Part shown: piece after piece, positions 1 through 64,000 of the stretch | Layout: the number at the start of each line of letters is the position of its first letter | Numbering within the stretch: the first letter of the stretch is position 1 | Assembly: GCA_964385615.1 (NCBI GenBank) | Contig: CAYLPP010000010.1 | Coordinates: forward strand, 21,565 to 85,564 | Source: an uncultured bacterium | GTDB lineage: Bacteria; Omnitrophota; Omnitrophia; Omnitrophales; Aquincolibacteriaceae | Length of the DNA stretch: 64,000 nt | Direction: 5' to 3' | Program-made: the position numbers and the translations under genes | The notes under the pieces: generated by a model | Seen by the model: the letters and a program-made list of their open reading frames with translations, nothing else | The model's database searches: none | What the model was told of the DNA's origin: nothing

Positions 1-549
1 TCGCGCCATATTTTTTGGGGTCCGTGAACGGTCGGGATCATACAAGCTCAGGATTGAGGCTTGGGCAAAAACATTCGTAGCACCAAGACTTTCAGGATGA
101 TTCGGATTGCCTTCAAGATGAGTCGGCCGGCCCATATGGCTTTCCGCTAAAAGACCCAGTGCGGAACCCTGAAACGGCATAGCCGTCGCGAAATAAAGGG
201 GCTTTCCAGGAACCATGTATTCAGGAGCTTTGACAAAAGGCACAATCTTTTCGATCGGCTGACGGGTACAGCCTCCAAGGCCGGCAAGCGCGAGGGAAGC
301 GCCCATGAGTTTCATGAAATCCCGGCGGGTTAGTTCATCTGGAAGCGGTCTGGCTTTATCCGGAAATTCTTCTGACAAATGCTCAAGAAACTCTTCGGTT
401 CCCGCAATTTCAGAAAGACTGCGCCAATAGTCACGGCCCCAGACCGACGCGATTCTTTCGCGGATGTAAGTCATATCGAAAGCTCCCAGCTTCGGGGACA
501 CTTTTTCAGGCTTCATTTCAGGAAAATGATCGTGATGATGTTCGCTCAT
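1..549 (-). CDS. actB: Alternative complex III ActB-like molybdopterin-oxidoreductase/Fe-S subunit, N-terminal part (continues beyond the window start)
   Basis: Reverse-strand translation from the ATG at 547-549 gives MSEHHHDHFPEMKPEKVSPKLGAFDMTYIRERIA...TRRDFMKLMGASLALAGLGGC. This carries a twin-arginine (TAT) signal, RRDFMK followed by a hydrophobic stretch. The start overlaps the stop of the downstream cytochrome gene in an ATGA arrangement. Not listed in the ORF track because it runs off the window edge. Confidence 0.6.
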   Translation of the reverse strand, partial: MSEHHHDHFPEMKPEKVSPKLGAFDMTYIRERIASVWGRDYWRSLSEIAGTEEFLEHLSEEFPDKARPLPDELTRRDFMKLMGASLALAGLGGCTRQPIEKIVPFVKAPEYMVPGKPLYFATAMPFQGSALGLLAESHMGRPTHLEGNPNHPESLGATNVFAQASILSLYDPDRSRTPKNMAR

Positions 550-1199
550 CGGTGGCAAACCGAACAGTCGGTCCTCGATTGAATGTTATATTCCTTAACC
601 AGCTTCGGGCCCAGCGTTTTCTGCTCTTCAGCCGGAACTTCCCACTTCATATCAAATACGTGATCGCGCGGGCGCACAAACTTTTCAGGGTTCCGGTGGC
701 AGTCCAAGCACCAGGCCATGCGCAACGTATTCTTTTTCATGGTTAAAGGCATCTGATCCACCTGACCGTGACAGCTGGCGCAGCCGATCCCCTTCTTAAC
801 ATGAATGCTGTGATCAAAATAAACAAAATCGGCCAGGTCATGAACGCGGACCCATTCGATGGACTGATTGCTGCGGAAGCTTTCACGGACCGGTTCCAGC
901 GTCGGGCTGTCAGACCACATGGAAACATGGCAGTTCATGCAGGTTTTAGTGGGCGGAACCCCGGCAACCGCGGAATTTTCAACTGATGTATGACAATAAC
1001 GGCAATCAATCCCCAAACCGCCCACATGGTGTTTATGGCTAAAAGGAACCGGCTGTTCCCTGGCTATATTCACGAGGGTAAAGTAAGAGGAATCATTCAT
1101 GGTCATCATCACCTGAACTGCCGCCCCCAGAAAAAAAAGGGCTCCAATCAGGCTGACCTTGGCTATCGTATTTGCGCTTTTTGGGAAAATCTGAGCCAT
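546..1199 (-). CDS. actA: Pentaheme c-type cytochrome (ActA-like subunit of alternative complex III)
   Basis: Five CxxCH motifs are present (CRYCH, CMNCH, CASCH, CLDCH, CSVCH). MAQIFPK... is followed by an N-terminal hydrophobic anchor. I prefer the ATG at 1199 over the GTG at 1259 because a terminator-like hairpin lies at 1210-1248. The stop overlaps the actB start. Confidence 0.7.
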   Translation of the reverse strand: MAQIFPKSANTIAKVSLIGALFFLGAAVQVMMTMNDSSYFTLVNIAREQPVPFSHKHHVGGLGIDCRYCHTSVENSAVAGVPPTKTCMNCHVSMWSDSPTLEPVRESFRSNQSIEWVRVHDLADFVYFDHSIHVKKGIGCASCHGQVDQMPLTMKKNTLRMAWCLDCHRNPEKFVRPRDHVFDMKWEVPAEEQKTLGPKLVKEYNIQSRTDCSVCHR

Positions 1200-1209
1200 T
1201 CGTAGATTG

Positions 1210-1248
1210 CAAAAATAAGCACCCGCTTCGTAAAGAAGCGAGTGCGGG
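1210..1248 (-). terminator. Candidate intrinsic terminator or attenuator hairpin between the JAMM gene and actA
   Basis: On the minus-strand RNA the sequence is cccgcacucgcuuc-uuua-cgaagcgggug, an 11-bp stem with one G-U pair, followed immediately by uuauuuuug. Confidence 0.45.
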
Positions 1249-1330
1249 TTGGCCCGCACATTTTGTGCAAACCTGCCTGAATTTTAAAAGCGTTATTGTA
1301 CCAAAAACCCTGCAGAAATAAATGTTTAAA

Positions 1331-1810
1331 TCAAAAAAGAATGTCCCTGCCGGCGCCTTTGAAGCCTTTGAGGGCGGAATCCCATGAAAACAGAGCGGCT
1401 TTGTCTGCTTTGCCGTTAATCGTGGAAACAACCAGATAAAAGACACCGGGCCAGGCAGGAACTCCATCGGGAGCCGCCATTTTCCTGTCCTCTTCCGAGA
1501 AATAAGCGCCTGAGTCCGGGTGAGAGTGGTAAATGACACGGACAACTTCTCCGGATTCCCGGCACTGTTTCTGCAAATTCAGAAGTTCTGCCGGATCCAT
1601 AAAGAAAGCATTACGGGACGTGCGGGGAAAAGTTTCAGGGTCCTGACGGTGAAGTTCATCCTGAGCGTTACGGCACGGCACAATCCGGGTGAGCGTTTCC
1701 GGCTGTTTTTCAGGTCCCGTGATAATGCCGCAGCATTCCGAAGGGTATTCCTTTTCTGCCTGCAGACGGATCTGTTCAAGGAATCCTGAGGGGATTTTTA
1801 AAGCGGTCAT
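1331..1810 (-). CDS. JAMM/MPN+ (Mov34) zinc metallopeptidase, Mec+/CysO-peptidase-like
   Basis: HSHPDSGAYFSEED is a complete H-x-H-x7-S-x2-D JAMM motif, and there is an upstream conserved Glu in AEKEYPSECCG. The protein is about 160 aa, as expected for carrier-protein deubiquitinase-like peptidases. Confidence 0.8.
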   Translation of the reverse strand: MTALKIPSGFLEQIRLQAEKEYPSECCGIITGPEKQPETLTRIVPCRNAQDELHRQDPETFPRTSRNAFFMDPAELLNLQKQCRESGEVVRVIYHSHPDSGAYFSEEDRKMAAPDGVPAWPGVFYLVVSTINGKADKAALFSWDSALKGFKGAGRDILF

Positions 1811-2499
1811 GAACGGTTCAGCGCGTTCAAGAACTGATCAAGGTCGGTCAGATCCGTGAAAATATAATCCGAACCCGCTTTTTCGAAGTCTTCTTTCTGA
1901 TAACGGCCGGTGGTAATGCCAATCGTACAGGCGCCAATCTGTTTGCCGGCATGAATATCCCAAACCGTATCGCCAATGACAAAAATATCCTGAGGGTCTA
2001 TCACGCGCCCGACAAAATCATGCCCGCGAAGCATCGCTTTACGGGTTAATTCCGGGCGGTGATGGGAATCCGACCCAAATCCGCCAAAACGAAAATGATG
2101 CCGTATGCTTCCCCGCTCAAGCTTGGACCACGCCGCCTTCTCAAAATTGCCCGTAGCGACTCCCAGGGCCAGATCCGGCATGGCTGAAAGTTTTCCCAGA
2201 AGCTGCTTAACGCCGGGCATCAGACGAAACCGGGAGGCCTCACGAATACCCTCTTCAAATAATTCCAGATAACGGCTACAAAAAGCCTGATATTCGGCAA
2301 GCGTTAAACTTCTTCCCAGATTAGCTTGAGCAATCTCTTCAACCAAAGCGGGATCCGTTTTCCCGTCAGGGATACAATTGCCCCAGGCATCTTTAAGACC
2401 GAACATTTCCTGAAAAACTTGATTAAACGCAACGGCTCCCGTGCCTCCTGTCAGGAGAAGAGTGCCGTCAATATCGAAGAGAAGCATTTTGCGGATCAT
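1807..2499 (-). CDS. HAD-superfamily hydrolase (subfamily IA, phosphatase-like)
   Basis: N-terminal LLFDIDGTLL motif (DxDGT) and a C-terminal GDTVWD motif. The stop overlaps the JAMM start by 4 nt. Confidence 0.75.
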   Translation of the reverse strand: MIRKMLLFDIDGTLLLTGGTGAVAFNQVFQEMFGLKDAWGNCIPDGKTDPALVEEIAQANLGRSLTLAEYQAFCSRYLELFEEGIREASRFRLMPGVKQLLGKLSAMPDLALGVATGNFEKAAWSKLERGSIRHHFRFGGFGSDSHHRPELTRKAMLRGHDFVGRVIDPQDIFVIGDTVWDIHAGKQIGACTIGITTGRYQKEDFEKAGSDYIFTDLTDLDQFLNALNRS

Positions 2500-2588
2500 G
2501 GGAATACTCAGAGAGGGTAAAACCTCAGCCTGCTAGCGCGCGCATGGTTTCATTAACCGTGACGCTCTGTAGCTGCGTTTATGCGCAA

Positions 2589-4184
2589 CTAATCCTGATG
2601 AACAACTTCGGCAATTGCGCCGGAATTCAATTTGACCTTAACCCAAGGATTATTTTTAACGCCGGAGCGGACTTTGCGGATCCAAAGCTCTTTAGAAGCT
2701 GAGGCGCCGTCGATTGACACCGAAGAACCTTCAAAAGTTTTCGAAGCAACGGTCTTCTTGCCTTCTCTTATGTCCAGCTGATACGAGGCTCCTTTGTCAA
2801 AACCGTACTTCGCTTCAAGATCGGTAAACGTCAGCTGTCCACCCTTGAAATCAAAATCATCCAGCGGAGCGGATTTTGAAAACCAGTACGCGGCCGCCAA
2901 ATCACGGCGCTTGATCAATTGATCCGCGATAAAAGTTTCGTCGGGTTCTTCCGTGTACTTCCCCGCTTTTACGATCGCGCGAATATCTTCATCTGAAAAC
3001 GACTTGATGATCTTAGCGGCCCAAAAAGCGTCCGCGCGGGTTAAATCCTTAAAAACGTACTGGGGAAGAAACGTTTTAAACTTCTTGGGATTGAACTCAT
3101 TGTTGTCAAAATAACCGACGGCTGTTGAGTGAACCGTTTCACCGGATTCTCTCCAACGGCGCTGCCAGGGCTTCTCCCAAAAACCAAGTGTCCAGAAAGC
3201 CTTAGTAGTTTCTCCCGCATCATAGAGATATTCATAACCGATCATGGGAGGCTTAGCGCCTTCCGTGTCAGAACCCAAAGCCCCGTAAAACCCGGTTAAA
3301 TAATGCTTCAGAAATGTCTGCCCGTTTTCATTAACAAGATAATCACGGGTGCTTTGATCGTGAAAATTAAAATCATTAAGCCACGAACCAAACACGCGCA
3401 ACGCGCGAAGCTCACGCTGTTCCTGGTGATTCCACTTGTCATTCGGGTCATTCTTACGGCGGCCCTGAAAAGAAAAGGTTCCCTTATCAATTCCCACGGG
3501 AGTTTTAACCGCGGCCGCGCGGAATTTTCCGTCGTCCGCCCAAGGAATCATCAGCGTCAACGTATCAAGTTTTTCCTGAGTCAATTTTCTTTTAAAACCT
3601 GAGGAGTCAACAAACCGGGCGCCTTCCTGCGGTATCAAATTTTCAGGACTTAAAGAAACAAGCGTGATCTGGGGAACGTTATAACCGATCGCGTGATAAA
3701 ACCGGCTGGCAATAATCATGGCCGCGGTCATCATCCCGATTGAATCCGGTGAATCAAAATAAAGCGTGTATTCCTCTCCCTTAGAATCTTTCACGGTAAA
3801 AACTGGACGGAGCCCCATCAGATAGCCGTCGGTAATCATCATTTTCCCGGAGAGTTCCGGACCTGAGCTTACATAATTTCCCGCGGCAAGTTCTTGAGCC
3901 GAAAGCGCTTTGCGGGCGTGTCTGTTGGTAAAAAAAGCGGAATCCGCGACTTCATCATAGAGATTCACATCCGCTGAGCGGAGTTTCTTACCAAAAATCT
4001 TCCGGCCCAAACGGTCAAGATGAAGATAAGAGGTGTTGTCGTAGTAGACGTTATTATCGAAGACATCCTTGTAAAGACTGTCCGGGTTCTTTTTGAACTC
4101 CGGATTATCGGCAGCCGCTTCAGCAGCAAAACTAGCGGAGCTTTGTAAAAGCAAAAAGCAAAGGAGAAGGCTTATTGTTTTCAT
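2589..4184 (-). CDS. Exported protein of unknown function (about 530 aa; signal peptide MKTISLLLCFLLLQSSASFA)
   Basis: Long ORF in which the internal Met at 4184 gives a typical Sec signal peptide. I do not recognise the family. Confidence 0.55.
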   Translation of the reverse strand: MKTISLLLCFLLLQSSASFAAEAAADNPEFKKNPDSLYKDVFDNNVYYDNTSYLHLDRLGRKIFGKKLRSADVNLYDEVADSAFFTNRHARKALSAQELAAGNYVSSGPELSGKMMITDGYLMGLRPVFTVKDSKGEEYTLYFDSPDSIGMMTAAMIIASRFYHAIGYNVPQITLVSLSPENLIPQEGARFVDSSGFKRKLTQEKLDTLTLMIPWADDGKFRAAAVKTPVGIDKGTFSFQGRRKNDPNDKWNHQEQRELRALRVFGSWLNDFNFHDQSTRDYLVNENGQTFLKHYLTGFYGALGSDTEGAKPPMIGYEYLYDAGETTKAFWTLGFWEKPWQRRWRESGETVHSTAVGYFDNNEFNPKKFKTFLPQYVFKDLTRADAFWAAKIIKSFSDEDIRAIVKAGKYTEEPDETFIADQLIKRRDLAAAYWFSKSAPLDDFDFKGGQLTFTDLEAKYGFDKGASYQLDIREGKKTVASKTFEGSSVSIDGASASKELWIRKVRSGVKNNPWVKVKLNSGAIAEVVHQD

Positions 4185-4233
4185 GCATCCCTTTACCGGC
4201 AAGCGCACAGCTTCTTTAGCTGCGGCTTTGCTG

Positions 4234-4262
4234 TACTTGCGCATCGGCGCATCGGCGCAGCT
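4234..4262. repeat. Second copy of the ACTTGCGCATCGGCGCA hairpin element, with an internal GCATCGGC duplication, immediately 3' of the OMP stop codon
   Basis: Read directly from the sequence. 17 of 18 positions match the element at 11594-11615. Confidence 0.55.
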
Positions 4263-5577
4263 AGAACGGCGAACGGTTTTTAACATAAAAGGAAGTCCCT
4301 TCATCTCCATGAGCCAATTCTACTGAAAGTAAAACATGGTCTAATAATGAAAACCGGAAACCGCCGCCGTAACTCGCGTTAAAATCTTGAAACTGCATAC
4401 GGCTGGGTTTTCTAAAAACCTGCCCAACGTCGGTAAAAAGAAAACTGTCCGCTTTGAAATCACGGTACTCGTAAATAGTGTAGCGGTATTCAAAATTAAG
4501 AACCAGCGCGTCACGGTCATAAAAGCGGTTGTCATCGTATCCGCGAAGCGTTTGGCTAAGTGACGGATGATTTCCATAACCGCCCAAGCGGGCCATATCA
4601 TAAAAAGGAACCTGCTTGCCGGACAACGCCATATTATCTTCGAAGTATAAATGAGAAACGAACACGCGCCGCTCAGAACCCAAAGGAAGATAGTGGCTCA
4701 ATTCCAAAACCGCTTTAAAATAACGGGCGTCGGAACTGCCCAGGCCTTCATTGTATTTATATCCCGCGCGCGCATACATACCGCGGCTTGAAGAGGTTTG
4801 ATGATTACGGGTGTCATAAACCAACTCAGGCCCCGTTCCAAGCAATTCATCGCCTTTTAAACCCGGAACCGTAAAGGCGGTATCGGGAAAAGTCACGTCG
4901 ATAATTCCGCGTCCACCATCTTCGCCGTTGGTGATATTCACATTCTTATAGAAAAATTTCCAGTCCGCGGAAAAAGAAGGGTTCTTGCTGTAACCAAGAC
5001 TGGTTTCAATAAGAGTCTGTTCCATTTTATAGGAGGTGCCTTCACCCTTACTGGTATCAGGTCCAATTCCATAAAAATGTTCTTCGGGCCGGCTGGAATA
5101 TTCCACCGTGGCGAAAGTGCGGAGAGGTGTGTCAAGAATACGCTCCATGCCGATACGGCTTCCAGCAAACATATTGCCTTCATAAGAATCGTACCAGCCT
5201 TTAAGCGTTAAATCCGGAAAACGAACTTTCTGGCGCGTCAGCCTTATAAAATCAACTTCGGCACCGTAACGGCGAAGACCAATATAAGGGGTGATTCCGT
5301 AATCTCCGATTTTTTCATAAATCCACTGTCCTTTGCTGAGCAAGCGTTCTTTTTCCGCGAAAACAAGCGTCTTATTAAGCGGCCAGCGGACAAGTTCAAA
5401 AGGATAGGTCAGAAAATCGGAAGAAACTTTGGAAAGAAGGGAGCGTTCCTGACGATCCGCGTAAACGGAAGCATAGCGGTCATAGCTGACATTTTCCGCG
5501 TAAGCGGCAGACGCAAAAAGCAGTCCGGCCAGAACGATTGTAAAAAGTTTGTATTTCTTATTAATCATGTTGCCCAT
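4261..5577 (-). CDS. Outer-membrane beta-barrel protein of unknown function
   Basis: N-terminal signal peptide (LFTIVLAGLLFASAAYA). The protein is rich in alternating aromatic/hydrophilic residues and has a C-terminal ...YVKNRSPF ending in Phe, the OMP C-terminal signature. Confidence 0.55.
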   Translation of the reverse strand: MGNMINKKYKLFTIVLAGLLFASAAYAENVSYDRYASVYADRQERSLLSKVSSDFLTYPFELVRWPLNKTLVFAEKERLLSKGQWIYEKIGDYGITPYIGLRRYGAEVDFIRLTRQKVRFPDLTLKGWYDSYEGNMFAGSRIGMERILDTPLRTFATVEYSSRPEEHFYGIGPDTSKGEGTSYKMEQTLIETSLGYSKNPSFSADWKFFYKNVNITNGEDGGRGIIDVTFPDTAFTVPGLKGDELLGTGPELVYDTRNHQTSSSRGMYARAGYKYNEGLGSSDARYFKAVLELSHYLPLGSERRVFVSHLYFEDNMALSGKQVPFYDMARLGGYGNHPSLSQTLRGYDDNRFYDRDALVLNFEYRYTIYEYRDFKADSFLFTDVGQVFRKPSRMQFQDFNASYGGGFRFSLLDHVLLSVELAHGDEGTSFYVKNRSPF

Positions 5578-5667
5578 AGTTTCGACTTAAACCGGGATTT
5601 CTTGACTGAGGTACGGCAATTATTATGGATTTTAGGTGTTCACGCAACTCTTTTTATAGCCAAAACT

Positions 5668-6051
5668 TCAGGCTTCAAAAGCATTGTGAATCAACTTGAA
5701 TTCAGGGGGGGTCTTGCCATCCCAGGTTACCGCCAGCACCTCGAAGGAAACCCGGGCTTCCTTGTCGGCAGTCTGCCTTAAATACCACTCTGCCAGCCGT
5801 ACCAGCTTTGCCTGCTTGGCTGGGGTTACCGCCTCTTGGGGAGATCCGAACCGGTTGCTGGAGCGGGTTTTGATCTCGATAAAAACCAGTCTTTTGTCTT
5901 TTTGGGCAACAACATCAATTTCACCCAGCGGACAGCGGAAATTCTTCTCTAAAATCCGGTACCCCTGGTCCAGAAGGTATTTCCACCCCAGAGTCTCTCC
6001 TCTTTGTCCCAAGCTTAAATGAAAAGGCCGTTTCGCGGGTCCGTATTTCAT
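5668..6051 (-). CDS. yraN: YraN-family (UPF0102) endonuclease-like protein
   Basis: GEIDVVAQKDKRLVFIEIKTRS core. The start is set at the internal MKYGP; with this start the gene overlaps the rnhB stop by 4 nt. Confidence 0.6.
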   Translation of the reverse strand: MKYGPAKRPFHLSLGQRGETLGWKYLLDQGYRILEKNFRCPLGEIDVVAQKDKRLVFIEIKTRSSNRFGSPQEAVTPAKQAKLVRLAEWYLRQTADKEARVSFEVLAVTWDGKTPPEFKLIHNAFEA

Positions 6052-6653
6052 AAATGGAGGAAGCTTTTCCTGTGAATAGGGCACGGCCCGATTTCTTTAA
6101 GCTTTTGCAGATGGAGCGCAGTTCCATAGCCTTTGTGTCTTTTAAATTCATAATGCGGGTACAGGCTGTCGAAATGAGTCATCAGGCAATCCCGATAGAC
6201 TTTCGCGATAATAGAAGCGGCCGCGACGGAAGCGGACTTACCGTCACCGCCGACGACAGGCTGTTGAGGAAGAGGGAGATCAATGCGGGCTTTGCCATCA
6301 ATAACGAGAAAATCGGGAGTACTGCTCAGCGCGAGGACCGCGCGTTTCATGGCCAGGCGGGATGCCTGGTAAATATTGATTTGATCAATGGTGTTTTCAT
6401 CCACCACACCGATGCCGACAAGACCATGTTTGATGATTTCGAAAAAGAGTCTTTCACGGGCAGCGGGCTGAACTTGCTTGGAATCATTCAGGCCTTTGAA
6501 ATCTCCAAGACGCCGGAGAACAACAGCCGCGGCCACTACTGGACCGGCCAAAGGGCCTCTTCCCGCTTCATCCACACCCGCCATCCGGGCTCCGGCAAAA
6601 GGCCGGGTCCGGTCATCAAATCCAAGAAGGCGCGGTAAAGTGGGCCGTATCAA
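6048..6653 (-). CDS. rnhB: Ribonuclease HII
   Basis: MAGVDEAGRGPLAGPVVAAAVVL (the DEAGRG active-site region) and an overall length of about 200 aa. Confidence 0.85.
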   Translation of the reverse strand: MIRPTLPRLLGFDDRTRPFAGARMAGVDEAGRGPLAGPVVAAAVVLRRLGDFKGLNDSKQVQPAARERLFFEIIKHGLVGIGVVDENTIDQINIYQASRLAMKRAVLALSSTPDFLVIDGKARIDLPLPQQPVVGGDGKSASVAAASIIAKVYRDCLMTHFDSLYPHYEFKRHKGYGTALHLQKLKEIGPCPIHRKSFLHL

Positions 6654-6665
6654 ACCGGACCGTGC

Positions 6666-6983
6666 TTATTTCTTGCGCAGGTGGTAAAGCTTGGCGCGAA
6701 TCGCCTTGCCTTTACGTCCGACTACGATCTTTTCAATCGTCGGGGAATGCACAGGAAAAATCTTTTCCACAATATCACCGTGGGTTTCCTTCACAACCGT
6801 AAAGCTGGCGGAAATCCCGGTGCCGCGGCGCGCAATGCAGACGCCTTCAAAAAGCTGGGTACGGGTTTTATCGCCTTCTTTAACACGGACGTGAACTTTC
6901 AGCGTGTCACCCACGCGGAACTCCGGAACATCCTTGCGCTGCGCTTCTTTTGTTACTTTATCAATCGCTTCGATCGCTTTCAT
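6666..6983 (-). CDS. rplS: 50S ribosomal protein L19
   Basis: EFRVGDTLKVHVRVKEGDKTRTQLFEGVCIARR aligns with the E. coli L19 motif [34 protein letters not shown]. Confidence 0.9.
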   Translation of the reverse strand: MKAIEAIDKVTKEAQRKDVPEFRVGDTLKVHVRVKEGDKTRTQLFEGVCIARRGTGISASFTVVKETHGDIVEKIFPVHSPTIEKIVVGRKGKAIRAKLYHLRKK

Positions 6984-7087
6984 TTTATTCTCCTAAATGA
7001 GCACCAGACTTACGACGCCTTCAGGCGGCGTTAAGTCCTCCGTGCGAATTTATTCCAGGAACCCGCGGCCTAGCGGGTGACGTGGAA

Positions 7088-7783
7088 CTACCTCAGGTCA
7101 GGCCGTCTTTTTTTTGTCATCTCTTTTGACAAATCGGCGCGCCACTTTTTGACTTCTTTATGATTTCCCGAAACCAGAATCTCGGGCACTTGCCAGCCCC
7201 GGAAGTCGCGAGGCCTTGTGTATTGAGGATACTCCAACTGGCTCTTATCCTCTAAAAAACTTTCTTCTTTCAACGAATCTTCATTACCGATCACGCCCGG
7301 AATCAGCCTTGTCACGGCCTCAATCAAACTGAGCGAGGGAGCTTCTCCGCCCATCGTGACAAAATCACCGATAGAAATCAATTCATCGGCCAGATGCTCG
7401 TGAACCCGGTGGTCAATGCCTTCGTAATGCCCGCAAAGCAGAACCAAATGTTTCTTTTCCGAAAGCTGCTTTGCTTTTTTCTGCGTGAATCTTTCTCCGC
7501 GCGCATCCAGCAGAACCACCCAGCCTGAGCCCTGCTTCTCGCGGATATCTTCCACGCACTCAAAAATCGGCTCCGGCTTCATGACCATTCCAGGCCCTCC
7601 GCCAAAAGGCTTGTCATCCACCGTCCGGTGACGGTCATGCGTGAATTTCCTTAAATCATGCACGCGGATATCGATCAGCTTTTTTTCCCGGGCCTTCTTG
7701 ATCAGAGATTCTTCCATCGGCCCTTTGAAAAAAGCCGGAAAGATCGTGACTAGGTCAATTTCAAAAGGCCGGGAACTTCCCAC
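7088..7783 (-). CDS. trmD: tRNA (guanine37-N1)-methyltransferase
   Basis: FEIDLVTIFPAFF...PFGGGPGMVMKPEP are the SPOUT TrmD motifs. The gene sits in rpsP-trmD-rplS synteny without rimM. Confidence 0.9.
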   Translation of the reverse strand: MGSSRPFEIDLVTIFPAFFKGPMEESLIKKAREKKLIDIRVHDLRKFTHDRHRTVDDKPFGGGPGMVMKPEPIFECVEDIREKQGSGWVVLLDARGERFTQKKAKQLSEKKHLVLLCGHYEGIDHRVHEHLADELISIGDFVTMGGEAPSLSLIEAVTRLIPGVIGNEDSLKEESFLEDKSQLEYPQYTRPRDFRGWQVPEILVSGNHKEVKKWRADLSKEMTKKRRPDLR

Positions 7784-7793
7784 GCAAGCCCTT

Positions 7794-8042
7794 TTACTTT
7801 TTGGAACGCTTGGAACGCTTGATCAGGCTCTTGACGGAATCGCTGACCTGAGCGCCGCTCTTGGTCCAGTATTCGAGGCGTTCCTGCTTAACCACGAATT
7901 TTTCCTGAGCCGGAAGCGGATCATAGTAACCGATCTCCTCGATGAAACGGCCGTCGCGCGGCATTTTGGCATCCGCGACAACAACACGCCACTGAAGGCG
8001 GTTCTTGGTCCCGAAACGTTTTAATCTGATTTTTACTGCCAT
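7794..8042 (-). CDS. rpsP: 30S ribosomal protein S16
   Basis: MAVKIRLKRFGTKNRLQWRVVVADAKMPRDGRFIEEIGYYDP. Confidence 0.9.
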   Translation of the reverse strand: MAVKIRLKRFGTKNRLQWRVVVADAKMPRDGRFIEEIGYYDPLPAQEKFVVKQERLEYWTKSGAQVSDSVKSLIKRSKRSKK

Positions 8043-8070
8043 TTTGATTCTCCTTTATTACTTTTATTAA

Positions 8071-9336
8071 TTACTCTTTTTCCCGGTGAATCGAAGCTCC
8101 GATCGCCGAAAACTTTTCTTCCAATTTTTCATAACCGCGGTCCAAATGGTATACGCGGTGAACTTCAGTCGTGCCTTCCGCCACCAAACCCGCCACCACG
8201 AGAGCGGCGCTGGCGCGAAGATCGGAAGCCATCACGGGCGCTCCCGACAAATTCTTAACCCCGTGCACAATCGCACTGGGACCTTCCAGAAAAATTTTTG
8301 ACCCCATGCGGTTCAATTCGCTGACATGCATGAACCGGTCCGGATAAATCTTTTCCGTAATCACGCTGATTCCCGGAGTGACCGCCATCAGCGCCATCAT
8401 CTGCGCCTGCAGGTCCGTAGGAAAACCGGGGTACGGAAGCGTCGTCACATCGACAGCTTTAAGCTTTCCGCTGCGCTTCACGCGGATAGTGCTCTTGCCT
8501 TTCTGAATCGTAACGCCCGCCTGCTTTAACTTATCAATGACCGCGTTCTGATGCGAAGGTTCCGTTTTCTTAATCAAAACGTCTCCGCCCGTCATCGCGG
8601 CCGCGAAAACATAGGTTCCGGTTTCAATCCGGTCCGGAATAATCGAGTATCGTGTTCCGTGAAGCTTTTTGACGCCTTCAATCGTCACAATCGGCGAACC
8701 TTCACCTTCAATTCGCGCGCCCATCTTCTTCAGAAACCTGGCCAGGTCTACAACCTCAGGTTCGCAAGCCGCGTTTTCAATCTGCGTCACGCCTTGAGCG
8801 AGCGTAGCGGCCATCATGACGTTTCCGGTGGCCAGCACCGAAGAACCAAAAGCCCCGCCCAAAAAAATGTCGGTTCCGCGAAGTTTTTTTAAAACCTTGG
8901 CGTGCACATACCCGTGCTGAATTTCAGATTTCGCGCCGAGTGCTTCAAGCCCCTTCAAATGCAGGTCGATCGGGCGTGAACCAATAATACATCCGCCGGG
9001 TACTGAAACTTCAGCCCGCCCCAAACGGGCGATCAGCGGACCCAGTACGCAGATCGAAGCGCGCATCGTGCTGACCAGCTTGTAGGGCGCTACCGGATTC
9101 AAATTTTTTCCGGGCTTAATAATGACCCGGCCTTTATCAAACTGAGCTTTACAGCCAAGCGCCCGAAGGAGCTTCAGCATGGTCTGAATGTCCCTTAAAT
9201 CGGGAACATTCTCAAGAATCGTTTCTTCTTCTGAAAGAAGCGCGGCCGCCATAATCGGCAGCGCGGAATTCTTGGCGCCGGAAATCTCGACTTCGCCCCT
9301 TAATTTCCGTCCGCCCTCAATAACGATCTTATCCAT
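8071..9336 (-). CDS. murA: UDP-N-acetylglucosamine 1-carboxyvinyltransferase
   Basis: MDKIVIEGGRKLRGEVEISGAKNSALPIMAAALL is a typical MurA N-terminus; the protein is 421 aa. Confidence 0.9.
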   Translation of the reverse strand: MDKIVIEGGRKLRGEVEISGAKNSALPIMAAALLSEEETILENVPDLRDIQTMLKLLRALGCKAQFDKGRVIIKPGKNLNPVAPYKLVSTMRASICVLGPLIARLGRAEVSVPGGCIIGSRPIDLHLKGLEALGAKSEIQHGYVHAKVLKKLRGTDIFLGGAFGSSVLATGNVMMAATLAQGVTQIENAACEPEVVDLARFLKKMGARIEGEGSPIVTIEGVKKLHGTRYSIIPDRIETGTYVFAAAMTGGDVLIKKTEPSHQNAVIDKLKQAGVTIQKGKSTIRVKRSGKLKAVDVTTLPYPGFPTDLQAQMMALMAVTPGISVITEKIYPDRFMHVSELNRMGSKIFLEGPSAIVHGVKNLSGAPVMASDLRASAALVVAGLVAEGTTEVHRVYHLDRGYEKLEEKFSAIGASIHREKE

Positions 9337-9348
9337 TCAATTCCGGTC

Positions 9349-10248
9349 TTAGATCCGCGCCATCATCACGCGGTCAATGTTCAAATAATCTTTAAAAACG
9401 CGCGGGCTTTCATAACCCTCGCGCAAAACAAACTTTTTAATCGCTCCCGCTTGACCCGCTCCCATTTCAAAGCAAAGCAGACCATCGGGATTTAGAAAAT
9501 TTTTAGCTTCTGCGCTGATCTTCCTGTAAAAATCCAACCCTCCCGCCCCGCCTTTTAAAGCGGTTTCGGGCTCATAACCCAGCTCGGGCTCCAGCGTGTG
9601 AAAATCTTCATCGGCAACATACGGCGGATTGCTGATGACGGCATTCCACTTTTTCGGCTTTTTCTGCCAAGCCCCGAAACAATCGGAACGGACTGTTTCC
9701 GCTCTTTCCAGAAGCTTGTAACGCTTCAGGTTGCGTTTGGTAACTTTCAGCGCGGCCGCGGAAATATCAGAGAACGTCGCAACGGCTTTAGGGAAAGACC
9801 TCAGAATCGCAATTCCGATAGCTCCCGAACCGCAGCCCAAATCCAAAAAAGTAAAACGGTTCTCCTTTTTAAAACCTGAGAACCGGATAAAAGAATCGAC
9901 CAGAATTTCTGTTTCTGGACGGGGAATCAAACACGACGCATCCACTTCCAGAACTTCGTCCCAAAAATAGGCTTTGCCGAGGAGATAAGCAACCGGAATG
10001 CGTTTCTTTCTCTGGCGAATCAGCTGCCGGTAACGCTTTGCCCGCGCGGCGGATACTTTTTGATCCGCCCGCATAAAAAGAGCCGTGCGCTCGACTTCCA
10101 AAACCTCTTCAAGCAGCCGCTCCGAACTGGCTTTGGCTTCTTCAGGACCGAGTAAAGCGAGTGTGTCTTTTGCCCAAGCCAACAATCCTGAAACCGTCAA
10201 AGACCGGACCAAATCAGGCAACTTCACGGAGTCTGCGGTCTTTCTCAT
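9349..10248 (-). CDS. prmC: Release-factor glutamine N5-methyltransferase (PrmC/HemK)
   Basis: VISNPPYV motif. The gene lies downstream of, and overlaps, prfA. Confidence 0.85.
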
Positions 10249-11293
10249 CCCTCTCTAGGGCTTGAACCAGTTCGTCCAAAGAGCCGTCTAAAATATCATC
10301 CAGGGCATGCAAAGTCAAACCGATTCGATGGTCGGTGACCCTCTGGTCCGGAAAGTTGTAAGTCCTTATTTTACCGGACCTATCACCGCTTCCAACCTGG
10401 TCTTTGCGCTGTTTAGCCATCTCATTGTGATGCTTCTGCTGAGCCGCGTCAAAAAGCCGTGCCCGAAGCACCCGCATCGCCTTTGCTTTATTTTTATGCT
10501 GAGACCGCTCATCCTGACAGCTGACAACCACCCCGGTCGGAATATGCGTGATCCGAACCGCGGATTCTGTCTTGTTCACATGCTGACCGCCCGCGCCTGA
10601 AGCGCGATAAACATCAATCCTGAGATCCGCCGGATTGACGTGAACTTCGGTCTCTTCAGCTTCAGGAAGCACGGCAACCGTAACCGCTGAAGTGTGAACC
10701 CGTCCGCTGGCTTCCGTATCGGGTACACGCTGCACGCGATGAATGCCGCTCTCGTATTTAAAAAGCGGAAAACTGCCCGCGCCGGAAACGCTGAAGATCA
10801 CTTCCTTGAACCCGCCCTTGCCGGTCGGATTAGAATCCATAACTTCCACCGCCAGCTTTTTGGCGGAAGCATATCGGGAATACATCCGAAAGAGATCCGC
10901 GGCAAACAGCGCGGCTTCTTCACCGCCCGTGCCCGCCCGGATTTCCACGATGCAGTCCCGGCCCCGGTTGGGATCCGATTCTTTCAGAAGATGGTCTTCA
11001 ATTTCACCAACCAGCTCTAACTTCCGTTTTTCAAGCGCTTCAAGCTCTTCTTCGTAAAGCTTGCGCATTTCCCGGTCAACGCCGGCGTCATCCAAATGCG
11101 CTTTCAGTTCCCGAGATTCCTTCTCCGCCTTTTTATAAGCGGCAAAAGATTCCGCGACCGGCCGGAGGTCCGCGAGTTCGCGCATCAGTTTCTGATAGCG
11201 TGAATGCTCCTTGACCGCGTCCGGGTTCGACATTTCCGTTTCAATGTCGCGGATCTTCTGCTCGATTTTTTCGAGCGTCGAATAAAATCTCAT
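10214..11293 (-). CDS. prfA: Peptide chain release factor 1
   Basis: [28 protein letters not shown] (GGQ motif); 359 aa. Confidence 0.92.
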
Positions 11294-11303
11294 TTAAAAC
11301 AAT

Positions 11304-11519
11304 TTAGTCTTTTTTCTGGAACTTCGCGAACTTCTTGTTGAAACGCTCAATACGGCCCGCGGTATCGACAAAGCGCTGCTTGCCGGTAAAAAACGGGTGG
11401 CACTGGGAGCAGATTTCAACCTGCACGCGCTCTTTAAGAGTGCTGCGGGTTTCGATCGTGCTGCCGCACGCGCATTGAATAGTGCAAGTTCCATAAGCGG
11501 GATGAATATCTTTCTTCAT
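11304..11519 (-). CDS. rpmE: 50S ribosomal protein L31
   Basis: [27 protein letters not shown]...[10 protein letters not shown], showing the Zn-binding Cys pairs of L31 type A. A good SD (aggag) precedes it. Confidence 0.9.
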
Positions 11520-11593
11520 TTTAAAATCTCCTCTTCTAAGTTTTATTTTTAACGAACGGCTCGCGCGAAACTTTCAAAGTTTCGGCGAAGCCG

Positions 11594-11615
11594 CACTTGC
11601 GCATCAGCGCAAGTG
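11594..11615. repeat. Perfect 9-bp-stem palindrome CACTTGCGC-atca-GCGCAAGTG abutting the rho stop codon; a related copy lies at 4235-4259
   Basis: Read directly from the sequence. An 18-nt core ACTTGCGCATC(A/G)GCGCA is shared with the site immediately 3' of the OMP gene stop. Confidence 0.6.
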
Positions 11616-13013
11616 TTAATCTTTTACTTTGTTCATGCTGAGCAAAAATTCGGCATTGCTCTTGGTCTTGCCGAGACGGTCCACCAGAAGCTCCATGGCT
11701 TCGGCCGGATTCAGCTCGTTGAGAACCTTACGCAGCACCCACACCCGGGTCAGCTCATCCGGGTGCATCAGAATATCTTCCTTACGCGTGTTCGACTTCT
11801 TAACGTCGATCGCGGGATAGATACGTTTCTGGAACAAGTTGCGGTCCAGCTGGATTTCCATATTACCCGTACCTTTGAATTCTTCAAAGATCACTTCGTC
11901 CATGCGTGAACCGGTATCGACAAGAGCGGTCGCAATAATCGTCAAGCTTCCGCCTTCTTCAATATTACGCGCGGCGCCGAAAAACCGTTTGGGTTTGTGC
12001 AGCGCGCTGGAGTCCACACCGCCGGAAAGAATCTTCCCGGAATGCGGAACCACCGTGTTGTACGCGCGGGCCAGACGGGTGATGGAGTCAAGCAGGATCA
12101 CGACATCGCGCTTGTGTTCGACAAGACGCTTGGCTTTTTCGAGCACGATTTCAGCAACCTGAACGTGACGTTCAGCGGGTTCATCGAAAGTCGAAGAAAT
12201 AACTTCGCCTTTCACCGAACGCTGCATGTCCGTGACTTCTTCAGGACGCTCATCAATCAACAGCACAATCAGGTACGTGTCCGGATTGTTGTGCACAATG
12301 CTGTTGGCGATTTTCTGAAGCAGAATGGTTTTACCGCTGTAAGGCGGGGCCACGATCAAACCGCGCTGGCCGAAACCGATCGGCGTCAGAAGATCCATGA
12401 CGCGCATGGAGACTTCCTTCGGATCCGTTTCAAGCAAAATGCGTTTCTCGGGATACAGCGGAGTCAGGTTATCGAACGGAATCTTGTTCTTGATCGTCTC
12501 CGGATCTTCGAAATTGACCGCTTCAACCTTAAGCAGGGCGAAATAACGCTCGCCTTCCTTCGGAGGGCGGATATGCCCGCTAACGTTGTCACCCGTGCGC
12601 AGATTGAAACGGCGGATCTGGCTGGGAGAAACGTAAATATCGTCCGGTGAAGGCAAGTAGTTGTAGTTCGGGGAGCGGAGGAAACCAAAACCATCCTGGA
12701 GTATTTCCAGAACACCTTCTCCGAACATCAGTCCTGAACGCTCAGCCTGTGCCTGCAGAATTTTAAAAATCACATCCTGCTTTTTGACGCCGACGGTAGG
12801 ACCAATATTGAATTTGTGCGCCAGCTCGTGAAGCTCGCTGATTTTCATCCGCTTGAGGCTGACCACGTCAAAGGTCTTTTCCCCCGGTTTGGCTTCAGGA
12901 ATCTGGTTTTCACTCGCGTCATCAACGATCGGCGCGTGACTGTGGCGCTGAGGCGCTTCCGGCTTTCTGCTGGAATGCGATCTTTCGGGTCTTTCAGTTC
13001 TCTCTCTTGGCAT
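11616..13013 (-). CDS. rho: Transcription termination factor Rho, with a basic N-terminal extension of about 45 aa
   Basis: Cold-shock-like RNA-binding region (FGFLR), P-loop [12 protein letters not shown], and the C-terminal ATPase domain; 465 aa. Confidence 0.92.
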
Positions 13014-13017
13014 TGCT

Positions 13018-13617
13018 TTACTTCTCTCCTTTCGAAACGGAGCGGAGGTCTTTCCAGACTTTTTCCGCTTCCCGTCGGGTTGAATCTAAGTTACCTGAAT
13101 TATTAATAACGTAATCCGCTTTACTGACTTTTTCTTCCAGGGGCATTTGGGCTTTGCGGCGCGAAGCCACTTCGTCCGCCGAAAACCCGCGGGCTTTCAG
13201 ACGCTCGCAAACCGCTTCTTCCGGCGCGTTGACGACCACGACTTTGTCGCACCGTTTATCCAGTCCGCTTTCAAAAAGCAGCGGGACATTCAAAACCACC
13301 ATATCTTCTTCAGCTTCCAGAATCTCTTCTTCCATCCGGTCAAAAACGTACGGGTGAATAACAGCTTCGAGTTTCTTCCGTTTACCCGCGTCCTTGAAGA
13401 TGACTTCAGCAATCTTTTTACGGTCAAAACCCCGCGCAGTCCGCGCCTCAGGAAAAAGCTTCAGAATCTCTCCGTAAACGGAGCTTCCCTCCATCAGTGT
13501 TTCATGAGCCAGCTGATCGGCATCAATCATGCACGCGCCCAGCTCTTGAAACAAACCGGCTACCGTGGATTTTCCAGTGCCGAAACCGCCTGTTAGCCCG
13601 ACAATCGTTTTTTTCAT
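13018..13617 (-). CDS. coaE: Dephospho-CoA kinase
   Basis: [27 protein letters not shown] (P-loop); about 200 aa. Confidence 0.88.
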
Positions 13618-13620
13618 CGC

Positions 13621-16317
13621 TTACTTGTACCAGGAGTCCCCAGTGAAAACATCCACGCGAAGCGGCACTTTTAATTCATAAGCCGATTCCATTTCGGATC
13701 GGACCAGGCGCGTCATTTTTTCTTCTTCGCCCGGAGCCATATCAAATACCAGTTCATCGTGGACCTGCATGATCATCAAACTTTCCAACTTTTCTTTTTC
13801 AAGCCGTTCCTGAACCGTGAGCATGGCCAGTTTAATTAAATCCGCCGCAGAGCCCTGAATCGGCGCGTTAACCGCGGCGCGCTCAGCGAACTGCCGGACC
13901 ATGACATTCTTGGAATTAATATCCGGAAAATAAGACCGCCGGCCGAGGATCGTCGTCAAATAACCCTGCTTCCGCGCTTTTTCTTTCTGGCCTTCCAGAT
14001 AATCTTTAACCGCCTTGTAACGGTCGAAATAATTTTTAATGAACGTGTCGGCTTCCCCAATGGGAATACCCAGTTCCTGCGCCAGCCCGTAGGCTGTCTT
14101 GCCGTAAATCACGCTGAAATTAATTGTCTTGGCCATGTGGCGCATTTCACGCGTCACATCCTGCTCTTTGACGCCGTAAAGCAAAGTCGCCGTGTATTTA
14201 TGAACATCACGGTCTTCGCTGAAAGCGCTGGTCAAATTTTTGTCGCCGGTCAAATGCGCCAGAATTCGCAGTTCGATCTGCGAATAATCCGCGGATAAAA
14301 GTTTGCGTCCTTGCCCGCGCGGAACAAACGCTTTACGGATCTTCCGGCCCGATTCCGTCTTGATCGGGATATTCTGTAAATTCGGATCAGAGCTCGAAAG
14401 CCGCCCCGTGGCCGTCACCGTCTGGTGGTACGACGTATGCACCAGTCCCGTTTCCGGGTTGACCATTTCCGGAAGCGCATCCAGATAGGTTGATTTCAGT
14501 TTATTTTTTTCCCGGTACTCTAAAAGCTTCTTGGGCAATTCATAATTCACCGCCAGCCTCTCCAGGACGCCGACATCCGTCGAAAAACCGGTCTTGGTTT
14601 TCTTCATGGCCGGAAGCTTCATCTTCACAAACAGAATATCCGCCAACTGCTTGGTGGAATTAATGTTAAATTCCTGCCCGGCTTCTTCGTAAATCTCGCG
14701 AGTCAGGCGGTCTAATTCTTCCTGAGTCTCGTCTGAAAACTTTTTAAGCATTTTCAAATCAAGACAAACGCCATTCATCTCGATCTTGCCCAGCACCTGA
14801 GAAAGCGGCATTTCCAATTCCCGGAATAATTTCTCAAGCCCATCTTCTTCCAGGCGCTTGCTTAGCAGCGGCTGAAGCCGAAAAACGCAATCCGCGTCTT
14901 CGCAGGCATACTCCGAAATCTTTTCCAGCTCCACGTCCCCCATGGAAATCTGGTTTTTACCGCTCCCAATCAGCGAGTCCGTCGTGATCTTGCGCACGCC
15001 CAAAAACTCAAGGCTGATATCATCAAGATTGTGATTCAGCTTGATCGGATTCACCAGATAACTGGCAATCATGGTGTCAAAACTAATACCGCGCATCGCG
15101 ACACCCGCGCGGTTCAAAACAATCCAGTCGTACTTGATATTTTGACCGGTTTTTTTAATTTCCTCATCTTCCAGAACCGGTCTCAGAGCTTTAAGCACTT
15201 CCTTTTCGGAAAGACCAGGCCCTTTGTGATGCTGGCTTGAAACCGGAATATAAAAAGCTGAAAACGGCTCCCAGGAAAAACTCAACCCAACCAGCTTCGC
15301 GCGCATCGGATCGGCGGACGTTGTTTCCGTATCAAAGCTGAAATTTTCGGCTTTCTTCAGGTTACTCAAAAAAGCTTCAAACTCTTTTGCCGTCTGAACC
15401 GTTTGATAAGCCCGGCTCCCGGATTCCTTTTCCCCGGTCGGAATTAATTCCTTGGCAAGAGAGCGGAATTCGTAACGTTTATAAAACTCCAATAGTTTTT
15501 CAGAGGTTCCCGCGTGAAGTTTTGTTTTTTCCCAATCCACTTTCACTGGAACATTAAGCTCGATCGTGGCCAGCATTTTTGACATCTCAAGGCTTTTGAT
15601 ATTGTCCTTGATCAGCGTCTGCTGGGACTTGGAACTGATCTTTCCCGCGTGTTCGATCAGCTTCTCCACTGAGCCGAATTGATGAATCAATTTCACCGCG
15701 GTTTTCTCGCCAATCCCAGGCACCCCCGGAATATTATCTGACGCGTCTCCCATCAGCGCCATAATATCCACAACCTTCTCCGGCCCCAGGCCTTCGAAGC
15801 GCCTCTTAACGCCTTCGCGGTCAATCACAAGATCCTCTTTATGCGGATTGAGAATCTTGATCTGATCATCAACCAACTGCATGGCATCCTTGTCACTGGT
15901 CACAATAAATACGTCGAAACCTTTTTTAGCGCCCTGCACGGCCAGTGTACCGATCAGGTCATCGGCTTCATACCCGGCCATTTCAAAAAGCGCGTAATCC
16001 GATAAGCGACAGAATTCCTTGATCGGCTCCATCTGAGGAACCAGGTCTTCGGGCATCGGTTTGCGGTGCGCCTTATAATCTTCAAACCTTTCGTGGCGGA
16101 AGGTAGGTTCCTTGCGGTCAAAGCAGACCGCCAAATGGTCCGGCTCATGCTCCGCGATCAGTTTGCGCATGATGGAGATAAAACCGTAAATCGCGTTGGT
16201 CGGTTCCCCTTTGGAATTTGAAAGAGCGCGAATCGCGTAATACGCCCGGTAAATAAACGAACTACCGTCGATCAAATACAGCGTAGGCCGGCCGTTTTTA
16301 TTTTTTCCGGATTTCAT
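13621..16317 (-). CDS. polA: DNA polymerase I
   Basis: 898 aa. 5'-3' exonuclease N-terminus (LYLIDGSSFIYRAYYA), 3'-5' exonuclease and polymerase domains, with the C-terminal QVHDELVF motif C region. Confidence 0.92.
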   Translation of the reverse strand: MKSGKNKNGRPTLYLIDGSSFIYRAYYAIRALSNSKGEPTNAIYGFISIMRKLIAEHEPDHLAVCFDRKEPTFRHERFEDYKAHRKPMPEDLVPQMEPIKEFCRLSDYALFEMAGYEADDLIGTLAVQGAKKGFDVFIVTSDKDAMQLVDDQIKILNPHKEDLVIDREGVKRRFEGLGPEKVVDIMALMGDASDNIPGVPGIGEKTAVKLIHQFGSVEKLIEHAGKISSKSQQTLIKDNIKSLEMSKMLATIELNVPVKVDWEKTKLHAGTSEKLLEFYKRYEFRSLAKELIPTGEKESGSRAYQTVQTAKEFEAFLSNLKKAENFSFDTETTSADPMRAKLVGLSFSWEPFSAFYIPVSSQHHKGPGLSEKEVLKALRPVLEDEEIKKTGQNIKYDWIVLNRAGVAMRGISFDTMIASYLVNPIKLNHNLDDISLEFLGVRKITTDSLIGSGKNQISMGDVELEKISEYACEDADCVFRLQPLLSKRLEEDGLEKLFRELEMPLSQVLGKIEMNGVCLDLKMLKKFSDETQEELDRLTREIYEEAGQEFNINSTKQLADILFVKMKLPAMKKTKTGFSTDVGVLERLAVNYELPKKLLEYREKNKLKSTYLDALPEMVNPETGLVHTSYHQTVTATGRLSSSDPNLQNIPIKTESGRKIRKAFVPRGQGRKLLSADYSQIELRILAHLTGDKNLTSAFSEDRDVHKYTATLLYGVKEQDVTREMRHMAKTINFSVIYGKTAYGLAQELGIPIGEADTFIKNYFDRYKAVKDYLEGQKEKARKQGYLTTILGRRSYFPDINSKNVMVRQFAERAAVNAPIQGSAADLIKLAMLTVQERLEKEKLESLMIMQVHDELVFDMAPGEEEKMTRLVRSEMESAYELKVPLRVDVFTGDSWYK

Positions 16318-16510
16318 TCAATTGAATTTAAAAACAAGGATTTCTCATGCAGCATATGGAAGAGACTTGGGAACCGGGAAAAACAGAATTAAATTAAACC
16401 TCTAAGTCTTGATTTTTAAGGGATTTAGAATTGCCGCGCGGGCCTGACGAGACTGGATTTACTCTCCGTGAGGCATTAGGATACTCAAAGCCCTCTAGGT
16501 GGTCAAGCTT

Positions 16511-17632
16511 TTATTTCTTTAGAGGGGACACCGGTTTAGCCGGCTGTTTCAGGGCCCTCTCAGCCAGCTCCTTGGGATCCTGCGCCATTTCAATCATCGA
16601 GTCGTAACTGATGATACCACCTTGATATAGCTCTTTTAAGTGGTCATCCAGAGCCCGCATCCCAAACCGGGCGCCTGTCTGAATCTCAGAGACCACCTGA
16701 TAGGTCTTCCCTTCCCGGATCAGATTCCGGATGGCCGGAGTCGCAATCATAATCTCAAAAGCGCAAATACGCCCTCCTTTACCATCAATACGGGGAAGCA
16801 GAGTCTGTGAAATGACCGCGACCAGGGTTGAGGCCAGCTGAATACGGATCTGGGTCTGTTGGTGCGCCGGAAACACGTCAATAATACGGTCTACCGTGCG
16901 GGCCGCGCCGGTCGTATGAAGGGTTGAGAAAACCAGATGGCCGGTTTCAGCAGCACGAATCGCCGTTTCCATGGTGGAAAGGTCGCGCATTTCACCGATC
17001 AGAATCACGTCCGGATCCTGACGCAAAGCTTTGACCACCGCTTCGGAAAAGCTGGGCACGTCTTCCCCGACTTCACGCTGAGTCATCACTGATTTTTTGT
17101 GAGGATGCATGAATTCAATCGGATCTTCAGCCGTAATAATGTGCTTCTCAAAATTTTCATTGATGTAATTGAGCATGGAAGCGAGCGTCGTGGTTTTACC
17201 GGAACCCGTGGGACCCGTAACCAGGATCAGACCTCTCGGACGGGAAAGCAACTCGACCAAGTGCTGAGTCGGAAGCCCGATCTGCTCAAAAGAATAAAAC
17301 TTGTAAGGAAGCTGGCGGAGCACCATCGCGTAGGTGCCTTTTTGCTTATAACAGGAAACGCGGAAACGCGCTTTCTCACCGTAGGAAAAACCAAAATCGA
17401 TACCGCCGACTTCTTCGACTTTTTTACGCTGTTCTTCCGTTGTGATTTCACGGGCAAGCTCTTCGGTCTCCTGCGCGGTCAAAGGTTTGTCATCAATTGA
17501 GGTGATGATGCCGTGAAGACGCACGGACCGGGGACGGCCCACGGAAATATGGATATCGGAAGCTTCACGTTCAATCGCGTAATTTAAAATGGATTCGATA
17601 GACATATTGATCTCCTTAATGAAGGATAACAC
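16511..17632 (-). CDS. pilT: Type IV pilus retraction ATPase PilT
   Basis: GLILVTGPTGSGKTTTLASMLNYIN Walker A, Asp box, His box and the PilT-type C-terminal region; 373 aa. Confidence 0.85.
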   Translation of the reverse strand: MLSFIKEINMSIESILNYAIEREASDIHISVGRPRSVRLHGIITSIDDKPLTAQETEELAREITTEEQRKKVEEVGGIDFGFSYGEKARFRVSCYKQKGTYAMVLRQLPYKFYSFEQIGLPTQHLVELLSRPRGLILVTGPTGSGKTTTLASMLNYINENFEKHIITAEDPIEFMHPHKKSVMTQREVGEDVPSFSEAVVKALRQDPDVILIGEMRDLSTMETAIRAAETGHLVFSTLHTTGAARTVDRIIDVFPAHQQTQIRIQLASTLVAVISQTLLPRIDGKGGRICAFEIMIATPAIRNLIREGKTYQVVSEIQTGARFGMRALDDHLKELYQGGIISYDSMIEMAQDPKELAERALKQPAKPVSPLKK

Positions 17633-17732
17633 CGCGATCCAAGAATACCAGAAACCCGCGGTGCCGGCGCGATACGTACCGGCATATCGACTTTTGAAGC
17701 AACGGCCATACCCAGATAAAACTGTAGCCGGT

Positions 17733-18251
17733 TTAAGCGCGAAGGTAAGGCAAAAGCGCCCAGGCCGATAAAATCAGAGAAGCCCAAAAAGCCTGAAGGA
17801 GCTTCAGCGGTAAGCCGGCGGTTATTTTAGGCGGTCTAAAAAAAAGCGCCCGCTCATTGAAGCCCAGCATTATCATTCGAAAGCCGGAAAACAGCAGGGC
17901 GGATTGTAAGATCTCTTTCAAGAACTGAGAACCGGCACCAGGGCTCAGATAACGGAAACTTAATCCGCAAACCGCCAGAAAAAAAACGAACGGCCGGCGG
18001 GCGAGAGAACAAACGGCAAAAACCGCGGGAATCATCCAAAGCGCGAAATCTTCCCGGCTGAAAGAAATAAAATTCAGAAGGAGAACGGCCGTAAGAGCGA
18101 TTACGGCCACGCACGCAAAAATGCGGAAAGTATCTTCCAGAATTTGGCGCGGAGAAACGCGTTCTTCCGCTAGACAGAATAGAAAACCAAAAGCGATTGA
18201 GGAGAAAAGAATGGAGTTCACACTTCCGCCGCCGATTGAAATTTTTTCCAT
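17733..18251 (-). CDS. RnfA/NqrE-like small polytopic membrane subunit (divergent)
   Basis: About 170 aa with 5-6 TM segments. Its C-terminal ...LFSGFRMIMLGFNERAL resembles the RsxA ...YGFSAAVGFSLVM...IRERL region. The start is set at the internal MEKISIGG. Confidence 0.4.
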   Translation of the reverse strand: MEKISIGGGSVNSILFSSIAFGFLFCLAEERVSPRQILEDTFRIFACVAVIALTAVLLLNFISFSREDFALWMIPAVFAVCSLARRPFVFFLAVCGLSFRYLSPGAGSQFLKEILQSALLFSGFRMIMLGFNERALFFRPPKITAGLPLKLLQAFWASLILSAWALLPYLRA

Positions 18252-18760
18252 CCCGAACCGGTAAAAAGCGCTTTCTGCTTTCGGCTGGCCGGCCAGACCA
18301 TCGCGGGAAGAATCAGCAATGCTAAACTCCCGGGAACCCTCTGAAAAAGCGGCCACTCGGCCTGACGCCCTAAAACTTCCTGCGTAATGCCAAGATAAAT
18401 TACAAGGGCCAGAAAACAAACCGCTTTAATAAAAACTGACGTGGGATCGCGGTGCTTCTCCTGCCGGCCCGCGAGCGGAAAAAGCAGAAGACAAACGCTT
18501 AAGGCCGCCGCCCCGCGTGAGTATTGAAATCCGGGGAGAACGGAAACGGCGCAGCAAACGGTTAAAACCGTAGCCCACGAGATCAGGCGTTTTGGAAAAA
18601 GAGGGGTCAGAATCTCAAAAAGAAGCGCCGTCGCGACAAATACCGCGGCAACCGAAAAACCCGCCTCAAGGGAAGATCCGAACTGAAGCAGTCCGGGAAG
18701 AATGGGAAAAACGGGAGCCGCAGCTTCAGAGAAAGAAGGGAGAAGGTATTTTTTTTTCAC
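18218..18760 (-). CDS. RnfE/NqrD-like small polytopic membrane subunit (divergent)
   Basis: 180 aa polytopic membrane protein whose start overlaps the RnfG-like stop by 4 nt. The call rests mainly on context plus topology. Confidence 0.35.
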   Translation of the reverse strand: MKKKYLLPSFSEAAAPVFPILPGLLQFGSSLEAGFSVAAVFVATALLFEILTPLFPKRLISWATVLTVCCAVSVLPGFQYSRGAAALSVCLLLFPLAGRQEKHRDPTSVFIKAVCFLALVIYLGITQEVLGRQAEWPLFQRVPGSLALLILPAMVWPASRKQKALFTGSGWKKFQSAAEV

Positions 18761-19263
18761 GCGAAAGTTCCTTCGCTGGCTTTTTCAATAAAAAGCGCGC
18801 GTCGGCTGTCAAAGAATTCCTGGGCGCCGGAAACCAAGTCCGGAGCAAGTCTGTTTTCGGGGACAAGCGCTTTTCTGATAAAACTGGGCTTCAATCCCGT
18901 AACCCTGCCCTCGAGATCGATCCCAATCAAAACCGGATTGACGCCTTCACCGTCTGAGTTCTCCGAAATCCAAAAAGCAAAACCCGTGAGCTTATTAACC
19001 CTGACAGGTTCTGATACTTCATCCAGCCGCACATCCTGCTCATGCCGGGCCGGAAAAATCCGGCGGCCTTCGATTTCAAAAGATTCTTCTTCCGGATGAT
19101 TGCTGAAAGAAGGCAGAACCGTTTTTAAATCGAGCTCGGTCTTCGAAGTTTTTTCCGCCGCTGTGTCGACCTTCAATAAAAAGACGCCAGCGGCCAGCGC
19201 CGCCGCGTAAACAATCAAAAATAAATACTGCAGAATGACGATTCTTCTTTTCTTTTCAGACAT
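18757..19263 (-). CDS. RnfG/NqrC-like periplasmic FMN_bind-fold subunit lacking the flavinylation threonine
   Basis: N-terminal TM anchor and an FMN_bind-like core (VLIGIDLEGRVTGLKP). The D-x-x-[ST]-G-A-T site reads DLVSGAQ, so the flavin-accepting Thr is replaced by Gln. The start is set at MSEKKRR (19263). Confidence 0.55.
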   Translation of the reverse strand: MSEKKRRIVILQYLFLIVYAAALAAGVFLLKVDTAAEKTSKTELDLKTVLPSFSNHPEEESFEIEGRRIFPARHEQDVRLDEVSEPVRVNKLTGFAFWISENSDGEGVNPVLIGIDLEGRVTGLKPSFIRKALVPENRLAPDLVSGAQEFFDSRRALFIEKASEGTFA

Positions 19264-20095
19264 TTGGAAAAACTTTCGATTTTTCACGGGCCGGAAACGG
19301 CTGGGTGAGCGCGTCAAACCAAGGGGTTAAAACATTCACGCTCAGAATAGCCAACGCGCAAGCCAAAAAAAGCGGCAGTCCATTCCCATATAAAACTACC
19401 GTTAAAAACCCGGCTGTTAGAGAAAATACGCAATGCCCGTAAAGACTCAGCGGAGTCGTTTCGGCATCTGTAATAATAAAAAACCCCGTGATTATCCAAA
19501 CGCTTATATCGCGCGGAGAAATTGGGATTCCAAACCAAAAAATGCCGGTAAATACTGCCGCTAGATAAATAAAAGGAATCTGCGGGCGGAATACTTTGCG
19601 CGCGGCCAACCAAAAAACCCCAGGGATCAGCAGGGCCGGAACCATCCAGGCAATGATTGACGTTGGTAATTCTTGATTCGAAAAAACATTCTGCCCTTGC
19701 AGAAGAATCGCCAGAAAAAGAAAAGCCGCGGGAACGGGATGCGCAAAACAGGCTCCCTGACCGCCTAAAAAAGTTCTCGCGAACAAAAGAGAGAAAAAAA
19801 GCCCCGCGGCGGCGGCTGGAAGGGCGGTGCTTGCCGGAATAAGAGCTGTGTAAAGCAGCGCGTATAAAACCAGACTTCCTTTTTTAAATTCTTCCGATTT
19901 TTTCAGCACTAGTCCGGAAAAAAATTCATGCCCGGCACAAGCCAGCAAAGATACCGCCATGATAAACAACCTGGAAGGTTCCGCGAAAAATGAAAGGCCT
20001 ACAGAAGGCAAAAGAACCGCGGCAGCTGCCCAGTTCAGACTCTGAACCGTCTGAGAAGACCGGATATGGGGATGCGTGCCGGAACTGTAGCTCAT
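19256..20095 (-). CDS. RnfD/NqrB-like membrane subunit lacking the flavin-bearing loop
   Basis: The C-terminal FFIITDAETTPL matches the RnfD FFMLTDPVTSP motif, and GQGACFAHP aligns to the GQNPFNPAM region. The protein is 279 aa versus about 350 aa for RsxD. The roughly 60-aa loop carrying the S/TGAT FMN-attachment site is absent. Confidence 0.6.
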   Translation of the reverse strand: MSYSSGTHPHIRSSQTVQSLNWAAAAVLLPSVGLSFFAEPSRLFIMAVSLLACAGHEFFSGLVLKKSEEFKKGSLVLYALLYTALIPASTALPAAAAGLFFSLLFARTFLGGQGACFAHPVPAAFLFLAILLQGQNVFSNQELPTSIIAWMVPALLIPGVFWLAARKVFRPQIPFIYLAAVFTGIFWFGIPISPRDISVWIITGFFIITDAETTPLSLYGHCVFSLTAGFLTVVLYGNGLPLFLACALAILSVNVLTPWFDALTQPFPAREKSKVFPNV

Positions 20096-20104
20096 AAACG
20101 CCCG

Positions 20105-21397
20105 CTATTTTTTAGCAGGCTGCGCGGTTTTCTGAAGTTCTTCGTCAATCACTCTTTGAAAACTCGCGAAAGGCTGAGCCCCCTTCATAATCCGGCCGTT
20201 CACAAAAACCGCCGGCGTTCCTGTGACTCCGGATTCAATCCCTTTCTGAATATCTTTCTGCACAATATCCTTGGGCTCTTGAGAATCCAAACATTTCTTA
20301 AAATCTTTCATTTTTAAACCTGTTTGCTCAGCCAGCGAAATAAGCAAAGCGTCATCTTTGGTAACATTGAGATTTTGAAAGAGCTTCTGATGGTACGGCC
20401 AGAATTTCCCTTGTTGATTCGCGCATTCCGAAGCTTGATGGGTGCGGTCCGAACCCGCGTGCATCTGCAGCGGAAAATGCCGCCAGACTTTCCGGACTTT
20501 CCCCTGATATTGAGTCATCACTTGCTGAATCGTAGGTTCAAGGCGCTGGCAAAACGGGCAATGAAAATCGCTGAATTCCACAAGAAGAACCGGGGCTTTT
20601 TCAGGACCTTCGGAAGGCCGTCCCGCGAGGTCATTGAATTCGACAATTTTAGGCGGTTCGGGCGGAGCTACGGGAGCGGCCGCGGAAGGCGCTGCGGCCG
20701 GGGGCTGTTTTCCCGGATTTAGAATTGCTTCAATTTTATTTACAAAAGCCTGATAAGAAAGTGCTCCGGACGATTTTTGACCGTTGATGAAAAAAGTCGG
20801 AGTCCCGTCTACCTGAAGGTCTCTGGCTTCTTTTAAATCAGCGTCGATAGCCTTTTTAGGCCGGCCGCTGGCAAGACAGCTTTCAAACGCCGCGGAATTT
20901 AAGCCGATCTGAGCGGCGATTTGCCGAATAACCGCAGCATCCGGCCGGTCGGCGCGGGCGTATACCGCATCATGAAAAGGCCAGAACTTTCCCTGCTCGT
21001 GCGCGCAAACCCCGGCCTGATGAACCAGATAAGAACCCTGCCCGGGAGTTTCAGAAAGCGGAAGGTTTTTATAAATAATGTGAACTTGATTCGGATAATT
21101 ATTAAAAACCTGGAGCAGTGTAGGGGCCGCTTTTTTACAATATGGACAGAAGAAATCCGAGAAATCAACAATCGTCACGGGCGCGTTGGCTGGACCCCGG
21201 TCAGGCGAAGGTGTCTGGACCGGCTTTTTAACCTGAGCCGCAAGCTGAAGAGTCCCGGTAGCTGGAATCAATGGATTGGCCGTGGGGGCAGGCACGGGAG
21301 CTGAAGCTGTTTTATGATAAGTCACAAAAGCAACGACAGTCGCAAGGGTCAAAGCAGTACCGCAGACAAATCCGGAAAGAAAAGGATTGGGTTTCAT
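20105..21397 (-). CDS. Membrane-anchored tandem DsbA-like thiol:disulfide oxidoreductase (two thioredoxin-fold domains)
   Basis: N-terminal TM anchor followed by two DsbA-family domains. Each has a CxxC active site (FSDFFCPYCKK and FSDFHCPFCQR) and the VCAHEQGKFWPFHD / CANQQGKFWPYHQ helical-insert signature. The two are separated by a Pro/Ala-rich linker. Confidence 0.75.
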   Translation of the reverse strand: MKPNPFLSGFVCGTALTLATVVAFVTYHKTASAPVPAPTANPLIPATGTLQLAAQVKKPVQTPSPDRGPANAPVTIVDFSDFFCPYCKKAAPTLLQVFNNYPNQVHIIYKNLPLSETPGQGSYLVHQAGVCAHEQGKFWPFHDAVYARADRPDAAVIRQIAAQIGLNSAAFESCLASGRPKKAIDADLKEARDLQVDGTPTFFINGQKSSGALSYQAFVNKIEAILNPGKQPPAAAPSAAAPVAPPEPPKIVEFNDLAGRPSEGPEKAPVLLVEFSDFHCPFCQRLEPTIQQVMTQYQGKVRKVWRHFPLQMHAGSDRTHQASECANQQGKFWPYHQKLFQNLNVTKDDALLISLAEQTGLKMKDFKKCLDSQEPKDIVQKDIQKGIESGVTGTPAVFVNGRIMKGAQPFASFQRVIDEELQKTAQPAKK

Positions 21398-21403
21398 AGA
21401 TTC

Positions 21404-22648
21404 CTATTTTGAGTTCGCGTAACGGATTAACTCGGTCATGGGCCGTTTGGACGGACACACGTAGGAGCAATTTCCGCATTCCACGCAATATTCTGAACCA
21501 TACTGCCGCGCCAGATTAACTCTGTCATTTTCGGCAGCAAGACTGATCATAGCCGGAGAAATTCCGGCCGGACAAACATCCAGACATCGCCCGCATCGAA
21601 TACAAGGTTCCGGGACTTCCGGCCTGGAGGCCTCAATCGGCAGAGCCAGAATCCCCTGGGTTCCAGGCACAACAACAGCATCCAGACTCTTTTGAGTCTT
21701 TCCGCTCATGGGACCGCCCATGATTAATTTTCGGGGTTCACGCATAAAACCTTTACAAGTTTTAACGACGCTTGAAAAATCCTGCCCCATCCGGGCCCAG
21801 ACATTTTTAGGCTCCATCACGCATTCCCCGGAAACAGTCACAACCCGCTCAAGAAAAGGCTTATGGAAAACCGCGGCTTCATACACCGCGAAAACCGCGG
21901 ATGGATCAAAAATACAGGCGGAATCCAACCCGGCCCGGCGAGAAAGAATATTTTCAGTGTCCGGGTAACCGCATGGAATCATCCGCACATCAGCGTGTTC
22001 CCATTTCAAAAAATAGATTTTACTTTTCAAAAGTTCCGCGGCTTCACGTTTATCCTCTTCGGTCACGATCAGAATATTTTCAGCACCGCACGCGCGCCTG
22101 AGAATTTCAGCGCCTTTCAAAATTTCCAGAGGATGCGACATGATCAAAGAGTAATTCGAGGAAAGATACGGCTCCGACTCACAAGCATTCACAACGAGCG
22201 TCTTAGCCGGGGCTTTGATTTTAAGATGCGCGGGCGTCATTTTCAGATCCGTATCCATCAGGCCCATTTCCCTGAAAAATTCCGGCCACCGGTCCGCCGG
22301 CATTTTTTCCCAGTCCTGCTCTTTTCCGAATCCCGGTATTTTTTCATCCTGGCCGTCAGAAAGAATTTCAATGGCCTGCGATCTTCCAAAAACCGGGTGC
22401 TCTATTTTAAGAATTTTCGAGACTTTTCCAGAGACGGACGCGTGAAGCGCGACATTGGAAATATGCCCCGGCTCGGCGATTTTTTGCCCCATAAGAACAG
22501 CATCCCCCGCTTTCACGCAGGGATGGGCTTCAAAACCGGTGGATTGCAGAAGGGGAACGCAAATTTTAGCGGGAGAGGAAGAAGGGCGGTGAATCGTCCA
22601 GATCAGGAAAAAAATTTCTTTTTTGTTTTCGAGCTTTAAAAGTTTCAT
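21404..22648 (-). CDS. RnfC-like subunit with two [4Fe-4S] ferredoxin motifs but no GGAGFP flavin/NADH motif
   Basis: Aligns to E. coli RsxC in the barrel-sandwich region (CVKAGDAVLMGQ), the ...LVVNACESEPY... region, VTVSGE...NVWARMG and IMGGPMSG. It has two CxxCxxCxxxCP motifs (CIRCGRCLDVCPA and CVECGNCSYVCPS). The position of GLGGAGFPTGVKL reads GLMDTDLKMTPAHLKIK. Confidence 0.6.
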   Translation of the reverse strand: MKLLKLENKKEIFFLIWTIHRPSSSPAKICVPLLQSTGFEAHPCVKAGDAVLMGQKIAEPGHISNVALHASVSGKVSKILKIEHPVFGRSQAIEILSDGQDEKIPGFGKEQDWEKMPADRWPEFFREMGLMDTDLKMTPAHLKIKAPAKTLVVNACESEPYLSSNYSLIMSHPLEILKGAEILRRACGAENILIVTEEDKREAAELLKSKIYFLKWEHADVRMIPCGYPDTENILSRRAGLDSACIFDPSAVFAVYEAAVFHKPFLERVVTVSGECVMEPKNVWARMGQDFSSVVKTCKGFMREPRKLIMGGPMSGKTQKSLDAVVVPGTQGILALPIEASRPEVPEPCIRCGRCLDVCPAGISPAMISLAAENDRVNLARQYGSEYCVECGNCSYVCPSKRPMTELIRYANSK

Positions 22649-22666
22649 GCCTGCCGCCGAGGGAAA

Positions 22667-23740
22667 TCAGGACACGAGATCAATCCAACCGCCGCCCAAA
22701 ACCCTGTTACCGTCATAGAGAACCGCGCCCTGCCCCGGAGTAATGGCATCCTGCGGCTCTTCAAATTCAATGGCAATACTCTGATCATTTAAAACCCTGA
22801 TTTCCGCGGGAGCCTTGGTGTGCTGTGAGCGGATTTTAACATGCGCCTTAAAAAGATTTTCACCTGGTTTCACAAACCAATTCATACGGCCCACATTGCA
22901 CCGCAAGCCGTACACTTCTTCTTTTGTGCCGACAACCACTTCATTTGTTTCAGGCAATGTTTCAAGCACGTAAAGGCGTTCTGAATTTCCTCCGCCCAAG
23001 CCGCGCCGCTGGCCGCGGGTGTAATTAAAAAATCCTTCGTGTTCGCCAAGAACCTGGCCCGCGCGGGTACGGATAATTCCTTTACGGGGAGCCGCTTCCT
23101 TATATTCGCGTTTCAGAAACTGACCGTAATCATTGCTCGGAATAAAGCAGATTTCCTGAGAATCCGGCTTTCCGGCAACTTTCAGCCCCATTTCAGCCGC
23201 CTGAGCCCGAATCTCCGCCTTGGTGAAACCTCCAATAGGAAGGTAAAGCCGGTTCAGCACTTCCGGGTCTAAAGGAAACAGAACATACGACTGATCTTTT
23301 GAAGCATCGGCACCTTCTGATAAAACCGAACGGCCGGTTTCGTCACGTTCAAGTTTCGCGTAATGTCCGGTGGCAATCGCGTCAAAACCCAATTCCTGGG
23401 CGCGCTTTAAAAATAGACGAAATTTGATGTGCTCATTACAAGCGACGCAAGGATTGGGTGTACGGCCCTTGAGGTATTCGGAAGCAAAATAATCAACAAC
23501 GTGTTTTTTGAAATCTTTTTCAAAATTAAAAACCCAGTAGCGGATTCCCAGTGATTCAGCGACATCACGCGCGTCTTCAACGCCGGAAAGACCGCAGCAG
23601 GCCCGGGTATTCAGATCCGCGCATTCATTGGAAGCCCACGTGCGGATCGTGGCCCCCGCGACCTCATGGCCCTGCTTCTGTAAAAGAGCCGCGGCCACGG
23701 AACTGTCCACTCCGCCGCTCATGGCGACAAGTATTTTCAT
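22667..23740 (-). CDS. mnmA: tRNA-specific 2-thiouridylase
   Basis: MKILVAMSGGVDSSVAAALL PP-loop, 357 aa, and a MnmA-type C-terminal domain. Confidence 0.88.
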   Translation of the reverse strand: MKILVAMSGGVDSSVAAALLQKQGHEVAGATIRTWASNECADLNTRACCGLSGVEDARDVAESLGIRYWVFNFEKDFKKHVVDYFASEYLKGRTPNPCVACNEHIKFRLFLKRAQELGFDAIATGHYAKLERDETGRSVLSEGADASKDQSYVLFPLDPEVLNRLYLPIGGFTKAEIRAQAAEMGLKVAGKPDSQEICFIPSNDYGQFLKREYKEAAPRKGIIRTRAGQVLGEHEGFFNYTRGQRRGLGGGNSERLYVLETLPETNEVVVGTKEEVYGLRCNVGRMNWFVKPGENLFKAHVKIRSQHTKAPAEIRVLNDQSIAIEFEEPQDAITPGQGAVLYDGNRVLGGGWIDLVS

Positions 23741-23742
23741 AG

Positions 23743-25868
<2,126 letters not shown>

Positions 25869-26265
25869 ATCGGTTTAACCATAAACGCTGGCGCCGGATT
25901 CTCAGTTCAGGCTCTACCCGAAACCGTACATCCGGAAGCCGGCCCTCTTCAAATAAAACAGCCTGCACTTCTCTCGTTTCTGACGCTCTGAGCACAAGGG
26001 TGATGTCTTTTCTCAAAACCCGAATAGGCAAATCTCCCTTAGGGGCTGTTTCATCATAAAAAACAGCCTGCGCCCGAAGTACCACCTCGCGGGGTTCTTC
26101 AGTAGCATTCACAACTTTTCCGGTCACTTTATATTGAAACGGCTGGGTCTGCTGAAGGCTGACATTATCAACGGAGACTTCACCGAAGGCTTTGAGCGTT
26201 GAAACAAAACCCGCGAATAAAAGAACAGTGATTCCTAAAATTTTTATTTTTTCTAATTTCATATT

Positions 26266-26991
26266 TTAAAAACTTAGAACCGCATGGCTGTCTTGCCCGG
26301 AAATGACGCAGCGGATTTTTCCGCGCCCGTCACGCCTGGCTTCGGCTAGCCCAGCCAAAGCCCGTTCGATCAACTGTTCCCGGCTTTCGCCCGCGTGATA
26401 GGCGGTAAGCCCGGCGCTGAAACTGCAATCGAGCCTTTCCTGCGCCTGAGCTAACAACCGTTGAATAAATTTTTCCGAACGGACCAAGTCCGTGTGCGGA
26501 AGTAAAATATAAAACTCATCGCCTTCCCGCCGGGCCAGCAAATCCGTAATCCGGACACTGGCGCGTAAAAACCCGGCGAACCTCTGAAGCGTTTCCGGCC
26601 CGCGGTTTTTGAGATCTAAGAGGCAAAGCGTGGCGGGATAATGATACCGCCCTGCGCGGCGCATTTCTGTTTCCAGCAGCTTTTCAAAATGAAGCCGGTT
26701 AAAAAGCCCTGTCTGAAGATCGTGATTCACCGCACGGTCAAACCCCATCCAGAAAAACCGGGCAGAAAAAATCATAACCCAGAAAATCAGGTTAACGGCC
26801 TGAAGCCCCATCAGCAAAGGTTCTTTGAGGCATTCCTGAATAACGGAGTCAAGCGACCGGGTTCCAAAACCCAGCCAGAGCATAAACGCGAGCTGGCTTA
26901 AAAGCGCGGCAATAAGAAAAAAACTTTCGGCCTGGATCAGCTGAATGCGTCTTTCGAAAAGAGTCGGAACTTCTTTATCGCGGATGCGCAT
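26266..26991 (-). CDS. Membrane-anchored GGDEF-domain protein with a variant EGDEF signature
   Basis: Two to three N-terminal TM helices, then DLQTGLFNR...LLDLKNRG...RREGDEFYILL. This is a GGDEF-type domain with an E-G-D-E-F active-site motif. Confidence 0.7.
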   Translation of the reverse strand: MRIRDKEVPTLFERRIQLIQAESFFLIAALLSQLAFMLWLGFGTRSLDSVIQECLKEPLLMGLQAVNLIFWVMIFSARFFWMGFDRAVNHDLQTGLFNRLHFEKLLETEMRRAGRYHYPATLCLLDLKNRGPETLQRFAGFLRASVRITDLLARREGDEFYILLPHTDLVRSEKFIQRLLAQAQERLDCSFSAGLTAYHAGESREQLIERALAGLAEARRDGRGKIRCVISGQDSHAVLSF

Positions 26992-27048
26992 GGGAGCCTC
27001 CGGGTTTCCTGTATTATGGCACAGGCTTGAGCCCGGGTCAGCCAGGAT

Positions 27049-28215
27049 TTACTGAAGCGCTTCTTTTAAAGCTTCAAGCAAGAACCGGATATCCCCTTCA
27101 TTGTGAGCCGCGGAAGCCGTAACTCGAAGCCTGGCCTTACCTTTCGGCACCGTCGGATACCTGACCGCGGGCACCAGAACCCCCCGGCTGAGCAGCTTTT
27201 CAGATACCGCTAAAGCTTTTTCTTCCGTTCCCAAAATGACCGGAAGAATCGGGGAAGCATTTCCTTCAGGAATTTCGATCCCCAGACTTTGAAAACCTTT
27301 TTTCAGCCTTTCCGCGTTAGCCCAAAGTTTTAAACGGAGAGCGGGTTCTTCTTTCATAACATCAAAGGCTTCGTGGGCGGCACGGCACACCGCGGGAGGA
27401 AGCGCCGTGGCAAAAATAAACGGCCTGGAAAAATTAATCAGATACTCGACCGTTTGAATGGAGGCCGCCGCAAAACCGCCGATCAAACCCGCCGCTTTCG
27501 ACAAAGTTCCGGTAATGACGTCCACTTTCGCGCAAAGATTTTGATCAATAGCCGGGTTTCCCTGCGGATCGGGAAAAACACCCGTTACATGCGCGTCATC
27601 CAGGACAAGCAAGGTATTGTATTTTTCTTTCAGCCGGACAAGCTCGGAAATATCGGCAAGATCACCATCCATACTGAAAACGGTATCAGAGACCAGAATT
27701 TTCTTTGCGTGCTCTGAAATTTTCAGAATTTCCTCCGCCCGCTCATAATTTTTGTGAGGAAACACGCGGATTTCCGCGCCGGATAAACGGGCACCGTCAA
27801 CCAGTGACGCGTGGCAGAGTTTGTCCATCAGGATCAAATCTCCTTCGCCGGCCAGCGCGCTTAAAACTCCAAGATTCGCGAGATAGCCCGCGCTGAACAA
27901 TAGCGCGTTTTCTTTGTGCTTATAACCGGCAATCTTTTTTTCAAGCCTGACGTGATCCTCTGAGTGACCCGAGATCAGCTGAGCGGCTCCGGAACCCGCG
28001 CCGGTCTCCTGAATCGCTTGGCCAAAAGCCTGAGTAACGCGCGGATGATGCGTCAATCCCAGGTAGTCATTCCCGCAGAAAAGAAGGATTTCACGGCCTT
28101 CGTGAAGGGCTCTGACGGCGCTGACAGGCTGAAGCCCGCGCAGTTTCCGGTAGAGGTTTTTTTCACGGACTTCACGGAGTTCTTCTTCAATAAAATTTGT
28201 CATTTTTGAGTTCAA
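27049..28215 (-). CDS. bioF: 8-amino-7-oxononanoate synthase (alpha-oxoamine synthase family)
   Basis: Aligns along its length with E. coli BioF, for example DTVFSMDGDLADISELV versus EGVFSMDGDSAPLAEIQ, and VRYPTVPKGKARLRVTASAAH versus [21 protein letters not shown]. 388 aa. Confidence 0.75.
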   Translation of the reverse strand: MNSKMTNFIEEELREVREKNLYRKLRGLQPVSAVRALHEGREILLFCGNDYLGLTHHPRVTQAFGQAIQETGAGSGAAQLISGHSEDHVRLEKKIAGYKHKENALLFSAGYLANLGVLSALAGEGDLILMDKLCHASLVDGARLSGAEIRVFPHKNYERAEEILKISEHAKKILVSDTVFSMDGDLADISELVRLKEKYNTLLVLDDAHVTGVFPDPQGNPAIDQNLCAKVDVITGTLSKAAGLIGGFAAASIQTVEYLINFSRPFIFATALPPAVCRAAHEAFDVMKEEPALRLKLWANAERLKKGFQSLGIEIPEGNASPILPVILGTEEKALAVSEKLLSRGVLVPAVRYPTVPKGKARLRVTASAAHNEGDIRFLLEALKEALQ

Positions 28216-29423
28216 ACCTTTCGAAGAAGAATCGCGGCTGCATGACCGCCGAATCCCAACGAGTAGGATAACGCTGTTTGAATTTTCGCGGGCCGGGCTT
28301 TTAGCGGTGTGTAATCCAGGTCACATTCCGGATCAGGTTTTTCCAGATTGGCCGTAGGCGGAACAAAACCGTATTCCATCGCTAAAAAAGCCGCGATCAC
28401 TTCAACGGCACCCGAAGCCCCGAGCATATGGCCGGTAATCGATTTAGTGGAAGTCATGGGAATTTTAAAAACTCCGCTGCCGAAGAATTTTTTAAGCTGG
28501 CAGGTTTCGTATACATCCCCAAGCTTGGTCGCGGTACCATGAAGATTAATATGCTGAATTTCAGACCGGCTGACCCCGGTTAATTCAAGCGCTTGTTCTA
28601 ACGTCCGTTGTAAGGTATCCCCGTCAGGATCAAATTGGACAGGATCATACGCGTCCATACCATAAGCTCCTCCGAGAATTTCTCCGTAGATTTTAGCGCC
28701 TCGAGCTTTAGCGCTTTCCAAAGTTTCCAAAAAAATCACCCCGCCCCCCTCACCGACCCCGAATCCATCCCGGCGCAAATCAAAAGGACGCATGGGACCG
28801 CGCGTAAGGGCTTTCATATTATGGTAAGCAGCCATCATGAGCGGTGTTACTGAAGCGTCGCTGGAACCCGCAAGGCAGTAATCCGTGTAGCCATCTGCGA
28901 CCATACGGGCACCCTCAAGAATCGAAGCCGTTCCCGTGGCGCAAGCCAGAACATAGCATTTAGCGGGACCTTGAAGTTTCCATTTCCGCGCGATCCATTG
29001 AGCGCCAAAATTCGGAACAGAATTACAGTAAATGCGCGCGCCCAGAATCGCACTTGGATTTTTTTTAAACCGCTCTGAGAAACGGTCAAGCGTGTGAACA
29101 CCGCCCTTGCTTGAACTAACCGCCATTCCAACACGATAAGGGTCTACTTGAGACGGATCAAACTTCGCGTCCCGCAAAGCTTCATCCGCGGCCGCAACCG
29201 CGTATTGAATGAATGGATCCAAAAGATGGGTGCCGTGCACATGGGGAACAAAATTTTTAACTTCGTAGGCGTATTTAGCGGGAAAATCTGGAATATCAAA
29301 AGAACGGATGGGACCTCCGCCATGATTACCCGCGCGAAGATTGCTCAGGAATTCAGGAAGACTGCTGCCCGCCGGACTGACCACGCCCATTCCGGTGGCA
29401 ACCACACGGCGCTTAAAACTCAT
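28212..29423 (-). CDS. Beta-ketoacyl-ACP synthase I/II-like (FabF/FabB family)
   Basis: 403 aa with a KAS I/II-type thiolase fold: active-site Cys region (ACATGT), HGTATKLGD and [14 protein letters not shown]. Overlaps bioF by 4 nt. Confidence 0.75.
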
Positions 29424-31237
29424 TTCCCCCCGTCGGCCTGGAGAAAAATATTCTGAGAGTTTAAAAACGAAAGGAGTTTTTTGGCGTTTTTTGAAGCGGA
29501 ATCTTTTTCACTTAAATCCAAATCAACAATACTGCTGCGGAATTGATTGGGACCCACGTTTACGATAAAAATACCGGAACGGTCCGTGACTTCCTGAAGA
29601 AGATGAAGTTCCTCATCATTCAAATTACTGGCTGTTGCCAGCACAATCAGGCCGGCATCCATTAAAATGTGCCCGACTTCGCCCAAACGGCGGACGTGTT
29701 CACGGCGTTTGGATTTATGCCCTTCAATATCCGCGTCTAACCCGCGAAGAAGATTTCCAATACCCAGAAAATAGGTTTTAGCTCCATTTTCAAAAAGAGT
29801 TTTTTCTACTTCCTTAGCGATCGTCTTTTTATCGACTCCCACTTTACCGGTCAAAAGAACCAGCTTGGGCTGGTGACCATACTTAGCCTCCCGCACCTTG
29901 GGTTCGACAACGCTGAAATCCCATTTCATTTCGCGTTCGTGCACCTGCTCGCGAACATCCGCCTGGTCATCGCGCACCAAAGCGGAAATAATTCCTCCGC
30001 CGGCAATATCGTATTGGTCTACGATCACAAACCGGCCCGTAGCTTCAATCGCATCCGCCGTATCAAAAGCAAGCGGGCGGGCGCATTCAAGCACGCACTG
30101 GGCAACATCATGACGCTCAATGATTTTCTTCTCAGCCTTCTTCAGGTCAGAAGCATCAATGATCTTTTTGATGGTTTTTAAATAAACAGGAACGGCAGCG
30201 CTTCCAATCTTGAGTTTGTATTCCTTGTCCTGAACCATTGGACTCTTGCCCATCCAGAAGATCTCAACCTGAATCAGCGGACCAACCAACGGCTGGGTTT
30301 CCTCCAGCTTGCACATAATATCGCCACGCTGAATATAAATCTGTTCTTTCAGGGTGAATCCAGCGCAATACCCGGCAACCATTTTTTTAGGTGACGGAGC
30401 ATTGAAAATTTCGATACTTTTAATTTCAGTCCGCTTGTTGGATGGCAGGAAGACGACCTTATCACCGACAGCAATGGTTCCCGCTTCAATCTTACCTGCC
30501 ACGATACGGCGGTCATCCCCCTCTTCCGTAAACTTGTAAACACCCTGCACCGGAAGACGAAAAGGTTTTTGCGCCAAGTCCGGAGCTTTTTCAAACAAGT
30601 CCAGAACCTCGAGCACGGATGGGCCTTTAAACCAGGAAAGATTTTTAGAGCTTTCGATCAGATTTTCACCGTGCATCGCGGCGAGCGGAATAAAAAACTT
30701 AGGCTCGACGCCGATCTGCTTCAGAAACTTGCGGTATTCAATCTGAATATCGTTAAAAGCTTTTTCGCTGTAATTAACCAAATCCATTTTGTTAACACAA
30801 ACCGCGATCTGGCGGATGCCAAGCATGGAAAGCAGGTAGCCGTGACGTTTAGAATTTTCCTGCACGCCTTCTTTAGCGTCAATAATCAAAAGAGCGGCTT
30901 CAGCTCGCGCGGCACCGCTAACCATGTTTTTCAGAAATTCAATGTGTCCGGGAGCATCGATAATAATGTATTCGCGTTTCTTGCTTTTAAAAAAGCAGCG
31001 GGCTGAATCAATCGTGATTCCCTGAGCTTTTTCATCTTTAAGAGCATCGAGAAGGAAAGCGTATTCGAAGGGTTTGGAATTGCGTTTGCACTCAGCGCGA
31101 ACCTGATCCAGCTTACCCTGAGGAAGCGAACCTGTATCCGCGAGCAAACGGCCAATGACCGTGCTTTTGCCATGGTCCACATGACCCACGATCACAATAT
31201 TCATTTTTAGGTCATTTTTTTCAGCCGTCTTAGACAT
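29420..31237 (-). CDS. cysN: Sulfate adenylyltransferase subunit 1 (CysN GTPase) fused to a C-terminal APS-kinase-like domain with degenerate catalytic motifs
   Basis: N-terminal GHVDHGKST / DAPGH / NKMD GTPase motifs. The C-terminal roughly 175 aa align to CysC ([22 protein letters not shown] versus [22 protein letters not shown]). The P-loop reads GKVGVDKKT instead of GLSGSGKST, and the LDGD motif is LGIG. Confidence 0.8.
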
Positions 31238-32112
31238 TACATGTATCCTTCTTTACGAAGAGTCTCAAGACCGCCGTCTTCAGCATCCTGCGCGCGGCCG
31301 GCACGCTCAGCAATGTTCGCAAATTTACCGGTCTTAAGTTCTTGAATAATCTCTTTAATATTTTTTGCCGTGGATTCCACTGAGGAAGTGCACGGGTAAC
31401 AGCCCAGGGAACGGTAACGTCTACCGGTACCTTGATCGAAATAAAGAGGAACTACCGGAATGTTTTCCGCATCGATATATTCCCAAATATCGAGCTCCGT
31501 CCAATCAAGCAAAGGATGAACCCGGATATGCGTTCCTGGCGCGAAATCCGTTTTGAACTGGTTCCAGAGTTCAGGCGGCTGATCGCCGATATTCCAGTCA
31601 TTGCGTTTATCGCGAGGAGAAAAATAGCGTTCTTTTGACCGGCTGCCTTCTTCATCGGAGCGCACGCCGACGATCACGCCGGTATAAGGTTCTTTATTTT
31701 CATCAACAACGTATTTTTTAAGCTCATGATCCATACGGTAACGCGTCCACTCGCCAGAAAGGGTTTTACGAAGAGCTTCCGTCTTTAAAGTTTTGCAGCA
31801 GCTGAGGCGATCGAGATTACCATCCGGATAGGTACGCTTTTCTCTAAGCGCATCCACGTTTTGTCCGTAAACCATGTTCAGCTTCCATTCCAGAGCGAGC
31901 CGGTCACGGTACTGAATCATTTCCGGGATCTTGTAGGCTGTATCAATATGAACAAGGGGAAAGGGCACGTGGCCGAAAAACGCCTTGCGGGCCAGCCAGA
32001 GTAGAACAGTGCTGTCTTTGCCGATCGACCAGAGCATCGCCAGGTTTTTAAAGTTGGCGTAGGCCTCGCGCAAAATATAAACGGATTGAGCTTCAATCTT
32101 TTCGAGATGTGT
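31237..32112 (-). CDS. cysD: Sulfate adenylyltransferase subunit 2
   Basis: [46 protein letters not shown] aligns to the E. coli CysD N-terminus. The ORF track extends it to a TTG at 32157. The stop overlaps the cysN start. Confidence 0.85.
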
Positions 32113-32204
32113 CATAAATGAAGAGTCCGTATTATAGCACAACTCCTGAATTTGCAAAGAGTTGTAATCATGAATCCCTATTGATGCGGTAGGGATTTAT
32201 CCGG

Positions 32205-32921
32205 CTAGATTTTTCGGGATTCGAAGTGAAAAACCTGTCCCGTGACCCCTTTCATGGCGTCTGAAGACAGATAAACCAGAAAATCCGCGACTTCTTCGGG
32301 GTCGGAAATCCGGCCAAGAGGGCTGGCTTCGGTCTGGTTGAGCAAGACCTGCTCAGGAAGATTTTCAGTCATAGAGGATTTCATGAACCCCGGATTGACC
32401 GCATTGACTAGAATGCTTTTTTTACCAAGTTCCTGGGCTAGAGATTTCGTCAAACCAATCAGTCCGGCCTTGGCGGCAGAATAATTCGAAATTCCGACAC
32501 CGCCTTGAATCGCGGCACGGCTGGTAATCATTAAAATTTTGGCCGGAGGCTCTGCCCGAAAAAGAGACAGCAAAAGTTTTTTCGTCAGGTAATACGGAGC
32601 TTTTAAATCCACCGCCATGACGTGATCCCATTCCTCTTCCGTCATATTCTGCAGAGTGTGGTCACGCACCGCGGCCGCATTATGAATCAAAACATCCAGC
32701 GTTTTTATTTTTTCTTTGAAGGTCTTAACAAAAGCGTCAATAGCGGCGGTGTCGGCAAGATTAAGGGGAAAGCCTTCCGCTCCGCTTTTTTGAAGCTCTT
32801 GTGCCTCAGTAAGATTTTGATGGTAGGTAAAAAAAACGCGGGCACCTGCCGCTGCCGCTTTTCGGACAAAGCAGCTTCCCAATCGGCTTGTGCCTCCCGT
32901 GATCAGGATATTTTTATTCAA
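32205..32921 (-). CDS. Short-chain dehydrogenase/reductase (FabG-like)
   Basis: TGGTSRLG Rossmann motif, NAA, and the YSAAKAG catalytic Tyr-x3-Lys; 238 aa. The start overlaps the bioB stop (ATGA). Confidence 0.75.
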   Translation of the reverse strand: MNKNILITGGTSRLGSCFVRKAAAAGARVFFTYHQNLTEAQELQKSGAEGFPLNLADTAAIDAFVKTFKEKIKTLDVLIHNAAAVRDHTLQNMTEEEWDHVMAVDLKAPYYLTKKLLLSLFRAEPPAKILMITSRAAIQGGVGISNYSAAKAGLIGLTKSLAQELGKKSILVNAVNPGFMKSSMTENLPEQVLLNQTEASPLGRISDPEEVADFLVYLSSDAMKGVTGQVFHFESRKI

Positions 32922-33943
32922 ACTTGCGCGGGATCTTTCTTGGAATCAGCCGCCGGGCGTTTTGCAGGTTCAAAGCCGGCGCGCTTCAGCATCTCAAAAT
33001 CGTCTTTCATAGGATTCGCAGAAGTCGTGAGATACCCGCCGACAATCAAACCATTCGCACCGCCCTTAAGCGACATTTCCTGGTATTGATTCCCCAAATT
33101 CACTTCCCGTCCTCCAGCCAGTTTAATGTTGGCTTTCGGATGGATAAACCGGTAAACGGCGATGGTTTTAACCATTTCCAGCGGATCGGGCGCCGGTACA
33201 TTTTCTAATGGCGTTCCAGGACGAGGGTTCAAGATATTCATCGGAAGACAATGAGGCGCGAAAGGCTTAAGTTCAAAAGCCAGTTTCACGCGGTCTTCAC
33301 GGGTTTCTCCCATGCCAAGAATTCCTCCGGAGCAAATTTCCATATTCCCGTCCTGAAGCATCTTCAAGGTTTCAAGTCTCTTATCATAAGTATGCGTGGT
33401 CACAATCTTAGGATAAAACTCGCGGGAACTCTGAAGGTTATCATTAAAACGGCGGACCCCCGTTTCCTTCAAGCGCTTCACCCGTTCTGGAGTCAAAAAT
33501 CCCAAAGACCCGTCTAAATTCATGGAGGTTTCCGCTTTTAGGCGCGTATAAATTTCGATGACCTGATCGAATTCTTTCTCAGACAATTCCCCGCCGCTGG
33601 TCACAACGCAGAAATTATGAGCACCTTTCTTTTCGAAATCCTTAGCCGCCGCGACCACTTCTTCGGTCGGCATCATCTGATAGCGGTTAACCCGGGTATC
33701 AAAACGCACGGACTGCGAACAAAAACCGCAATCTTCTCCGCAAAGATAACTCTTGGCGTTAATCAAAGAACAAAGTCCCGGCTCATTGGAGTTAAAATTA
33801 AAATTAATTTCCCGCGCCGCTTCCAAAAGCGGTTCCATGTCCGGCCCCGCCGGATCAATTTCGACGAGCTTCATCGCTTCTTCAAAAGAAACTTCTCCGC
33901 CGCCCAAAACTTTGTTTTTGAGTTCTTCGATCAAATTTTTCAT
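32918..33943 (-). CDS. bioB: Biotin synthase (radical SAM)
   Basis: CGEDCGFCSQS radical-SAM cluster motif. NDNLQSSREFYPKIVTTHTYDKRLETLKMLQDGNMEICSGGILGMGET aligns to E. coli BioB [47 protein letters not shown]. Confidence 0.8.
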   Translation of the reverse strand: MKNLIEELKNKVLGGGEVSFEEAMKLVEIDPAGPDMEPLLEAAREINFNFNSNEPGLCSLINAKSYLCGEDCGFCSQSVRFDTRVNRYQMMPTEEVVAAAKDFEKKGAHNFCVVTSGGELSEKEFDQVIEIYTRLKAETSMNLDGSLGFLTPERVKRLKETGVRRFNDNLQSSREFYPKIVTTHTYDKRLETLKMLQDGNMEICSGGILGMGETREDRVKLAFELKPFAPHCLPMNILNPRPGTPLENVPAPDPLEMVKTIAVYRFIHPKANIKLAGGREVNLGNQYQEMSLKGGANGLIVGGYLTTSANPMKDDFEMLKRAGFEPAKRPAADSKKDPAQV

Positions 33944-33950
33944 TTAATTT

Positions 33951-34193
33951 TCAGCCTTCAACAATATCCCCGATGACCGGATCCACACCCACGCCTTTTT
34001 CGCGCAAGCCTTTCTCGGCTTTGTCGATATCCGATTGGGCGCCTTCCAGTTCGATCGTGGCTTCACCCGCTTCATGCGAAATCTTGGCGCGGCGAATATT
34101 TAAGAGCAGGTTGTTGTCACGGGCCACCAGGTACATGATAGGCTCCTTGATCAATTTCTGAGGAAAAACGAGGTGGAACGCTTTTTTGGGCAT
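33951..34193 (-). CDS. Stand-alone NIL-domain (MetN C-terminal-like, ferredoxin-fold) protein
   Basis: About 80 aa resembling the C-terminal NIL domain of methionine-ABC ATPases (NNLLLNIRRAKI...GEATIELEG). The start is set at the internal Met to avoid overlap with the carrier gene. Confidence 0.45.
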   Translation of the reverse strand: MPKKAFHLVFPQKLIKEPIMYLVARDNNLLLNIRRAKISHEAGEATIELEGAQSDIDKAEKGLREKGVGVDPVIGDIVEG

Positions 34194-34194
34194 A

Positions 34195-34470
34195 TTACCC
34201 TCCGGCAATCGCGGGAACGATAGAAATCTGATCCCCGTCTTTCAGAGACGTTTCTTCCTGCTGAAGAAAGCGGATGTCTTCTTCGTTCAGGTAAACATTC
34301 ACGAACCGGCGAACTTTTCCGGTATCGTCGCAAAGGCGGTCCTTGATGCCTGGAAAATTTTTCTCGAGCTGATTGATCATGTCCTTGACGTTGCCGGCCT
34401 GGATATCAACTTCACCCTGATTATTGGTCAGTTTCTGAAGCGGTGTTGGAATTCTTACTTTAATCGCCAT
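34195..34470 (-). CDS. MoaD/ThiS/CysO-type sulfur-carrier protein ending in Gly-Gly
   Basis: 91 aa with a beta-grasp-sized ORF whose C-terminus is ...[10 protein letters not shown] followed by stop. It lies between the NIL protein and the PLP enzymes. Confidence 0.75.
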
Positions 34471-34500
34471 GAGATTTTCTCCCTTACTAAGATTTTTAAA

Positions 34501-35751
34501 TCAGACTTTAACAGCCGCGCCAGACCCCATAACCTTGCTGTCAAAAGAAGACAGATTCGGCTCAATAAGCGAGGGCTCGCCCACGCTGTCCTGGATCGCT
34601 TCCTGCGTTTTTAGACCATTTCCGGTAATCGCCAAAACGGTTGACCCGGTTTTCGGAATGACGCCCTGTTCAATCAGTTTCTTGGCGGTGGCTACGGTTA
34701 CTCCGCCGGCTGTTTCGGTGAAAATACCTTCAGTGCGCGCCAAAAGCTTGATGCCTTCCCGGATCTCATCATCTGAAACAATTCCGGCGGCGCCGCCGGA
34801 ATTTAAAATAACATCTTTCGCGTAATAACCATCGGCAGGATTGCCAATCGCGAGCGATTTGGCAATCGTTGAGGGTTTAACGGGCCGGATCACATCTGCT
34901 TTGGCTTGAATTGCGGTAGAAATCGGCGAACAGCCTTCAGGCTGAGCGCAGAAAACCTTGGTCTGCACTTTATTTTCGAGCAGGCCGAGTTTTTCAAATT
35001 CTTTTAAAGCTTTCCAGATTTTTGTGATTAAAGAACCGCTGGCAGCCGGAGCCACAATATGATCAGGGGCGCGCCAACCAAGCTGTTCAGCAATTTCAAA
35101 ACCCATAGTCTTGGAACCTTCAGCGTAATACGCGCGCAAATTAATATTCACAAAACCCCAACGGTACTTAGCCGCGATCTCAGCGCATAAACGGTTAACA
35201 TCGTCGTAGTTTCCGTTCACGGCGACCAGGTTCGGAGAATAAACAAGACTGGCGATAATCTTGGTTTTTTCCAACGTCGCCGGAATAAAAATGTAGCGCT
35301 TGAAACCCGCCCATGCCGCATTGGCGGCAACCGAATTCGCTAAATTGCCGGTTGAAGCGCAAGCAACCGTATCAAAACCCAATTCCCGGGCGCGGGACAA
35401 AGCGACTGCCACAACACGGTCTTTAAACGACCAGGTTGGATGGCATACAGAATCATCCTTAATATAGAGTTCTTTAACCCCAAGCTCACGGGCAAGCACA
35501 TCCGCTTTAACCAGCGGAGTAAACCCAGAATAAAAACCAGCGCTGGGCTCTCCGTCGATCGGCAGTAATTCACGGTAACGCCACAAACTTTTCGGACCCT
35601 TAAGAATTTTATCCCGGGTCAAAGTTTTTTTTATGCCGTCATAATCGTAAACCGCCTCAAGAGATCCAAAGCAGTACTCACAGACATAGAGCGCCTGCTT
35701 GGGAAATTCGCGGCCGCATTCACGGCATTTTAACGCTTTCAAGAAAGACAT
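34501..35751 (-). CDS. Threonine-synthase-family PLP enzyme with an N-terminal Cys4 zinc ribbon (candidate carrier-protein-dependent homocysteine synthase, or cysteate synthase)
   Basis: CRECG...CEYC ribbon, SFKDR PLP-lysine motif, and a ThrC-like fold over 416 aa. Its neighbours are the GG carrier and the APS/PAPS reductase. Confidence 0.6.
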   Translation of the reverse strand: MSFLKALKCRECGREFPKQALYVCEYCFGSLEAVYDYDGIKKTLTRDKILKGPKSLWRYRELLPIDGEPSAGFYSGFTPLVKADVLARELGVKELYIKDDSVCHPTWSFKDRVVAVALSRARELGFDTVACASTGNLANSVAANAAWAGFKRYIFIPATLEKTKIIASLVYSPNLVAVNGNYDDVNRLCAEIAAKYRWGFVNINLRAYYAEGSKTMGFEIAEQLGWRAPDHIVAPAASGSLITKIWKALKEFEKLGLLENKVQTKVFCAQPEGCSPISTAIQAKADVIRPVKPSTIAKSLAIGNPADGYYAKDVILNSGGAAGIVSDDEIREGIKLLARTEGIFTETAGGVTVATAKKLIEQGVIPKTGSTVLAITGNGLKTQEAIQDSVGEPSLIEPNLSSFDSKVMGSGAAVKV

Positions 35752-35765
35752 TTATCTCACCTTTT

Positions 35766-36722
35766 TTAGACTTTGAAGGCCTCATCCATGCTGAGATACC
35801 GTTCGCCGGTATCACAAATCACGGTGACCACATTTTTACCAGGACCAAGCTCACGGGCCAGTTGAAGCGCCGCCCATACGTTGGCACCCGCTGAAATACC
35901 GCACAGAAGCCCTTCTTTTGAAGCAAGCTCCATGGAAGTTTTCCAAGCATCCTGATCTTCAACCTGAATAACTTGATCGATCACATTACGGTTTAGAACT
36001 TCCGGAACAAAACCCGCGCCGATGCCCTGAATTTTATGTTTCCCCGGAGCACCTCCGGAAAGAACAGGCGAGGTTTTCGGCTCCACAGCAACGACTTTAA
36101 TAGCCGCGTTTTTCTTTTTGAATACTTCCCCGCAGCCTGTCACGGTTCCGCCGGTACCCACGCCAGCGACAAAACCATCCACTTTCCCATCCAGGGCTTC
36201 CCAGATTTCTTCAGCCGTGGTTTCACGGTGAATTTTAGGGTTGGCCGGATTGGCAAACTGCTGCGGAATAAAACTGTTTTTATTCTGTTCGGCAATTTCT
36301 TTAGCCTTGGCAATCGCGCCTTTCATGCCTTCCGCGCCCGGCGTCAGCACAAGCTCGGCTCCGTACCGCTTCAAAAGCTGACGGCGCTCCACGCTCATTG
36401 TTTCCGGCATAGTCAAAATCAAACGGTACCCTTTCACGGCGCAAACCAGCGCGAGACCAATTCCGGTATTGCCTGATGTAGGCTCTACAATGACCGTGTC
36501 TTTATTAATCAGCTTTTTTTCTTCCGCGTCCCGAATCATGCTTAAACAAATCCGGTCCTTAACGCTTCCCCCCGGATTAAAAGATTCCAGTTTTCCATAA
36601 ACCGCGGCCATTTGCGGATTCGCTAATTTATTGATGCGAACTAACGGAGTGTTACAGATCAACTCAAGCATATTAGAGGCTAATGCGGGCTTGCTGTGCT
36701 TCACGGTCGTCGTCATAATCAT
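35766..36722 (-). CDS. cysK: Cysteine synthase (O-acetylserine/O-phosphoserine sulfhydrylase; CysK/CysM family)
   Basis: SVKDR PLP lysine, [10 protein letters not shown] and GIGAGFVP motifs; 318 aa. Confidence 0.8.
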
Positions 36723-36730
36723 CTCCCTCG

Positions 36731-37489
36731 TTAAATATTTTCCGAATACCCGGCCTGGTCTTCTTTGGGTTCGGACATTTCTTTGGGTTTTACTTCTTTA
36801 AATGTGTGGATACCGCATTCCTTTTTACTCAACCCTGCCCAGCGCCCTGAACGCTCATCATCCCCGGCCTGAATGGGTTTGGTGCACGGCCAGCAGCCAA
36901 TACTTAAATACCCTTTTTCAAAAAGAGGGTGCTGAGGAATCTGGTGTTCCTTTAAATACCACCAGGCGTCGCGGGACGTAAAATTAGCCAGCGGGCTGAC
37001 TTTATAAAGACCGCCCTCATATTCTTCAAGAATCCGGATAGACTTCCTAAAGTCGGTTTGATGCCTGCGGATTCCGCTCATCCAGGCGTCATAATTTTTA
37101 AGCGCTTCGTCCAGAGGTTCAACTTTATTGATCTGACAGCACAAGTCCGGATTTTTCTCGTAAGGGACGCCGTCATAGCGCTTCACAACTTCCGCTTTCT
37201 TGGCCGGATCCGCCTTCAAATCGAGAACCTGGGTCAGGCCAAACATCTGCACCAGCCTGTTTTTGTATTCGAGCGTCTCAGGAAAATGATATCCGGTTTC
37301 CAAAAAAAGAACAGGAATATTTGGGTTGATCCGGCTAGCCATATGAAGCAGAACACCGCTTTCCGGCCCGAAGGAAGAAGTCATGGCAAAACGCGGGAAT
37401 TCTTTCACCGCCCAGGCAATAATCTCCTGCGGTTTTTTATTTTCAAAATCATCGTTAAATTTTTCAAGATCTATTTTGCTGATCAACAC
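36731..37489 (-). CDS. cysH: Adenylylsulfate/phosphoadenylylsulfate reductase, Fe-S-containing type
   Basis: PAPS_reduct fold with the CC pair ([10 protein letters not shown]) and CxxC (SIGCWPC) that ligate the [4Fe-4S] cluster of APS-reductase-type enzymes. Confidence 0.8.
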
Positions 37490-37497
37490 GGTTCCTT

Positions 37498-38367
37498 TTA
37501 GGCGGCAATGCGGCCGCGTAAACGCTCAACCATTTCATAACCCATCTGAATACCGTAACTGCCAAGATCCACGCCAGGTTTTTGCGTGCCGTGAAAATCG
37601 CTCCCGGCAGTTACAACCAAGTTATAGCGCTTGGCTATTTTTAGATAAACGCCCTGCTCTTCCATGTTCTGACAACTGTTATAAACTTCGATGCCGGCTA
37701 AACCGTATCCGGCCAGTTTTTCAATTTCACGGTCCAACTCACCGTCATTCAATTTCATTTGCTTCGGGTGAGCCACAGAAGCAACCCCGCCCGCTTTTTG
37801 AATTAATTCAATCGCTTCCCGGGCTTCAATGCGTCTTTTGTCAATATAAGCCGGCCGGCCTTTCGCCAGATACTTTTCAAAGGCTTCCCGGGCATCTTTA
37901 ACAACACCCTTTTTAACCAGAACTTTGGCAAAATGCGGGCGCCCGATCTGTTTAAGGTTTTCCGGCACTTCTTTCGAAGCCCCCGAAAAAGCTTCTTCAA
38001 GAACTTCCTTCATAGTAATTTCAATTCCCGACTCATTGAGTTTTCGAATGATGCCGGGATTTCTTTCACGCCGGGCGATCTGAATTTCTTCCAGTTTCCG
38101 CTTTAAATCCGGATGATTACGATCCAGAAAATAACCCAACACATGCAGTGTTCCGGGTTCAAAAACGGCGCTGAGCTCAATCCCCGGGACAAGCTCAATC
38201 CCTAATTTTTCAGCTTCCCGCGCACACGGTTCGTAACTCGACATCGTGTCATGATCTGTAACCGAAACACACGCCAGTTTTTTTTCCGCGCAATAGCGCA
38301 TCAACGCTTCCGGAGAGTAGCTCCCGTCAGAGTGCGTGGTGTGCATATGAAAATCCACAATTTTCAT
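37498..38367 (-). CDS. PHP-family phosphoesterase (candidate 3'-phosphoadenosine-5'-phosphate phosphatase)
   Basis: MKIVDFHMHTTHSDGS... with a PHP-domain His/Asp pattern (HxH, DHD). The start is set at the internal Met so that it abuts the cysC stop. It sits between cysC and cysH. Confidence 0.6.
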   Translation of the reverse strand: MKIVDFHMHTTHSDGSYSPEALMRYCAEKKLACVSVTDHDTMSSYEPCAREAEKLGIELVPGIELSAVFEPGTLHVLGYFLDRNHPDLKRKLEEIQIARRERNPGIIRKLNESGIEITMKEVLEEAFSGASKEVPENLKQIGRPHFAKVLVKKGVVKDAREAFEKYLAKGRPAYIDKRRIEAREAIELIQKAGGVASVAHPKQMKLNDGELDREIEKLAGYGLAGIEVYNSCQNMEEQGVYLKIAKRYNLVVTAGSDFHGTQKPGVDLGSYGIQMGYEMVERLRGRIAA

Positions 38368-38368
38368 A

Positions 38369-38947
38369 TCAAGCTTTAAACTGAAGGTACCCCAGAGCTT
38401 CCAGGCGGCTGACAACTTTCGCTGCGGACTGTTCCGGCGTTTCATTTTCGGTTTCGCAGACAACTTCAGGATTCAAAGGTTCTTCATAGGGGTCATCCAC
38501 GCCAGTCATGCCTTTCAGCTCGCCGGCTTTGGCTTTTTCATAAAGACCCTTCACGTCACGTTTTTGACATTCCGCCAAAGAAGTTTTCACAAAAACCTCG
38601 ACAAAATTTCCAATCATACGCCGGGCTTGATCCCGCGTTTCACGGTAAGGGGAAATGGCGGAGGAAACCGCCAAAACATCATTGCGGGTCAAAAGTTGGC
38701 AAACAAAAGCCAAGCGTTTGACATTTGTGTCCCGGTCTTCTCGGGAGAAACCCAAACCCTTGGTTAAATGAGTGCGAATCACGTCACCATCCAGCAACTC
38801 TGTTTTAAGACCCCACTTGCGGAATTGTCTCTCAAGAAGCCGGGCAATGGTGGATTTGCCGGAACTAGGCAGGCCGGTAAACCAAACCGTGACCCCCCGG
38901 GTCAGGCTGGCTTGATCACGTTTTAAGATGGCTGTATCAGTTGTCAT
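38369..38947 (-). CDS. cysC: Adenylylsulfate kinase
   Basis: VWFTGLPSSGKSTIARLL P-loop and the LDGDVIR motif; 192 aa. Confidence 0.88.
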   Translation of the reverse strand: MTTDTAILKRDQASLTRGVTVWFTGLPSSGKSTIARLLERQFRKWGLKTELLDGDVIRTHLTKGLGFSREDRDTNVKRLAFVCQLLTRNDVLAVSSAISPYRETRDQARRMIGNFVEVFVKTSLAECQKRDVKGLYEKAKAGELKGMTGVDDPYEEPLNPEVVCETENETPEQSAAKVVSRLEALGYLQFKA

Positions 38948-39006
38948 ATTCTTAACCCATTGAAATAAATAGACTTGTGAAAATTTATCTCTCGGGAGAG
39001 AAATTC

Positions 39007-39035
39007 ACTATACATCTAAAGAGAAAGGGTGTCAA
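39007..39035 (-). promoter_or_regulatory. Near-consensus sigma70-type promoter upstream of cysC
   Basis: On the minus strand the sequence reads TTGACA-17 nt-TATAGT. The ATG follows about 65 nt downstream, and the -35 element overlaps the tatC stop codon. Confidence 0.5.
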
Positions 39036-39760
39036 CGCTCCGCAGGAGGGGCCGCGCGACGCTTTTCAATGACTCCGCAGATCAAAAGAGACAGCTCAAA
39101 AAACACCCAGAGAGGGACCGCCAGCATTAGTTGGCTCACAGGATCCGGCGACGGCGTTAAAATCGCCGCCGCGACAAAAATCAGCACAATCATGATCTTT
39201 CTAGAGGCCTTAAGTGTCCGGGTTTGAATCAACCCCAACTTGACCAAGCCTATTAAGATGACAGGAAAATCAAAAAGGATCCCGAAGGCCAGCATCATGC
39301 CTGTTAAAAATGAGAAATAGGCCCCGATATCAAGGATCGGCTTGAGACTTTCAGTCTGAAAACTAAGCAAAAACTGAAGGCCCCACGGAATAACCAACGC
39401 ATACGAAAACGCGGCCCCAGTCAAAAACAAAACGGTGCTGATGGCAATCAGAGGTAAAACCCATTTTCTTTCCGCGGGATAAAGCCCCGGGGAAACAAAA
39501 AACCAAGCTTGCGCGAATAAAACAGGCGAAGAAAAAAAGAAGCCGGAGAAAGCTGCTGTTTTTAAGGCAACAAAAAAAGCCTCGTGAGGTTTTTGAAAAT
39601 AAAGAGAAGCATTTGTGAAATGACGCAGCGGCCAAGTTAAAAAATCGAGGAGGGGCCGTGAGAAAAAGTAAGAAACAAAGGAGGCTGCCCCAAAAACAAT
39701 CAGGCAGAGGATAAGGCGCTTTCGGAGCTCTTCGAGGTGAGAAGTCAGCTCAGAGGACAC
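39032..39760 (-). CDS. tatC: Sec-independent protein translocase TatC
   Basis: 242 aa with 6 TM segments and an N-terminus of HLEELRKRLI. Confidence 0.8.
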   Translation of the reverse strand: MSSELTSHLEELRKRLILCLIVFGAASFVSYFFSRPLLDFLTWPLRHFTNASLYFQKPHEAFFVALKTAAFSGFFFSSPVLFAQAWFFVSPGLYPAERKWVLPLIAISTVLFLTGAAFSYALVIPWGLQFLLSFQTESLKPILDIGAYFSFLTGMMLAFGILFDFPVILIGLVKLGLIQTRTLKASRKIMIVLIFVAAAILTPSPDPVSQLMLAVPLWVFFELSLLICGVIEKRRAAPPAER

Positions 39761-39765
39761 ACGTT

Positions 39766-40989
39766 TTAGGCCTGCGCGAAGACTTCGCGCGCCACAATTC
39801 CAACCACACCCAAAGCGACGGCATTTTCGCCGAAAGCCGACGGAATAATTTTAACCTGGGCGGCAGCTTCTTCAACCGACCATTCTTTGATGGAGCCTTT
39901 GATCGAATCTAAAAGCGGAGCCCCGCAGTCCTCAATACCGCCGCCGATCACGATAATTTCAGGATTCAAAAGATTGGTTAGAAACGCGGCTTTCTTACCG
40001 AGATCCTGCCCGGCCTGATCAACCACTTTTAAAGCCAAAGCGTCTTTTTCCTTAACTGCACGGACAATCTCCTTAAAAGTAAGCTTTGAAAGATCGCCTG
40101 AAACGTAATCCTTAAGAACGGATTTTTCACCGCTCTCGATAGCTTTTTGAGCGCGGCTAACCATTCCAATATCCATCCCCCAGCGTCCCAACTGAGGCGC
40201 GATAGCCTCAGAGTAATCACGGGGAGCTTTTCCGCTGGTAATACCAAGTTCACCGGCGGCACCTGTCGCCCCGCGGTAAATTTCACCATTGATCAAAATG
40301 CCGCAGCCGACACCGGAAAACATATAAAGCATATGCCGAACGTCTCGGTCTAACCCAAGCCACTTTTCGCCCAGAACCGCGGCGTTTGCGTCATTTTCAA
40401 CAAAAGTAGGAATGTTAAGCCTGCGTTCAAAAGTGTCCTTAATTGAAAGACACACGGAAAGGTCTTTCTCGCCCAATGTTTGGGGCCAGCGAATCGTACG
40501 TCCCCGCTCATCAATAATCCCAGGAACCCCGACGCCCACACCCACAATTTTCTCTTTATCGATTTCGGCCTTCTGAATAATTTCAGCCGCCATATCGACC
40601 ATGCTCTCAATCACATTCTCGGAATTTTCAGGCGGGCGTTCACGCTTTAACTCAACAATAACATTGATCTCCAAATCCACTAACACGCCAACAATACTAA
40701 ACATATTTAAGCCCACACCCACCATATAGCCGGCTTTTGCATTCAGCTCAACTAAAACGGGTTTACGGCCGCCGGTTGATTCATCCAGCTCGCCTTCAAT
40801 GACGAGGCCTTTTTTAATGTAGTGATTGACGTAATTGGAGACTGTTACGATATTAAGTTCGGTAATTTTGGAAATGTCGGTCCTTGAGATAGGTCCGTTT
40901 TTGCGGATAACCTCGAGAATCGCGAGGTTTTTGCGCTCTTTATCGGTAAGAATCCGGTCTTTCAAAAGGATTTGCTTGATCATGCTCAT
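39766..40989 (-). CDS. ROK-family transcriptional regulator (N-terminal wHTH plus sugar-kinase-like domain)
   Basis: NLAILEVIRKNGPISRTDISKITELNIVTVSNYV is the HTH region; the kinase-like domain has a GVGVGVPG glycine motif. 407 aa. Confidence 0.75.
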   Translation of the reverse strand: MSMIKQILLKDRILTDKERKNLAILEVIRKNGPISRTDISKITELNIVTVSNYVNHYIKKGLVIEGELDESTGGRKPVLVELNAKAGYMVGVGLNMFSIVGVLVDLEINVIVELKRERPPENSENVIESMVDMAAEIIQKAEIDKEKIVGVGVGVPGIIDERGRTIRWPQTLGEKDLSVCLSIKDTFERRLNIPTFVENDANAAVLGEKWLGLDRDVRHMLYMFSGVGCGILINGEIYRGATGAAGELGITSGKAPRDYSEAIAPQLGRWGMDIGMVSRAQKAIESGEKSVLKDYVSGDLSKLTFKEIVRAVKEKDALALKVVDQAGQDLGKKAAFLTNLLNPEIIVIGGGIEDCGAPLLDSIKGSIKEWSVEEAAAQVKIIPSAFGENAVALGVVGIVAREVFAQA

Positions 40990-41063
40990 AACCCAACGCG
41001 CTCCTTTTTTATCTGAAACCGCATCAATATTAAAGAATGGAAACTTATTTTAACTCTAAATAA

Positions 41064-41095
41064 ATGATTGTCAAACAACAAGTTAAAACAATCAT
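41064..41095. promoter_or_regulatory. Inverted repeat ATGATTGT-N16-ACAATCAT in the ROK-gene upstream region (candidate operator)
   Basis: Perfect 8-bp arms read from the sequence, in the intergenic region 5' of the ROK regulator. Confidence 0.35.
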
Positions 41096-41162
41096 AACAA
41101 CTTTAGAATACCTTTTTTTTGCGGGTGTTTCCCCTGCCTAAAAAGCACTTTTATAACCCGCG

Positions 41163-43190
41163 CTACTTTTCAAAGAAGTCTTCTTTAAGCAAATCCAGAG
41201 CCTTTTGCGTAATTTCGTCTTTCTGGAACCTTTTTTGGATGGAACCCTTTTGCAGATAATTGGTTAGAGCAATTAATGTCATTCCTTGATCCAGCGCTAG
41301 ATATTGAGGGTTAGCCTTTTGCTGTTTAAGGTCATACGAGTCATATAAACCGTACTCTCCATAGATAGCGAGCTCCAAGAGCCTGCGAATGTTGCTTATA
41401 GCATCCTTGGGAAGGATATTAAGCGCTAAAAAGGTCACATGCGGAGTTACAACCCCTGCATCCGGATACCCTTTAGCGCTCATGGCTTTAATTCCATATT
41501 CTCTGTAAGACCAACGGCGCCCGTCAGAAGTAGCTGCAGGTGAAATGCCCCAGACGGGATATTTTTTATCCGCTAACGCATAATCTCTCTGAATCTCAAC
41601 CGCCCTACGATCATTAAGACCTAATCCTTTCGGAGCCAAAGCCGGTTCATCCAGAACTAATGTAGGCATCAAGAACTCGAATAAAGACCCGCCCCAACTA
41701 GGCACAAACTTCTTTCCCTTATAGTCATAGTACCCCTGAAAATAATTCGCTTTCCCGTCAGGGGTTTCTTTTTCAATCCCCTTTGGAGTCTGTGTCTGCC
41801 AAGTCCAGGCATCGGGAGGTGTTCTAAAAAGAGACCACCAATGATTCCTCGGAATATCTCCTTTCCCGATCGCGTAAAAACTGGCAATGCGCGCCTCTGA
41901 AACCAGCATGCCGTAATGGTGTACATCCCGGTCAGCTTTGTAAGGAAGTTCAATACCGATCATTAATTGGTTGGTTTCCGGATCGAGAAATTCATTGAAT
42001 GAGAAGCTTTTGATAAATTCCGTCGCCTGTTCGGCTATTTTTCCGGGAAAAGCCTGCCGTAAAACCACAAAGGCGACCGCGATCCATCCGCTGTCCACGG
42101 AAGAAATATATTCACGAGTTACCGAAAGCTTTTTTGTATCATAAAAATTATAGAAGAATCCTTTATACCGGCGCATTTCTTCAAGGGTCTTGAAGGTTCC
42201 TAAAACACGCTCTTCCGCTTGGTCTTTTGATAAAAATCCCAAATCCATTGCCGCTACCGTCGCGATAAGATCCATCGCGATATTCGTCGGAGAGGTGTAA
42301 TCCGCGGCAAGCGACGAATCCCCGGTTCTGATGTGATCTACAACCAGCCCGGTATCTTTATCGCGCGCGTTTTCAAAATATTTCCACGTATCCCGGGCCA
42401 AAGCCTTAAGAAGCTCCGCGTCTTTCATTTTAAGGAGCTGGTTTTTGCGGTTTGAATCAAAAACAACTTTGGGGAAACCTTTTAAATTATCCCGGAGAGA
42501 TTCAAAAAAAACGTCGTTAAAACCAAAAAAAGCGATTTCGTCTATCCAGACATCGCCAAAAATCTCTTTCGTTCCCGCTTTAATCTCAAAAGCAATCGAA
42601 AAAAGCTGGTCTAGATCCAGAAGTTTGAAGCGGGACATAGGGATCAAAACATTGCGCCAGCCGTCTCCGTTAGGCGGGCAAAGGACCGTGACATCCTGAG
42701 TGACTGTTTTATGTTTCCAGTCAGTAAGTGAGACGCGAAGCCGGCCGCTAAAAACCTTTTCTTTACTGCTGCCCAGTTTCATTTTCATGACCAGATATTG
42801 AGCTTGAGAAACATCTACGCGCTCCAGAAAACTTTCCACCCGGGCTTTTTCACGGGGCAGCAAATGAAAGTTGGCGCGCATGGAATACCCGCGATGCTGA
42901 CTCCGCGCGTCGTCTTTGTCCAAAGAGAGTTCGACAGATTCGTTAGGCCCCCGGGTCCGCCAGGAAGCCCCGCGGCGGTTCAGAAATTTTCCTGAATTAA
43001 AGTCATCAATCAGAATAAATTGAGGCGAAGTCAACAAAGACCGCCCTTCAGGAACGGCTTCGTAAACTTTAAAGGATTGTTTTTCAGAATTGCTTTCGGC
43101 AAAAGCGGACGGTAAAGCGCGAAAAAGGAGGAGGGAAAAGCTAAATAAGAGAAGTTTTAAAAAAACCTGGGAGAAATTAGATGATTTCAA
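41163..43190 (-). CDS. Secreted glucoamylase-like (alpha/alpha)6-barrel glycoside hydrolase (DUF3131 / endo-beta-1,2-glucanase-like)
   Basis: The C-terminal roughly 430 aa resemble the glucoamylase-like DUF3131/GH144 fold, recalled from memory. A probable TTG start at 43190 gives a signal peptide KSSNFSQVFLKLLLFSFSLLLFRALPSAFA. The ORF-track start at 43334 would overlap the upstream gene. Confidence 0.4.
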   Translation of the reverse strand: MKSSNFSQVFLKLLLFSFSLLLFRALPSAFAESNSEKQSFKVYEAVPEGRSLLTSPQFILIDDFNSGKFLNRRGASWRTRGPNESVELSLDKDDARSQHRGYSMRANFHLLPREKARVESFLERVDVSQAQYLVMKMKLGSSKEKVFSGRLRVSLTDWKHKTVTQDVTVLCPPNGDGWRNVLIPMSRFKLLDLDQLFSIAFEIKAGTKEIFGDVWIDEIAFFGFNDVFFESLRDNLKGFPKVVFDSNRKNQLLKMKDAELLKALARDTWKYFENARDKDTGLVVDHIRTGDSSLAADYTSPTNIAMDLIATVAAMDLGFLSKDQAEERVLGTFKTLEEMRRYKGFFYNFYDTKKLSVTREYISSVDSGWIAVAFVVLRQAFPGKIAEQATEFIKSFSFNEFLDPETNQLMIGIELPYKADRDVHHYGMLVSEARIASFYAIGKGDIPRNHWWSLFRTPPDAWTWQTQTPKGIEKETPDGKANYFQGYYDYKGKKFVPSWGGSLFEFLMPTLVLDEPALAPKGLGLNDRRAVEIQRDYALADKKYPVWGISPAATSDGRRWSYREYGIKAMSAKGYPDAGVVTPHVTFLALNILPKDAISNIRRLLELAIYGEYGLYDSYDLKQQKANPQYLALDQGMTLIALTNYLQKGSIQKRFQKDEITQKALDLLKEDFFEK

Positions 43191-43254
43191 AGGGTGTTGG
43201 TACCGGTTCTGATCAGAAAATTTTGAGCAGAACCGGTACCGTAACTGCAACCGC

Positions 43255-45714
43255 TTACCCCAACGTAACCTTGACGTGATGTTCCTTGCCGTCCTTGAAC
43301 GCAGGAACAATAGTGCCGGAAATTTTCTTTCCATCCACGATCACTTCGGTCACGCCCTGACCTTTTCCGTTCTTGTTGACACATTCGACAAGATAAGTCG
43401 CGCCGCGGAAAAGTCTCTTAGCTTTGAATCCAGGCCATTTCTTGGGAATAACAGGATCCATCAAGAGACCTTCTTTAACGGGACGAAGGCCGAGCATCCA
43501 GTTCAGAACAACGACTGCGTACCACGCGCCGGAACCCGTGTACCAGGTCCAGCCGCCGCGTCCGTTGAACGGAGAATCGGGACCATCGACGTTACCCGGC
43601 GTCACATACGGTTCGCAGGCATACGTGTCGGGTTCGAGTCCGCGCTGAGCGGGATTGAAGCTCTTGTAAACTTCATACGCACGATCGCCGTCGCGCATGA
43701 TGCACTCAGCCTGAATGGCCCAGGTGCCGGCATGCGTGTAAAGTCCGCCGTTTTCACGAACGGAAGGCGCGTAACGCGTAATGTAACCGACGGTAGGATC
43801 GGTCACGGAATATCCAGGAGTGAAAAGAAGCGGTCCGTATTTCTTATAAAGAATCTTACGGATCGATTCCATGGCCTGCTTGCCGCGTTCCGGAGTCGCA
43901 GAACCGCAGATCACAGCCCAGGTCTGAGCGTTCAAAAAGATACGGCCCTGTTTGCAGTCTTTGCTGCCCAGGATCTCGCCATTATCTTTAGTCGCGCGCC
44001 AGTACCATTCTCCGTCCCAGCAATGTTTGTTCACGGCATCTTTAAGAGCCTGCGCGCGCTTGGCGTAGTTCTGCGCGCGAGACTTGTCGCCGCGCTGTTC
44101 ACAAATGGGCGCAAACCGGGTCAAAATCCCATAAAGGAAATGCGCAAGCCAGACCGTTTCACCCTTCCATTTGATGCCCACGTGAGAAAGACCGTCGTTC
44201 CAGTCGCATTCACCAATCAGCGGAAGACCGCGGTCAGAGAAACGAGTGAAGACTTTGTCGATCGAACGGCAAAGATGATCATACAAAGAACCCTCGGTTA
44301 CTTCTTTGGTCTTCGGATCAGGAAGGAACTTAGCCTTAATATCCAAAATCCCGTAGTCATTGGTTTCATCCAGATAATTCAGCGTGATGAAATCAAGCCA
44401 CAGAAGGTCGTCGGAGCAATGAGTAATCGCTCCCATGCTGGTTCCGTGGTGCCACCAGTGGTAAACCGTTCCGTCCGGGAACTGTTGTTCGGCGTGCAAA
44501 AGAATCTGCTTTTTCGCAAGCTCAGGCTTGGTCGAAAAGAAAATCTGGCAGTCCTGCAGCTGATCGCGGTAACCGAAACCGCCGGAAGACTGATAGTACG
44601 CGCAACGAGCCCAAAGGCGCGCTGAAATCGCCTGATACTTCATCCATGTATTGGTCATGAAGTTTAGTGATTCATCCGGAGTTTCAACGTTAGTCGCATT
44701 GACGAACGTGTCCCACATCGCCTTGACCTTGGAAAGTTCCTGGTCAGCGGCTTTGGGGTTGGAGTATTTCTTGATGATTTGCGCGGCGTGTTCCTTAGAG
44801 TTCGGAGACCCGAGCAGGAAAACAACCGTCTGCTCGCCCTTTGGCGCAAGCTCAACATCAACTTGCAAACTGCCGGCGGCATCGCCCCACTTACCTTCGG
44901 AATTTTTCGACTTGCCGTCAATCAGCACCTGCGGAGCGTGCGGATCGTTGTACATGCCGAGGAAAGATTCCTTATAGCCGTCAAAACCAACCGGCTTGGG
45001 AAACGAAGCGTGAAAACCCTGAAGCGGCTTTTCCACCATACCGGTCGAAATGAAACCGGGAACCAACGGAGCGCGCTTAAGACCGTAGAGCATTCCGTTT
45101 TTCTTATCGAAAGACGTTTCGATAAAGGTTTTGTGGAATTCACGGTGAGTGTCAGCCCAGTTGCCAAGAAGCCAGTCGAAGTAAGTGAAAACGCTGAGTT
45201 TGCGTTTTTTATTCGATTCGTTCTTGAGTTTAATTTTCCAAATTTCAACCGGTTCTTCAGTATCAACGAAAACGGTTTTTTCCGTCGTGACATCGTTGAG
45301 GCGGCTGGTGAGAACTGAGTAGCCCTGGCCGTGACGAACTTCGAAGAAGTCAAACTTCGGCATCATCGGTTTCCAGGTAGCCGACCAGAATTTCTTGGTT
45401 TCATTATCGCGGATATAAATGTATTTGCCCCAGCTATCGCGGATAAGATCCTGGTCCCAGCGGGTCACGCGGGAAAGGTTCGAGTTATCACGCCATGAAA
45501 AACCGGAACCCGTCTGGGTTTCAGTCATGCCGTAATCGCCATTGCAGATCACATTGACCCACGGGCGCGGCGTATCGGGGCGCGTAATCACAAACTCACG
45601 GCCATCCGCGGTAAAATAACCGTATTTATTTTCGAACTTACGTTCGGTTTTTGTGACTGCCTTCATTGAGGGACCTGCCTGTTTCGATTTTTTGAGGGTT
45701 GCTGTTTTTGCCAT
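43255..45714 (-). CDS. GH94 glycoside phosphorylase (cellobiose/beta-glucan phosphorylase-like)
   Basis: 819 aa. The N-terminus YGYFTADGREFVITRPDTPRPWVNV, the GGFGYRDQLQD motif and the ECDWNDGL catalytic region are GH94 signatures, and the size matches cellobiose-phosphorylase-type members. Confidence 0.8.
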   Translation of the reverse strand: MAKTATLKKSKQAGPSMKAVTKTERKFENKYGYFTADGREFVITRPDTPRPWVNVICNGDYGMTETQTGSGFSWRDNSNLSRVTRWDQDLIRDSWGKYIYIRDNETKKFWSATWKPMMPKFDFFEVRHGQGYSVLTSRLNDVTTEKTVFVDTEEPVEIWKIKLKNESNKKRKLSVFTYFDWLLGNWADTHREFHKTFIETSFDKKNGMLYGLKRAPLVPGFISTGMVEKPLQGFHASFPKPVGFDGYKESFLGMYNDPHAPQVLIDGKSKNSEGKWGDAAGSLQVDVELAPKGEQTVVFLLGSPNSKEHAAQIIKKYSNPKAADQELSKVKAMWDTFVNATNVETPDESLNFMTNTWMKYQAISARLWARCAYYQSSGGFGYRDQLQDCQIFFSTKPELAKKQILLHAEQQFPDGTVYHWWHHGTSMGAITHCSDDLLWLDFITLNYLDETNDYGILDIKAKFLPDPKTKEVTEGSLYDHLCRSIDKVFTRFSDRGLPLIGECDWNDGLSHVGIKWKGETVWLAHFLYGILTRFAPICEQRGDKSRAQNYAKRAQALKDAVNKHCWDGEWYWRATKDNGEILGSKDCKQGRIFLNAQTWAVICGSATPERGKQAMESIRKILYKKYGPLLFTPGYSVTDPTVGYITRYAPSVRENGGLYTHAGTWAIQAECIMRDGDRAYEVYKSFNPAQRGLEPDTYACEPYVTPGNVDGPDSPFNGRGGWTWYTGSGAWYAVVVLNWMLGLRPVKEGLLMDPVIPKKWPGFKAKRLFRGATYLVECVNKNGKGQGVTEVIVDGKKISGTIVPAFKDGKEHHVKVTLG

Positions 45715-45760
45715 TTTAACTTCGTCCTTTCAGGATTTTGAGGTGAATGATTTCAAAAAT

Positions 45761-47056
45761 TTATTTTTCGCCCGAACGCAAAAGCTGGTTCATCTCAGGC
45801 GTTAACTGCTGGGCAACTTCCGCCGCGGTCTTCTTGCCGTTAAACACAAGATCCAACTGCGGTTTCAAATATTTTTCTTCGATTTCGCGCCAAAGCGGAT
45901 GAAACGGGCTGAACACAATATGCTTAACCGCCTCATTCAGCATTTTTTTATTCGCGGGAGGTTCCGCGCTCGCAGCCCAAGCCGGCCCTGAAGCCACATC
46001 CATGCGGGAAGGCTGAGCGAGACCGCGTTCCGCAAGTTTAGTCTGCCCGGAAGCGCTGGTTAGAGCCTGAATTACCTGCCAGGCTTCTTCTTTATGTTTG
46101 GAAGATTTCAAAATAGCGTAGCCGGAGCCGCCGGAACCAAAAGCGCGCACGCCTTCGTTATTTTTCGGGAACATAGCTACGTCCCATTTAAAGGTATAAT
46201 TACGAAGTCCCGGGGTTTCCCAAATACCGGAAAGAAACATCGCGAGTCTTCCGCTGGCAAACATCAGATCAACGCCCATCCCCATATTAGAAAGGGCTAC
46301 CGGAGTCGGCATGACTTTATAGAGGTTAATTAAATCAGAATAAAACTGAAGGCCTTGGATTGTTTTAGGATCATCCAGGGTAACGCGTGTAGGATTCTTA
46401 ACATTGTCTACCAGCGATCCCCCGTTACCATAAACAAAATCCTGCCAAGCCCATCCATAAAAACCATATTGGATCGTACGCCCGCTCGCGTCCTGCTTGG
46501 TTAAAGCGCGCGCATCACGGAGTAGATCATCCCAAGTCCATTCATCTTTAGGATATTCAAGCTGTGCTTCATCAAATAATTCTTTGTTATAAAAAACACA
46601 GGCGAACGGCGCGACATCGCGCGGAACTGCGTAAACTTTTCCATCCACCGTAAAACGGTCGAGAATAGTAGGAAAAAAATCATTTTTCGTAATGCCTGAA
46701 GACGGCTGAAAATACGGGGTCAAATCTTCAAGAACATTCTTGGTCGCGAACGTCACGAAGTAGTCAACTTCGGTGGCGATAATATCCGGAGCCGCTCCGC
46801 CGGCAACACGGGTTAGGATTTTGCTGTCATACCCCGTATAAGGCGTGTGCTCAAAAATAATTTTGATATTGGGATGCGTGGTCTGCCAATCCTTGATGGA
46901 ATTGGTAATAATATCAATTTCTTCAGGGCTTCCCCAGAAAGCGATTTTAATGGGAATGGTCCCGTCTTTATCCTGAGTGTTACCGCAGCCGGTAACATTC
47001 AGCATTATAAAAACCGTCAAAAAAGTGGCGAAAAATTTCCTCAAAATTGTTTTCAT
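45761..47056 (-). CDS. ABC-transporter sugar-binding lipoprotein (SBP family 1), orphan
   Basis: Lipoprotein signal (...LNVTGC) and family-1 SBP features; 431 aa. No permease or ATPase genes are adjacent. Confidence 0.7.
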   Translation of the reverse strand: MKTILRKFFATFLTVFIMLNVTGCGNTQDKDGTIPIKIAFWGSPEEIDIITNSIKDWQTTHPNIKIIFEHTPYTGYDSKILTRVAGGAAPDIIATEVDYFVTFATKNVLEDLTPYFQPSSGITKNDFFPTILDRFTVDGKVYAVPRDVAPFACVFYNKELFDEAQLEYPKDEWTWDDLLRDARALTKQDASGRTIQYGFYGWAWQDFVYGNGGSLVDNVKNPTRVTLDDPKTIQGLQFYSDLINLYKVMPTPVALSNMGMGVDLMFASGRLAMFLSGIWETPGLRNYTFKWDVAMFPKNNEGVRAFGSGGSGYAILKSSKHKEEAWQVIQALTSASGQTKLAERGLAQPSRMDVASGPAWAASAEPPANKKMLNEAVKHIVFSPFHPLWREIEEKYLKPQLDLVFNGKKTAAEVAQQLTPEMNQLLRSGEK

Positions 47057-47174
47057 TTTTTGGATTTCCGGATTGTTAGAAGGAGGTTCTTCTCTAATGG
47101 TCTCTGCGGAAAATTTGAAAAATTATAACACAGCACTCAAGGCTGTCAACAAATGGAAACCTTGATTAAAGATT

Positions 47175-48083
47175 TCAAGACCCCTTAGGAAGACCTGTCT
47201 GTTCCAAAATTCGGTCAAGGTCATCTAAGGAGAAATAACGAATCTCAACTCGCCCCTCTTTTTGGTTCTTTTTGGGGTAAATTTTAACTTCTGTGCCAAA
47301 ATGTCTCGATAGACGCGCCTCTAAGTCCACAATTTCAGGGCGTAAGTGCCGAGCTGTCTTGGCTTTGCGTTTATGGGCGTTACTACGGCCAACAATCGCC
47401 TCTACCTGACGAACTGAGAGATTCTCCTGAACGATACGACGGGCCATCTGCCTTTGATGCTCTGGAGTCATAAGCCCTAAAATAGCGCGAGCGTGCCCCG
47501 CGGAAAGCTGGCCGGAAGCTAAATAGATCTGAACTTCATCCGGAAGACGCAGTAACCGCAAGGTATTGGTTACGGTTGAACGCTCTTTACCCACCCTTTT
47601 AGCAATTTCTTCCTGAGAAAGCATTCTTTCTTCGGCCAACCGCCGGTAAGCCTCCGCCTCTTCAATGGCATTCAAATCCTGGCGCTGAATATTTTCAATC
47701 AATGCCCATTCCAGGAAATCATCCTGAGCTAAATCTTTGACCACCGCCGGTACTTCCGTTAATCCGCAAACGGTAGCCGCACGAAAACGGCGCTCTCCGC
47801 AGATAAGCATATATTGGTTTTCGCCTTTTTTTGTCACAATAACAGGCTGTAAAATCCCCTTCTCTTTAATGGAAGCCGCTAAATCACGGATTGCTTCATC
47901 TGAAAATTCTTTCCGTGGTTGATCCACGTTTGGAATAATTTGAGACAGAGGAATCATTTGAAACCCGCCGCTCGAAACAACTTTCGCCCGGACACCTGAA
48001 ACGGCAGTTTCTTTTTGAGATTCTTTTACATAATTATCTGGTATTAAAGAACTTAGGCCTTTGCCTAAAGCTTTCTTAATCAT
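47175..48083 (-). CDS. parB: Chromosome partitioning protein ParB (Spo0J)
   Basis: GERRFRAA / HTH region and a ParB N-terminal domain; 302 aa. It overlaps parA. Confidence 0.88.
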   Translation of the reverse strand: MIKKALGKGLSSLIPDNYVKESQKETAVSGVRAKVVSSGGFQMIPLSQIIPNVDQPRKEFSDEAIRDLAASIKEKGILQPVIVTKKGENQYMLICGERRFRAATVCGLTEVPAVVKDLAQDDFLEWALIENIQRQDLNAIEEAEAYRRLAEERMLSQEEIAKRVGKERSTVTNTLRLLRLPDEVQIYLASGQLSAGHARAILGLMTPEHQRQMARRIVQENLSVRQVEAIVGRSNAHKRKAKTARHLRPEIVDLEARLSRHFGTEVKIYPKKNQKEGRVEIRYFSLDDLDRILEQTGLPKGS

Positions 48084-48922
48084 ACATTCTCCTCGATTTT
48101 GGCAGCGGATTCAGAATTTTGGGACGGTGCCGTTTCCGATAATTTTTCGGGCGCATGGGAACTGAAACGATTGGCAAATTCTTCCGCGATTAAAACATAA
48201 TTTTTTGAGCCGCGATTAGAAGGGTCATAAAAAACAGCTGGCTTTCCAAAGCTAGGCGCCTCAGAAAGCTTCACGGATCTAGGAATGATACTTTCAAATA
48301 CTTTTTCTTTAAAATACCCTTTAACCTCCTCAATAACTTGCTGGGTTAAATTGGTCCTGAAATCAGCCATTGTTAATAAAACTCCGCCGATTTCCAACTC
48401 TGGTTTCAAATTTTGCTTTACCAACTGAAATGTATTTAAGAGCTGCCCAAGTCCCTCGAGCGCATAGTATTCACATTGAAGCGGAATAATAAGAAAGTCA
48501 CTCGAGGTTAACGCGTTAATCGTCACAAGCCCTAAAGACGGCGGACAATCCAAGAAGATAAAATCAAAATTTTCAGCAATTTCCGTAAGCCTCTCTTTAA
48601 GCCTGTATTCGCGTTTCTCGCGATTCACAAGCTCCAAGTCAGCTCCGGAAAGGTCCATATTTGAAGGGATTAGGAAAATATTCTCAAACTGAGTTTTTCG
48701 AACAAGATCGGCGGCATTTGAGTTTTCCACAATCAGTTGATAACTTGTGGATTCTATAGAAGGCTTTTCTTCGCCAAGCCCGCTGGTAGCATTTCCCTGA
48801 GAATCTAAATCGATAATCAAAATTTTGAAACCTTGTTTTGATAAAGAAGCCGCAATATTAATAACAGAGGTTGTTTTACCAACCCCCCCTTTTTGATTAC
48901 AGAAAGCGAAGACTTTTTTCAT
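48080..48922 (-). CDS. parA: Chromosome partitioning ATPase ParA (Soj)
   Basis: FCNQKGGVGKTTSVINIA deviant Walker A; 280 aa. Confidence 0.88.
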   Translation of the reverse strand: MKKVFAFCNQKGGVGKTTSVINIAASLSKQGFKILIIDLDSQGNATSGLGEEKPSIESTSYQLIVENSNAADLVRKTQFENIFLIPSNMDLSGADLELVNREKREYRLKERLTEIAENFDFIFLDCPPSLGLVTINALTSSDFLIIPLQCEYYALEGLGQLLNTFQLVKQNLKPELEIGGVLLTMADFRTNLTQQVIEEVKGYFKEKVFESIIPRSVKLSEAPSFGKPAVFYDPSNRGSKNYVLIAEEFANRFSSHAPEKLSETAPSQNSESAAKIEENV

Positions 48923-48992
48923 TAGGAATCCTCTAGATGAAATTCCGCATTATACGCACAATGGCCTTGAAACGAATCTCTCCGGATACTCT

Positions 48993-49008
48993 TTGTTCCA
49001 CGTGAAAC
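48993..49008. promoter_or_regulatory. parS centromere site
   Basis: TGTTCCACGTGAAACA is a 16/16 match to the canonical parS palindrome. Confidence 0.75.
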
Positions 49009-49153
49009 ATAAACTGTTTTTTAGTCTGTTCTACGCCGAAGGCGTTGGAGTTTCCTTAAGATTGCGCCCGATTATATCAAGGATTTTGCACGTTTAAATA
49101 GTTTTGTTCTTAATTTATCGATCAGCAGGGGAGATTAATTGAGGGGGGAATTT

Positions 49154-49169
49154 CGTTTCACGTGGAACA
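49154..49169. promoter_or_regulatory. Second parS site (15/16 match)
   Basis: CGTTTCACGTGGAACA is the reverse complement of TGTTCCACGTGAAACG. It lies 160 bp from the first site, between parA and mnmG. Confidence 0.65.
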
Positions 49170-49217
49170 TTTTAAAAATATGAGTGTAACTGTAATAATT
49201 AAATATGTTTACATAAA

Positions 49218-51044
49218 TTAAAGGTTTTTGCCTTTGCCTAAAGAAACAGCCAGCAACGAGAGGTCGCAAGGAGACAGGCCTGGGATTCGGGATGCTTGAC
49301 CTATAGACTCAGGACGAATTTTTGAGAGTTTTTCACGTGCTTCACGGCTCATTCCTTTAATAAGCGCATAATCAAACTGAGGAGGAATCTGTTTTTTCTC
49401 GTATTTTTTAAATCTCTGGATTTCAGCCATTTGCCGAGAAATGTACCCCGCGTACTTAATTTCAGTCTCAACGCGCGTAATCTCTTCTTCACAGCTTAGC
49501 TCGCAAACATAACCAGCCTGAGCAACCATAGCTTTAAAATCCATTTCCGGTCTGCGCAAAATCTGATCTAAAGGAATGTTTTGAAACCATGTTTTTTTCA
49601 AACGGCCAATTTCTTCTTGAACCCTTGCGATTCTAGCCAGACTTTCCGCGTAAACTTCCTGAGAAATTAATCCGAAACCGATGCCATATTTCATCAAGCG
49701 CTCATCCGCGTTATCTTGCCGTAAAACCAGACGGTATTCCGCGCGGGAAGTGAAAAGACGGTACGGTTCATTTGTGCCGCGCGTAACCAGATCATCAATC
49801 AAGACGCCGATATAGGCTTCTGATCGGTCTAAAGTGAAGGCTTCCTGGCCATTCAGCTTCCGTACCGCATTCAATCCAGCAATCAGCCCCTGGGCCGCTG
49901 CTTCTTCATAGCCGGAAGTACAATTAATCTGTCCGGCCAGAAAAAGATTTTCTATTTTTTTGGTTTCCAGCGAGTGTTTTAGTTGCGTCGGCGGAAAACA
50001 ATCATATTCGATCGCGTATCCCATACGGACAATTTCCGCGTTTTCAAGACCTCGAATCGAATGAATAATTTCAAGCTGAACATCCGCGGGAAGGCTGGTA
50101 GACAACCCATTAACGTAAATTTCATCCGTATCACGGCCCTCAGGCTCGAGATAAATTTGATGCCGTTCTTTATCCTGAAATTTCACAATTTTATCTTCGA
50201 TAGACGGACAATAACGCGGTCCGGTACTTTTGATACGCCCCGCATAAAGAGGTGAGCGGTGCAAATTTTTACGGATAATCTCGTGCGTTTTTTCATTGGT
50301 GTAAGTCATGAAGCAGGACATTTGTTCAGCTTCTATTTTTTTTGTCCGGTAAGAAAAAGGACTGGGCGGATGATCGCCTTTTTGCTCTTCGGTAACAGAC
50401 CAATCGATCGTTTGCGCTCGGAGACGGGGGGGGGTTCCAGTTTTAAAGCGAATGACTTCCAAACCGTGCGCGGCCATTGAAGCGGAAAGCCCGACGGAAG
50501 GCGCTTCATCTCTCCGGCCGCCTGGATAATTCACATCCCCGACGTGAATCAATCCCTGCATAAAAGTTCCGGTGGTAATAATAACAGCGCGCGCGGTAAA
50601 GTCCCGGCCATCTTGAGAACGGATGCCGTAACATTTTCCGTCTTTAACAAGAATTTCTACAGCCTGCCCCCGCTGAAGCGAAATGTTTTTTTCGGCTTCA
50701 ATGCTTCGGCGCATATAAAGACTGTATTGTTTTTTATCCGCCTGCGCGCGAGGAGCCCACACGGCCGGCCCTTTCGAGCGGTTAAGCATACGGAATTGAA
50801 TACCGGTCGCGTCAATCGCACGGGCCATTTCTCCGCCAAGCGCGTCGATTTCACGGACAACATGGCCTTTAGCCAGGCCTCCAATAGCGGGATTGCAGGA
50901 CATTCTCGCGACAGCATCAGTGTCCATAGTCAGAAGCAAAACCTGAAACCCGCATCGAGCCGCAGCTAGCGAAGCTTCCACACCCGCATGCCCTGCGCCG
51001 ACAACGATTACATCAAATTTTTCTGAAGATTTTTGCTGCCGCAT
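49218..51044 (-). CDS. mnmG: tRNA uridine-5-carboxymethylaminomethyl modification enzyme MnmG (GidA)
   Basis: FDVIVVGAGHAGVEAS FAD motif; 608 aa. No rsmG/gidB follows. Confidence 0.9.
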   Translation of the reverse strand: MRQQKSSEKFDVIVVGAGHAGVEASLAAARCGFQVLLLTMDTDAVARMSCNPAIGGLAKGHVVREIDALGGEMARAIDATGIQFRMLNRSKGPAVWAPRAQADKKQYSLYMRRSIEAEKNISLQRGQAVEILVKDGKCYGIRSQDGRDFTARAVIITTGTFMQGLIHVGDVNYPGGRRDEAPSVGLSASMAAHGLEVIRFKTGTPPRLRAQTIDWSVTEEQKGDHPPSPFSYRTKKIEAEQMSCFMTYTNEKTHEIIRKNLHRSPLYAGRIKSTGPRYCPSIEDKIVKFQDKERHQIYLEPEGRDTDEIYVNGLSTSLPADVQLEIIHSIRGLENAEIVRMGYAIEYDCFPPTQLKHSLETKKIENLFLAGQINCTSGYEEAAAQGLIAGLNAVRKLNGQEAFTLDRSEAYIGVLIDDLVTRGTNEPYRLFTSRAEYRLVLRQDNADERLMKYGIGFGLISQEVYAESLARIARVQEEIGRLKKTWFQNIPLDQILRRPEMDFKAMVAQAGYVCELSCEEEITRVETEIKYAGYISRQMAEIQRFKKYEKKQIPPQFDYALIKGMSREAREKLSKIRPESIGQASRIPGLSPCDLSLLAVSLGKGKNL

Positions 51045-51083
51045 GAGAGAGGGTTGCCTTTTTAGTGCAGGATTTTAAAGCAT

Positions 51084-51126
51084 GCGGCCAGCGCACTTAG
51101 CCTTCCTTAAGCTAAGGCGCTGCCGC
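51084..51126 (-). terminator. Imperfect hairpin downstream of yidC (weak terminator candidate)
   Basis: gcggcagcgccuuagc...gcuaagugcgcuggccgc imperfect inverted repeat with no clear U-tract. Confidence 0.2.
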
Positions 51127-51141
51127 AGTAAAACTCAAGTT

Positions 51142-52797
51142 TTACTGATCCTCGTGATGAAGGACCACAACCATTTTTTTAATGAAAACCTGATGCACAA
51201 CCGTCAGCAAATTGTTGACTAGCCAGTAAAGCACCAGCCCGGAGGGCATTTGATAAAACATGAAGCCAAAAATTAACGGCATAAACTGCATGACTTGCGC
51301 TTGTTCAGCTGAGGCTGAAGGCTGGGGTGTCAGTTTCTGCTGCCAAACCATGGAACCAATCATTAACAAAGGCAGAAGATTAAAGTGATCGCCAAGCACG
51401 GGCAATGAAAACGGCAAAGCGAAAAGCTGATCCGGCTGGGCCAAATCATGAATCCAAAAAGCGAAATCAGCGCCTTTCAGCTCAATGGTTTCGTTTAAAA
51501 CCTGATAAAACGCAATAAAAATAGGAATCTGCAGGAGCATCGGAAGACAACCGCCCATCGGGTTGACTTTATTTCGCTTATAAAGCTCCATCATTTCTTT
51601 ATTCATCTTGGAAGGATCGTTTTTATACCGTTCCTGAATCGATTTCACTTTCGGCTGAATGGCCTGCATTTTTTTCATAGACTCATAGCTCATATGAGTC
51701 AGGGGAGTAAAAAGCCCCTTGATGATCAGGGTCATTAGAATAATCGCCAGCCCGTAATTATGAACAAACCCAAAGAGGAATTTAAGCGCCAGAAGAAGCC
51801 ATATCTTGAACATCCCGAAAAACCCCTGAGAAAAAATAGGGTCGAATCCAAATTCTTTTAGATATTCATATTTCTGCGGACCAGCATAAATCAAAACCCC
51901 GCGCGAAATTTCCTGTCCCGGAGCAATGCTGACAGGTTCGGTGCGCAATGTCTGAAAAAGAGTTTGATCTTCCACGCGCGCGAAAGCGCTGATGGCTTGC
52001 GCTTCAGGTTTCGCCAGAATCGCGAAATATTTTTTCTGAACACCGGCCCAAATCAATTTATCCGAAACAGAAAAGCCTTTTTTGCGGATTTTTCCAGGAT
52101 TAGCGTCCGTCATTTTGTCAGACATAACCGCCGCGTGAACATTGTGATCAGACTCTTCAAACTGAAGGCCGTAATCCAACTCGATAGGGAAGTTCTGCTC
52201 AATGGCAGCCAGGTTTTTCAAAGTCACCTGGAGATGAATAACCGGTTTAACGGGATCTAAAATATATTTCTTCGTCAGCCGGTAATGACCGGGTTTTTCA
52301 AAAAAGAATTCGTGTGCCCCTCTGGACTGAGGGCCTTTTTCGAAGACGGTTTGGGAAAGATCCAGTATTTCCTTTGAAAATCGGACACCGAAAATACCGG
52401 GTTTAGCGGGATCGTTTTCATAAAAAACCGTGCTGGTTTTTTCGGGCTTATCGGGCTCGCCAAGATACCGCAGGCGAGTCACGGTAGCGCCAAAAGTCGA
52501 AAAATCAGCATCATAAACGCCGTTATTGTCTGAGATTAATTCGGGAAGAGCGGGTTTTTCAAGCTGTGCCGGAATTTCGGCCGCGGGGGAAAGTTCGGTC
52601 TCTTTCGCGGCAGATAAAACTTTCTCGGCGGAAGGCTGAAAACCATCAACGGATGCCGCCGGCGCAGAGGCTTGCGGTTTGGACTGCCAAATCCCCATTT
52701 TTCTCAAAACATATGGATAGCCGATTAAAATCAGCATTGAAAGCACAAGCGCGATCCAGTAATTCTTATCCATGCGGTCTTTATTCAACGGGGTCAA
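51142..52797 (-). CDS. yidC: Membrane protein insertase YidC
   Basis: 551 aa with an N-terminal TM segment, a large periplasmic domain and a C-terminal 5-TM core, in yidC-yidD-rnpA-rpmH synteny. Confidence 0.88.
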   Translation of the reverse strand: MTPLNKDRMDKNYWIALVLSMLILIGYPYVLRKMGIWQSKPQASAPAASVDGFQPSAEKVLSAAKETELSPAAEIPAQLEKPALPELISDNNGVYDADFSTFGATVTRLRYLGEPDKPEKTSTVFYENDPAKPGIFGVRFSKEILDLSQTVFEKGPQSRGAHEFFFEKPGHYRLTKKYILDPVKPVIHLQVTLKNLAAIEQNFPIELDYGLQFEESDHNVHAAVMSDKMTDANPGKIRKKGFSVSDKLIWAGVQKKYFAILAKPEAQAISAFARVEDQTLFQTLRTEPVSIAPGQEISRGVLIYAGPQKYEYLKEFGFDPIFSQGFFGMFKIWLLLALKFLFGFVHNYGLAIILMTLIIKGLFTPLTHMSYESMKKMQAIQPKVKSIQERYKNDPSKMNKEMMELYKRNKVNPMGGCLPMLLQIPIFIAFYQVLNETIELKGADFAFWIHDLAQPDQLFALPFSLPVLGDHFNLLPLLMIGSMVWQQKLTPQPSASAEQAQVMQFMPLIFGFMFYQMPSGLVLYWLVNNLLTVVHQVFIKKMVVVLHHEDQ

Positions 52798-52990
52798 AGC
52801 CTCCTGAGCTCAATGGGTTGCATCTTAAAATTCTAAAAAAAGAAAGCGCCGCTCCCTGGAAAAAACCTTTTTTCTCCAAAGCTTGCCGGCAATATTCAGA
52901 ACACGAAGGATAAAAGCGGCAGCAATTCCCCAAAAAAGGGGAAATGCTTATTCGGTAGAGATAAAGCAAGAAGGTTAGTAACCGTTTCAC
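52781..52990 (-). CDS. yidD: Membrane protein insertion efficiency factor YidD
   Basis: ISISPFLGNCCRFYPSCSEY motif; 69 aa. Confidence 0.85.
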   Translation of the reverse strand: MKRLLTFLLYLYRISISPFLGNCCRFYPSCSEYCRQALEKKGFFQGAALSFFRILRCNPLSSGGFDPVE

Positions 52991-53349
52991 TTTACAAAAC
53001 CCGCTTTTCCTAAAAGCGTTTTCATTTCAAGTTCGATTTCCCTGTAAAGAGGCGGTTTCCCGGCTGTTTTAACTTTAAATAAAACGGCAGTGCCCGGAAT
53101 CCATCCGCTTTGATTCCTGCGAAAAGCTTCGCGTGTCCTTCTTTTCCAAAGATTCCTCACCGCGGCCCGAGAATCCACTTTCTTACTGACCATCACCGCG
53201 CATCGAGGAAGCGTCTTCCCTTCAGGTCCTGACTGATTTAAAACCCAAAGAGCAAACAGGCGTCCGCGAACAGGTTTGGCCTTATCAAAAAGGAGCTGAA
53301 ACTCCCGCTTCTTTCGGATTCTCTGGTTCCGGCCCAGATTCTGCTTCAC
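52987..53349 (-). CDS. rnpA: Ribonuclease P protein component
   Basis: Basic, about 120 aa, located between rpmH and yidD. Confidence 0.8.
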   Translation of the reverse strand: MKQNLGRNQRIRKKREFQLLFDKAKPVRGRLFALWVLNQSGPEGKTLPRCAVMVSKKVDSRAAVRNLWKRRTREAFRRNQSGWIPGTAVLFKVKTAGKPPLYREIELEMKTLLGKAGFVK

Positions 53350-53363
53350 GGAGAAGATGTTTG

Positions 53364-53513
53364 TTACGAAGGGTAAATCGGAATCAGCCGTTTACGGCCT
53401 TTTTTACGGCGGCGGCTTAACACTTTGCGTCCGCTTTTGGTACGCTTACGCGCCAAAAATCCATGCTTGGAGCGGCGTTTTCTTTTGGAAGGCTGGTATG
53501 TTCTTTTGCTCAC
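53364..53513 (-). CDS. rpmH: 50S ribosomal protein L34
   Basis: Reverse translation gives [49 protein letters not shown] (GTG start, 49 aa). Not in the ORF track because of its length. Confidence 0.85.
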
Positions 53514-53809
53514 TTTATCAACTCTTTTCGTCTTGCAAGTTTTGAACTCGATTCAAGTTACAGTTGCGTGATTATAACAGAATCGCCCATTGAGTCAATC
53601 CAGTACGATCGAACCCTTAAATGAACGGGTAAATAGCTTGGCATCACAGACCTCGCTTTGCAAAGCTGGATTAAAAAATAAAAAGAATTCCCGTGACTTT
53701 TTGGAAGGGCGGGGTAGAATGAGGCCTTAAATAGCTTGATTGAAATTGTTTATTTTTTGTTTATAACCTGTGTATAATTTTGGATTAATTGTTGATATCT
53801 TGTGGATAA
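53514..53809. promoter_or_regulatory. oriC / dnaA promoter region with DnaA boxes, at the point where the coding strand switches
   Basis: A perfect DnaA box, TGTGGATAA (the reverse complement of TTATCCACA), lies at 53801-53809 and overlaps the dnaA start. TGTGTATAA (8/9) is at 53769-53777 and TTATCAACT (7/9) at 53515. There is an AT-rich tract with TATAAT at 53773-53778. All genes left of this point are on the minus strand and all genes right of it on the plus strand. Confidence 0.6.
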
Positions 53810-55187
53810 ACAAAAATCTCCGTTAGATCTTTCTGTTGCAGACGCTAAAACAGACCCCGCATCCGTTTGGGAAAAAGTTCGCGATATTCTCGGAAAAGAG
53901 CTAAGCGAACAATCTTTCCGTACATGGTTTGACCCTGTCAATTGCCGGCAGATCAACGACGTTTCGGTTCTCCTTGCGGTTCCAGATGCTTATTTTGGCC
54001 AGTGGCTTAAAAACCATTATGAGAATTTGATTCAATCTGCTATTGAAGAAATCATCGGCCAGCGGCGCGCGATTGAGTATAAAGTTGAAGAACCTGTTAA
54101 AAACTCCCTCTTACCCGTCAGCACCCCCCGTACCACGGCCAAGCCTGTTTCAGAAACCCGCGAATCCGATCTTAACAGTAAATACACTTTTGATGATTTT
54201 GTCATTGGGCCTGGTAATCGTTTTGCGCACGCGGCTTCCTTGGCGGTTTGTGAAGCTCCGGCAAGACAGTATAACCCGCTTTTTATCTACGGTCCGGTGG
54301 GTTTGGGGAAGACGCATTTAATGCAATCGATCGCACACGAAATCAAAAGAAAAAATCCTGATTTTCGCGTTCTTTATATTTCGAGTGAAAAATTTACGAA
54401 CCAGCTGATTTCGGCCATTCAAAATCGTTCTACTCACCAGTTCCGCAATAAATATAGGTCGCTGGACCTGTTACTGATTGATGATATTCACTTCCTTGCC
54501 GAAAAAGAGGCCACGCAAGAAGAGTTTTTCCACACGTTTAATTCACTTTACGATGCTCACAAACAAATAGTCGTGTCGAGTGACCGGCCGCCTAAAGACA
54601 TTCCCGGACTTGAAGAGCGTCTTGTTTCGCGTTTCGGGTGGGGTCTTGTTACCGATATTCAGCCGCCTGACTTTGAAACGCGTGTTGCCATTTTAAAGAA
54701 GAAGATGGAAAAAGAAACGGTCATCGTTCCTGATGACGTCGCCTTTTTTATCGCGAGTAAAATCCGGTCTAACATTCGAGAGCTTGAGGGTGCTTTGATC
54801 CGCGTGGTCGCTTATTGCACACTTACGCGTCAAAAACTTGATCTTAAAGCTGCCCAGGAAGTGCTGAAAGATTCCCTAAAAGAAGAAGAACAGAAAATAA
54901 GTATTGATCAAATCCAGAGAATTGTGGCTGAATACTTCCATTTGAAAGTTTCGGATTTGCGCGCGAAGAGAAGAAGCCGCTCTATTGCCCGTCCCAGGCA
55001 AATTGCTATGTTCCTGGTTCGCTCCATGACAGATCACTCTTTACCTGAGATTGGAGAATATTTCGGCGGCCGAGATCACACGACTGTCTTACATGCTGTG
55101 AATAAGCTGGGGAAAGAAGTTGAACAAAATGAGGAGACCCGGCGGCTCGTCGATGATCTGCGCGATCTGTTGAAAAAGGGCACTTGA
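53802..55187 (+). CDS. dnaA: Chromosomal replication initiator DnaA
   Basis: AAA+ Walker A GPVGLGKTHLMQSIA, box VII and the C-terminal DNA-binding helix; 461 aa with a GTG start. Confidence 0.93.
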   Translation: MDKQKSPLDLSVADAKTDPASVWEKVRDILGKELSEQSFRTWFDPVNCRQINDVSVLLAVPDAYFGQWLKNHYENLIQSAIEEIIGQRRAIEYKVEEPVKNSLLPVSTPRTTAKPVSETRESDLNSKYTFDDFVIGPGNRFAHAASLAVCEAPARQYNPLFIYGPVGLGKTHLMQSIAHEIKRKNPDFRVLYISSEKFTNQLISAIQNRSTHQFRNKYRSLDLLLIDDIHFLAEKEATQEEFFHTFNSLYDAHKQIVVSSDRPPKDIPGLEERLVSRFGWGLVTDIQPPDFETRVAILKKKMEKETVIVPDDVAFFIASKIRSNIRELEGALIRVVAYCTLTRQKLDLKAAQEVLKDSLKEEEQKISIDQIQRIVAEYFHLKVSDLRAKRRSRSIARPRQIAMFLVRSMTDHSLPEIGEYFGGRDHTTVLHAVNKLGKEVEQNEETRRLVDDLRDLLKKGT

Positions 55188-55324
55188 TTATAAACAGTTT
55201 TTTAAGATCATAAACTCAATCAAATGAGCAGTTTAAGGAAGTTATCAACATATAAACAAACCCTATTAATAAGACGGCTATTTTGTTAAGATATAAAGCC
55301 TTAATACAGTAAAGAGGAGTTTTC

Positions 55325-56425
55325 ATGGAAATTAAAGTCTCGAAAAGTAATTTATTAAAGGGTTTGGCGCTGGTCGGAGGTGTTACAGCGCAAAAGGCAA
55401 ACACACTTCCCATTTTGAGTAACATTCTGCTTGAAACAGGAAAAGAAGGGCAACTTCGTCTGGTTGGAACCGATCTTGAAGTTGGAATTTCCACAAACAT
55501 TCCGGTAGAAATCGTAAAAGAAGGAAATATTACGGTTCCCGCCAAGAAAATTCATGAAATTATCCGCGAACTTCCCGAGGGAGAAGTTGAAATTACAGTT
55601 GCAAAAAATAATGCCGTCAATATCAGGGCCGGAAAAGCCTATTTTAAAATTATGGGGCTGAGTAAAGAGGATTATCCGAAACTTCCAGAATGGTCCGCTA
55701 AAGACGCGATTGAAGTTGATCAGGCGATGGTAAAAGAAAGTCTGTCGTTAACCTCTTTCGCGATTTCTTACGACGAAACGCGGTATGTGCTCAACGGAGT
55801 TTTAATTTCAGCTTCGGCTGGTAAAATTCGTTTTGTTGCCACGGATGGACGCCGGCTTGCCTACACCGAAAAAGAGTTCGAAAATAAGGGTGGAAAGAAA
55901 ATGGAAATGATTGTTCCTGTGAAGGCCGTCCAGGAACTGGTGAAGCTTTTAACGTGGGACGGAACTTTGCAAATTATCCCGTCTCAAAACCAGGTTGTTT
56001 TTAATCTTGGCGACACTTTTCTTACCTCGCGTCTGATCGAAGGGCATTTCCCGAATTACGAGCAAGTTATTCCAAAAGGCGAAAAAACAACGTCATCGGC
56101 AAACCGCGAAGAATTTCTTCAAGCGATCCGCCGCACGGCGCTTTTAACTTCACCGGATGCGCCAGCCGTAAAACTGGATTTTGTGAAAGGTAAAATTCTC
56201 GTTTCTTCACGTTCGCCTAATTTAGGCGAAGCCAAAGAAGAACTTCTCGCGGATGTCAGCGGAGAAGAACTCGCGATTGGTTTTAATCCGCATTATTTGA
56301 TCGACGCACTTAAAAATCTGGACATTGATAAAATTTCATTCTGCATGACTGATCCCGATAAGCCGGGATTGCTGAAAGGAAAAGACGGGTATCTGTACGT
56401 TGTGATGCCTATGCAGCTGAACTGA
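55325..56425 (+). CDS. dnaN: DNA polymerase III beta sliding clamp
   Basis: 366 aa, starting MEIKVSKSNLLKGLALVGGV..., showing the three-domain clamp. Confidence 0.92.
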   Translation: MEIKVSKSNLLKGLALVGGVTAQKANTLPILSNILLETGKEGQLRLVGTDLEVGISTNIPVEIVKEGNITVPAKKIHEIIRELPEGEVEITVAKNNAVNIRAGKAYFKIMGLSKEDYPKLPEWSAKDAIEVDQAMVKESLSLTSFAISYDETRYVLNGVLISASAGKIRFVATDGRRLAYTEKEFENKGGKKMEMIVPVKAVQELVKLLTWDGTLQIIPSQNQVVFNLGDTFLTSRLIEGHFPNYEQVIPKGEKTTSSANREEFLQAIRRTALLTSPDAPAVKLDFVKGKILVSSRSPNLGEAKEELLADVSGEELAIGFNPHYLIDALKNLDIDKISFCMTDPDKPGLLKGKDGYLYVVMPMQLN

Positions 56426-56718
56426 TGCAGCAGATTAAGGATTTGCTTTCCGGCGTTTTAAGGGAACTGCAGGATCCTGAAAAAAAGAAACGGAGCAAAT
56501 TGGTAACCGCTTGGCCGTCCATCGCGGGGCCCAAAATCGCGCCGCATACAAAACCAATTTTAACAGAGCGCGGCGACTTACTTGTTTGGGTGGATCAGTC
56601 GGCGCTGGCGTACGAATTGAATCAAAAATACAGGCAGTCGCTTTTAAAGCGCACCCAGGCAGTGTTGGGTGAAGACGCTGTTAAAACAATTAAAATTAAA
56701 GTGGGGCAATTGCGGTAA
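56425..56718 (+). CDS. dciA: DUF721 / DciA-like protein (helicase-loading factor family)
   Basis: 97 aa between dnaN and gyrB in the position usually held by recF. The ATG overlaps the dnaN TGA. Confidence 0.6.
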   Translation: MQQIKDLLSGVLRELQDPEKKKRSKLVTAWPSIAGPKIAPHTKPILTERGDLLVWVDQSALAYELNQKYRQSLLKRTQAVLGEDAVKTIKIKVGQLR

Positions 56719-59220
<2,502 letters not shown>

Positions 59221-59304
59221 CCCGGAGCAATATTCACTGAATTGTCCCAGGCGAGCATCGGCGCATGAAGCTCCGATGGTAAGAATCTAAAAAAGGAATA
59301 GAAA

Positions 59305-61878
59305 ATGGCTGATGAAAATCTGTATGCAATGAACGAAAAAATCGTTCCGCAGGCAATTGAAGACGAAATGAAGAATTCGTACATCGATTACGCGATGTCC
59401 GTCATCGTGGGTCGCGCTCTGCCCGACGTTCGTGACGGCTTAAAGCCTGTGCATCGCCGGATTCTCTACGCCATGAGTGAGTTGGGGCTTGCATCTAACC
59501 GGCCTTATAAAAAATCCGCCCGTGTCGTTGGGGAAGTCCTGGGTAAATATCACCCGCACGGCGACCTTTCGGTTTATGACGCTCTCGTTCGTATGGTGCA
59601 GGATTTCTCGCTTCGTTATCCGCTTGTGGATGGTCAGGGAAACTTTGGTTCTGTAGACGGGGACAACCCGGCCGCAATGCGTTACACCGAAGTCCGGCTT
59701 GATTCGGTGGCCAATGAACTTTTGAACGATATCGAAAAAGAGACCGTGGATTTCGGGCCTAACTTTGACGAATCTCTTCAGGAACCTCTTTTGCTTCCTG
59801 CCCGCATTCCGAACCTGCTGGTCAATGGATCCAGCGGTATCGCCGTCGGTATGGCCACGAATATTCCCCCCCATAATTTAAAAGAAGTAATCAGCGGAAT
59901 TTTGGCCGTGATTGAAAATCCCGCGGTTACGATTAAAGACCTGACAAAAATTATTAAAGGCCCCGATTTTCCGACCGGCGGTTTGATTCTGGGCCGTGAA
60001 GGGATTCGTGACGCGTATGAAAAAGGCCGCGGCCGCATTGTCATTCGGGCTAAAGCCAACATTGAAACCGGCGGCAAAAAAGACGCGATCGTGATTACGG
60101 AAATTCCGTATCAGGTCAATAAATCTAATTTGATTCAATCGATCGCGGGACTTGTCGAATCCAAAAAAATCGAAGGCATCAGCGATATCCGCGATGAATC
60201 TGACCGTGAAGGGATGCGCGTAGTTATTGAGCTTAAACGCGACGCGGTTCCTCAGATCGTGCTTAACCTGCTTTATAAGCACACTCAGATGCAGGAAACT
60301 TTCGGCGTTATTATGCTGGCTTTGGTGGACGGTCAGCCGCGCGTGCTCAATATCAAGCAGGTGCTTGAGAATTTTATCGAATTCCGCGTGGACGTTATCA
60401 CCCGCCGTACCCGGTACGACTTAGATAAAGCTGAAAAGCGCGCTCATATTCTTGAAGGTTTGAAAATTGCCATCGCGAATCTTGATAAAGTGATCAAGGT
60501 TATCCGCGCGTCAAAAAGCCCTGAGCAGGCCAAGCAGGGACTTCTGGAAAATTTCAAACTTTCCGTTGTCCAGGCTCAAGCGATTCTCGAAATGCAGCTT
60601 CAGCGGTTGACAGCTCTTGAGCGCGATAAAATTGACGAAGAATACGCGGAGCTGATTAAAAAAATCGAATACTACCGTTCCGTTTTAAAAAGCCGCGCTA
60701 AAGTCCTCAGCATTGTTAAAGAAGAAAGCGAAGAGCTCGTTAAGAAGTATGGAGATGAGCGCCGCACGCAGATTGTCGCCGCTGAGCAGGAAATCGAAAT
60801 CGAGGATTTAATCGCTGAGGAAGACGTTATTATCACGCTCTCCCGCCAGGGTTATATCAAACGCATTCCGGTGACTATGTACCGCAAGCAGAAACGCGGC
60901 GGCACGGGTGTGACTGGCGGCGGAATGAAAGACGATGATGATTTTGTGGAGCATATGTTTTTGGCTTCCACGCATGATTCCATCATGTTCTTCACGAATA
61001 AAGGCCGCTGCTTCTGGCGTAAAGCATATGAAATTCCTCAGGCATCGCGTCAGGCCAAAGGGAAAGCCATTGTTAATTTCTTGGCGTTGAGCTCAGAGGA
61101 GCAGATTTCCAGCTTTCTTCAGGTTAAAGAGTATGACGACAAGCATTACGTTCTGATGGTCACGAAAAACGGTGTGATTAAAAAGACGAACTTGATCCAA
61201 TACTCACGGCCGAGATCTACCGGGATTAACGCAATTACCCTTCGGGATAAAGACGAGCTGGTTTCCTGCAAAATCACCAGCGGGAAAGACGAGATTTTCC
61301 TCGCCACCCGTTCCGGGAAAGCGATTCGTTTTAACGAGGACCAGGCGCGCGATATGGGCCGCACTGCTTCAGGCGTGCGCGGTATGAACATCGATAAAAA
61401 AGATGAAATTATCGCCATGGAAGTTGTGGACAAAGAAGCCACGGCGCTCAGCATTACTGAGCTTGGATTCGGCAAAAAAACCAAATTCAAGGAATACCGC
61501 CTGCAATCCCGCGGCGGCAAGGGGATTATCAACGTCAAGGTTACTTCGAAAAATGGAAATGTCGTGAATGTGCTGACAGTCCGCGAAGAAGACCAGATCG
61601 TAATTGTGACAACCGGCGGTATGATTGTCCGCTGCCCTGTTGATCAAATCCGCACCTCCGGGCGTAACGCTCAAGGCGTGCGTGTGATTCGGTTAAAAGA
61701 CGGCCACAAAGTCGCTGCTGCCGCGCGCGTTGTGGAGAAAGACGACGATGATGAAACTCTGCCTTCCCCTCAGCTCGATTTAATCGAGGGTGAAGAAGAG
61801 GAAGCGAAGCCGTCAAAAAAAGAATCCAGCGCTCCCGAAAAAAAATCAGCACCCAAAAGCGCTAAGAAGAAAAAGTAG
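59305..61878 (+). CDS. gyrA: DNA gyrase subunit A
   Basis: Active-site Tyr region AAMRYTE, a GyrA-box beta-pinwheel C-terminal domain and an acidic tail; 857 aa. Confidence 0.93.
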
Positions 61879-61887
61879 GAGCCGGGA

Positions 61888-63159
61888 GTGCTTGATCTCA
61901 AATGGATTCGTGAAAACCAGGATCTTTTCCGTAAAGGCCTGGCTGCCAAGAACGCGAAAATAGACGTCGATGAACTTCTGCGTCTCGATAAAGAAAAACG
62001 AGCACTCCTCCAGGAAGTCGAAGATTTAAAAGCCCGCCGGAATGAAGCCAATGAACAGATTACCCGCTTTAAAAAAGAGGGTAAAAATGACCAGGCGAAT
62101 GAGCTTATAGCCTCTCTGAAGTCTATATCCCAAAAAATCAAAGAAATTGATACTTTGGTGGAGGGTTTTACTCAAAGAATAGACAATTTATTACACCTTA
62201 TCCCAAATATGGCCCATGAAACGGTACCGGTTACCAAGGGGCCTGAGGGGAATCAGGTCGTACGGACGTGGGGAGAGCCTAGAAAATTTGATTATAAGCC
62301 GTTGGATCACCTGCAAATTGGAACGGACCGCGGTTGGCTCAACATGGCATGGGGGAGCAAAATAGCGGGTTCCGGGTTTCCTGTTTATACTAATTTCGGT
62401 TCAAGGCTTGAGCGGGCTTTGATTAATTTTATGCTCGATCTTCACACTTCAAAGCACGGATATTCTGAAGTCTGGCCTCCCGCGCTGGTGAATCGTCAAT
62501 CCATGACCGGCACCGGACAGCTTCCTAAGTTTGAAGAAGATATGTATAAGCTTCGGGATGACGAATATTTTTTAATTCCAACCGCTGAAGTTCCCGTGAC
62601 CAATTTGATGCGTGATGAGGTTTTGGAAGAAAAAAATCTTCCGGTCAAATTGACGGCGTATTCTCCCTGCTTTCGAAGAGAGGCAGGTTCTTACGGTAAA
62701 GACACCAAAGGTCTTTCGCGTGTGCATCAGTTCGATAAAATTGAAATGGTTAAATTTGTAAAACCTGAAGATTCCCTGACTGAGCTGGAATCGTTGGTGG
62801 TAAACGCGGAAACGGTTCTGCAGGCGCTGGAGCTTCATTACCGCGTAGTTCTGCTCGGCACCGGAGACTTGAGTTTTTCAGCCGCTAAGTGTTATGATCT
62901 CGAAGCTTGGGCGCCGGGAACCGGAAAATGGTTTGAGGTTTCAAGCTGCAGTACCTTTTGGGATTTTCAAGCGCGGCGGGCCAATATCAGGTTTCGCCGT
63001 GAAAAAACGTCCAAACCTGAATATGTGCATACGCTGAATGGTTCGGGTGTTGCGCTGGCGCGAGTGGTTCTTTGCCTGCTGGAAACAGTCCAGCCGAAAA
63101 ATGATTCCGTCGATCAATTCCCTAAAGCATTACAACCCTATTTGAAGAGTCTCGCTTAA
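61888..63159 (+). CDS. serS: Seryl-tRNA synthetase
   Basis: N-terminal coiled-coil and class-II core motifs; 423 aa. Confidence 0.92.
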   Translation: MLDLKWIRENQDLFRKGLAAKNAKIDVDELLRLDKEKRALLQEVEDLKARRNEANEQITRFKKEGKNDQANELIASLKSISQKIKEIDTLVEGFTQRIDNLLHLIPNMAHETVPVTKGPEGNQVVRTWGEPRKFDYKPLDHLQIGTDRGWLNMAWGSKIAGSGFPVYTNFGSRLERALINFMLDLHTSKHGYSEVWPPALVNRQSMTGTGQLPKFEEDMYKLRDDEYFLIPTAEVPVTNLMRDEVLEEKNLPVKLTAYSPCFRREAGSYGKDTKGLSRVHQFDKIEMVKFVKPEDSLTELESLVVNAETVLQALELHYRVVLLGTGDLSFSAAKCYDLEAWAPGTGKWFEVSSCSTFWDFQARRANIRFRREKTSKPEYVHTLNGSGVALARVVLCLLETVQPKNDSVDQFPKALQPYLKSLA

Positions 63160-63231
63160 AATAGGCTCCATTGAATTTTATAATTCAATGCGACACAGCG
63201 GCGGCTCAAAGAAGACCGTCTGCTGTGCTTG

Positions 63232-63321
63232 GGAGGAGTGGCAGAGTGGCCGAATGCGGCGGTCTTGAAAACCGTTAGACCCGCAAGGGTCTCGTGGGTT
63301 CGAATCCTACCTCCTCCGCCA
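63232..63321 (+). tRNA. tRNA-Ser (anticodon TGA), with encoded CCA
   Basis: GGAGGAG...CTCCTCC acceptor stem, anticodon loop CT-TGA-AA and a long variable arm, read by hand. Confidence 0.8.
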
Positions 63322-63421
63322 TGAATCTTACGGTTCATGATGGCGCCGGCGAAGCTTAAAGAGCGCTTTGCCCTGCGTGGTTGATACGGCGTTGCTCAGA
63401 TGGATTAAGCTGAAAATTATT

Positions 63422-63514
63422 GGAGAGGTGGCCGAGCCCGGTTTAAGGCGGCGGTTTGCTAAACCGCTGTACTGGTGAAAGCCGGTACCGGGGGTTCAAA
63501 TCCCCCCCTCTCCG
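63422..63514 (+). tRNA. tRNA-Ser (anticodon GCT)
   Basis: GGAGAGG...CCTCTCC acceptor stem, anticodon loop TT-GCT-AA, a long variable arm and T-loop GGTTCAAAT, read by hand. Confidence 0.75.
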
Positions 63515-63543
63515 TATTCTAATTTAACCGGGGCCGATCACTC

Positions 63544-64000
63544 ATGAATGCTGGTTTGACAGCAATTTCTGATTCGACCAATCTTCATCAAGCGGGACGC
63601 AACCGGTTTCGCGACACGGTTTTTCTAGCGATTCTCTTTTCCGCGGTTCTCAACGGTTCGTTGCTTTCCATGGCGCATCTGGCCTGGCTGATTCTGGCCA
63701 TTTTTTTCGCGCTCGATCTCAGCTACGCGGTTTATTCCGTTTTTTTCTTCGCCTCTTTCTTTCACCCTTCCGGATTTTTGAAAGATTTATTTTTCAGCAT
63801 AAAACATCTGCACATCGCTTTTTTTCTTCTGGCCGCCGTTCAGATTTTTCAAAATCGATTTTTGCCGACATGGAAAAAGGCATTTCAATCCGCGCCGTAT
63901 TTTTATCTTTTGTTCGCGATTTGCGGGATTGCCCTGGCCTCAGGGATTGCTCACCATGAATCCTGGAAAACGTTTTCACTTACGGCTAATTTCGCGGCTA
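63544..64000 (+). CDS. Integral membrane protein of unknown function (5' part; runs off the window)
   Basis: An open frame from the ATG at 63544 to the window end with no stop and very hydrophobic content. Absent from the ORF track because it is unterminated. Confidence 0.4.
   Translation, partial: MNAGLTAISDSTNLHQAGRNRFRDTVFLAILFSAVLNGSLLSMAHLAWLILAIFFALDLSYAVYSVFFFASFFHPSGFLKDLFFSIKHLHIAFFLLAAVQIFQNRFLPTWKKAFQSAPYFYLLFAICGIALASGIAHHESWKTFSLTANFAA

Follow-up and report, generated by a model that had tools for sequence, protein, structure and literature searches.

A probable MetM/MetO-type homocysteine synthase and sulfur carrier, with a NIL-domain partner, in an assimilatory sulfur operon of Omnitrophota

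Introduction

Several described systems resemble the locus reported here, which lies in a 64,000-nt stretch of Omnitrophota DNA that was analysed as a whole and is called the window below. The MetM/MetO pathway of Streptomyces albulus was described in 2024 (Hasebe et al. 2024, as cited in GapMind 2026, Appendix 4, 10.1101/2024.10.14.618325). As summarized, its PLP enzyme is a ThrC homologue, for which 'threonine synthase' is the usual annotation, and is paired with a ThiS/MoaD-type carrier; the pathway also requires an E1 (MoeZ) and a JAMM hydrolase (Mec) encoded elsewhere. All these features recall the system of the window. The actinobacterial members summarized have an upstream SAM riboswitch, which is reported for S. 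albulus metM itself, and a cyanobacterial member of such a gene pair reportedly acted as threonine synthase and deaminase in vitro, without clear formation of homocysteine (PMC12172450).

The CysO/CysM/Mec+ system of M. tuberculosis is similar in that CysO is the nearest solved relative of the carrier found here (3DWG_C), a fold-type II PLP enzyme lies beside the carrier and a JAMM peptidase is encoded in the genome. By contrast, the sulfhydrylase of the window is of the CysK1 type rather than CysM, the JAMM gene is not adjacent and, since the carrier is partnered by a ThrC-like enzyme, homocysteine rather than cysteine is the expected product. In the HcyS/HcyD/HcyF/MetY system of Wolinella succinogenes and in the 'type 4e' ThiS-JAB-E1 neighbourhoods (Iyer et al. 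2006, PMC1779556), a protein thiocarboxylate likewise serves homocysteine synthesis, and the carrier gene is linked to APS kinase, PAPS reductase and ATP sulfurylase genes. However, these clusters use a fold-type I O-acetylhomoserine sulfhydrylase instead of a ThrC-like enzyme, and they keep the E1, the JAB and the sulfite reductase, whereas the window has neither E1 nor sulfite reductase. Finally, the DUF39 and NIL-ferredoxin pathway of methanogens and Desulfovibrio associates a NIL domain with a sulfur-transfer route to homocysteine, but its substrate is aspartate semialdehyde, as opposed to the O-phosphohomoserine proposed below (PMC5764234). The NIL protein of the window lacks a ferredoxin domain, and the window contains no DUF39 or COG2122 gene.

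Organization and conservation of the gene cluster

Open reading frames and family searches delineate seven minus-strand genes arranged head to tail, preceded by a promoter-like site:

39007..39035, minus strand: promoter-like site upstream of cysC, TTGACA-17-TATAGT, 11 of 12 consensus positions matched
38369..38947, minus strand: cysC, adenylyl-sulfate (APS) kinase (PF01583, E 8e-60; NCBIfam PRK00889, 251 bits, cutoff 244)
37498..38367, minus strand: PHP-family phosphoesterase (PF02811)
36731..37489, minus strand: cysH, (P)APS reductase, Fe-S-cluster type (PF01507; PRK02090, 262.7 bits, cutoff 154)
35766..36722, minus strand: cysK, O-acetylserine sulfhydrylase A type (PALP; TIGR01139, 459 bits, cutoff 351)
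34501..35751, minus strand: ThrC-like PLP enzyme, MetM-type clade (PALP; N-terminal Cys4 ribbon CxxC-x12-CxxC)
34195..34470, minus strand: CysO/MetO-type sulfur carrier, 91 aa (PF02597, ThiS family; C-terminus AIAGG-stop)
33951..34193, minus strand: stand-alone NIL-domain protein, 80 aa (PF09383)

The original prediction had these seven ORFs in the right places on the minus strand, and its family labels agree with ours. Its spacing of 8 to 30 nt is correct at the upper end only, the spacers from cysC to the NIL gene measuring 1, 8, 8, 14, 30 and 1 nt. The promoter that it placed ahead of cysC corresponds to the site at 39035-39007, promoter-like by its consensus match, whose -35 and -10 are conserved in three related loci (L001, L003 and L004). 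The predicted gene order was accurate as far as the NIL gene, but the continuation into biotin genes and cysDN had been overlooked: the co-directional run proceeds with bioB, an SDR (fabG-like) gene, cysD, cysN, a KAS (fabF-like) gene, bioF, a GGDEF gene, bioA, bioD and mnmA.

32918..33943, minus strand: bioB, biotin synthase (TIGR00433, 362 bits), 7 nt downstream of the NIL gene
31237..32157, minus strand: cysD, sulfate adenylyltransferase small subunit (PRK05253, 349.7 bits, cutoff 195)
29420..31237, minus strand: cysN, sulfate adenylyltransferase GTPase subunit (TIGR02034, 338.5 bits, cutoff 336)

As cysD and cysN belong to the same co-directional cluster, sulfate adenylyltransferase is also encoded. 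The cysD gene has its own promoter-like site (32158-32131) and a probable ATG at 32115, and CysN matches GTP_EFTU and part of APS_kinase, its C-terminal half-domain being truncated and APS kinase-like.

The order cysC-cysH-cysK-ThrC-like-carrier-bioB is preserved in the Omnitrophota loci L001, L003, L004, L010 and L011. The PHP gene is found in L010 and is missing from L001, L003 and L011, while cysD is found in L011 and is missing from L001 and L003; PHP, NIL and cysDN are variable accessories in this phylum, a point that the original prediction had not recognized. Related loci were sampled as the 80 closest among at least 600 matches listed. Since the core order recurs in other Omnitrophota, and the ThrC-like/carrier pair in 75 of these 80 loci, chance does not explain the arrangement. 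The operon probably represents a known kind of system, the MetM/MetO type, in an altered form that includes a NIL partner. The full reading, an assimilatory sulfur operon with a MetM-type homocysteine synthase, its carrier and NIL as carrier partner, is in our view rather probable.

Sulfate activation, reduction and the CysK enzyme

From family membership, CysDN would produce APS and CysC would convert it to PAPS. CysH, whose translation shows CC...CxxC Fe-S motifs and a C-terminal ECGIH, would release sulfite and 3'-phosphoadenosine-5'-phosphate (pAp), and the PHP phosphoesterase would destroy the pAp. The PHP protein starts at the ATG at 38367, 1 nt past the cysC stop, and not at the TTG at 38463. 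Its top NCBIfam model is 3',5'-nucleoside bisphosphate phosphatase (218 bits, under the cutoff of 400), 7UG9 and 2YB1 are related solved structures (E about 1e-35), and the protein is probably a pAp phosphatase that clears the CysH by-product. No gene for reducing sulfite to sulfide lies within the window: as originally predicted, neither a sulfite reductase nor a ThiF-type E1 (ThiF/MoeZ) was found in any frame of the 64 kb.

CysK would form cysteine from O-acetylserine and sulfide. It had been proposed that this enzyme has a CysO/CysM-like role, that the two PLP enzymes flank the carrier and that both catalyze beta-replacement; none of these points is supported. Both PLP genes lie upstream of the carrier, and a ThrC-type enzyme would perform gamma-replacement. 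CysK passes the cysK equivalog model and scores under the cutoffs of the cysM models, and its top solved relative is M. tuberculosis CysK1 (2Q3B, E 2.5e-111), with CysM absent from its matches, so that the CysO/CysM half of the analogy is without sequence support. CysK appears to be of the ordinary OAS-sulfhydrylase type, and carrier-dependent cysteine synthesis is not supported. A carrier role in CysK-dependent cysteine synthesis, in addition to or in place of the one with the ThrC-like enzyme, on the mycobacterial CysO/CysM/Mec+ model and with one carrier for two PLP enzymes, is unlikely. The idea draws on a CysK/CysM-family gene in 21 of the 80 closest MetM-carrier loci listed, often beside ThiF and JAMM, on the 58-64% identity between the window CysK and the CysK-type proteins of Nitrospirota, Actinomycetota and Planctomycetia loci, and on a ThiS-resembling N-terminal extension of the CysK in L020. 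Many other loci, however, carry instead a distinct PALP protein just 38-41% identical to the window CysK, and cysK adjoins cysH, as in ordinary sulfide-dependent operons.

The ThrC-like enzyme

The other PLP enzyme is placed differently: unlike CysK, which is of the OAS-sulfhydrylase type, the ThrC-like protein falls outside the conventional enzymes, the true threonine synthases. It is 33-38% identical to solved ThrCs and 50-54% identical to homologues located behind a SAM riboswitch or beside a carrier gene. Its motifs SFKDRV, STGNLANSVAA, VNxNLRxYYAEGSKT and PxASGSLxTK contrast with SFKDRG, STGNTSASAAAY, VNSVNPxRxEGQKT and PVGNAGN at the equivalent positions of four solved ThrCs. Judged by these motifs, it is not a canonical threonine synthase. 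Its 120 best relatives (73-100% identity), of which all taxon-named ones are Omnitrophica/Omnitrophota, are publicly annotated as 'threonine synthase'. The clade is widespread, with members 57-78% identical to the window protein; a neighbour-joining tree does not resolve relationships within it, and a carrier-less subgroup (L008 type, 44% identity) is nested inside.

Two features of the neighbourhood point to methionine synthesis. First, a CysO-like carrier gene adjoins the ThrC-like gene in 75 of the 80 closest loci listed, across about 15 phyla. Second, a SAM-I riboswitch (RF00162, 62-88 bits) lies directly upstream of homologues 50-65% identical to the window protein, in 15 loci belonging to four or more phyla: L005, L007 (Micromonosporaceae) and 13 of 25 other sampled loci. 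By phylum, it is found in 6/6 Verrucomicrobiota, 4/4 Planctomycetota, 2/3 Actinomycetota and 1/4 Chloroflexota. The window and the Omnitrophota loci L001 and L003 contain no SAM riboswitch. The MetM/MetO likeness of the original prediction is supported: the enzyme does not group with true threonine synthases, and SAM riboswitches link its clade to methionine. The enzyme most likely makes homocysteine with sulfur from the small carrier protein, and its clade fits the MetM/MetO thiocarboxylate route, S. albulus MetM having been compared by description and not by sequence.

That the gene is instead the threonine synthase of the organism, with the carrier serving another pathway (molybdopterin, tRNA thiolation or cysteine), seems improbable. 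The NCBIfam thrC equivalog TIGR00260 does accept the protein (267 bits, cutoff 167), in line with the public annotations; the window holds no second thrC, and the cyanobacterial homologue is reported to act in vitro as threonine synthase and deaminase (PMC12172450). Against this stand the four divergent active-site motifs, the riboswitch ahead of 15 homologues, a mark of methionine and not of threonine, the adjoining carrier, and the lack of MoaE or thiamine genes near the carrier.

The ThrC-like protein, a zinc-ribbon paralogue of ThrC whose gene lies beside genes for sulfite production and upstream of SDR and BioF/SPT-family genes, also calls to mind a cysteate synthase, which would use CysH sulfite (O-phosphoserine + sulfite -> cysteate). 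This is hardly credible: the ThrC-like protein scores 72 bits with the cysteate synthase model TIGR03844 (cutoff 325), the CapA-type model yields nothing but a weak match to CysK, SDR, KAS and BioF belong to the biotin cluster with bioB, bioA and bioD, and the riboswitches and adjacent carrier indicate methionine.

Comparative genomics suggests that the ThrC-like enzyme is a MetM-type homocysteine synthase. O-phosphohomoserine would be its substrate, and loss of phosphate would be followed by addition of the thiocarboxylate at the C-terminus of the GG-ending carrier. A JAMM hydrolase would probably assist in freeing the homocysteine, and the carrier would be recharged by an E1-like adenylyltransferase whose gene lies elsewhere in the genome.

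The sulfur carrier and its cycle

The top solved relatives of the carrier are M. tuberculosis CysO (3DWG_C, E 1.4e-18) and the Amycolatopsis ThiS/MoaD carrier 4N6E_B; among solved structures, MoaD-type chains score far worse than CysO. The prediction of a Gly-Gly CysO/MetO-type carrier joined to a sulfur-assimilation operon is supported. The GG-stop ending is common to 45 of 75 carriers of related loci. The window carrier ends exactly at GG, so that maturation would not be needed, a difference from MetM/MetO as summarized. Compared with that system, known for S. albulus from descriptions only, the window pair also lacks the riboswitch, sits inside a sulfate-reduction and biotin operon, and has a NIL-domain protein translationally coupled to the carrier.

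Loci of other phyla group the complete machinery together: ThiF or ThiF-rhodanese is present in 22, JAMM in 15 and a small protein resembling sulfite reductase in four. In the window, the predicted JAMM peptidase is present, with an intact motif:

1331..1810, minus strand: JAMM/Prok-JAB peptidase (PF14464; intact HxH...S..D motif)

Its relatives include proteins that JGI names '[CysO sulfur-carrier protein]-S-L-cysteine hydrolase' and three fusions with ThiS domains. The peptidase, whose link to the operon is putative, is a candidate for hydrolysing conjugates of carrier and homocysteine. A HAD hydrolase and respiratory genes are its neighbours both in the window and in L093. With E1 and sulfite reductase absent, and JAMM 32 kb away in this conserved context, the carrier cycle cannot be closed from the window.

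Adjacency to biotin synthase

The carrier-(NIL)-bioB order, maintained in every Omnitrophota locus seen, raises another idea, namely that the carrier, with NIL, gives sulfur to BioB to rebuild its auxiliary Fe-S cluster. We know of no precedent for a carrier-fed biotin synthase. The nearest solved relatives of BioB are the Type II BioBs 8VDW and 8VCW, and its pattern of auxiliary-cluster ligands, C-C-D-C-R, is unusual. The physiological sulfur source of Type II BioBs is unknown (PMC10813225). However, the adjacency is limited to one phylum with strong general synteny, and gene order by itself may account for it. Outside Omnitrophota, the companion of the carrier is the ThrC-like enzyme instead of bioB, and no bioB cluster occurs among the 30 most widespread neighbour clusters, about a dozen of them annotated. 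Sulfur donation to BioB is a very doubtful role for the carrier.

The NIL-domain protein

Among the conserved partners of the carrier pair, the NIL protein was the least to be expected, which the original prediction had passed over. Its ATG lies 1 nt past the carrier stop, and the carrier Gly-Gly codons, GGAGGG, double as ribosome-binding site. A NIL gene occurs in 41 of the 80 closest loci listed, next to the carrier (adjacent or fused) in 39, across at least 11 phyla. Eight loci have carrier-linker-NIL fusions, in which NIL follows the Gly-Gly and ...AIAGG is kept. The protein appears to be an undescribed element of the carrier system: no paper linking NIL to the MetM/MetO pathway was found, and the summaries of that pathway name no NIL, as far as they go (GapMind 2026, PMC12172450).

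Adjacency, fusion and homology suggest that NIL is a dedicated carrier partner, the same domain being elsewhere a C-terminal extension beyond the carrier Gly-Gly. The family profile matches the C2 regulatory domain of E. coli MetN (3DHX, E 2.4e-9; MetN structures with this domain also include 3DHW and 3TUI), unlike which the window protein is free-standing, at 80 aa, or elsewhere extends a ubiquitin-like carrier, with no ABC ATPase. N32 (nearly invariant) and I33 (invariant) align with MetN N295-I296, and this conserved N-I motif includes the Asn on which methionine inhibition of the transporter depends. Given this homology to a methionine-binding domain, NIL might, most speculatively, dock on the carrier or MetM and sense methionine or homocysteine to gate sulfur flow. 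The JGI annotation carries the name of the DUF39/NIL-ferredoxin homocysteine pathway over to the NIL family of the window protein.

Extent and organization of the operon

The original prediction described a minus-strand operon of seven genes ending with the gene for the NIL protein. All seven genes are present and confirmed, but the array does not stop there and runs on to mnmA. The promoter-like site and the seven genes are the following:

39035-39007, minus: promoter-like site TTGACA-17-TATAGT, 11 of 12 consensus positions, upstream of the seven genes
38369-38947, minus: cysC, APS kinase
37498-38367, minus: PHP phosphoesterase, ATG 1 nt past the cysC stop
36731-37489, minus: cysH, with CC...CxxC Fe-S motifs
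35766-36722, minus: cysK
34501-35751, minus: ThrC-like enzyme, with an N-terminal CxxC-x12-CxxC ribbon and a PALP domain
34195-34470, minus: ThiS/MoaD-family carrier, 91 aa, ending AIAGG-stop, 30 nt downstream of the ThrC-like gene
33951-34193, minus: NIL protein, 80 aa, ATG 1 nt past the carrier stop

With this spacing, the GGAGGG that encodes the Gly-Gly pair of the carrier doubles as the ribosome-binding site of NIL. Past NIL, the same-strand array comprises bioB (7 nt on), a FabG-like SDR, cysD, cysN, a FabF-like KAS, bioF, a GGDEF protein, a 141-aa protein of unknown function, bioA, bioD, and mnmA. With cysD and cysN included, the operon also encodes sulfate adenylyltransferase, interleaved with biotin synthesis.

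Other Omnitrophota contigs are syntenic, with the order TatC, cysC, cysH, cysK, ThrC-like, carrier, bioB, SDR, KAS, bioF, GGDEF, bioA, bioD, and mnmA, and the hexamers of the promoter-like site are kept in three related loci. Among the four Omnitrophota loci compared (L001, L003, L010, and L011), three components are variable: PHP is found in L010 and is absent from L001, L003, and L011; NIL is found in L010 and L011 and is absent from L001 and L003; and cysDN is found in L011 and is absent from L001 and L003. A separate promoter-like site precedes cysD of the window, inside an intergenic gap of about 89 nt, which fits cysDN being an inserted module. Between the -10 element and the start of cysC (about 38979-39010, minus strand), the sequence forms an imperfect palindrome, GTGAATTTCTCTCCCGAGAGATAAATTTTCAC; it was rejected as an operator, since its inner arms are not kept in L001 or L003.

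The ThrC-like enzyme compared with threonine synthases

The generic NCBIfam thrC model TIGR00260 accepts the ThrC-like enzyme (267 bits versus a cutoff of 167). Its identity to four solved ThrCs is 33-38%, compared with 50-78% within its own clade, and its alignment with them begins at residue 53-57, past the zinc ribbon. Four conserved active-site motifs diverge from those of the solved enzymes.

Conserved active-site motifs of the window enzyme and of four solved ThrCs
Motif 1: window SFKDRV; solved ThrCs SFKDRG
Motif 2: window STGNLANSVAA; solved ThrCs STGNTSASAAAY
Motif 3: window VNINLRAYYAEGSKT; solved ThrCs VNSVNPxRxEGQKT
Motif 4: window PAASGSLITK; solved ThrCs PVGNAGNITAYWK

The canonical ThrC signatures STGNT, NPxRxEGQKT, and GNAGN are thus replaced in the window protein by STGNL, NLRxYYAEGSKT, and ASGSL. 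A neighbor-joining tree places the enzyme in a large ThrC-like clade apart from canonical ThrCs and from other zinc-ribbon ThrC-like groups; branching inside the clade is unresolved, and a carrier-less subgroup, that of locus L008, is nested within it. The co-occurrence of a ThrC paralogue, an SDR, and a BioF-like protein also raised the idea of a cysteate synthase or a capnine-like sulfonolipid pathway. This idea was rejected because of the bioB/bioA/bioD context and the model scores, neither the CapA-type model nor the cysteate synthase model TIGR03844 (72 bits against a cutoff of 325) accepting the enzyme. In one Omnitrophota lineage (L001, 10001-11242), only one of the four ribbon cysteines of the ThrC-like enzyme remains (KSKGT...YVCEYDFS), so the ribbon is not essential for function everywhere.

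Breadth of the clade and its riboswitches

The 120 best relatives of the enzyme are 73-100% identical to it, and all those with a named taxon belong to Candidatus Omnitrophica/Omnitrophota. Full-length relatives outside this phylum are 50-59% identical (profile-free search of 1.8 billion cluster representatives). Three of the more distant loci are informative. In L005 (54% identical), a SAM-I riboswitch (71.5 bits) precedes the enzyme, which is followed by a carrier with a 17-residue tail past Gly-Gly; an 88-aa neighbor was rejected as a NIL protein, being antitoxin-like. In L007, from a Micromonosporaceae MAG (51% identical), a SAM riboswitch scoring 80.7 bits lies immediately upstream of the enzyme, and L009 (52% identical) encodes the enzyme, a carrier, and the beginning of a NIL gene.

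When relatives were sought with patterns from the clade alignment, in one genome per GTDB species, at least 599 were confirmed. The best 80 of these are 57-78% identical and come from about 15 phyla, including Nitrospirota, Verrucomicrobiota, Planctomycetota, Cyanobacteriota, Actinomycetota, Chloroflexota, and Nitrospinota, and further Thermodesulfobacteriota, Elusimicrobiota, Methylomirabilota, and Aquificota. A CysO-like carrier is encoded beside the enzyme in 75 of these 80 loci. An nhmmer search with two SAM riboswitch sequences gave no match, and Rfam scans of 25 of the 80 loci were therefore used instead; they revealed 13 loci in which the enzyme gene closely follows a SAM riboswitch.

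SAM riboswitches upstream of the enzyme, by phylum (positive loci/scanned loci)
Verrucomicrobiota: 6/6
Planctomycetota: 4/4
Actinomycetota: 2/3
Chloroflexota: 1/4
Cyanobacteria: 0/6
Nitrospinota: 0/2

In all, RF00162 was found upstream of 15 homologues, with actinomycete homologues 50-60% identical to the window enzyme among the riboswitch carriers. It was not seen in the window or in the Omnitrophota relatives, where the ThrC-like gene is internal to an operon. Riboswitches sensing S-adenosylmethionine are a mark of methionine genes, not of threonine genes.

Proposed assignment to the MetM/MetO system

MetM is a ThrC homologue reported to turn O-phosphohomoserine and MetO-thiocarboxylate into homocysteine, with MoeZ and Mec as helpers (GapMind 2026, Appendix 4, citing Hasebe et al. 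2024; PMC12172450). A riboswitch lies upstream of S. albulus metM, and cyanobacterial homologues, of which one gene pair is 51.6% identical to MetM, have a neighboring metO-like gene (PMC12172450); the cyanobacterial homologues with adjoining carriers found here match this gene pair. The window likewise encodes a ThrC-homologous PLP enzyme distinct from canonical threonine synthase and, beside it, a ThiS/MoaD-type carrier with a C-terminal Gly-Gly. The SAM riboswitches of the clade and the adjacent carrier match the MetM/MetO pathway, and we infer that the window pair belongs to it. The window enzyme would then form homocysteine from O-phosphohomoserine and carrier-COSH. In drawing the analogy to MetM/MetO, the original prediction was right. 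The Wolinella-type HcyS/HcyD/HcyF/MetY system found no counterpart: the window contains no Cys_Met_Meta_PP O-acetylhomoserine sulfhydrylase, the only match being a weak secondary one on BioF.

The clade is annotated as threonine synthase in every named record seen, and models of methionine biosynthesis may therefore be wrong for Omnitrophota, Nitrospirota, Verrucomicrobiota, Planctomycetota, Cyanobacteria, and other phyla. PRK08197 was considered as a possible MetM model and rejected; since riboswitch-linked homologues also score under its cutoff, there is no dedicated NCBIfam model for MetM. The clade can nevertheless be recognized by the four motifs, the adjoining CysO-like carrier, and the SAM riboswitches. 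Sulfur neighborhoods of ThiS, JAB, and E1 proteins have been known since 2006 (PMC1779556), and the kind of system to which the operon belongs has been on record since 2024. What is new here is that NIL recurs as a partner of the carrier and can be fused to it, that the clade whose named members pass as threonine synthases is so broad, and that the placement beside an atypical BioB is kept.

The carrier and its possible partners

The best solved relatives of the carrier are M. tuberculosis CysO (3DWG_C, E 1.4e-18, full-length) and a ThiS/MoaD carrier of Amycolatopsis (4N6E_B, E 6e-18); chains of the MoaD and SAMP types match far less well. A CysO-type carrier, as in the CysO/CysM/Mec+ pathway, is therefore present. 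The same pathway would call for a CysM-type, O-phosphoserine-specific sulfhydrylase as carrier partner, and the proposal that the neighboring CysK plays this role found no support in either models or solved structures. The protein passes the cysK equivalog model (459 bits versus a cutoff of 351), scores below the cutoffs of the two cysM models (302 and 297 bits versus 394 and 413), and has M. tuberculosis CysK1 as best solved relative (2Q3B, E 2.5e-111). Nothing in its sequence requires it to use the carrier, which we keep as a minority possibility. Some MetM loci encode a CysK of this type, 58-64% identical to that of the window; in others it is a distinct protein, just 38-41% identical.

The 75 carriers of the related loci end in GG-stop, as in the window, in 45 cases and have tails of 1-6 residues in 19; eight are fused to NIL and one to ThiF, and the remaining two have long tails that are apparent read-through artefacts. 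Further genes of the machinery are found near several of them, with ThiF in 22 of the best 80 loci, JAMM in 15, and a CysK/CysM-family gene in 21. In phyla other than Omnitrophota, the entire system can lie in one cluster, as in L029 (Rrf2, enzyme, a small sulfite-reductase-like protein, carrier-NIL, ThiF, a CysM-like PALP, JAMM, and DsrE-like proteins), L025 (CysK, ThiF, enzyme, carrier, NIL, ThiF, and JAMM), and L034 (PALP, JAMM, enzyme, carrier, NIL, and ThiF-rhodanese). In an Actinomycetota MAG (L020, 7235-8299 and 4834-5949), the carrier is fused to a ThiF-type E1 (355 aa), the neighboring CysK has a ThiS-like N-terminal extension, and genes for a small sulfite-reductase-like protein, CysH, JAMM, and NIL are in the same locus.

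A search of all frames of the 64-kb window found neither a ThiF-type E1 nor a sulfite reductase, in agreement with the original prediction. The JAMM gene that it had pointed out 32 kb from the operon (1331-1810, minus) is real. JGI annotates relatives of this peptidase as "[CysO sulfur-carrier protein]-S-L-cysteine hydrolase", and in three of the relatives a ThiS domain is part of the same protein. Its context, in the window as in another Omnitrophota contig (L093), is a HAD hydrolase and then respiratory genes, and that the peptidase serves the operon is no more than plausible. In Omnitrophota, E1 and JAMM are evidently encoded away from the carrier locus. The JAMM gene overlaps the upstream HAD-family hydrolase gene by 4 nt (window 1331-2499, minus; L093 9300-10456), and after these two come Alternative-Complex-III-like and cytochrome oxidase genes, an arrangement kept in L093.

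NIL, a recurrent companion of the carrier

The window NIL protein matches Pfam PF09383 (38.8 bits versus a gathering score of 24). In Omnitrophota it is a conserved 80-aa protein with 249 relatives, 67-93% identical among the 120 listed, which lie on the same contigs as the ThrC-like enzyme. Across the best 80 loci, a NIL gene is found in 41, spread over at least 11 phyla, and in 39 the NIL and carrier genes are fused, overlap, or are at most about 180 nt apart. It usually lies downstream of the carrier; in Chloroflexota it lies between enzyme and carrier, and none of the 22 cyanobacterial loci has it.

In eight loci, no stop separates carrier and NIL, and ...IIPAIAGG is followed by a linker of 4-30 residues and then the NIL domain:

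L014, 6334-6903: carrier-NIL fusion
L015, 3032-3472: carrier-NIL fusion
L022, 7288-7800: carrier-NIL fusion
L023, 7158-7787: carrier-NIL fusion
L029, 3020-3532: carrier-NIL fusion
L030, 7276-7788: carrier-NIL fusion
L033, 6336-6848: carrier-NIL fusion
L082, 3326-3853: carrier-NIL fusion

These loci come from Planctomycetia, Omnitrophota, Thermodesulfobacteriota, and Acidulodesulfobacterium, among others, and seven of the eight include JAMM. A NIL domain placed past Gly-Gly would block thiocarboxylation until cut, much as in ubiquitin precursors.

A profile of the NIL family matches the C2 domain of E. coli MetN, which binds methionine (3DHX, E 2.4e-9). Two residues of NIL, the nearly invariant N32 and the invariant I33, align with MetN N295-I296; in MetN, trans-inhibition by methionine is lost when N295 is mutated. 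A NIL domain is also found in the unrelated DUF39 pathway to homocysteine (PMC5764234), and the present loci are a second case, after this DUF39/NIL-ferredoxin pathway, in which such a domain goes with the making of homocysteine. A literature search, in which many journals were missing, found no paper linking NIL with ThiS-type carriers; to our knowledge, NIL in this context is previously undescribed.

Adjacency, fusion, MetN C2 homology, and the DUF39 precedent lead us to propose that NIL is a carrier-associated sensor or cap responding to methionine or homocysteine; the adjacency and the fusions are observed, the ligand and the mechanism inferred. More tentatively, and with rather low confidence, NIL might be a third component of protein-thiocarboxylate homocysteine synthesis, which, on binding methionine or homocysteine, would control how the carrier is charged or used. 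It would then come in two forms: a ubiquitin-style C-terminal fusion, which a JAMM peptidase would have to cut to expose the carrier Gly-Gly, and, as in the window, a separate protein translationally coupled to the carrier. Such gating would amount to feedback control at the protein level, parallel to the SAM riboswitch. As a companion of the carrier in roughly every second locus, and in some cases part of the same protein, NIL offers a testable lead on the regulation or maturation of sulfur flow through ubiquitin-like carriers.

Sulfate activation, biotin genes, and surroundings

The family assignments of cysD, cysN, cysC, and cysH are standard. The solved relatives of the PHP protein are 7UG9, a 5'-3' exoribonuclease, and 2YB1, the Chromobacterium 3',5'-bisphosphate nucleotidase. 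With its gene between those for CysC and CysH, the protein is most readily taken as a putative pAp phosphatase clearing the by-product of PAPS reductase, a role kept at this level because its NCBIfam score lies below the cutoff. At its C-terminus, CysN (29420-31237, minus) has an APS-kinase domain cut down to the first half, in which the P-loop is degenerate (GKVGVDKKT); this may be the reason why a separate cysC is retained.

BioB (32918-33943, minus) resembles the Type II (4Fe-5S) structures 8VDW and 8VCW more than it does E. coli BioB, and the ligand pattern of its auxiliary cluster fits neither type: the site of Type II Cys52 is Cys, Type II Ser106 (E. coli C97) is replaced by Cys, and the Cys that the two types share (E. 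coli C128) is replaced by Asp. This pattern is kept in five Omnitrophota loci, namely the window, L001 (11633-12706), L003 (11646-12695), L010 (10243-11292), and L011 (10279-11331), and in each of the five bioB is the next gene after the sulfur carrier, or after NIL where that intervenes. What donates sulfur physiologically to Type II BioB is reported to be unknown (PMC10813225). As a more remote extension of the gating scheme, the same carrier could resupply sulfur to this unusual BioB directly downstream.

The biotin cluster also includes FabF-like (28212-29423) and FabG-like (32205-32921) genes, both on the minus strand and both under the equivalog-model cutoffs, an arrangement resembling the Desulfovibrio-type pimelate-synthesis insertion. 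Between bioF and bioA (25837-26991, minus) lie the GGDEF diguanylate-cyclase-like gene and the 141-aa protein, the latter without Pfam match; the GGDEF gene is retained there in L001, L003, and L011, and is followed by a small protein without Pfam match in L011 only.

Finally, the rest of the window is housekeeping DNA around a replication origin, with dnaA, dnaN, gyrBA, rnpA, yidC, mnmG, and parAB. The chromosomal origin lies in the region of 53349-53802; rnpA, yidC, mnmG, and parAB are on one strand and dnaA, dnaN, and gyrBA on the other, and the GC skew switches sign near 53-54 kb.

Follow-up and report, generated by a model that had tools for sequence, protein, structure and literature searches.

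The window, by which is meant the whole 64-kb stretch of DNA that was analysed, carries on its reverse strand a tightly packed sulfur-assimilation operon. Within this operon lies a gene encoding a 416 amino acid protein with the fold of threonine synthase (ThrC), and this gene is referred to here as metM-like after the Streptomyces albulus gene that it resembles. The features on which the analysis draws are listed below in order of position.

1331..1810, reverse strand: Prok-JAB (JAMM) protein; Pfam Prok-JAB 2.3e-23; 33 kb from the metM-like gene
29420-31237, reverse strand: cysN, sulfate adenylyltransferase; Pfam GTP_EFTU plus a partial APS_kinase domain
31237-32157, reverse strand: cysD, sulfate adenylyltransferase; Pfam PAPS_reduct
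33951..34193, reverse strand: NIL-domain protein of 80 amino acids; ATG at 34193, one base past the metO stop codon; Pfam NIL 8.5e-10
34195..34470, reverse strand: metO-like sulfur carrier of 91 amino acids, ThiS/MoaD/Urm1 fold, ending ...AIAGG at the stop codon; Pfam ThiS 3.7e-17
34501..35751, reverse strand: metM-like gene, 416 amino acids, ATG start; open reading frame and translation
35416..35430, reverse strand: SFKDR motif, codons 108-112 (S108 to R112); K110 is the PLP Schiff-base lysine by alignment
35671..35727, reverse strand: CxxC...CxxC zinc-ribbon-like motif, codons 9-27 (C9, C12, C24, C27); translation
35766..36722, reverse strand: cysK, O-acetylserine sulfhydrylase A type; TIGR01139 459 bits, cutoff 351; 14 nt upstream of the metM-like gene
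36731..37489, reverse strand: cysH, APS/PAPS reductase with the CC...CxxC iron-sulfur motif and ECGIH; NF002537 262.7 bits, cutoff 154
37498..38463, reverse strand: PHP-family 3',5'-bisphosphate nucleotidase-like protein, candidate PAP phosphatase; NF041577 218 bits, below the cutoff of 400, which is family-level evidence
38369..38947, reverse strand: cysC, APS kinase; NF002059 251 bits, cutoff 244
39007..39035, reverse strand: promoter-like TTGACA-17-TATAGT in the tatC-cysC gap; 11/12 matches to the consensus, the total of such sites in the region not being above the shuffled expectation

The first gene of the operon is probably cysC, and the promoter-like site at 39007-39035 is a possible, predicted promoter for it. 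The start codon of the PHP-family gene is uncertain because its open reading frame overlaps cysC. The first-pass annotation had placed the enzyme gene next to both the GG carrier and the APS reductase. The carrier is indeed the direct downstream neighbour, 30 nt away, and cysH does lie two genes upstream, but the direct upstream neighbour is cysK and not cysH. This position of cysK is kept in Omnitrophota-like, Elusimicrobiota and Nitrospinota loci and in one Actinomycetota locus. Searching the 64-kb window gave no sulfite reductase, no hom, no thrB and no second or canonical thrC.

The metM-like protein had been described as a ThrC-fold PLP enzyme bearing an SFKDR motif and an N-terminal Cys4 ribbon, and this description was borne out. 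Pfam PALP matched residues 76-377 (6e-65), the NCBIfam thrC model TIGR00260 gave 266.8 bits (cutoff 167.1), and four solved threonine synthases (PDB 6cgq, 2zsj, 1uim and 2d1f) matched with E values from 3e-42 to 3e-53. The more specific PRK08197 model gave 288.7, below its cutoff of 303. The translation contains both motifs and K110 aligned with the PLP lysine, K61, of the Thermus thermophilus ThrC; it is invariant in 82 of 82 family members. Among the same 82 proteins the ribbon cysteines were retained at C9 in 78, at C12 in 79, at C24 in 80 and at C27 in 63, the last position being Asp in 17. Since it is conserved across these family members, the ribbon is no chance feature. The ribbon is an extra segment compared with the four canonical ThrCs of known structure listed above. 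It is not exclusive to the MetM-like family, as haloarchaeal thrC proteins with an N-terminal Cys-rich segment align from query residue 1 and the alignments to the NCBIfam PRK08197, PRK05638 and cysteate_syn models begin at query residues 2-7. The ribbon is degenerate in Verrucomicrobiota and in one close relative, locus L002, which is 78% identical and keeps a single one of the four cysteines.

Proteins 53-80% identical to the metM-like protein are encoded at 80 genome loci in more than 10 phyla. An orthologue in Nonomuraea gerenzanensis shows 53% identity over 408 residues, and its gene is arranged as SAM-I riboswitch-metM-metO, matching the layout cited for metM-metO of S. albulus. Identity to ten canonical ThrCs, either proven or defined by their operons, was only 33-37%. 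A phylogeny and an inspection of residues had been suggested as the means of telling the possibilities apart. In a neighbour-joining tree the metM-like protein and the Nonomuraea orthologue fell in the same clade, lineages bearing riboswitches bracketed the metM-like protein and the canonical ThrCs formed a distant outgroup. The sequence of S. albulus MetM itself lies outside these alignments and the tree, the link to it running via the Nonomuraea orthologue. The best 120 matches to this orthologue in a protein search were Streptosporangiales throughout. The 240 homologues among the matches listed were either called threonine synthase or had no name.

The residue comparison separated the two groups completely at four active-site positions. 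L137, N204, R206 and Y209 are present in 82 of 82 family members where T88, S155, N157 and R160 (Thermus numbering) are present in all ten canonical ThrCs, and at about a dozen other positions each set has its own fixed residue. Both sets have the PLP lysine and the STGN loop in common. We take T88, S155 and R160 to be residues of the phosphate site of Thermus ThrC. The phosphate site thus appears, from the alignment, to have been remodelled in the MetM-like family relative to ThrC, and together with the other lines of evidence this strongly supports a MetM identity. The replaced residues may be those that make a ThrC scaffold attach sulfur at C-gamma in place of water at C-beta.

Regulation of the orthologues and the genes beside them point to methionine, unlike those of a canonical ThrC. 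A SAM-I riboswitch (RF00162, 68.7 bits) lies immediately upstream of the Nonomuraea metM-like gene, and of 19 loci searched with Rfam, 9 showed such a riboswitch in the same orientation a short way before the gene. When these Rfam matches were turned into a covariance model, 41 loci had one directly upstream of the metM-like gene, out of 77 offering at least 150 nt of upstream sequence. The 64-kb window contained no SAM riboswitch, nor any other Rfam riboswitch family. The riboswitch is therefore a trait of the MetM-like family and not of this copy, being present upstream of orthologues and absent from the window. The neighbouring genes at the 80 loci, counted by targeted tblastn with panels that left out metA and metX, included thrB in four, HomK (TIGR02535) in four, hom in six and aspartate kinase in seven, so that thrB or HomK adjoins the metM-like gene in eight loci. 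Both thrB and HomK produce O-phosphohomoserine. In six of six Nitrospirota loci, whose proteins are 67-70% identical to the metM-like protein, a separate canonical thrC follows directly after metM-metO-NIL. Two of these canonical ThrCs (loci L007 and L009) scored 327-333 bits on TIGR00260, above the 266.8 bits of the metM-like protein. Nonomuraea has its canonical thrC elsewhere on the chromosome.

The carrier is conserved in 69 of the 80 loci, and in 60 a MetO-like gene follows the enzyme gene within 500 nt. It accompanies the ThrC-like gene also where cysK is not nearby, as in Nonomuraea (locus L001) and many other loci. Along its whole length the carrier of the window has 46% identity with the GG-ended, 91 amino acid Nonomuraea carrier, and it scored 51.9 on the NCBIfam model moaD_arch (cutoff 49.5). 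Since it already ends in GG, trimming of the C-terminus is needless. A ThiF/MoeB-type E1 is adjacent in 19 of the 80 loci and in one database protein ThiF and MetM-like domains are fused; the 64-kb window itself contained no E1 of the ThiF/MoeB type. JAB genes occur inside the module in three loci (L013, L014 and L034) and are 26-31% identical to the Prok-JAB protein of the window. This last protein (1331-1810) gave 51 bits on a desampylase model, below the cutoff, and is a weak candidate for a Mec-type hydrolase that could release homocysteine from the carrier, or mature the carrier.

The above results indicate that the gene at 34501-35751 very probably encodes an orthologue of MetM, a ThrC paralogue making homocysteine. 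The first-pass annotation had offered a MetM-like enzyme as one of its two alternatives to threonine synthase, and this alternative is now strongly supported by the orthology, the SAM riboswitches of orthologues, the metO neighbour, the canonical thrC found in the same cluster in other genomes and the remodelled phosphate site. The MetM/MetO pathway was described in 2024 in Streptomyces albulus (Hasebe et al. 2024, Appl Environ Microbiol 90:e01247-24; PMC11497804), where MetM, according to a later account, is a homocysteine synthase dependent on MetO-thiocarboxylate and 'often misannotated' as threonine synthase (GapMind 2026 preprint). A SAM riboswitch upstream of metM-metO is given for S. 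albulus in a study on Microcystis (PMC12172450). As described in these citing papers, the S. albulus system resembles the one in the window, with a ThrC-homologous PLP enzyme beside a small GG-type carrier, and the same reaction would be predicted here, namely O-phosphohomoserine plus carrier thiocarboxylate to homocysteine. The window differs from the S. albulus system in that its copy has no riboswitch, no adjacent E1 or Mec, a carrier that calls for no C-terminal trimming, and a place among cysC, cysH, cysK, bioB and cysDN in a long operon; unlike at the Nonomuraea locus, the carrier gene is followed by an extra NIL-domain gene.

A mechanism can be proposed by analogy with MetM/MetO of S. 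albulus and CysM/CysO of Mycobacterium tuberculosis. O-phosphohomoserine would form an external aldimine with the PLP on K110, and elimination of phosphate would leave a PLP-bound vinylglycine intermediate. The thiocarboxylate of the 91 amino acid carrier (...GG-COSH) would then attack C-gamma, where in ThrC water attacks at C-beta. Hydrolysis of the resulting carrier-homocysteine adduct, possibly by a JAMM hydrolase, would give free homocysteine and regenerate the carrier. Charging of the carrier would be the task of a ThiF/MoeB-type E1 encoded outside the window. The sulfur would presumably be supplied by the products of cysC, cysH, cysD and cysN in the same operon, with the adjacent cysK making cysteine.

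In M. tuberculosis the CysM/CysO/Mec/MoeZ system reportedly employs a fold-type II PLP enzyme to swap the phosphate of a phospho-amino acid for the thiocarboxylate of a ThiS-like carrier, and CysO is said to receive its sulfur through a MoeB/ThiF-type E1, with a JAMM hydrolase recycling it. The related metM loci likewise hold all of these parts, that is PLP enzyme, carrier, E1 and JAMM. However, the window enzyme belongs to the ThrC branch and not to CysK/CysM, and is predicted to carry out a gamma-replacement on a C4 substrate giving homocysteine rather than cysteine. Wolinella succinogenes is said to make homocysteine via a protein thiocarboxylate using HcyS/HcyF/HcyD and MetY, with the genes in a sulfate-assimilation cluster. 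The sulfur donor predicted here and the sulfate-assimilation setting are the same, but MetY is an O-acetylhomoserine sulfhydrylase of fold type I acting on an acyl-homoserine, whereas the window enzyme has the ThrC fold and O-phosphohomoserine is its likely substrate. With canonical ThrC it shares the fold, the SFKDR motif, the STGN loop and, probably, this substrate.

Given this resemblance, a real threonine synthase or a bifunctional threonine and homocysteine enzyme of a zinc-ribbon subtype must be considered, placed in a sulfur operon by chance and with the GG carrier serving cysteine synthase as in CysO/CysM. The TIGR00260 score and the near approach to the PRK08197 cutoff agree with such an enzyme, as do the names of the database homologues among the matches listed and the lack of any other thrC in the 64-kb window. 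The Microcystis 'ThrC', 51.6% identical to S. albulus MetM, was reported to act in vitro as a threonine synthase and deaminase, with no clear formation of homocysteine from Na2S (PMC12172450). Against this, the 41 loci with a SAM riboswitch carry a signal expected on methionine or SAM genes and not on threonine genes, six Nitrospirota clusters already hold a canonical thrC, no family member retains T88, S155 or R160 and identity to canonical ThrCs is low. The adjacent cysK could in principle take a thiocarboxylate, but its product is a standard CysK and not of CysM type, and the carrier follows the ThrC-like gene even where there is no cysK nearby. A threonine synthase, or a bifunctional enzyme, is thus unlikely. 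An enzyme that depends on a carrier thiocarboxylate but has another substrate or product, for example O-acetyl- or O-succinyl-homoserine, or one that uses free sulfide with the carrier as an accessory, is similarly hard to favour and we regard it as quite improbable. It gains something from there being a single characterised family member, with the metM-like protein ~53% identical to the actinomycete clade, and from the changed phosphate-site residues, which mean that phosphate recognition could differ. Na2S is also described as a sulfur source in MetM assays in the Microcystis study (PMC12172450). The thrB or HomK genes adjoining in eight loci, the canonical thrC sharing the cluster in six and the conservation of the carrier argue against it. 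Unbiased clustering of open reading frames in the neighbourhoods, although skewed by antisense frames and merged PLP enzymes, gave no recurrent neighbour family beyond those named, which also speaks against it, the targeted panels having covered families other than metA and metX.

The second alternative of the first-pass annotation was a cysteate synthase using O-phosphoserine and the sulfite from cysH, and linked to sulfonolipid synthesis; such an enzyme might also feed the synthesis of coenzyme M. Archaeal cysteate synthase is reportedly a ThrC paralogue recruited to sulfur chemistry. The cysteate synthase model aligns from query residue 7, spanning the ribbon, cysH lies two genes upstream and no sulfite reductase was found within the window, all of which fit this alternative. 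However, the score on that model (TIGR03844) was 72.2 bits against a cutoff of 324.9, and substrates and context differ, the family being tied to SAM riboswitches, hom, thrB and HomK and not to serine or coenzyme M genes. A GG thiocarboxylate carrier moreover has no part in the addition of sulfite. The neighbouring CysK is a standard one and not of CapA type (216.8 on NF053679 against 600, and 459 on the cysK model against 351). The same annotation had linked the cysD-cysN-KAS-bioF block to sulfonolipids, and this link has to be rejected, the KAS-bioF block being part of an operon for biotin. The bioF-like protein reached 414 bits on TIGR00858, just under the cutoff of 426, but only 227-296 on serine palmitoyltransferase models with cutoffs of 500-670, and bioB, bioA and bioD are near. 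A cysteate synthase is consequently the most improbable of the readings considered, and the gene is best read as metM.

Downstream of the carrier gene lies the gene for the stand-alone NIL protein. This gene (33951-34193) is absent from the first-pass annotation. Close homologues of the protein are all of 79-93 amino acids, mostly 80, and the profile of the family matched the methionine-binding C2 domain of E. coli MetN (3dhx) with an E value of 9e-11. The Asn of MetN that binds L-methionine (N295) is kept as N32 and the interface Ala (A299) as A36. In MetN, a methionine importer, the homologous NIL/C2 domain is a trans-inhibition domain. The protein described here stands alone, with no ATPase domain as in MetN, no ferredoxin domain as in MA1822 and no cysteine. 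MA1822 is the NIL-ferredoxin subunit of L-aspartate-semialdehyde sulfurtransferase, whereas here the NIL protein sits inside the metM-metO module. NIL domains elsewhere have already been linked to methionine sensing and homocysteine synthesis. A role as a persulfide or sulfur relay was considered and rejected, as there is no conserved cysteine.

A NIL gene is present in 39-40 of the 80 related loci, in 28 of them within 200 nt of metO. These loci are found in Omnitrophota-like genomes, Nitrospirota, Verrucomicrobiota, Chloroflexota, Planctomycetota and Actinomycetota, and in the Nitrospirota loci examined it is precisely the gene that separates metO from the canonical thrC. The Nonomuraea locus has no NIL gene within the 6 kb flanking its metM-like gene. 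The idea that the NIL protein replaces the SAM riboswitch was rejected, since the two occur independently, the four classes formed by presence or absence of each holding 20, 20, 21 and 19 loci. The literature citing MetM/MetO, a set to which the primary MetM paper does not belong, yielded no mention of a NIL partner. The 80 amino acid protein is probably part of the metM-metO module, as a candidate third component. Our best guess, from its homology and position, is that it senses methionine and tunes the use of O-phosphohomoserine. A fuller proposal is that stand-alone NIL proteins are an unrecognised third MetM/MetO subunit in many phyla, a methionine sensor that docks on MetM (or on ThrC/MetO) and controls the split of O-phosphohomoserine between threonine and homocysteine. 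This proposal is tentative and somewhat less likely than not.

Most likely, then, the metM-like gene is a further member of the pathway already known from Streptomyces since 2024, and the partnership of the NIL protein with metM-metO may be the new element. Since public databases call the family 'threonine synthase', metabolic reconstructions will miss a methionine pathway. The reconstructions affected would be those of Omnitrophota, Nitrospirota, Verrucomicrobiota, Chloroflexota, Acidobacteriota and others, in which threonine synthesis may be wrongly credited or denied. A simple rule for re-annotation would be the presence of L137, N204, R206 and Y209 (for T, S, N and R) together with a riboswitch and a metO neighbour. 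If the proposed role of the NIL protein is true, its control would be a protein-level counterpart to the control by SAM of the O-phosphohomoserine branch point in plants. The recurrent NIL partner offers a lead, open to experiment, to the bacterial regulation of this branch point.

The open reading frame at 34501-35751 (minus strand, 416 aa) encodes a fold-type II PLP enzyme (Pfam PALP, 6e-65). Its top NCBIfam models were those for threonine synthase, TIGR00260 giving 266.8 bits (cutoff 167.1) and PRK08197 288.7 bits, below its cutoff of 303. The nearest solved structures were the threonine synthases of B. subtilis, A. aeolicus, T. thermophilus and M. tuberculosis (E 3e-42 to 3e-53), with matches spanning residues 53-405 only, and the closest named homologues were from Candidatus Omnitrophota MAGs. 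The PLP motif is S108-F-K110-D-R112, and a Cys4 pattern, C9-x2-C12...C24-x2-C27, lies within the first 50 residues. The ThrC-type enzyme with SFKDR motif and N-terminal Cys4 ribbon of the first-pass annotation is thus confirmed. Between ~39.0 and 22.7 kb the genes are tightly spaced and all on the minus strand, with a near-consensus promoter-like site in the tatC-cysC gap. In gene order they are as follows.

38369-38947, minus strand: cysC
37498-38463, minus strand: PHP-family bisphosphate nucleotidase-like gene
36731-37489, minus strand: cysH
35766-36722, minus strand: cysK
34501-35751, minus strand: ThrC-like (metM-like) gene
34195-34470, minus strand: ThiS/MoaD-like carrier (metO-like), 91 aa
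33951-34193, minus strand: NIL-domain gene, 80 aa
32918-33943, minus strand: bioB
32205-32921, minus strand: FabG-like SDR
after the SDR, minus strand: cysD, then cysN (29420-31237)
28212-29423, minus strand: FabF-like KAS
27049-28215, minus strand: bioF-like gene
between bioF-like gene and bioA, minus strand: GGDEF gene and an unannotated 141-aa ORF
24474-25868, minus strand: bioA
23743-24471, minus strand: bioD
22667-23740, minus strand: mnmA

The carrier ends in AIAGG immediately before its stop codon, and the NIL ATG begins one base past that stop. No riboswitch was found in the window, nor were homologues of a ThiF-type E1, hom, thrB, HomK, canonical thrC or sulfite reductase found within its 64 kb.

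Several other features of the window were recorded. CysH has the CC...CWPC motif typical of iron-sulfur APS reductases, together with ECGIH; despite this motif, the APS kinase and candidate PAP phosphatase that flank it suggest a PAPS route. In CysN the C-terminal match to APS kinase covers just the first half of that domain (2-81 of 152 profile positions), and the operon has a separate cysC of full length 7 kb upstream. A Prok-JAB (JAMM) protein at 1331-1810 (minus strand), whose neighbours are a HAD hydrolase and a gene for a multihaem cytochrome c, could be a Mec-type hydrolase of the carrier system, but the gene is far from the carrier and its identity to JAB genes inside related modules is only 26-31%. 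Between RnfC-like and RnfD/NqrB-like genes (19256-22648, minus strand) lies a protein of 430 aa carrying two DsbA/thioredoxin-like domains. The presence of dnaA, dnaN, gyrB and gyrA (47175-53349, minus strand) places the window at the chromosomal origin; rnpA, yidC, mnmG, parA and parB are on the other strand (53802-61878, plus), and the cumulative GC skew minimum is at ~52-54 kb.

Two functions had been proposed from the sulfur context, a MetM-like homocysteine synthase and a cysteate synthase, the latter linked to sulfonolipid synthesis by the KAS-bioF block. The archaeal cysteate synthase model TIGR03844 gave 72 bits against a cutoff of 325, a thiocarboxylate carrier would be useless to a sulfite-adding enzyme, and the neighbouring CysK is a standard CysK rather than a CapA-type cysteate synthase (NCBIfam), and the second proposal is rejected. 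On TIGR00858 the bioF-like protein scored 414 bits, narrowly missing the cutoff, and on the serine palmitoyltransferase models it fell far short of theirs. Given this score and the nearby bioB, bioA and bioD, the block is best read as biotin synthesis, and the complete biotin gene set speaks against the sulfonolipid link. In the stretch 22667-33943 (minus strand) the biotin genes are interleaved with cysD/cysN, the KAS and the SDR, and mnmA comes after them; a dedicated role in making the pimeloyl precursor is possible for the KAS and the SDR. The ribbon does not discriminate between functions, since a Cys-rich N-terminal segment is present in haloarchaeal thrC proteins, the cysteate synthase alignment starts at query residue 7, and some family members lack cysteines of it. 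It is kept in most of the 82 aligned family members yet is dispensable to membership, C27 being Asp in 17 of them. In an Omnitrophota-like protein (L002 7001-8245, 78% identical) one of the four cysteines is left, and two Verrucomicrobiota loci (L015, L020) have Asp at the fourth. As the ribbon is degenerate in some orthologues, its zinc binding may be dispensable.

The MetM-like proposal is favoured by a homologue on the Nonomuraea gerenzanensis chromosome, found by tblastn of a plasmid collection in which it is filed as a plasmid. The gene product shares 53% identity with the window protein and has the Cys4 ribbon as well. A SAM-I riboswitch is directly upstream, a 91-aa GG-ended carrier (46% identical to that of the window) follows, and a separate canonical thrC is on the same chromosome. 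This arrangement agrees with the account of Streptomyces albulus metM-metO in citing papers, where a SAM riboswitch precedes metM (PMC12172450). The GapMind 2026 preprint describes MetM as a MetO-thiocarboxylate-dependent homocysteine synthase using O-phosphohomoserine, which is formed by HomK, and as 'often misannotated' as threonine synthase.

When one genome per species was scanned, 80 loci were obtained that encode proteins 53-80% identical to the window protein, in Nitrospirota, Nitrospinota, Elusimicrobiota, Verrucomicrobiota, Planctomycetota, Chloroflexota, Acidobacteriota, Actinomycetota and others. By Rfam, 9 of 19 loci have a SAM-I riboswitch immediately before the gene. A covariance model made from these hits found 42 riboswitches, all on the gene's strand and just upstream of it (41 of the 77 loci whose upstream sequence was long enough, and Nonomuraea). 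By neighbour joining, the window protein clusters with two Omnitrophota-like loci, one Elusimicrobiota locus and Nitrospirota; riboswitch-bearing lineages surround this group and canonical ThrCs are far off. A MetO-like gene lies ≤500 nt downstream in 60/80 loci and within the flanks in 69/80. Less frequent were a ThiF/MoeB-type E1 (19/80), aspartate kinase (7/80), hom (6/80), classical thrB (4/80) and HomK (TIGR02535, 4/80). In the representative library, P0213 (563 aa) has a ThiF (E1) domain N-terminal to a MetM-like one (49% identity to the window protein), which may be a Rosetta-stone fusion or may come from faulty gene calling. ThrC-like proteins at greater distance (37-40% identical), P0231 and P0259 (~610-620 aa) and P0220 and P0256 (~490-500 aa), are joined to a LeuA allosteric or PadR DNA-binding domain.

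The gene is not simply a thrC: in Nitrospirota a separate canonical thrC lies directly downstream of metM, metO and NIL in 6/6 loci (67-70% identical to the window protein); two of these thrC genes, when scored, gave 327-333 bits on TIGR00260. L007 (4631-9899) has hom and E1 directly upstream, and L009 (148-6032) has HomK and aspartate kinase after thrC. Together, loci L004-L009 show a single cluster with hom, E1, metM, metO, NIL, canonical thrC, HomK (TIGR02535) and aspartate kinase. This gene set spans the whole O-phosphohomoserine branch point. Because two ThrC-fold genes share a cluster that also supplies O-phosphohomoserine, the arrangement fits one gene making threonine and the other homocysteine.

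The 82 family members were also aligned to a set of ten canonical ThrCs, drawn from the PDB (four), Firmicutes/actinomycetes (four) and the Nitrospirota clusters (two). Both groups have the PLP lysine, the STGN loop and many of the glycines in common, and about a dozen positions are fixed differently. From Thermus numbering to the family these include T88 to L137, S155 to N204, N157 to R206, R160 to Y209, G64 to V113, R242 to A301 and S248-W249 to D307-G308. We take T88, S155 and R160 of Thermus ThrC to bind the phosphate of the substrate; in ThrC this group is retained and aids water addition at C-beta. Loss of these residues would fit an enzyme admitting a protein C-terminus to attack C-gamma.

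Of the 80 loci, 39-40 have a NIL homologue, and in 28 it is no more than 200 nt from metO; it occurs independently of the riboswitch. The gene sits between metO and thrC in the Nitrospirota loci examined and between metM and metO in Chloroflexota. A stand-alone 80-aa NIL thus accompanies metM-metO in about half of the loci, across many phyla (L004-L010, L013, L014, L016, L020, L021, L031, L052, L055, L057, L064, L068, L070 and others). Profile comparison relates the family to the C2 regulatory domain of E. coli MetN (E 9e-11). MetN N295, which hydrogen-bonds L-methionine, aligns with the mostly conserved N32, and the interface residue A299 with the invariant A36. The lack of a conserved cysteine makes sulfur carriage unlikely. 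Database names are 'NIL domain-containing protein' or ones carried over from multidomain relatives, and the citing papers covered on the metM-metO pathway do not mention a stand-alone NIL protein. In the literature, NIL domains are tied to the sensing of methionine and, in methanogens and Desulfovibrio, to the synthesis of homocysteine. As a hypothesis, the NIL protein may sense methionine and regulate O-phosphohomoserine use.

With the Nonomuraea homologue, the riboswitches upstream of orthologues, the metO neighbour and the separate thrC in Nitrospirota all favouring it, the window gene is best interpreted, from sequence comparison, as a MetM orthologue adjacent to metO, the genome being of Omnitrophota type. 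Here metM belongs to an operon for sulfate assimilation and biotin and is not under a riboswitch, and the gene extends a kind described in 2024.
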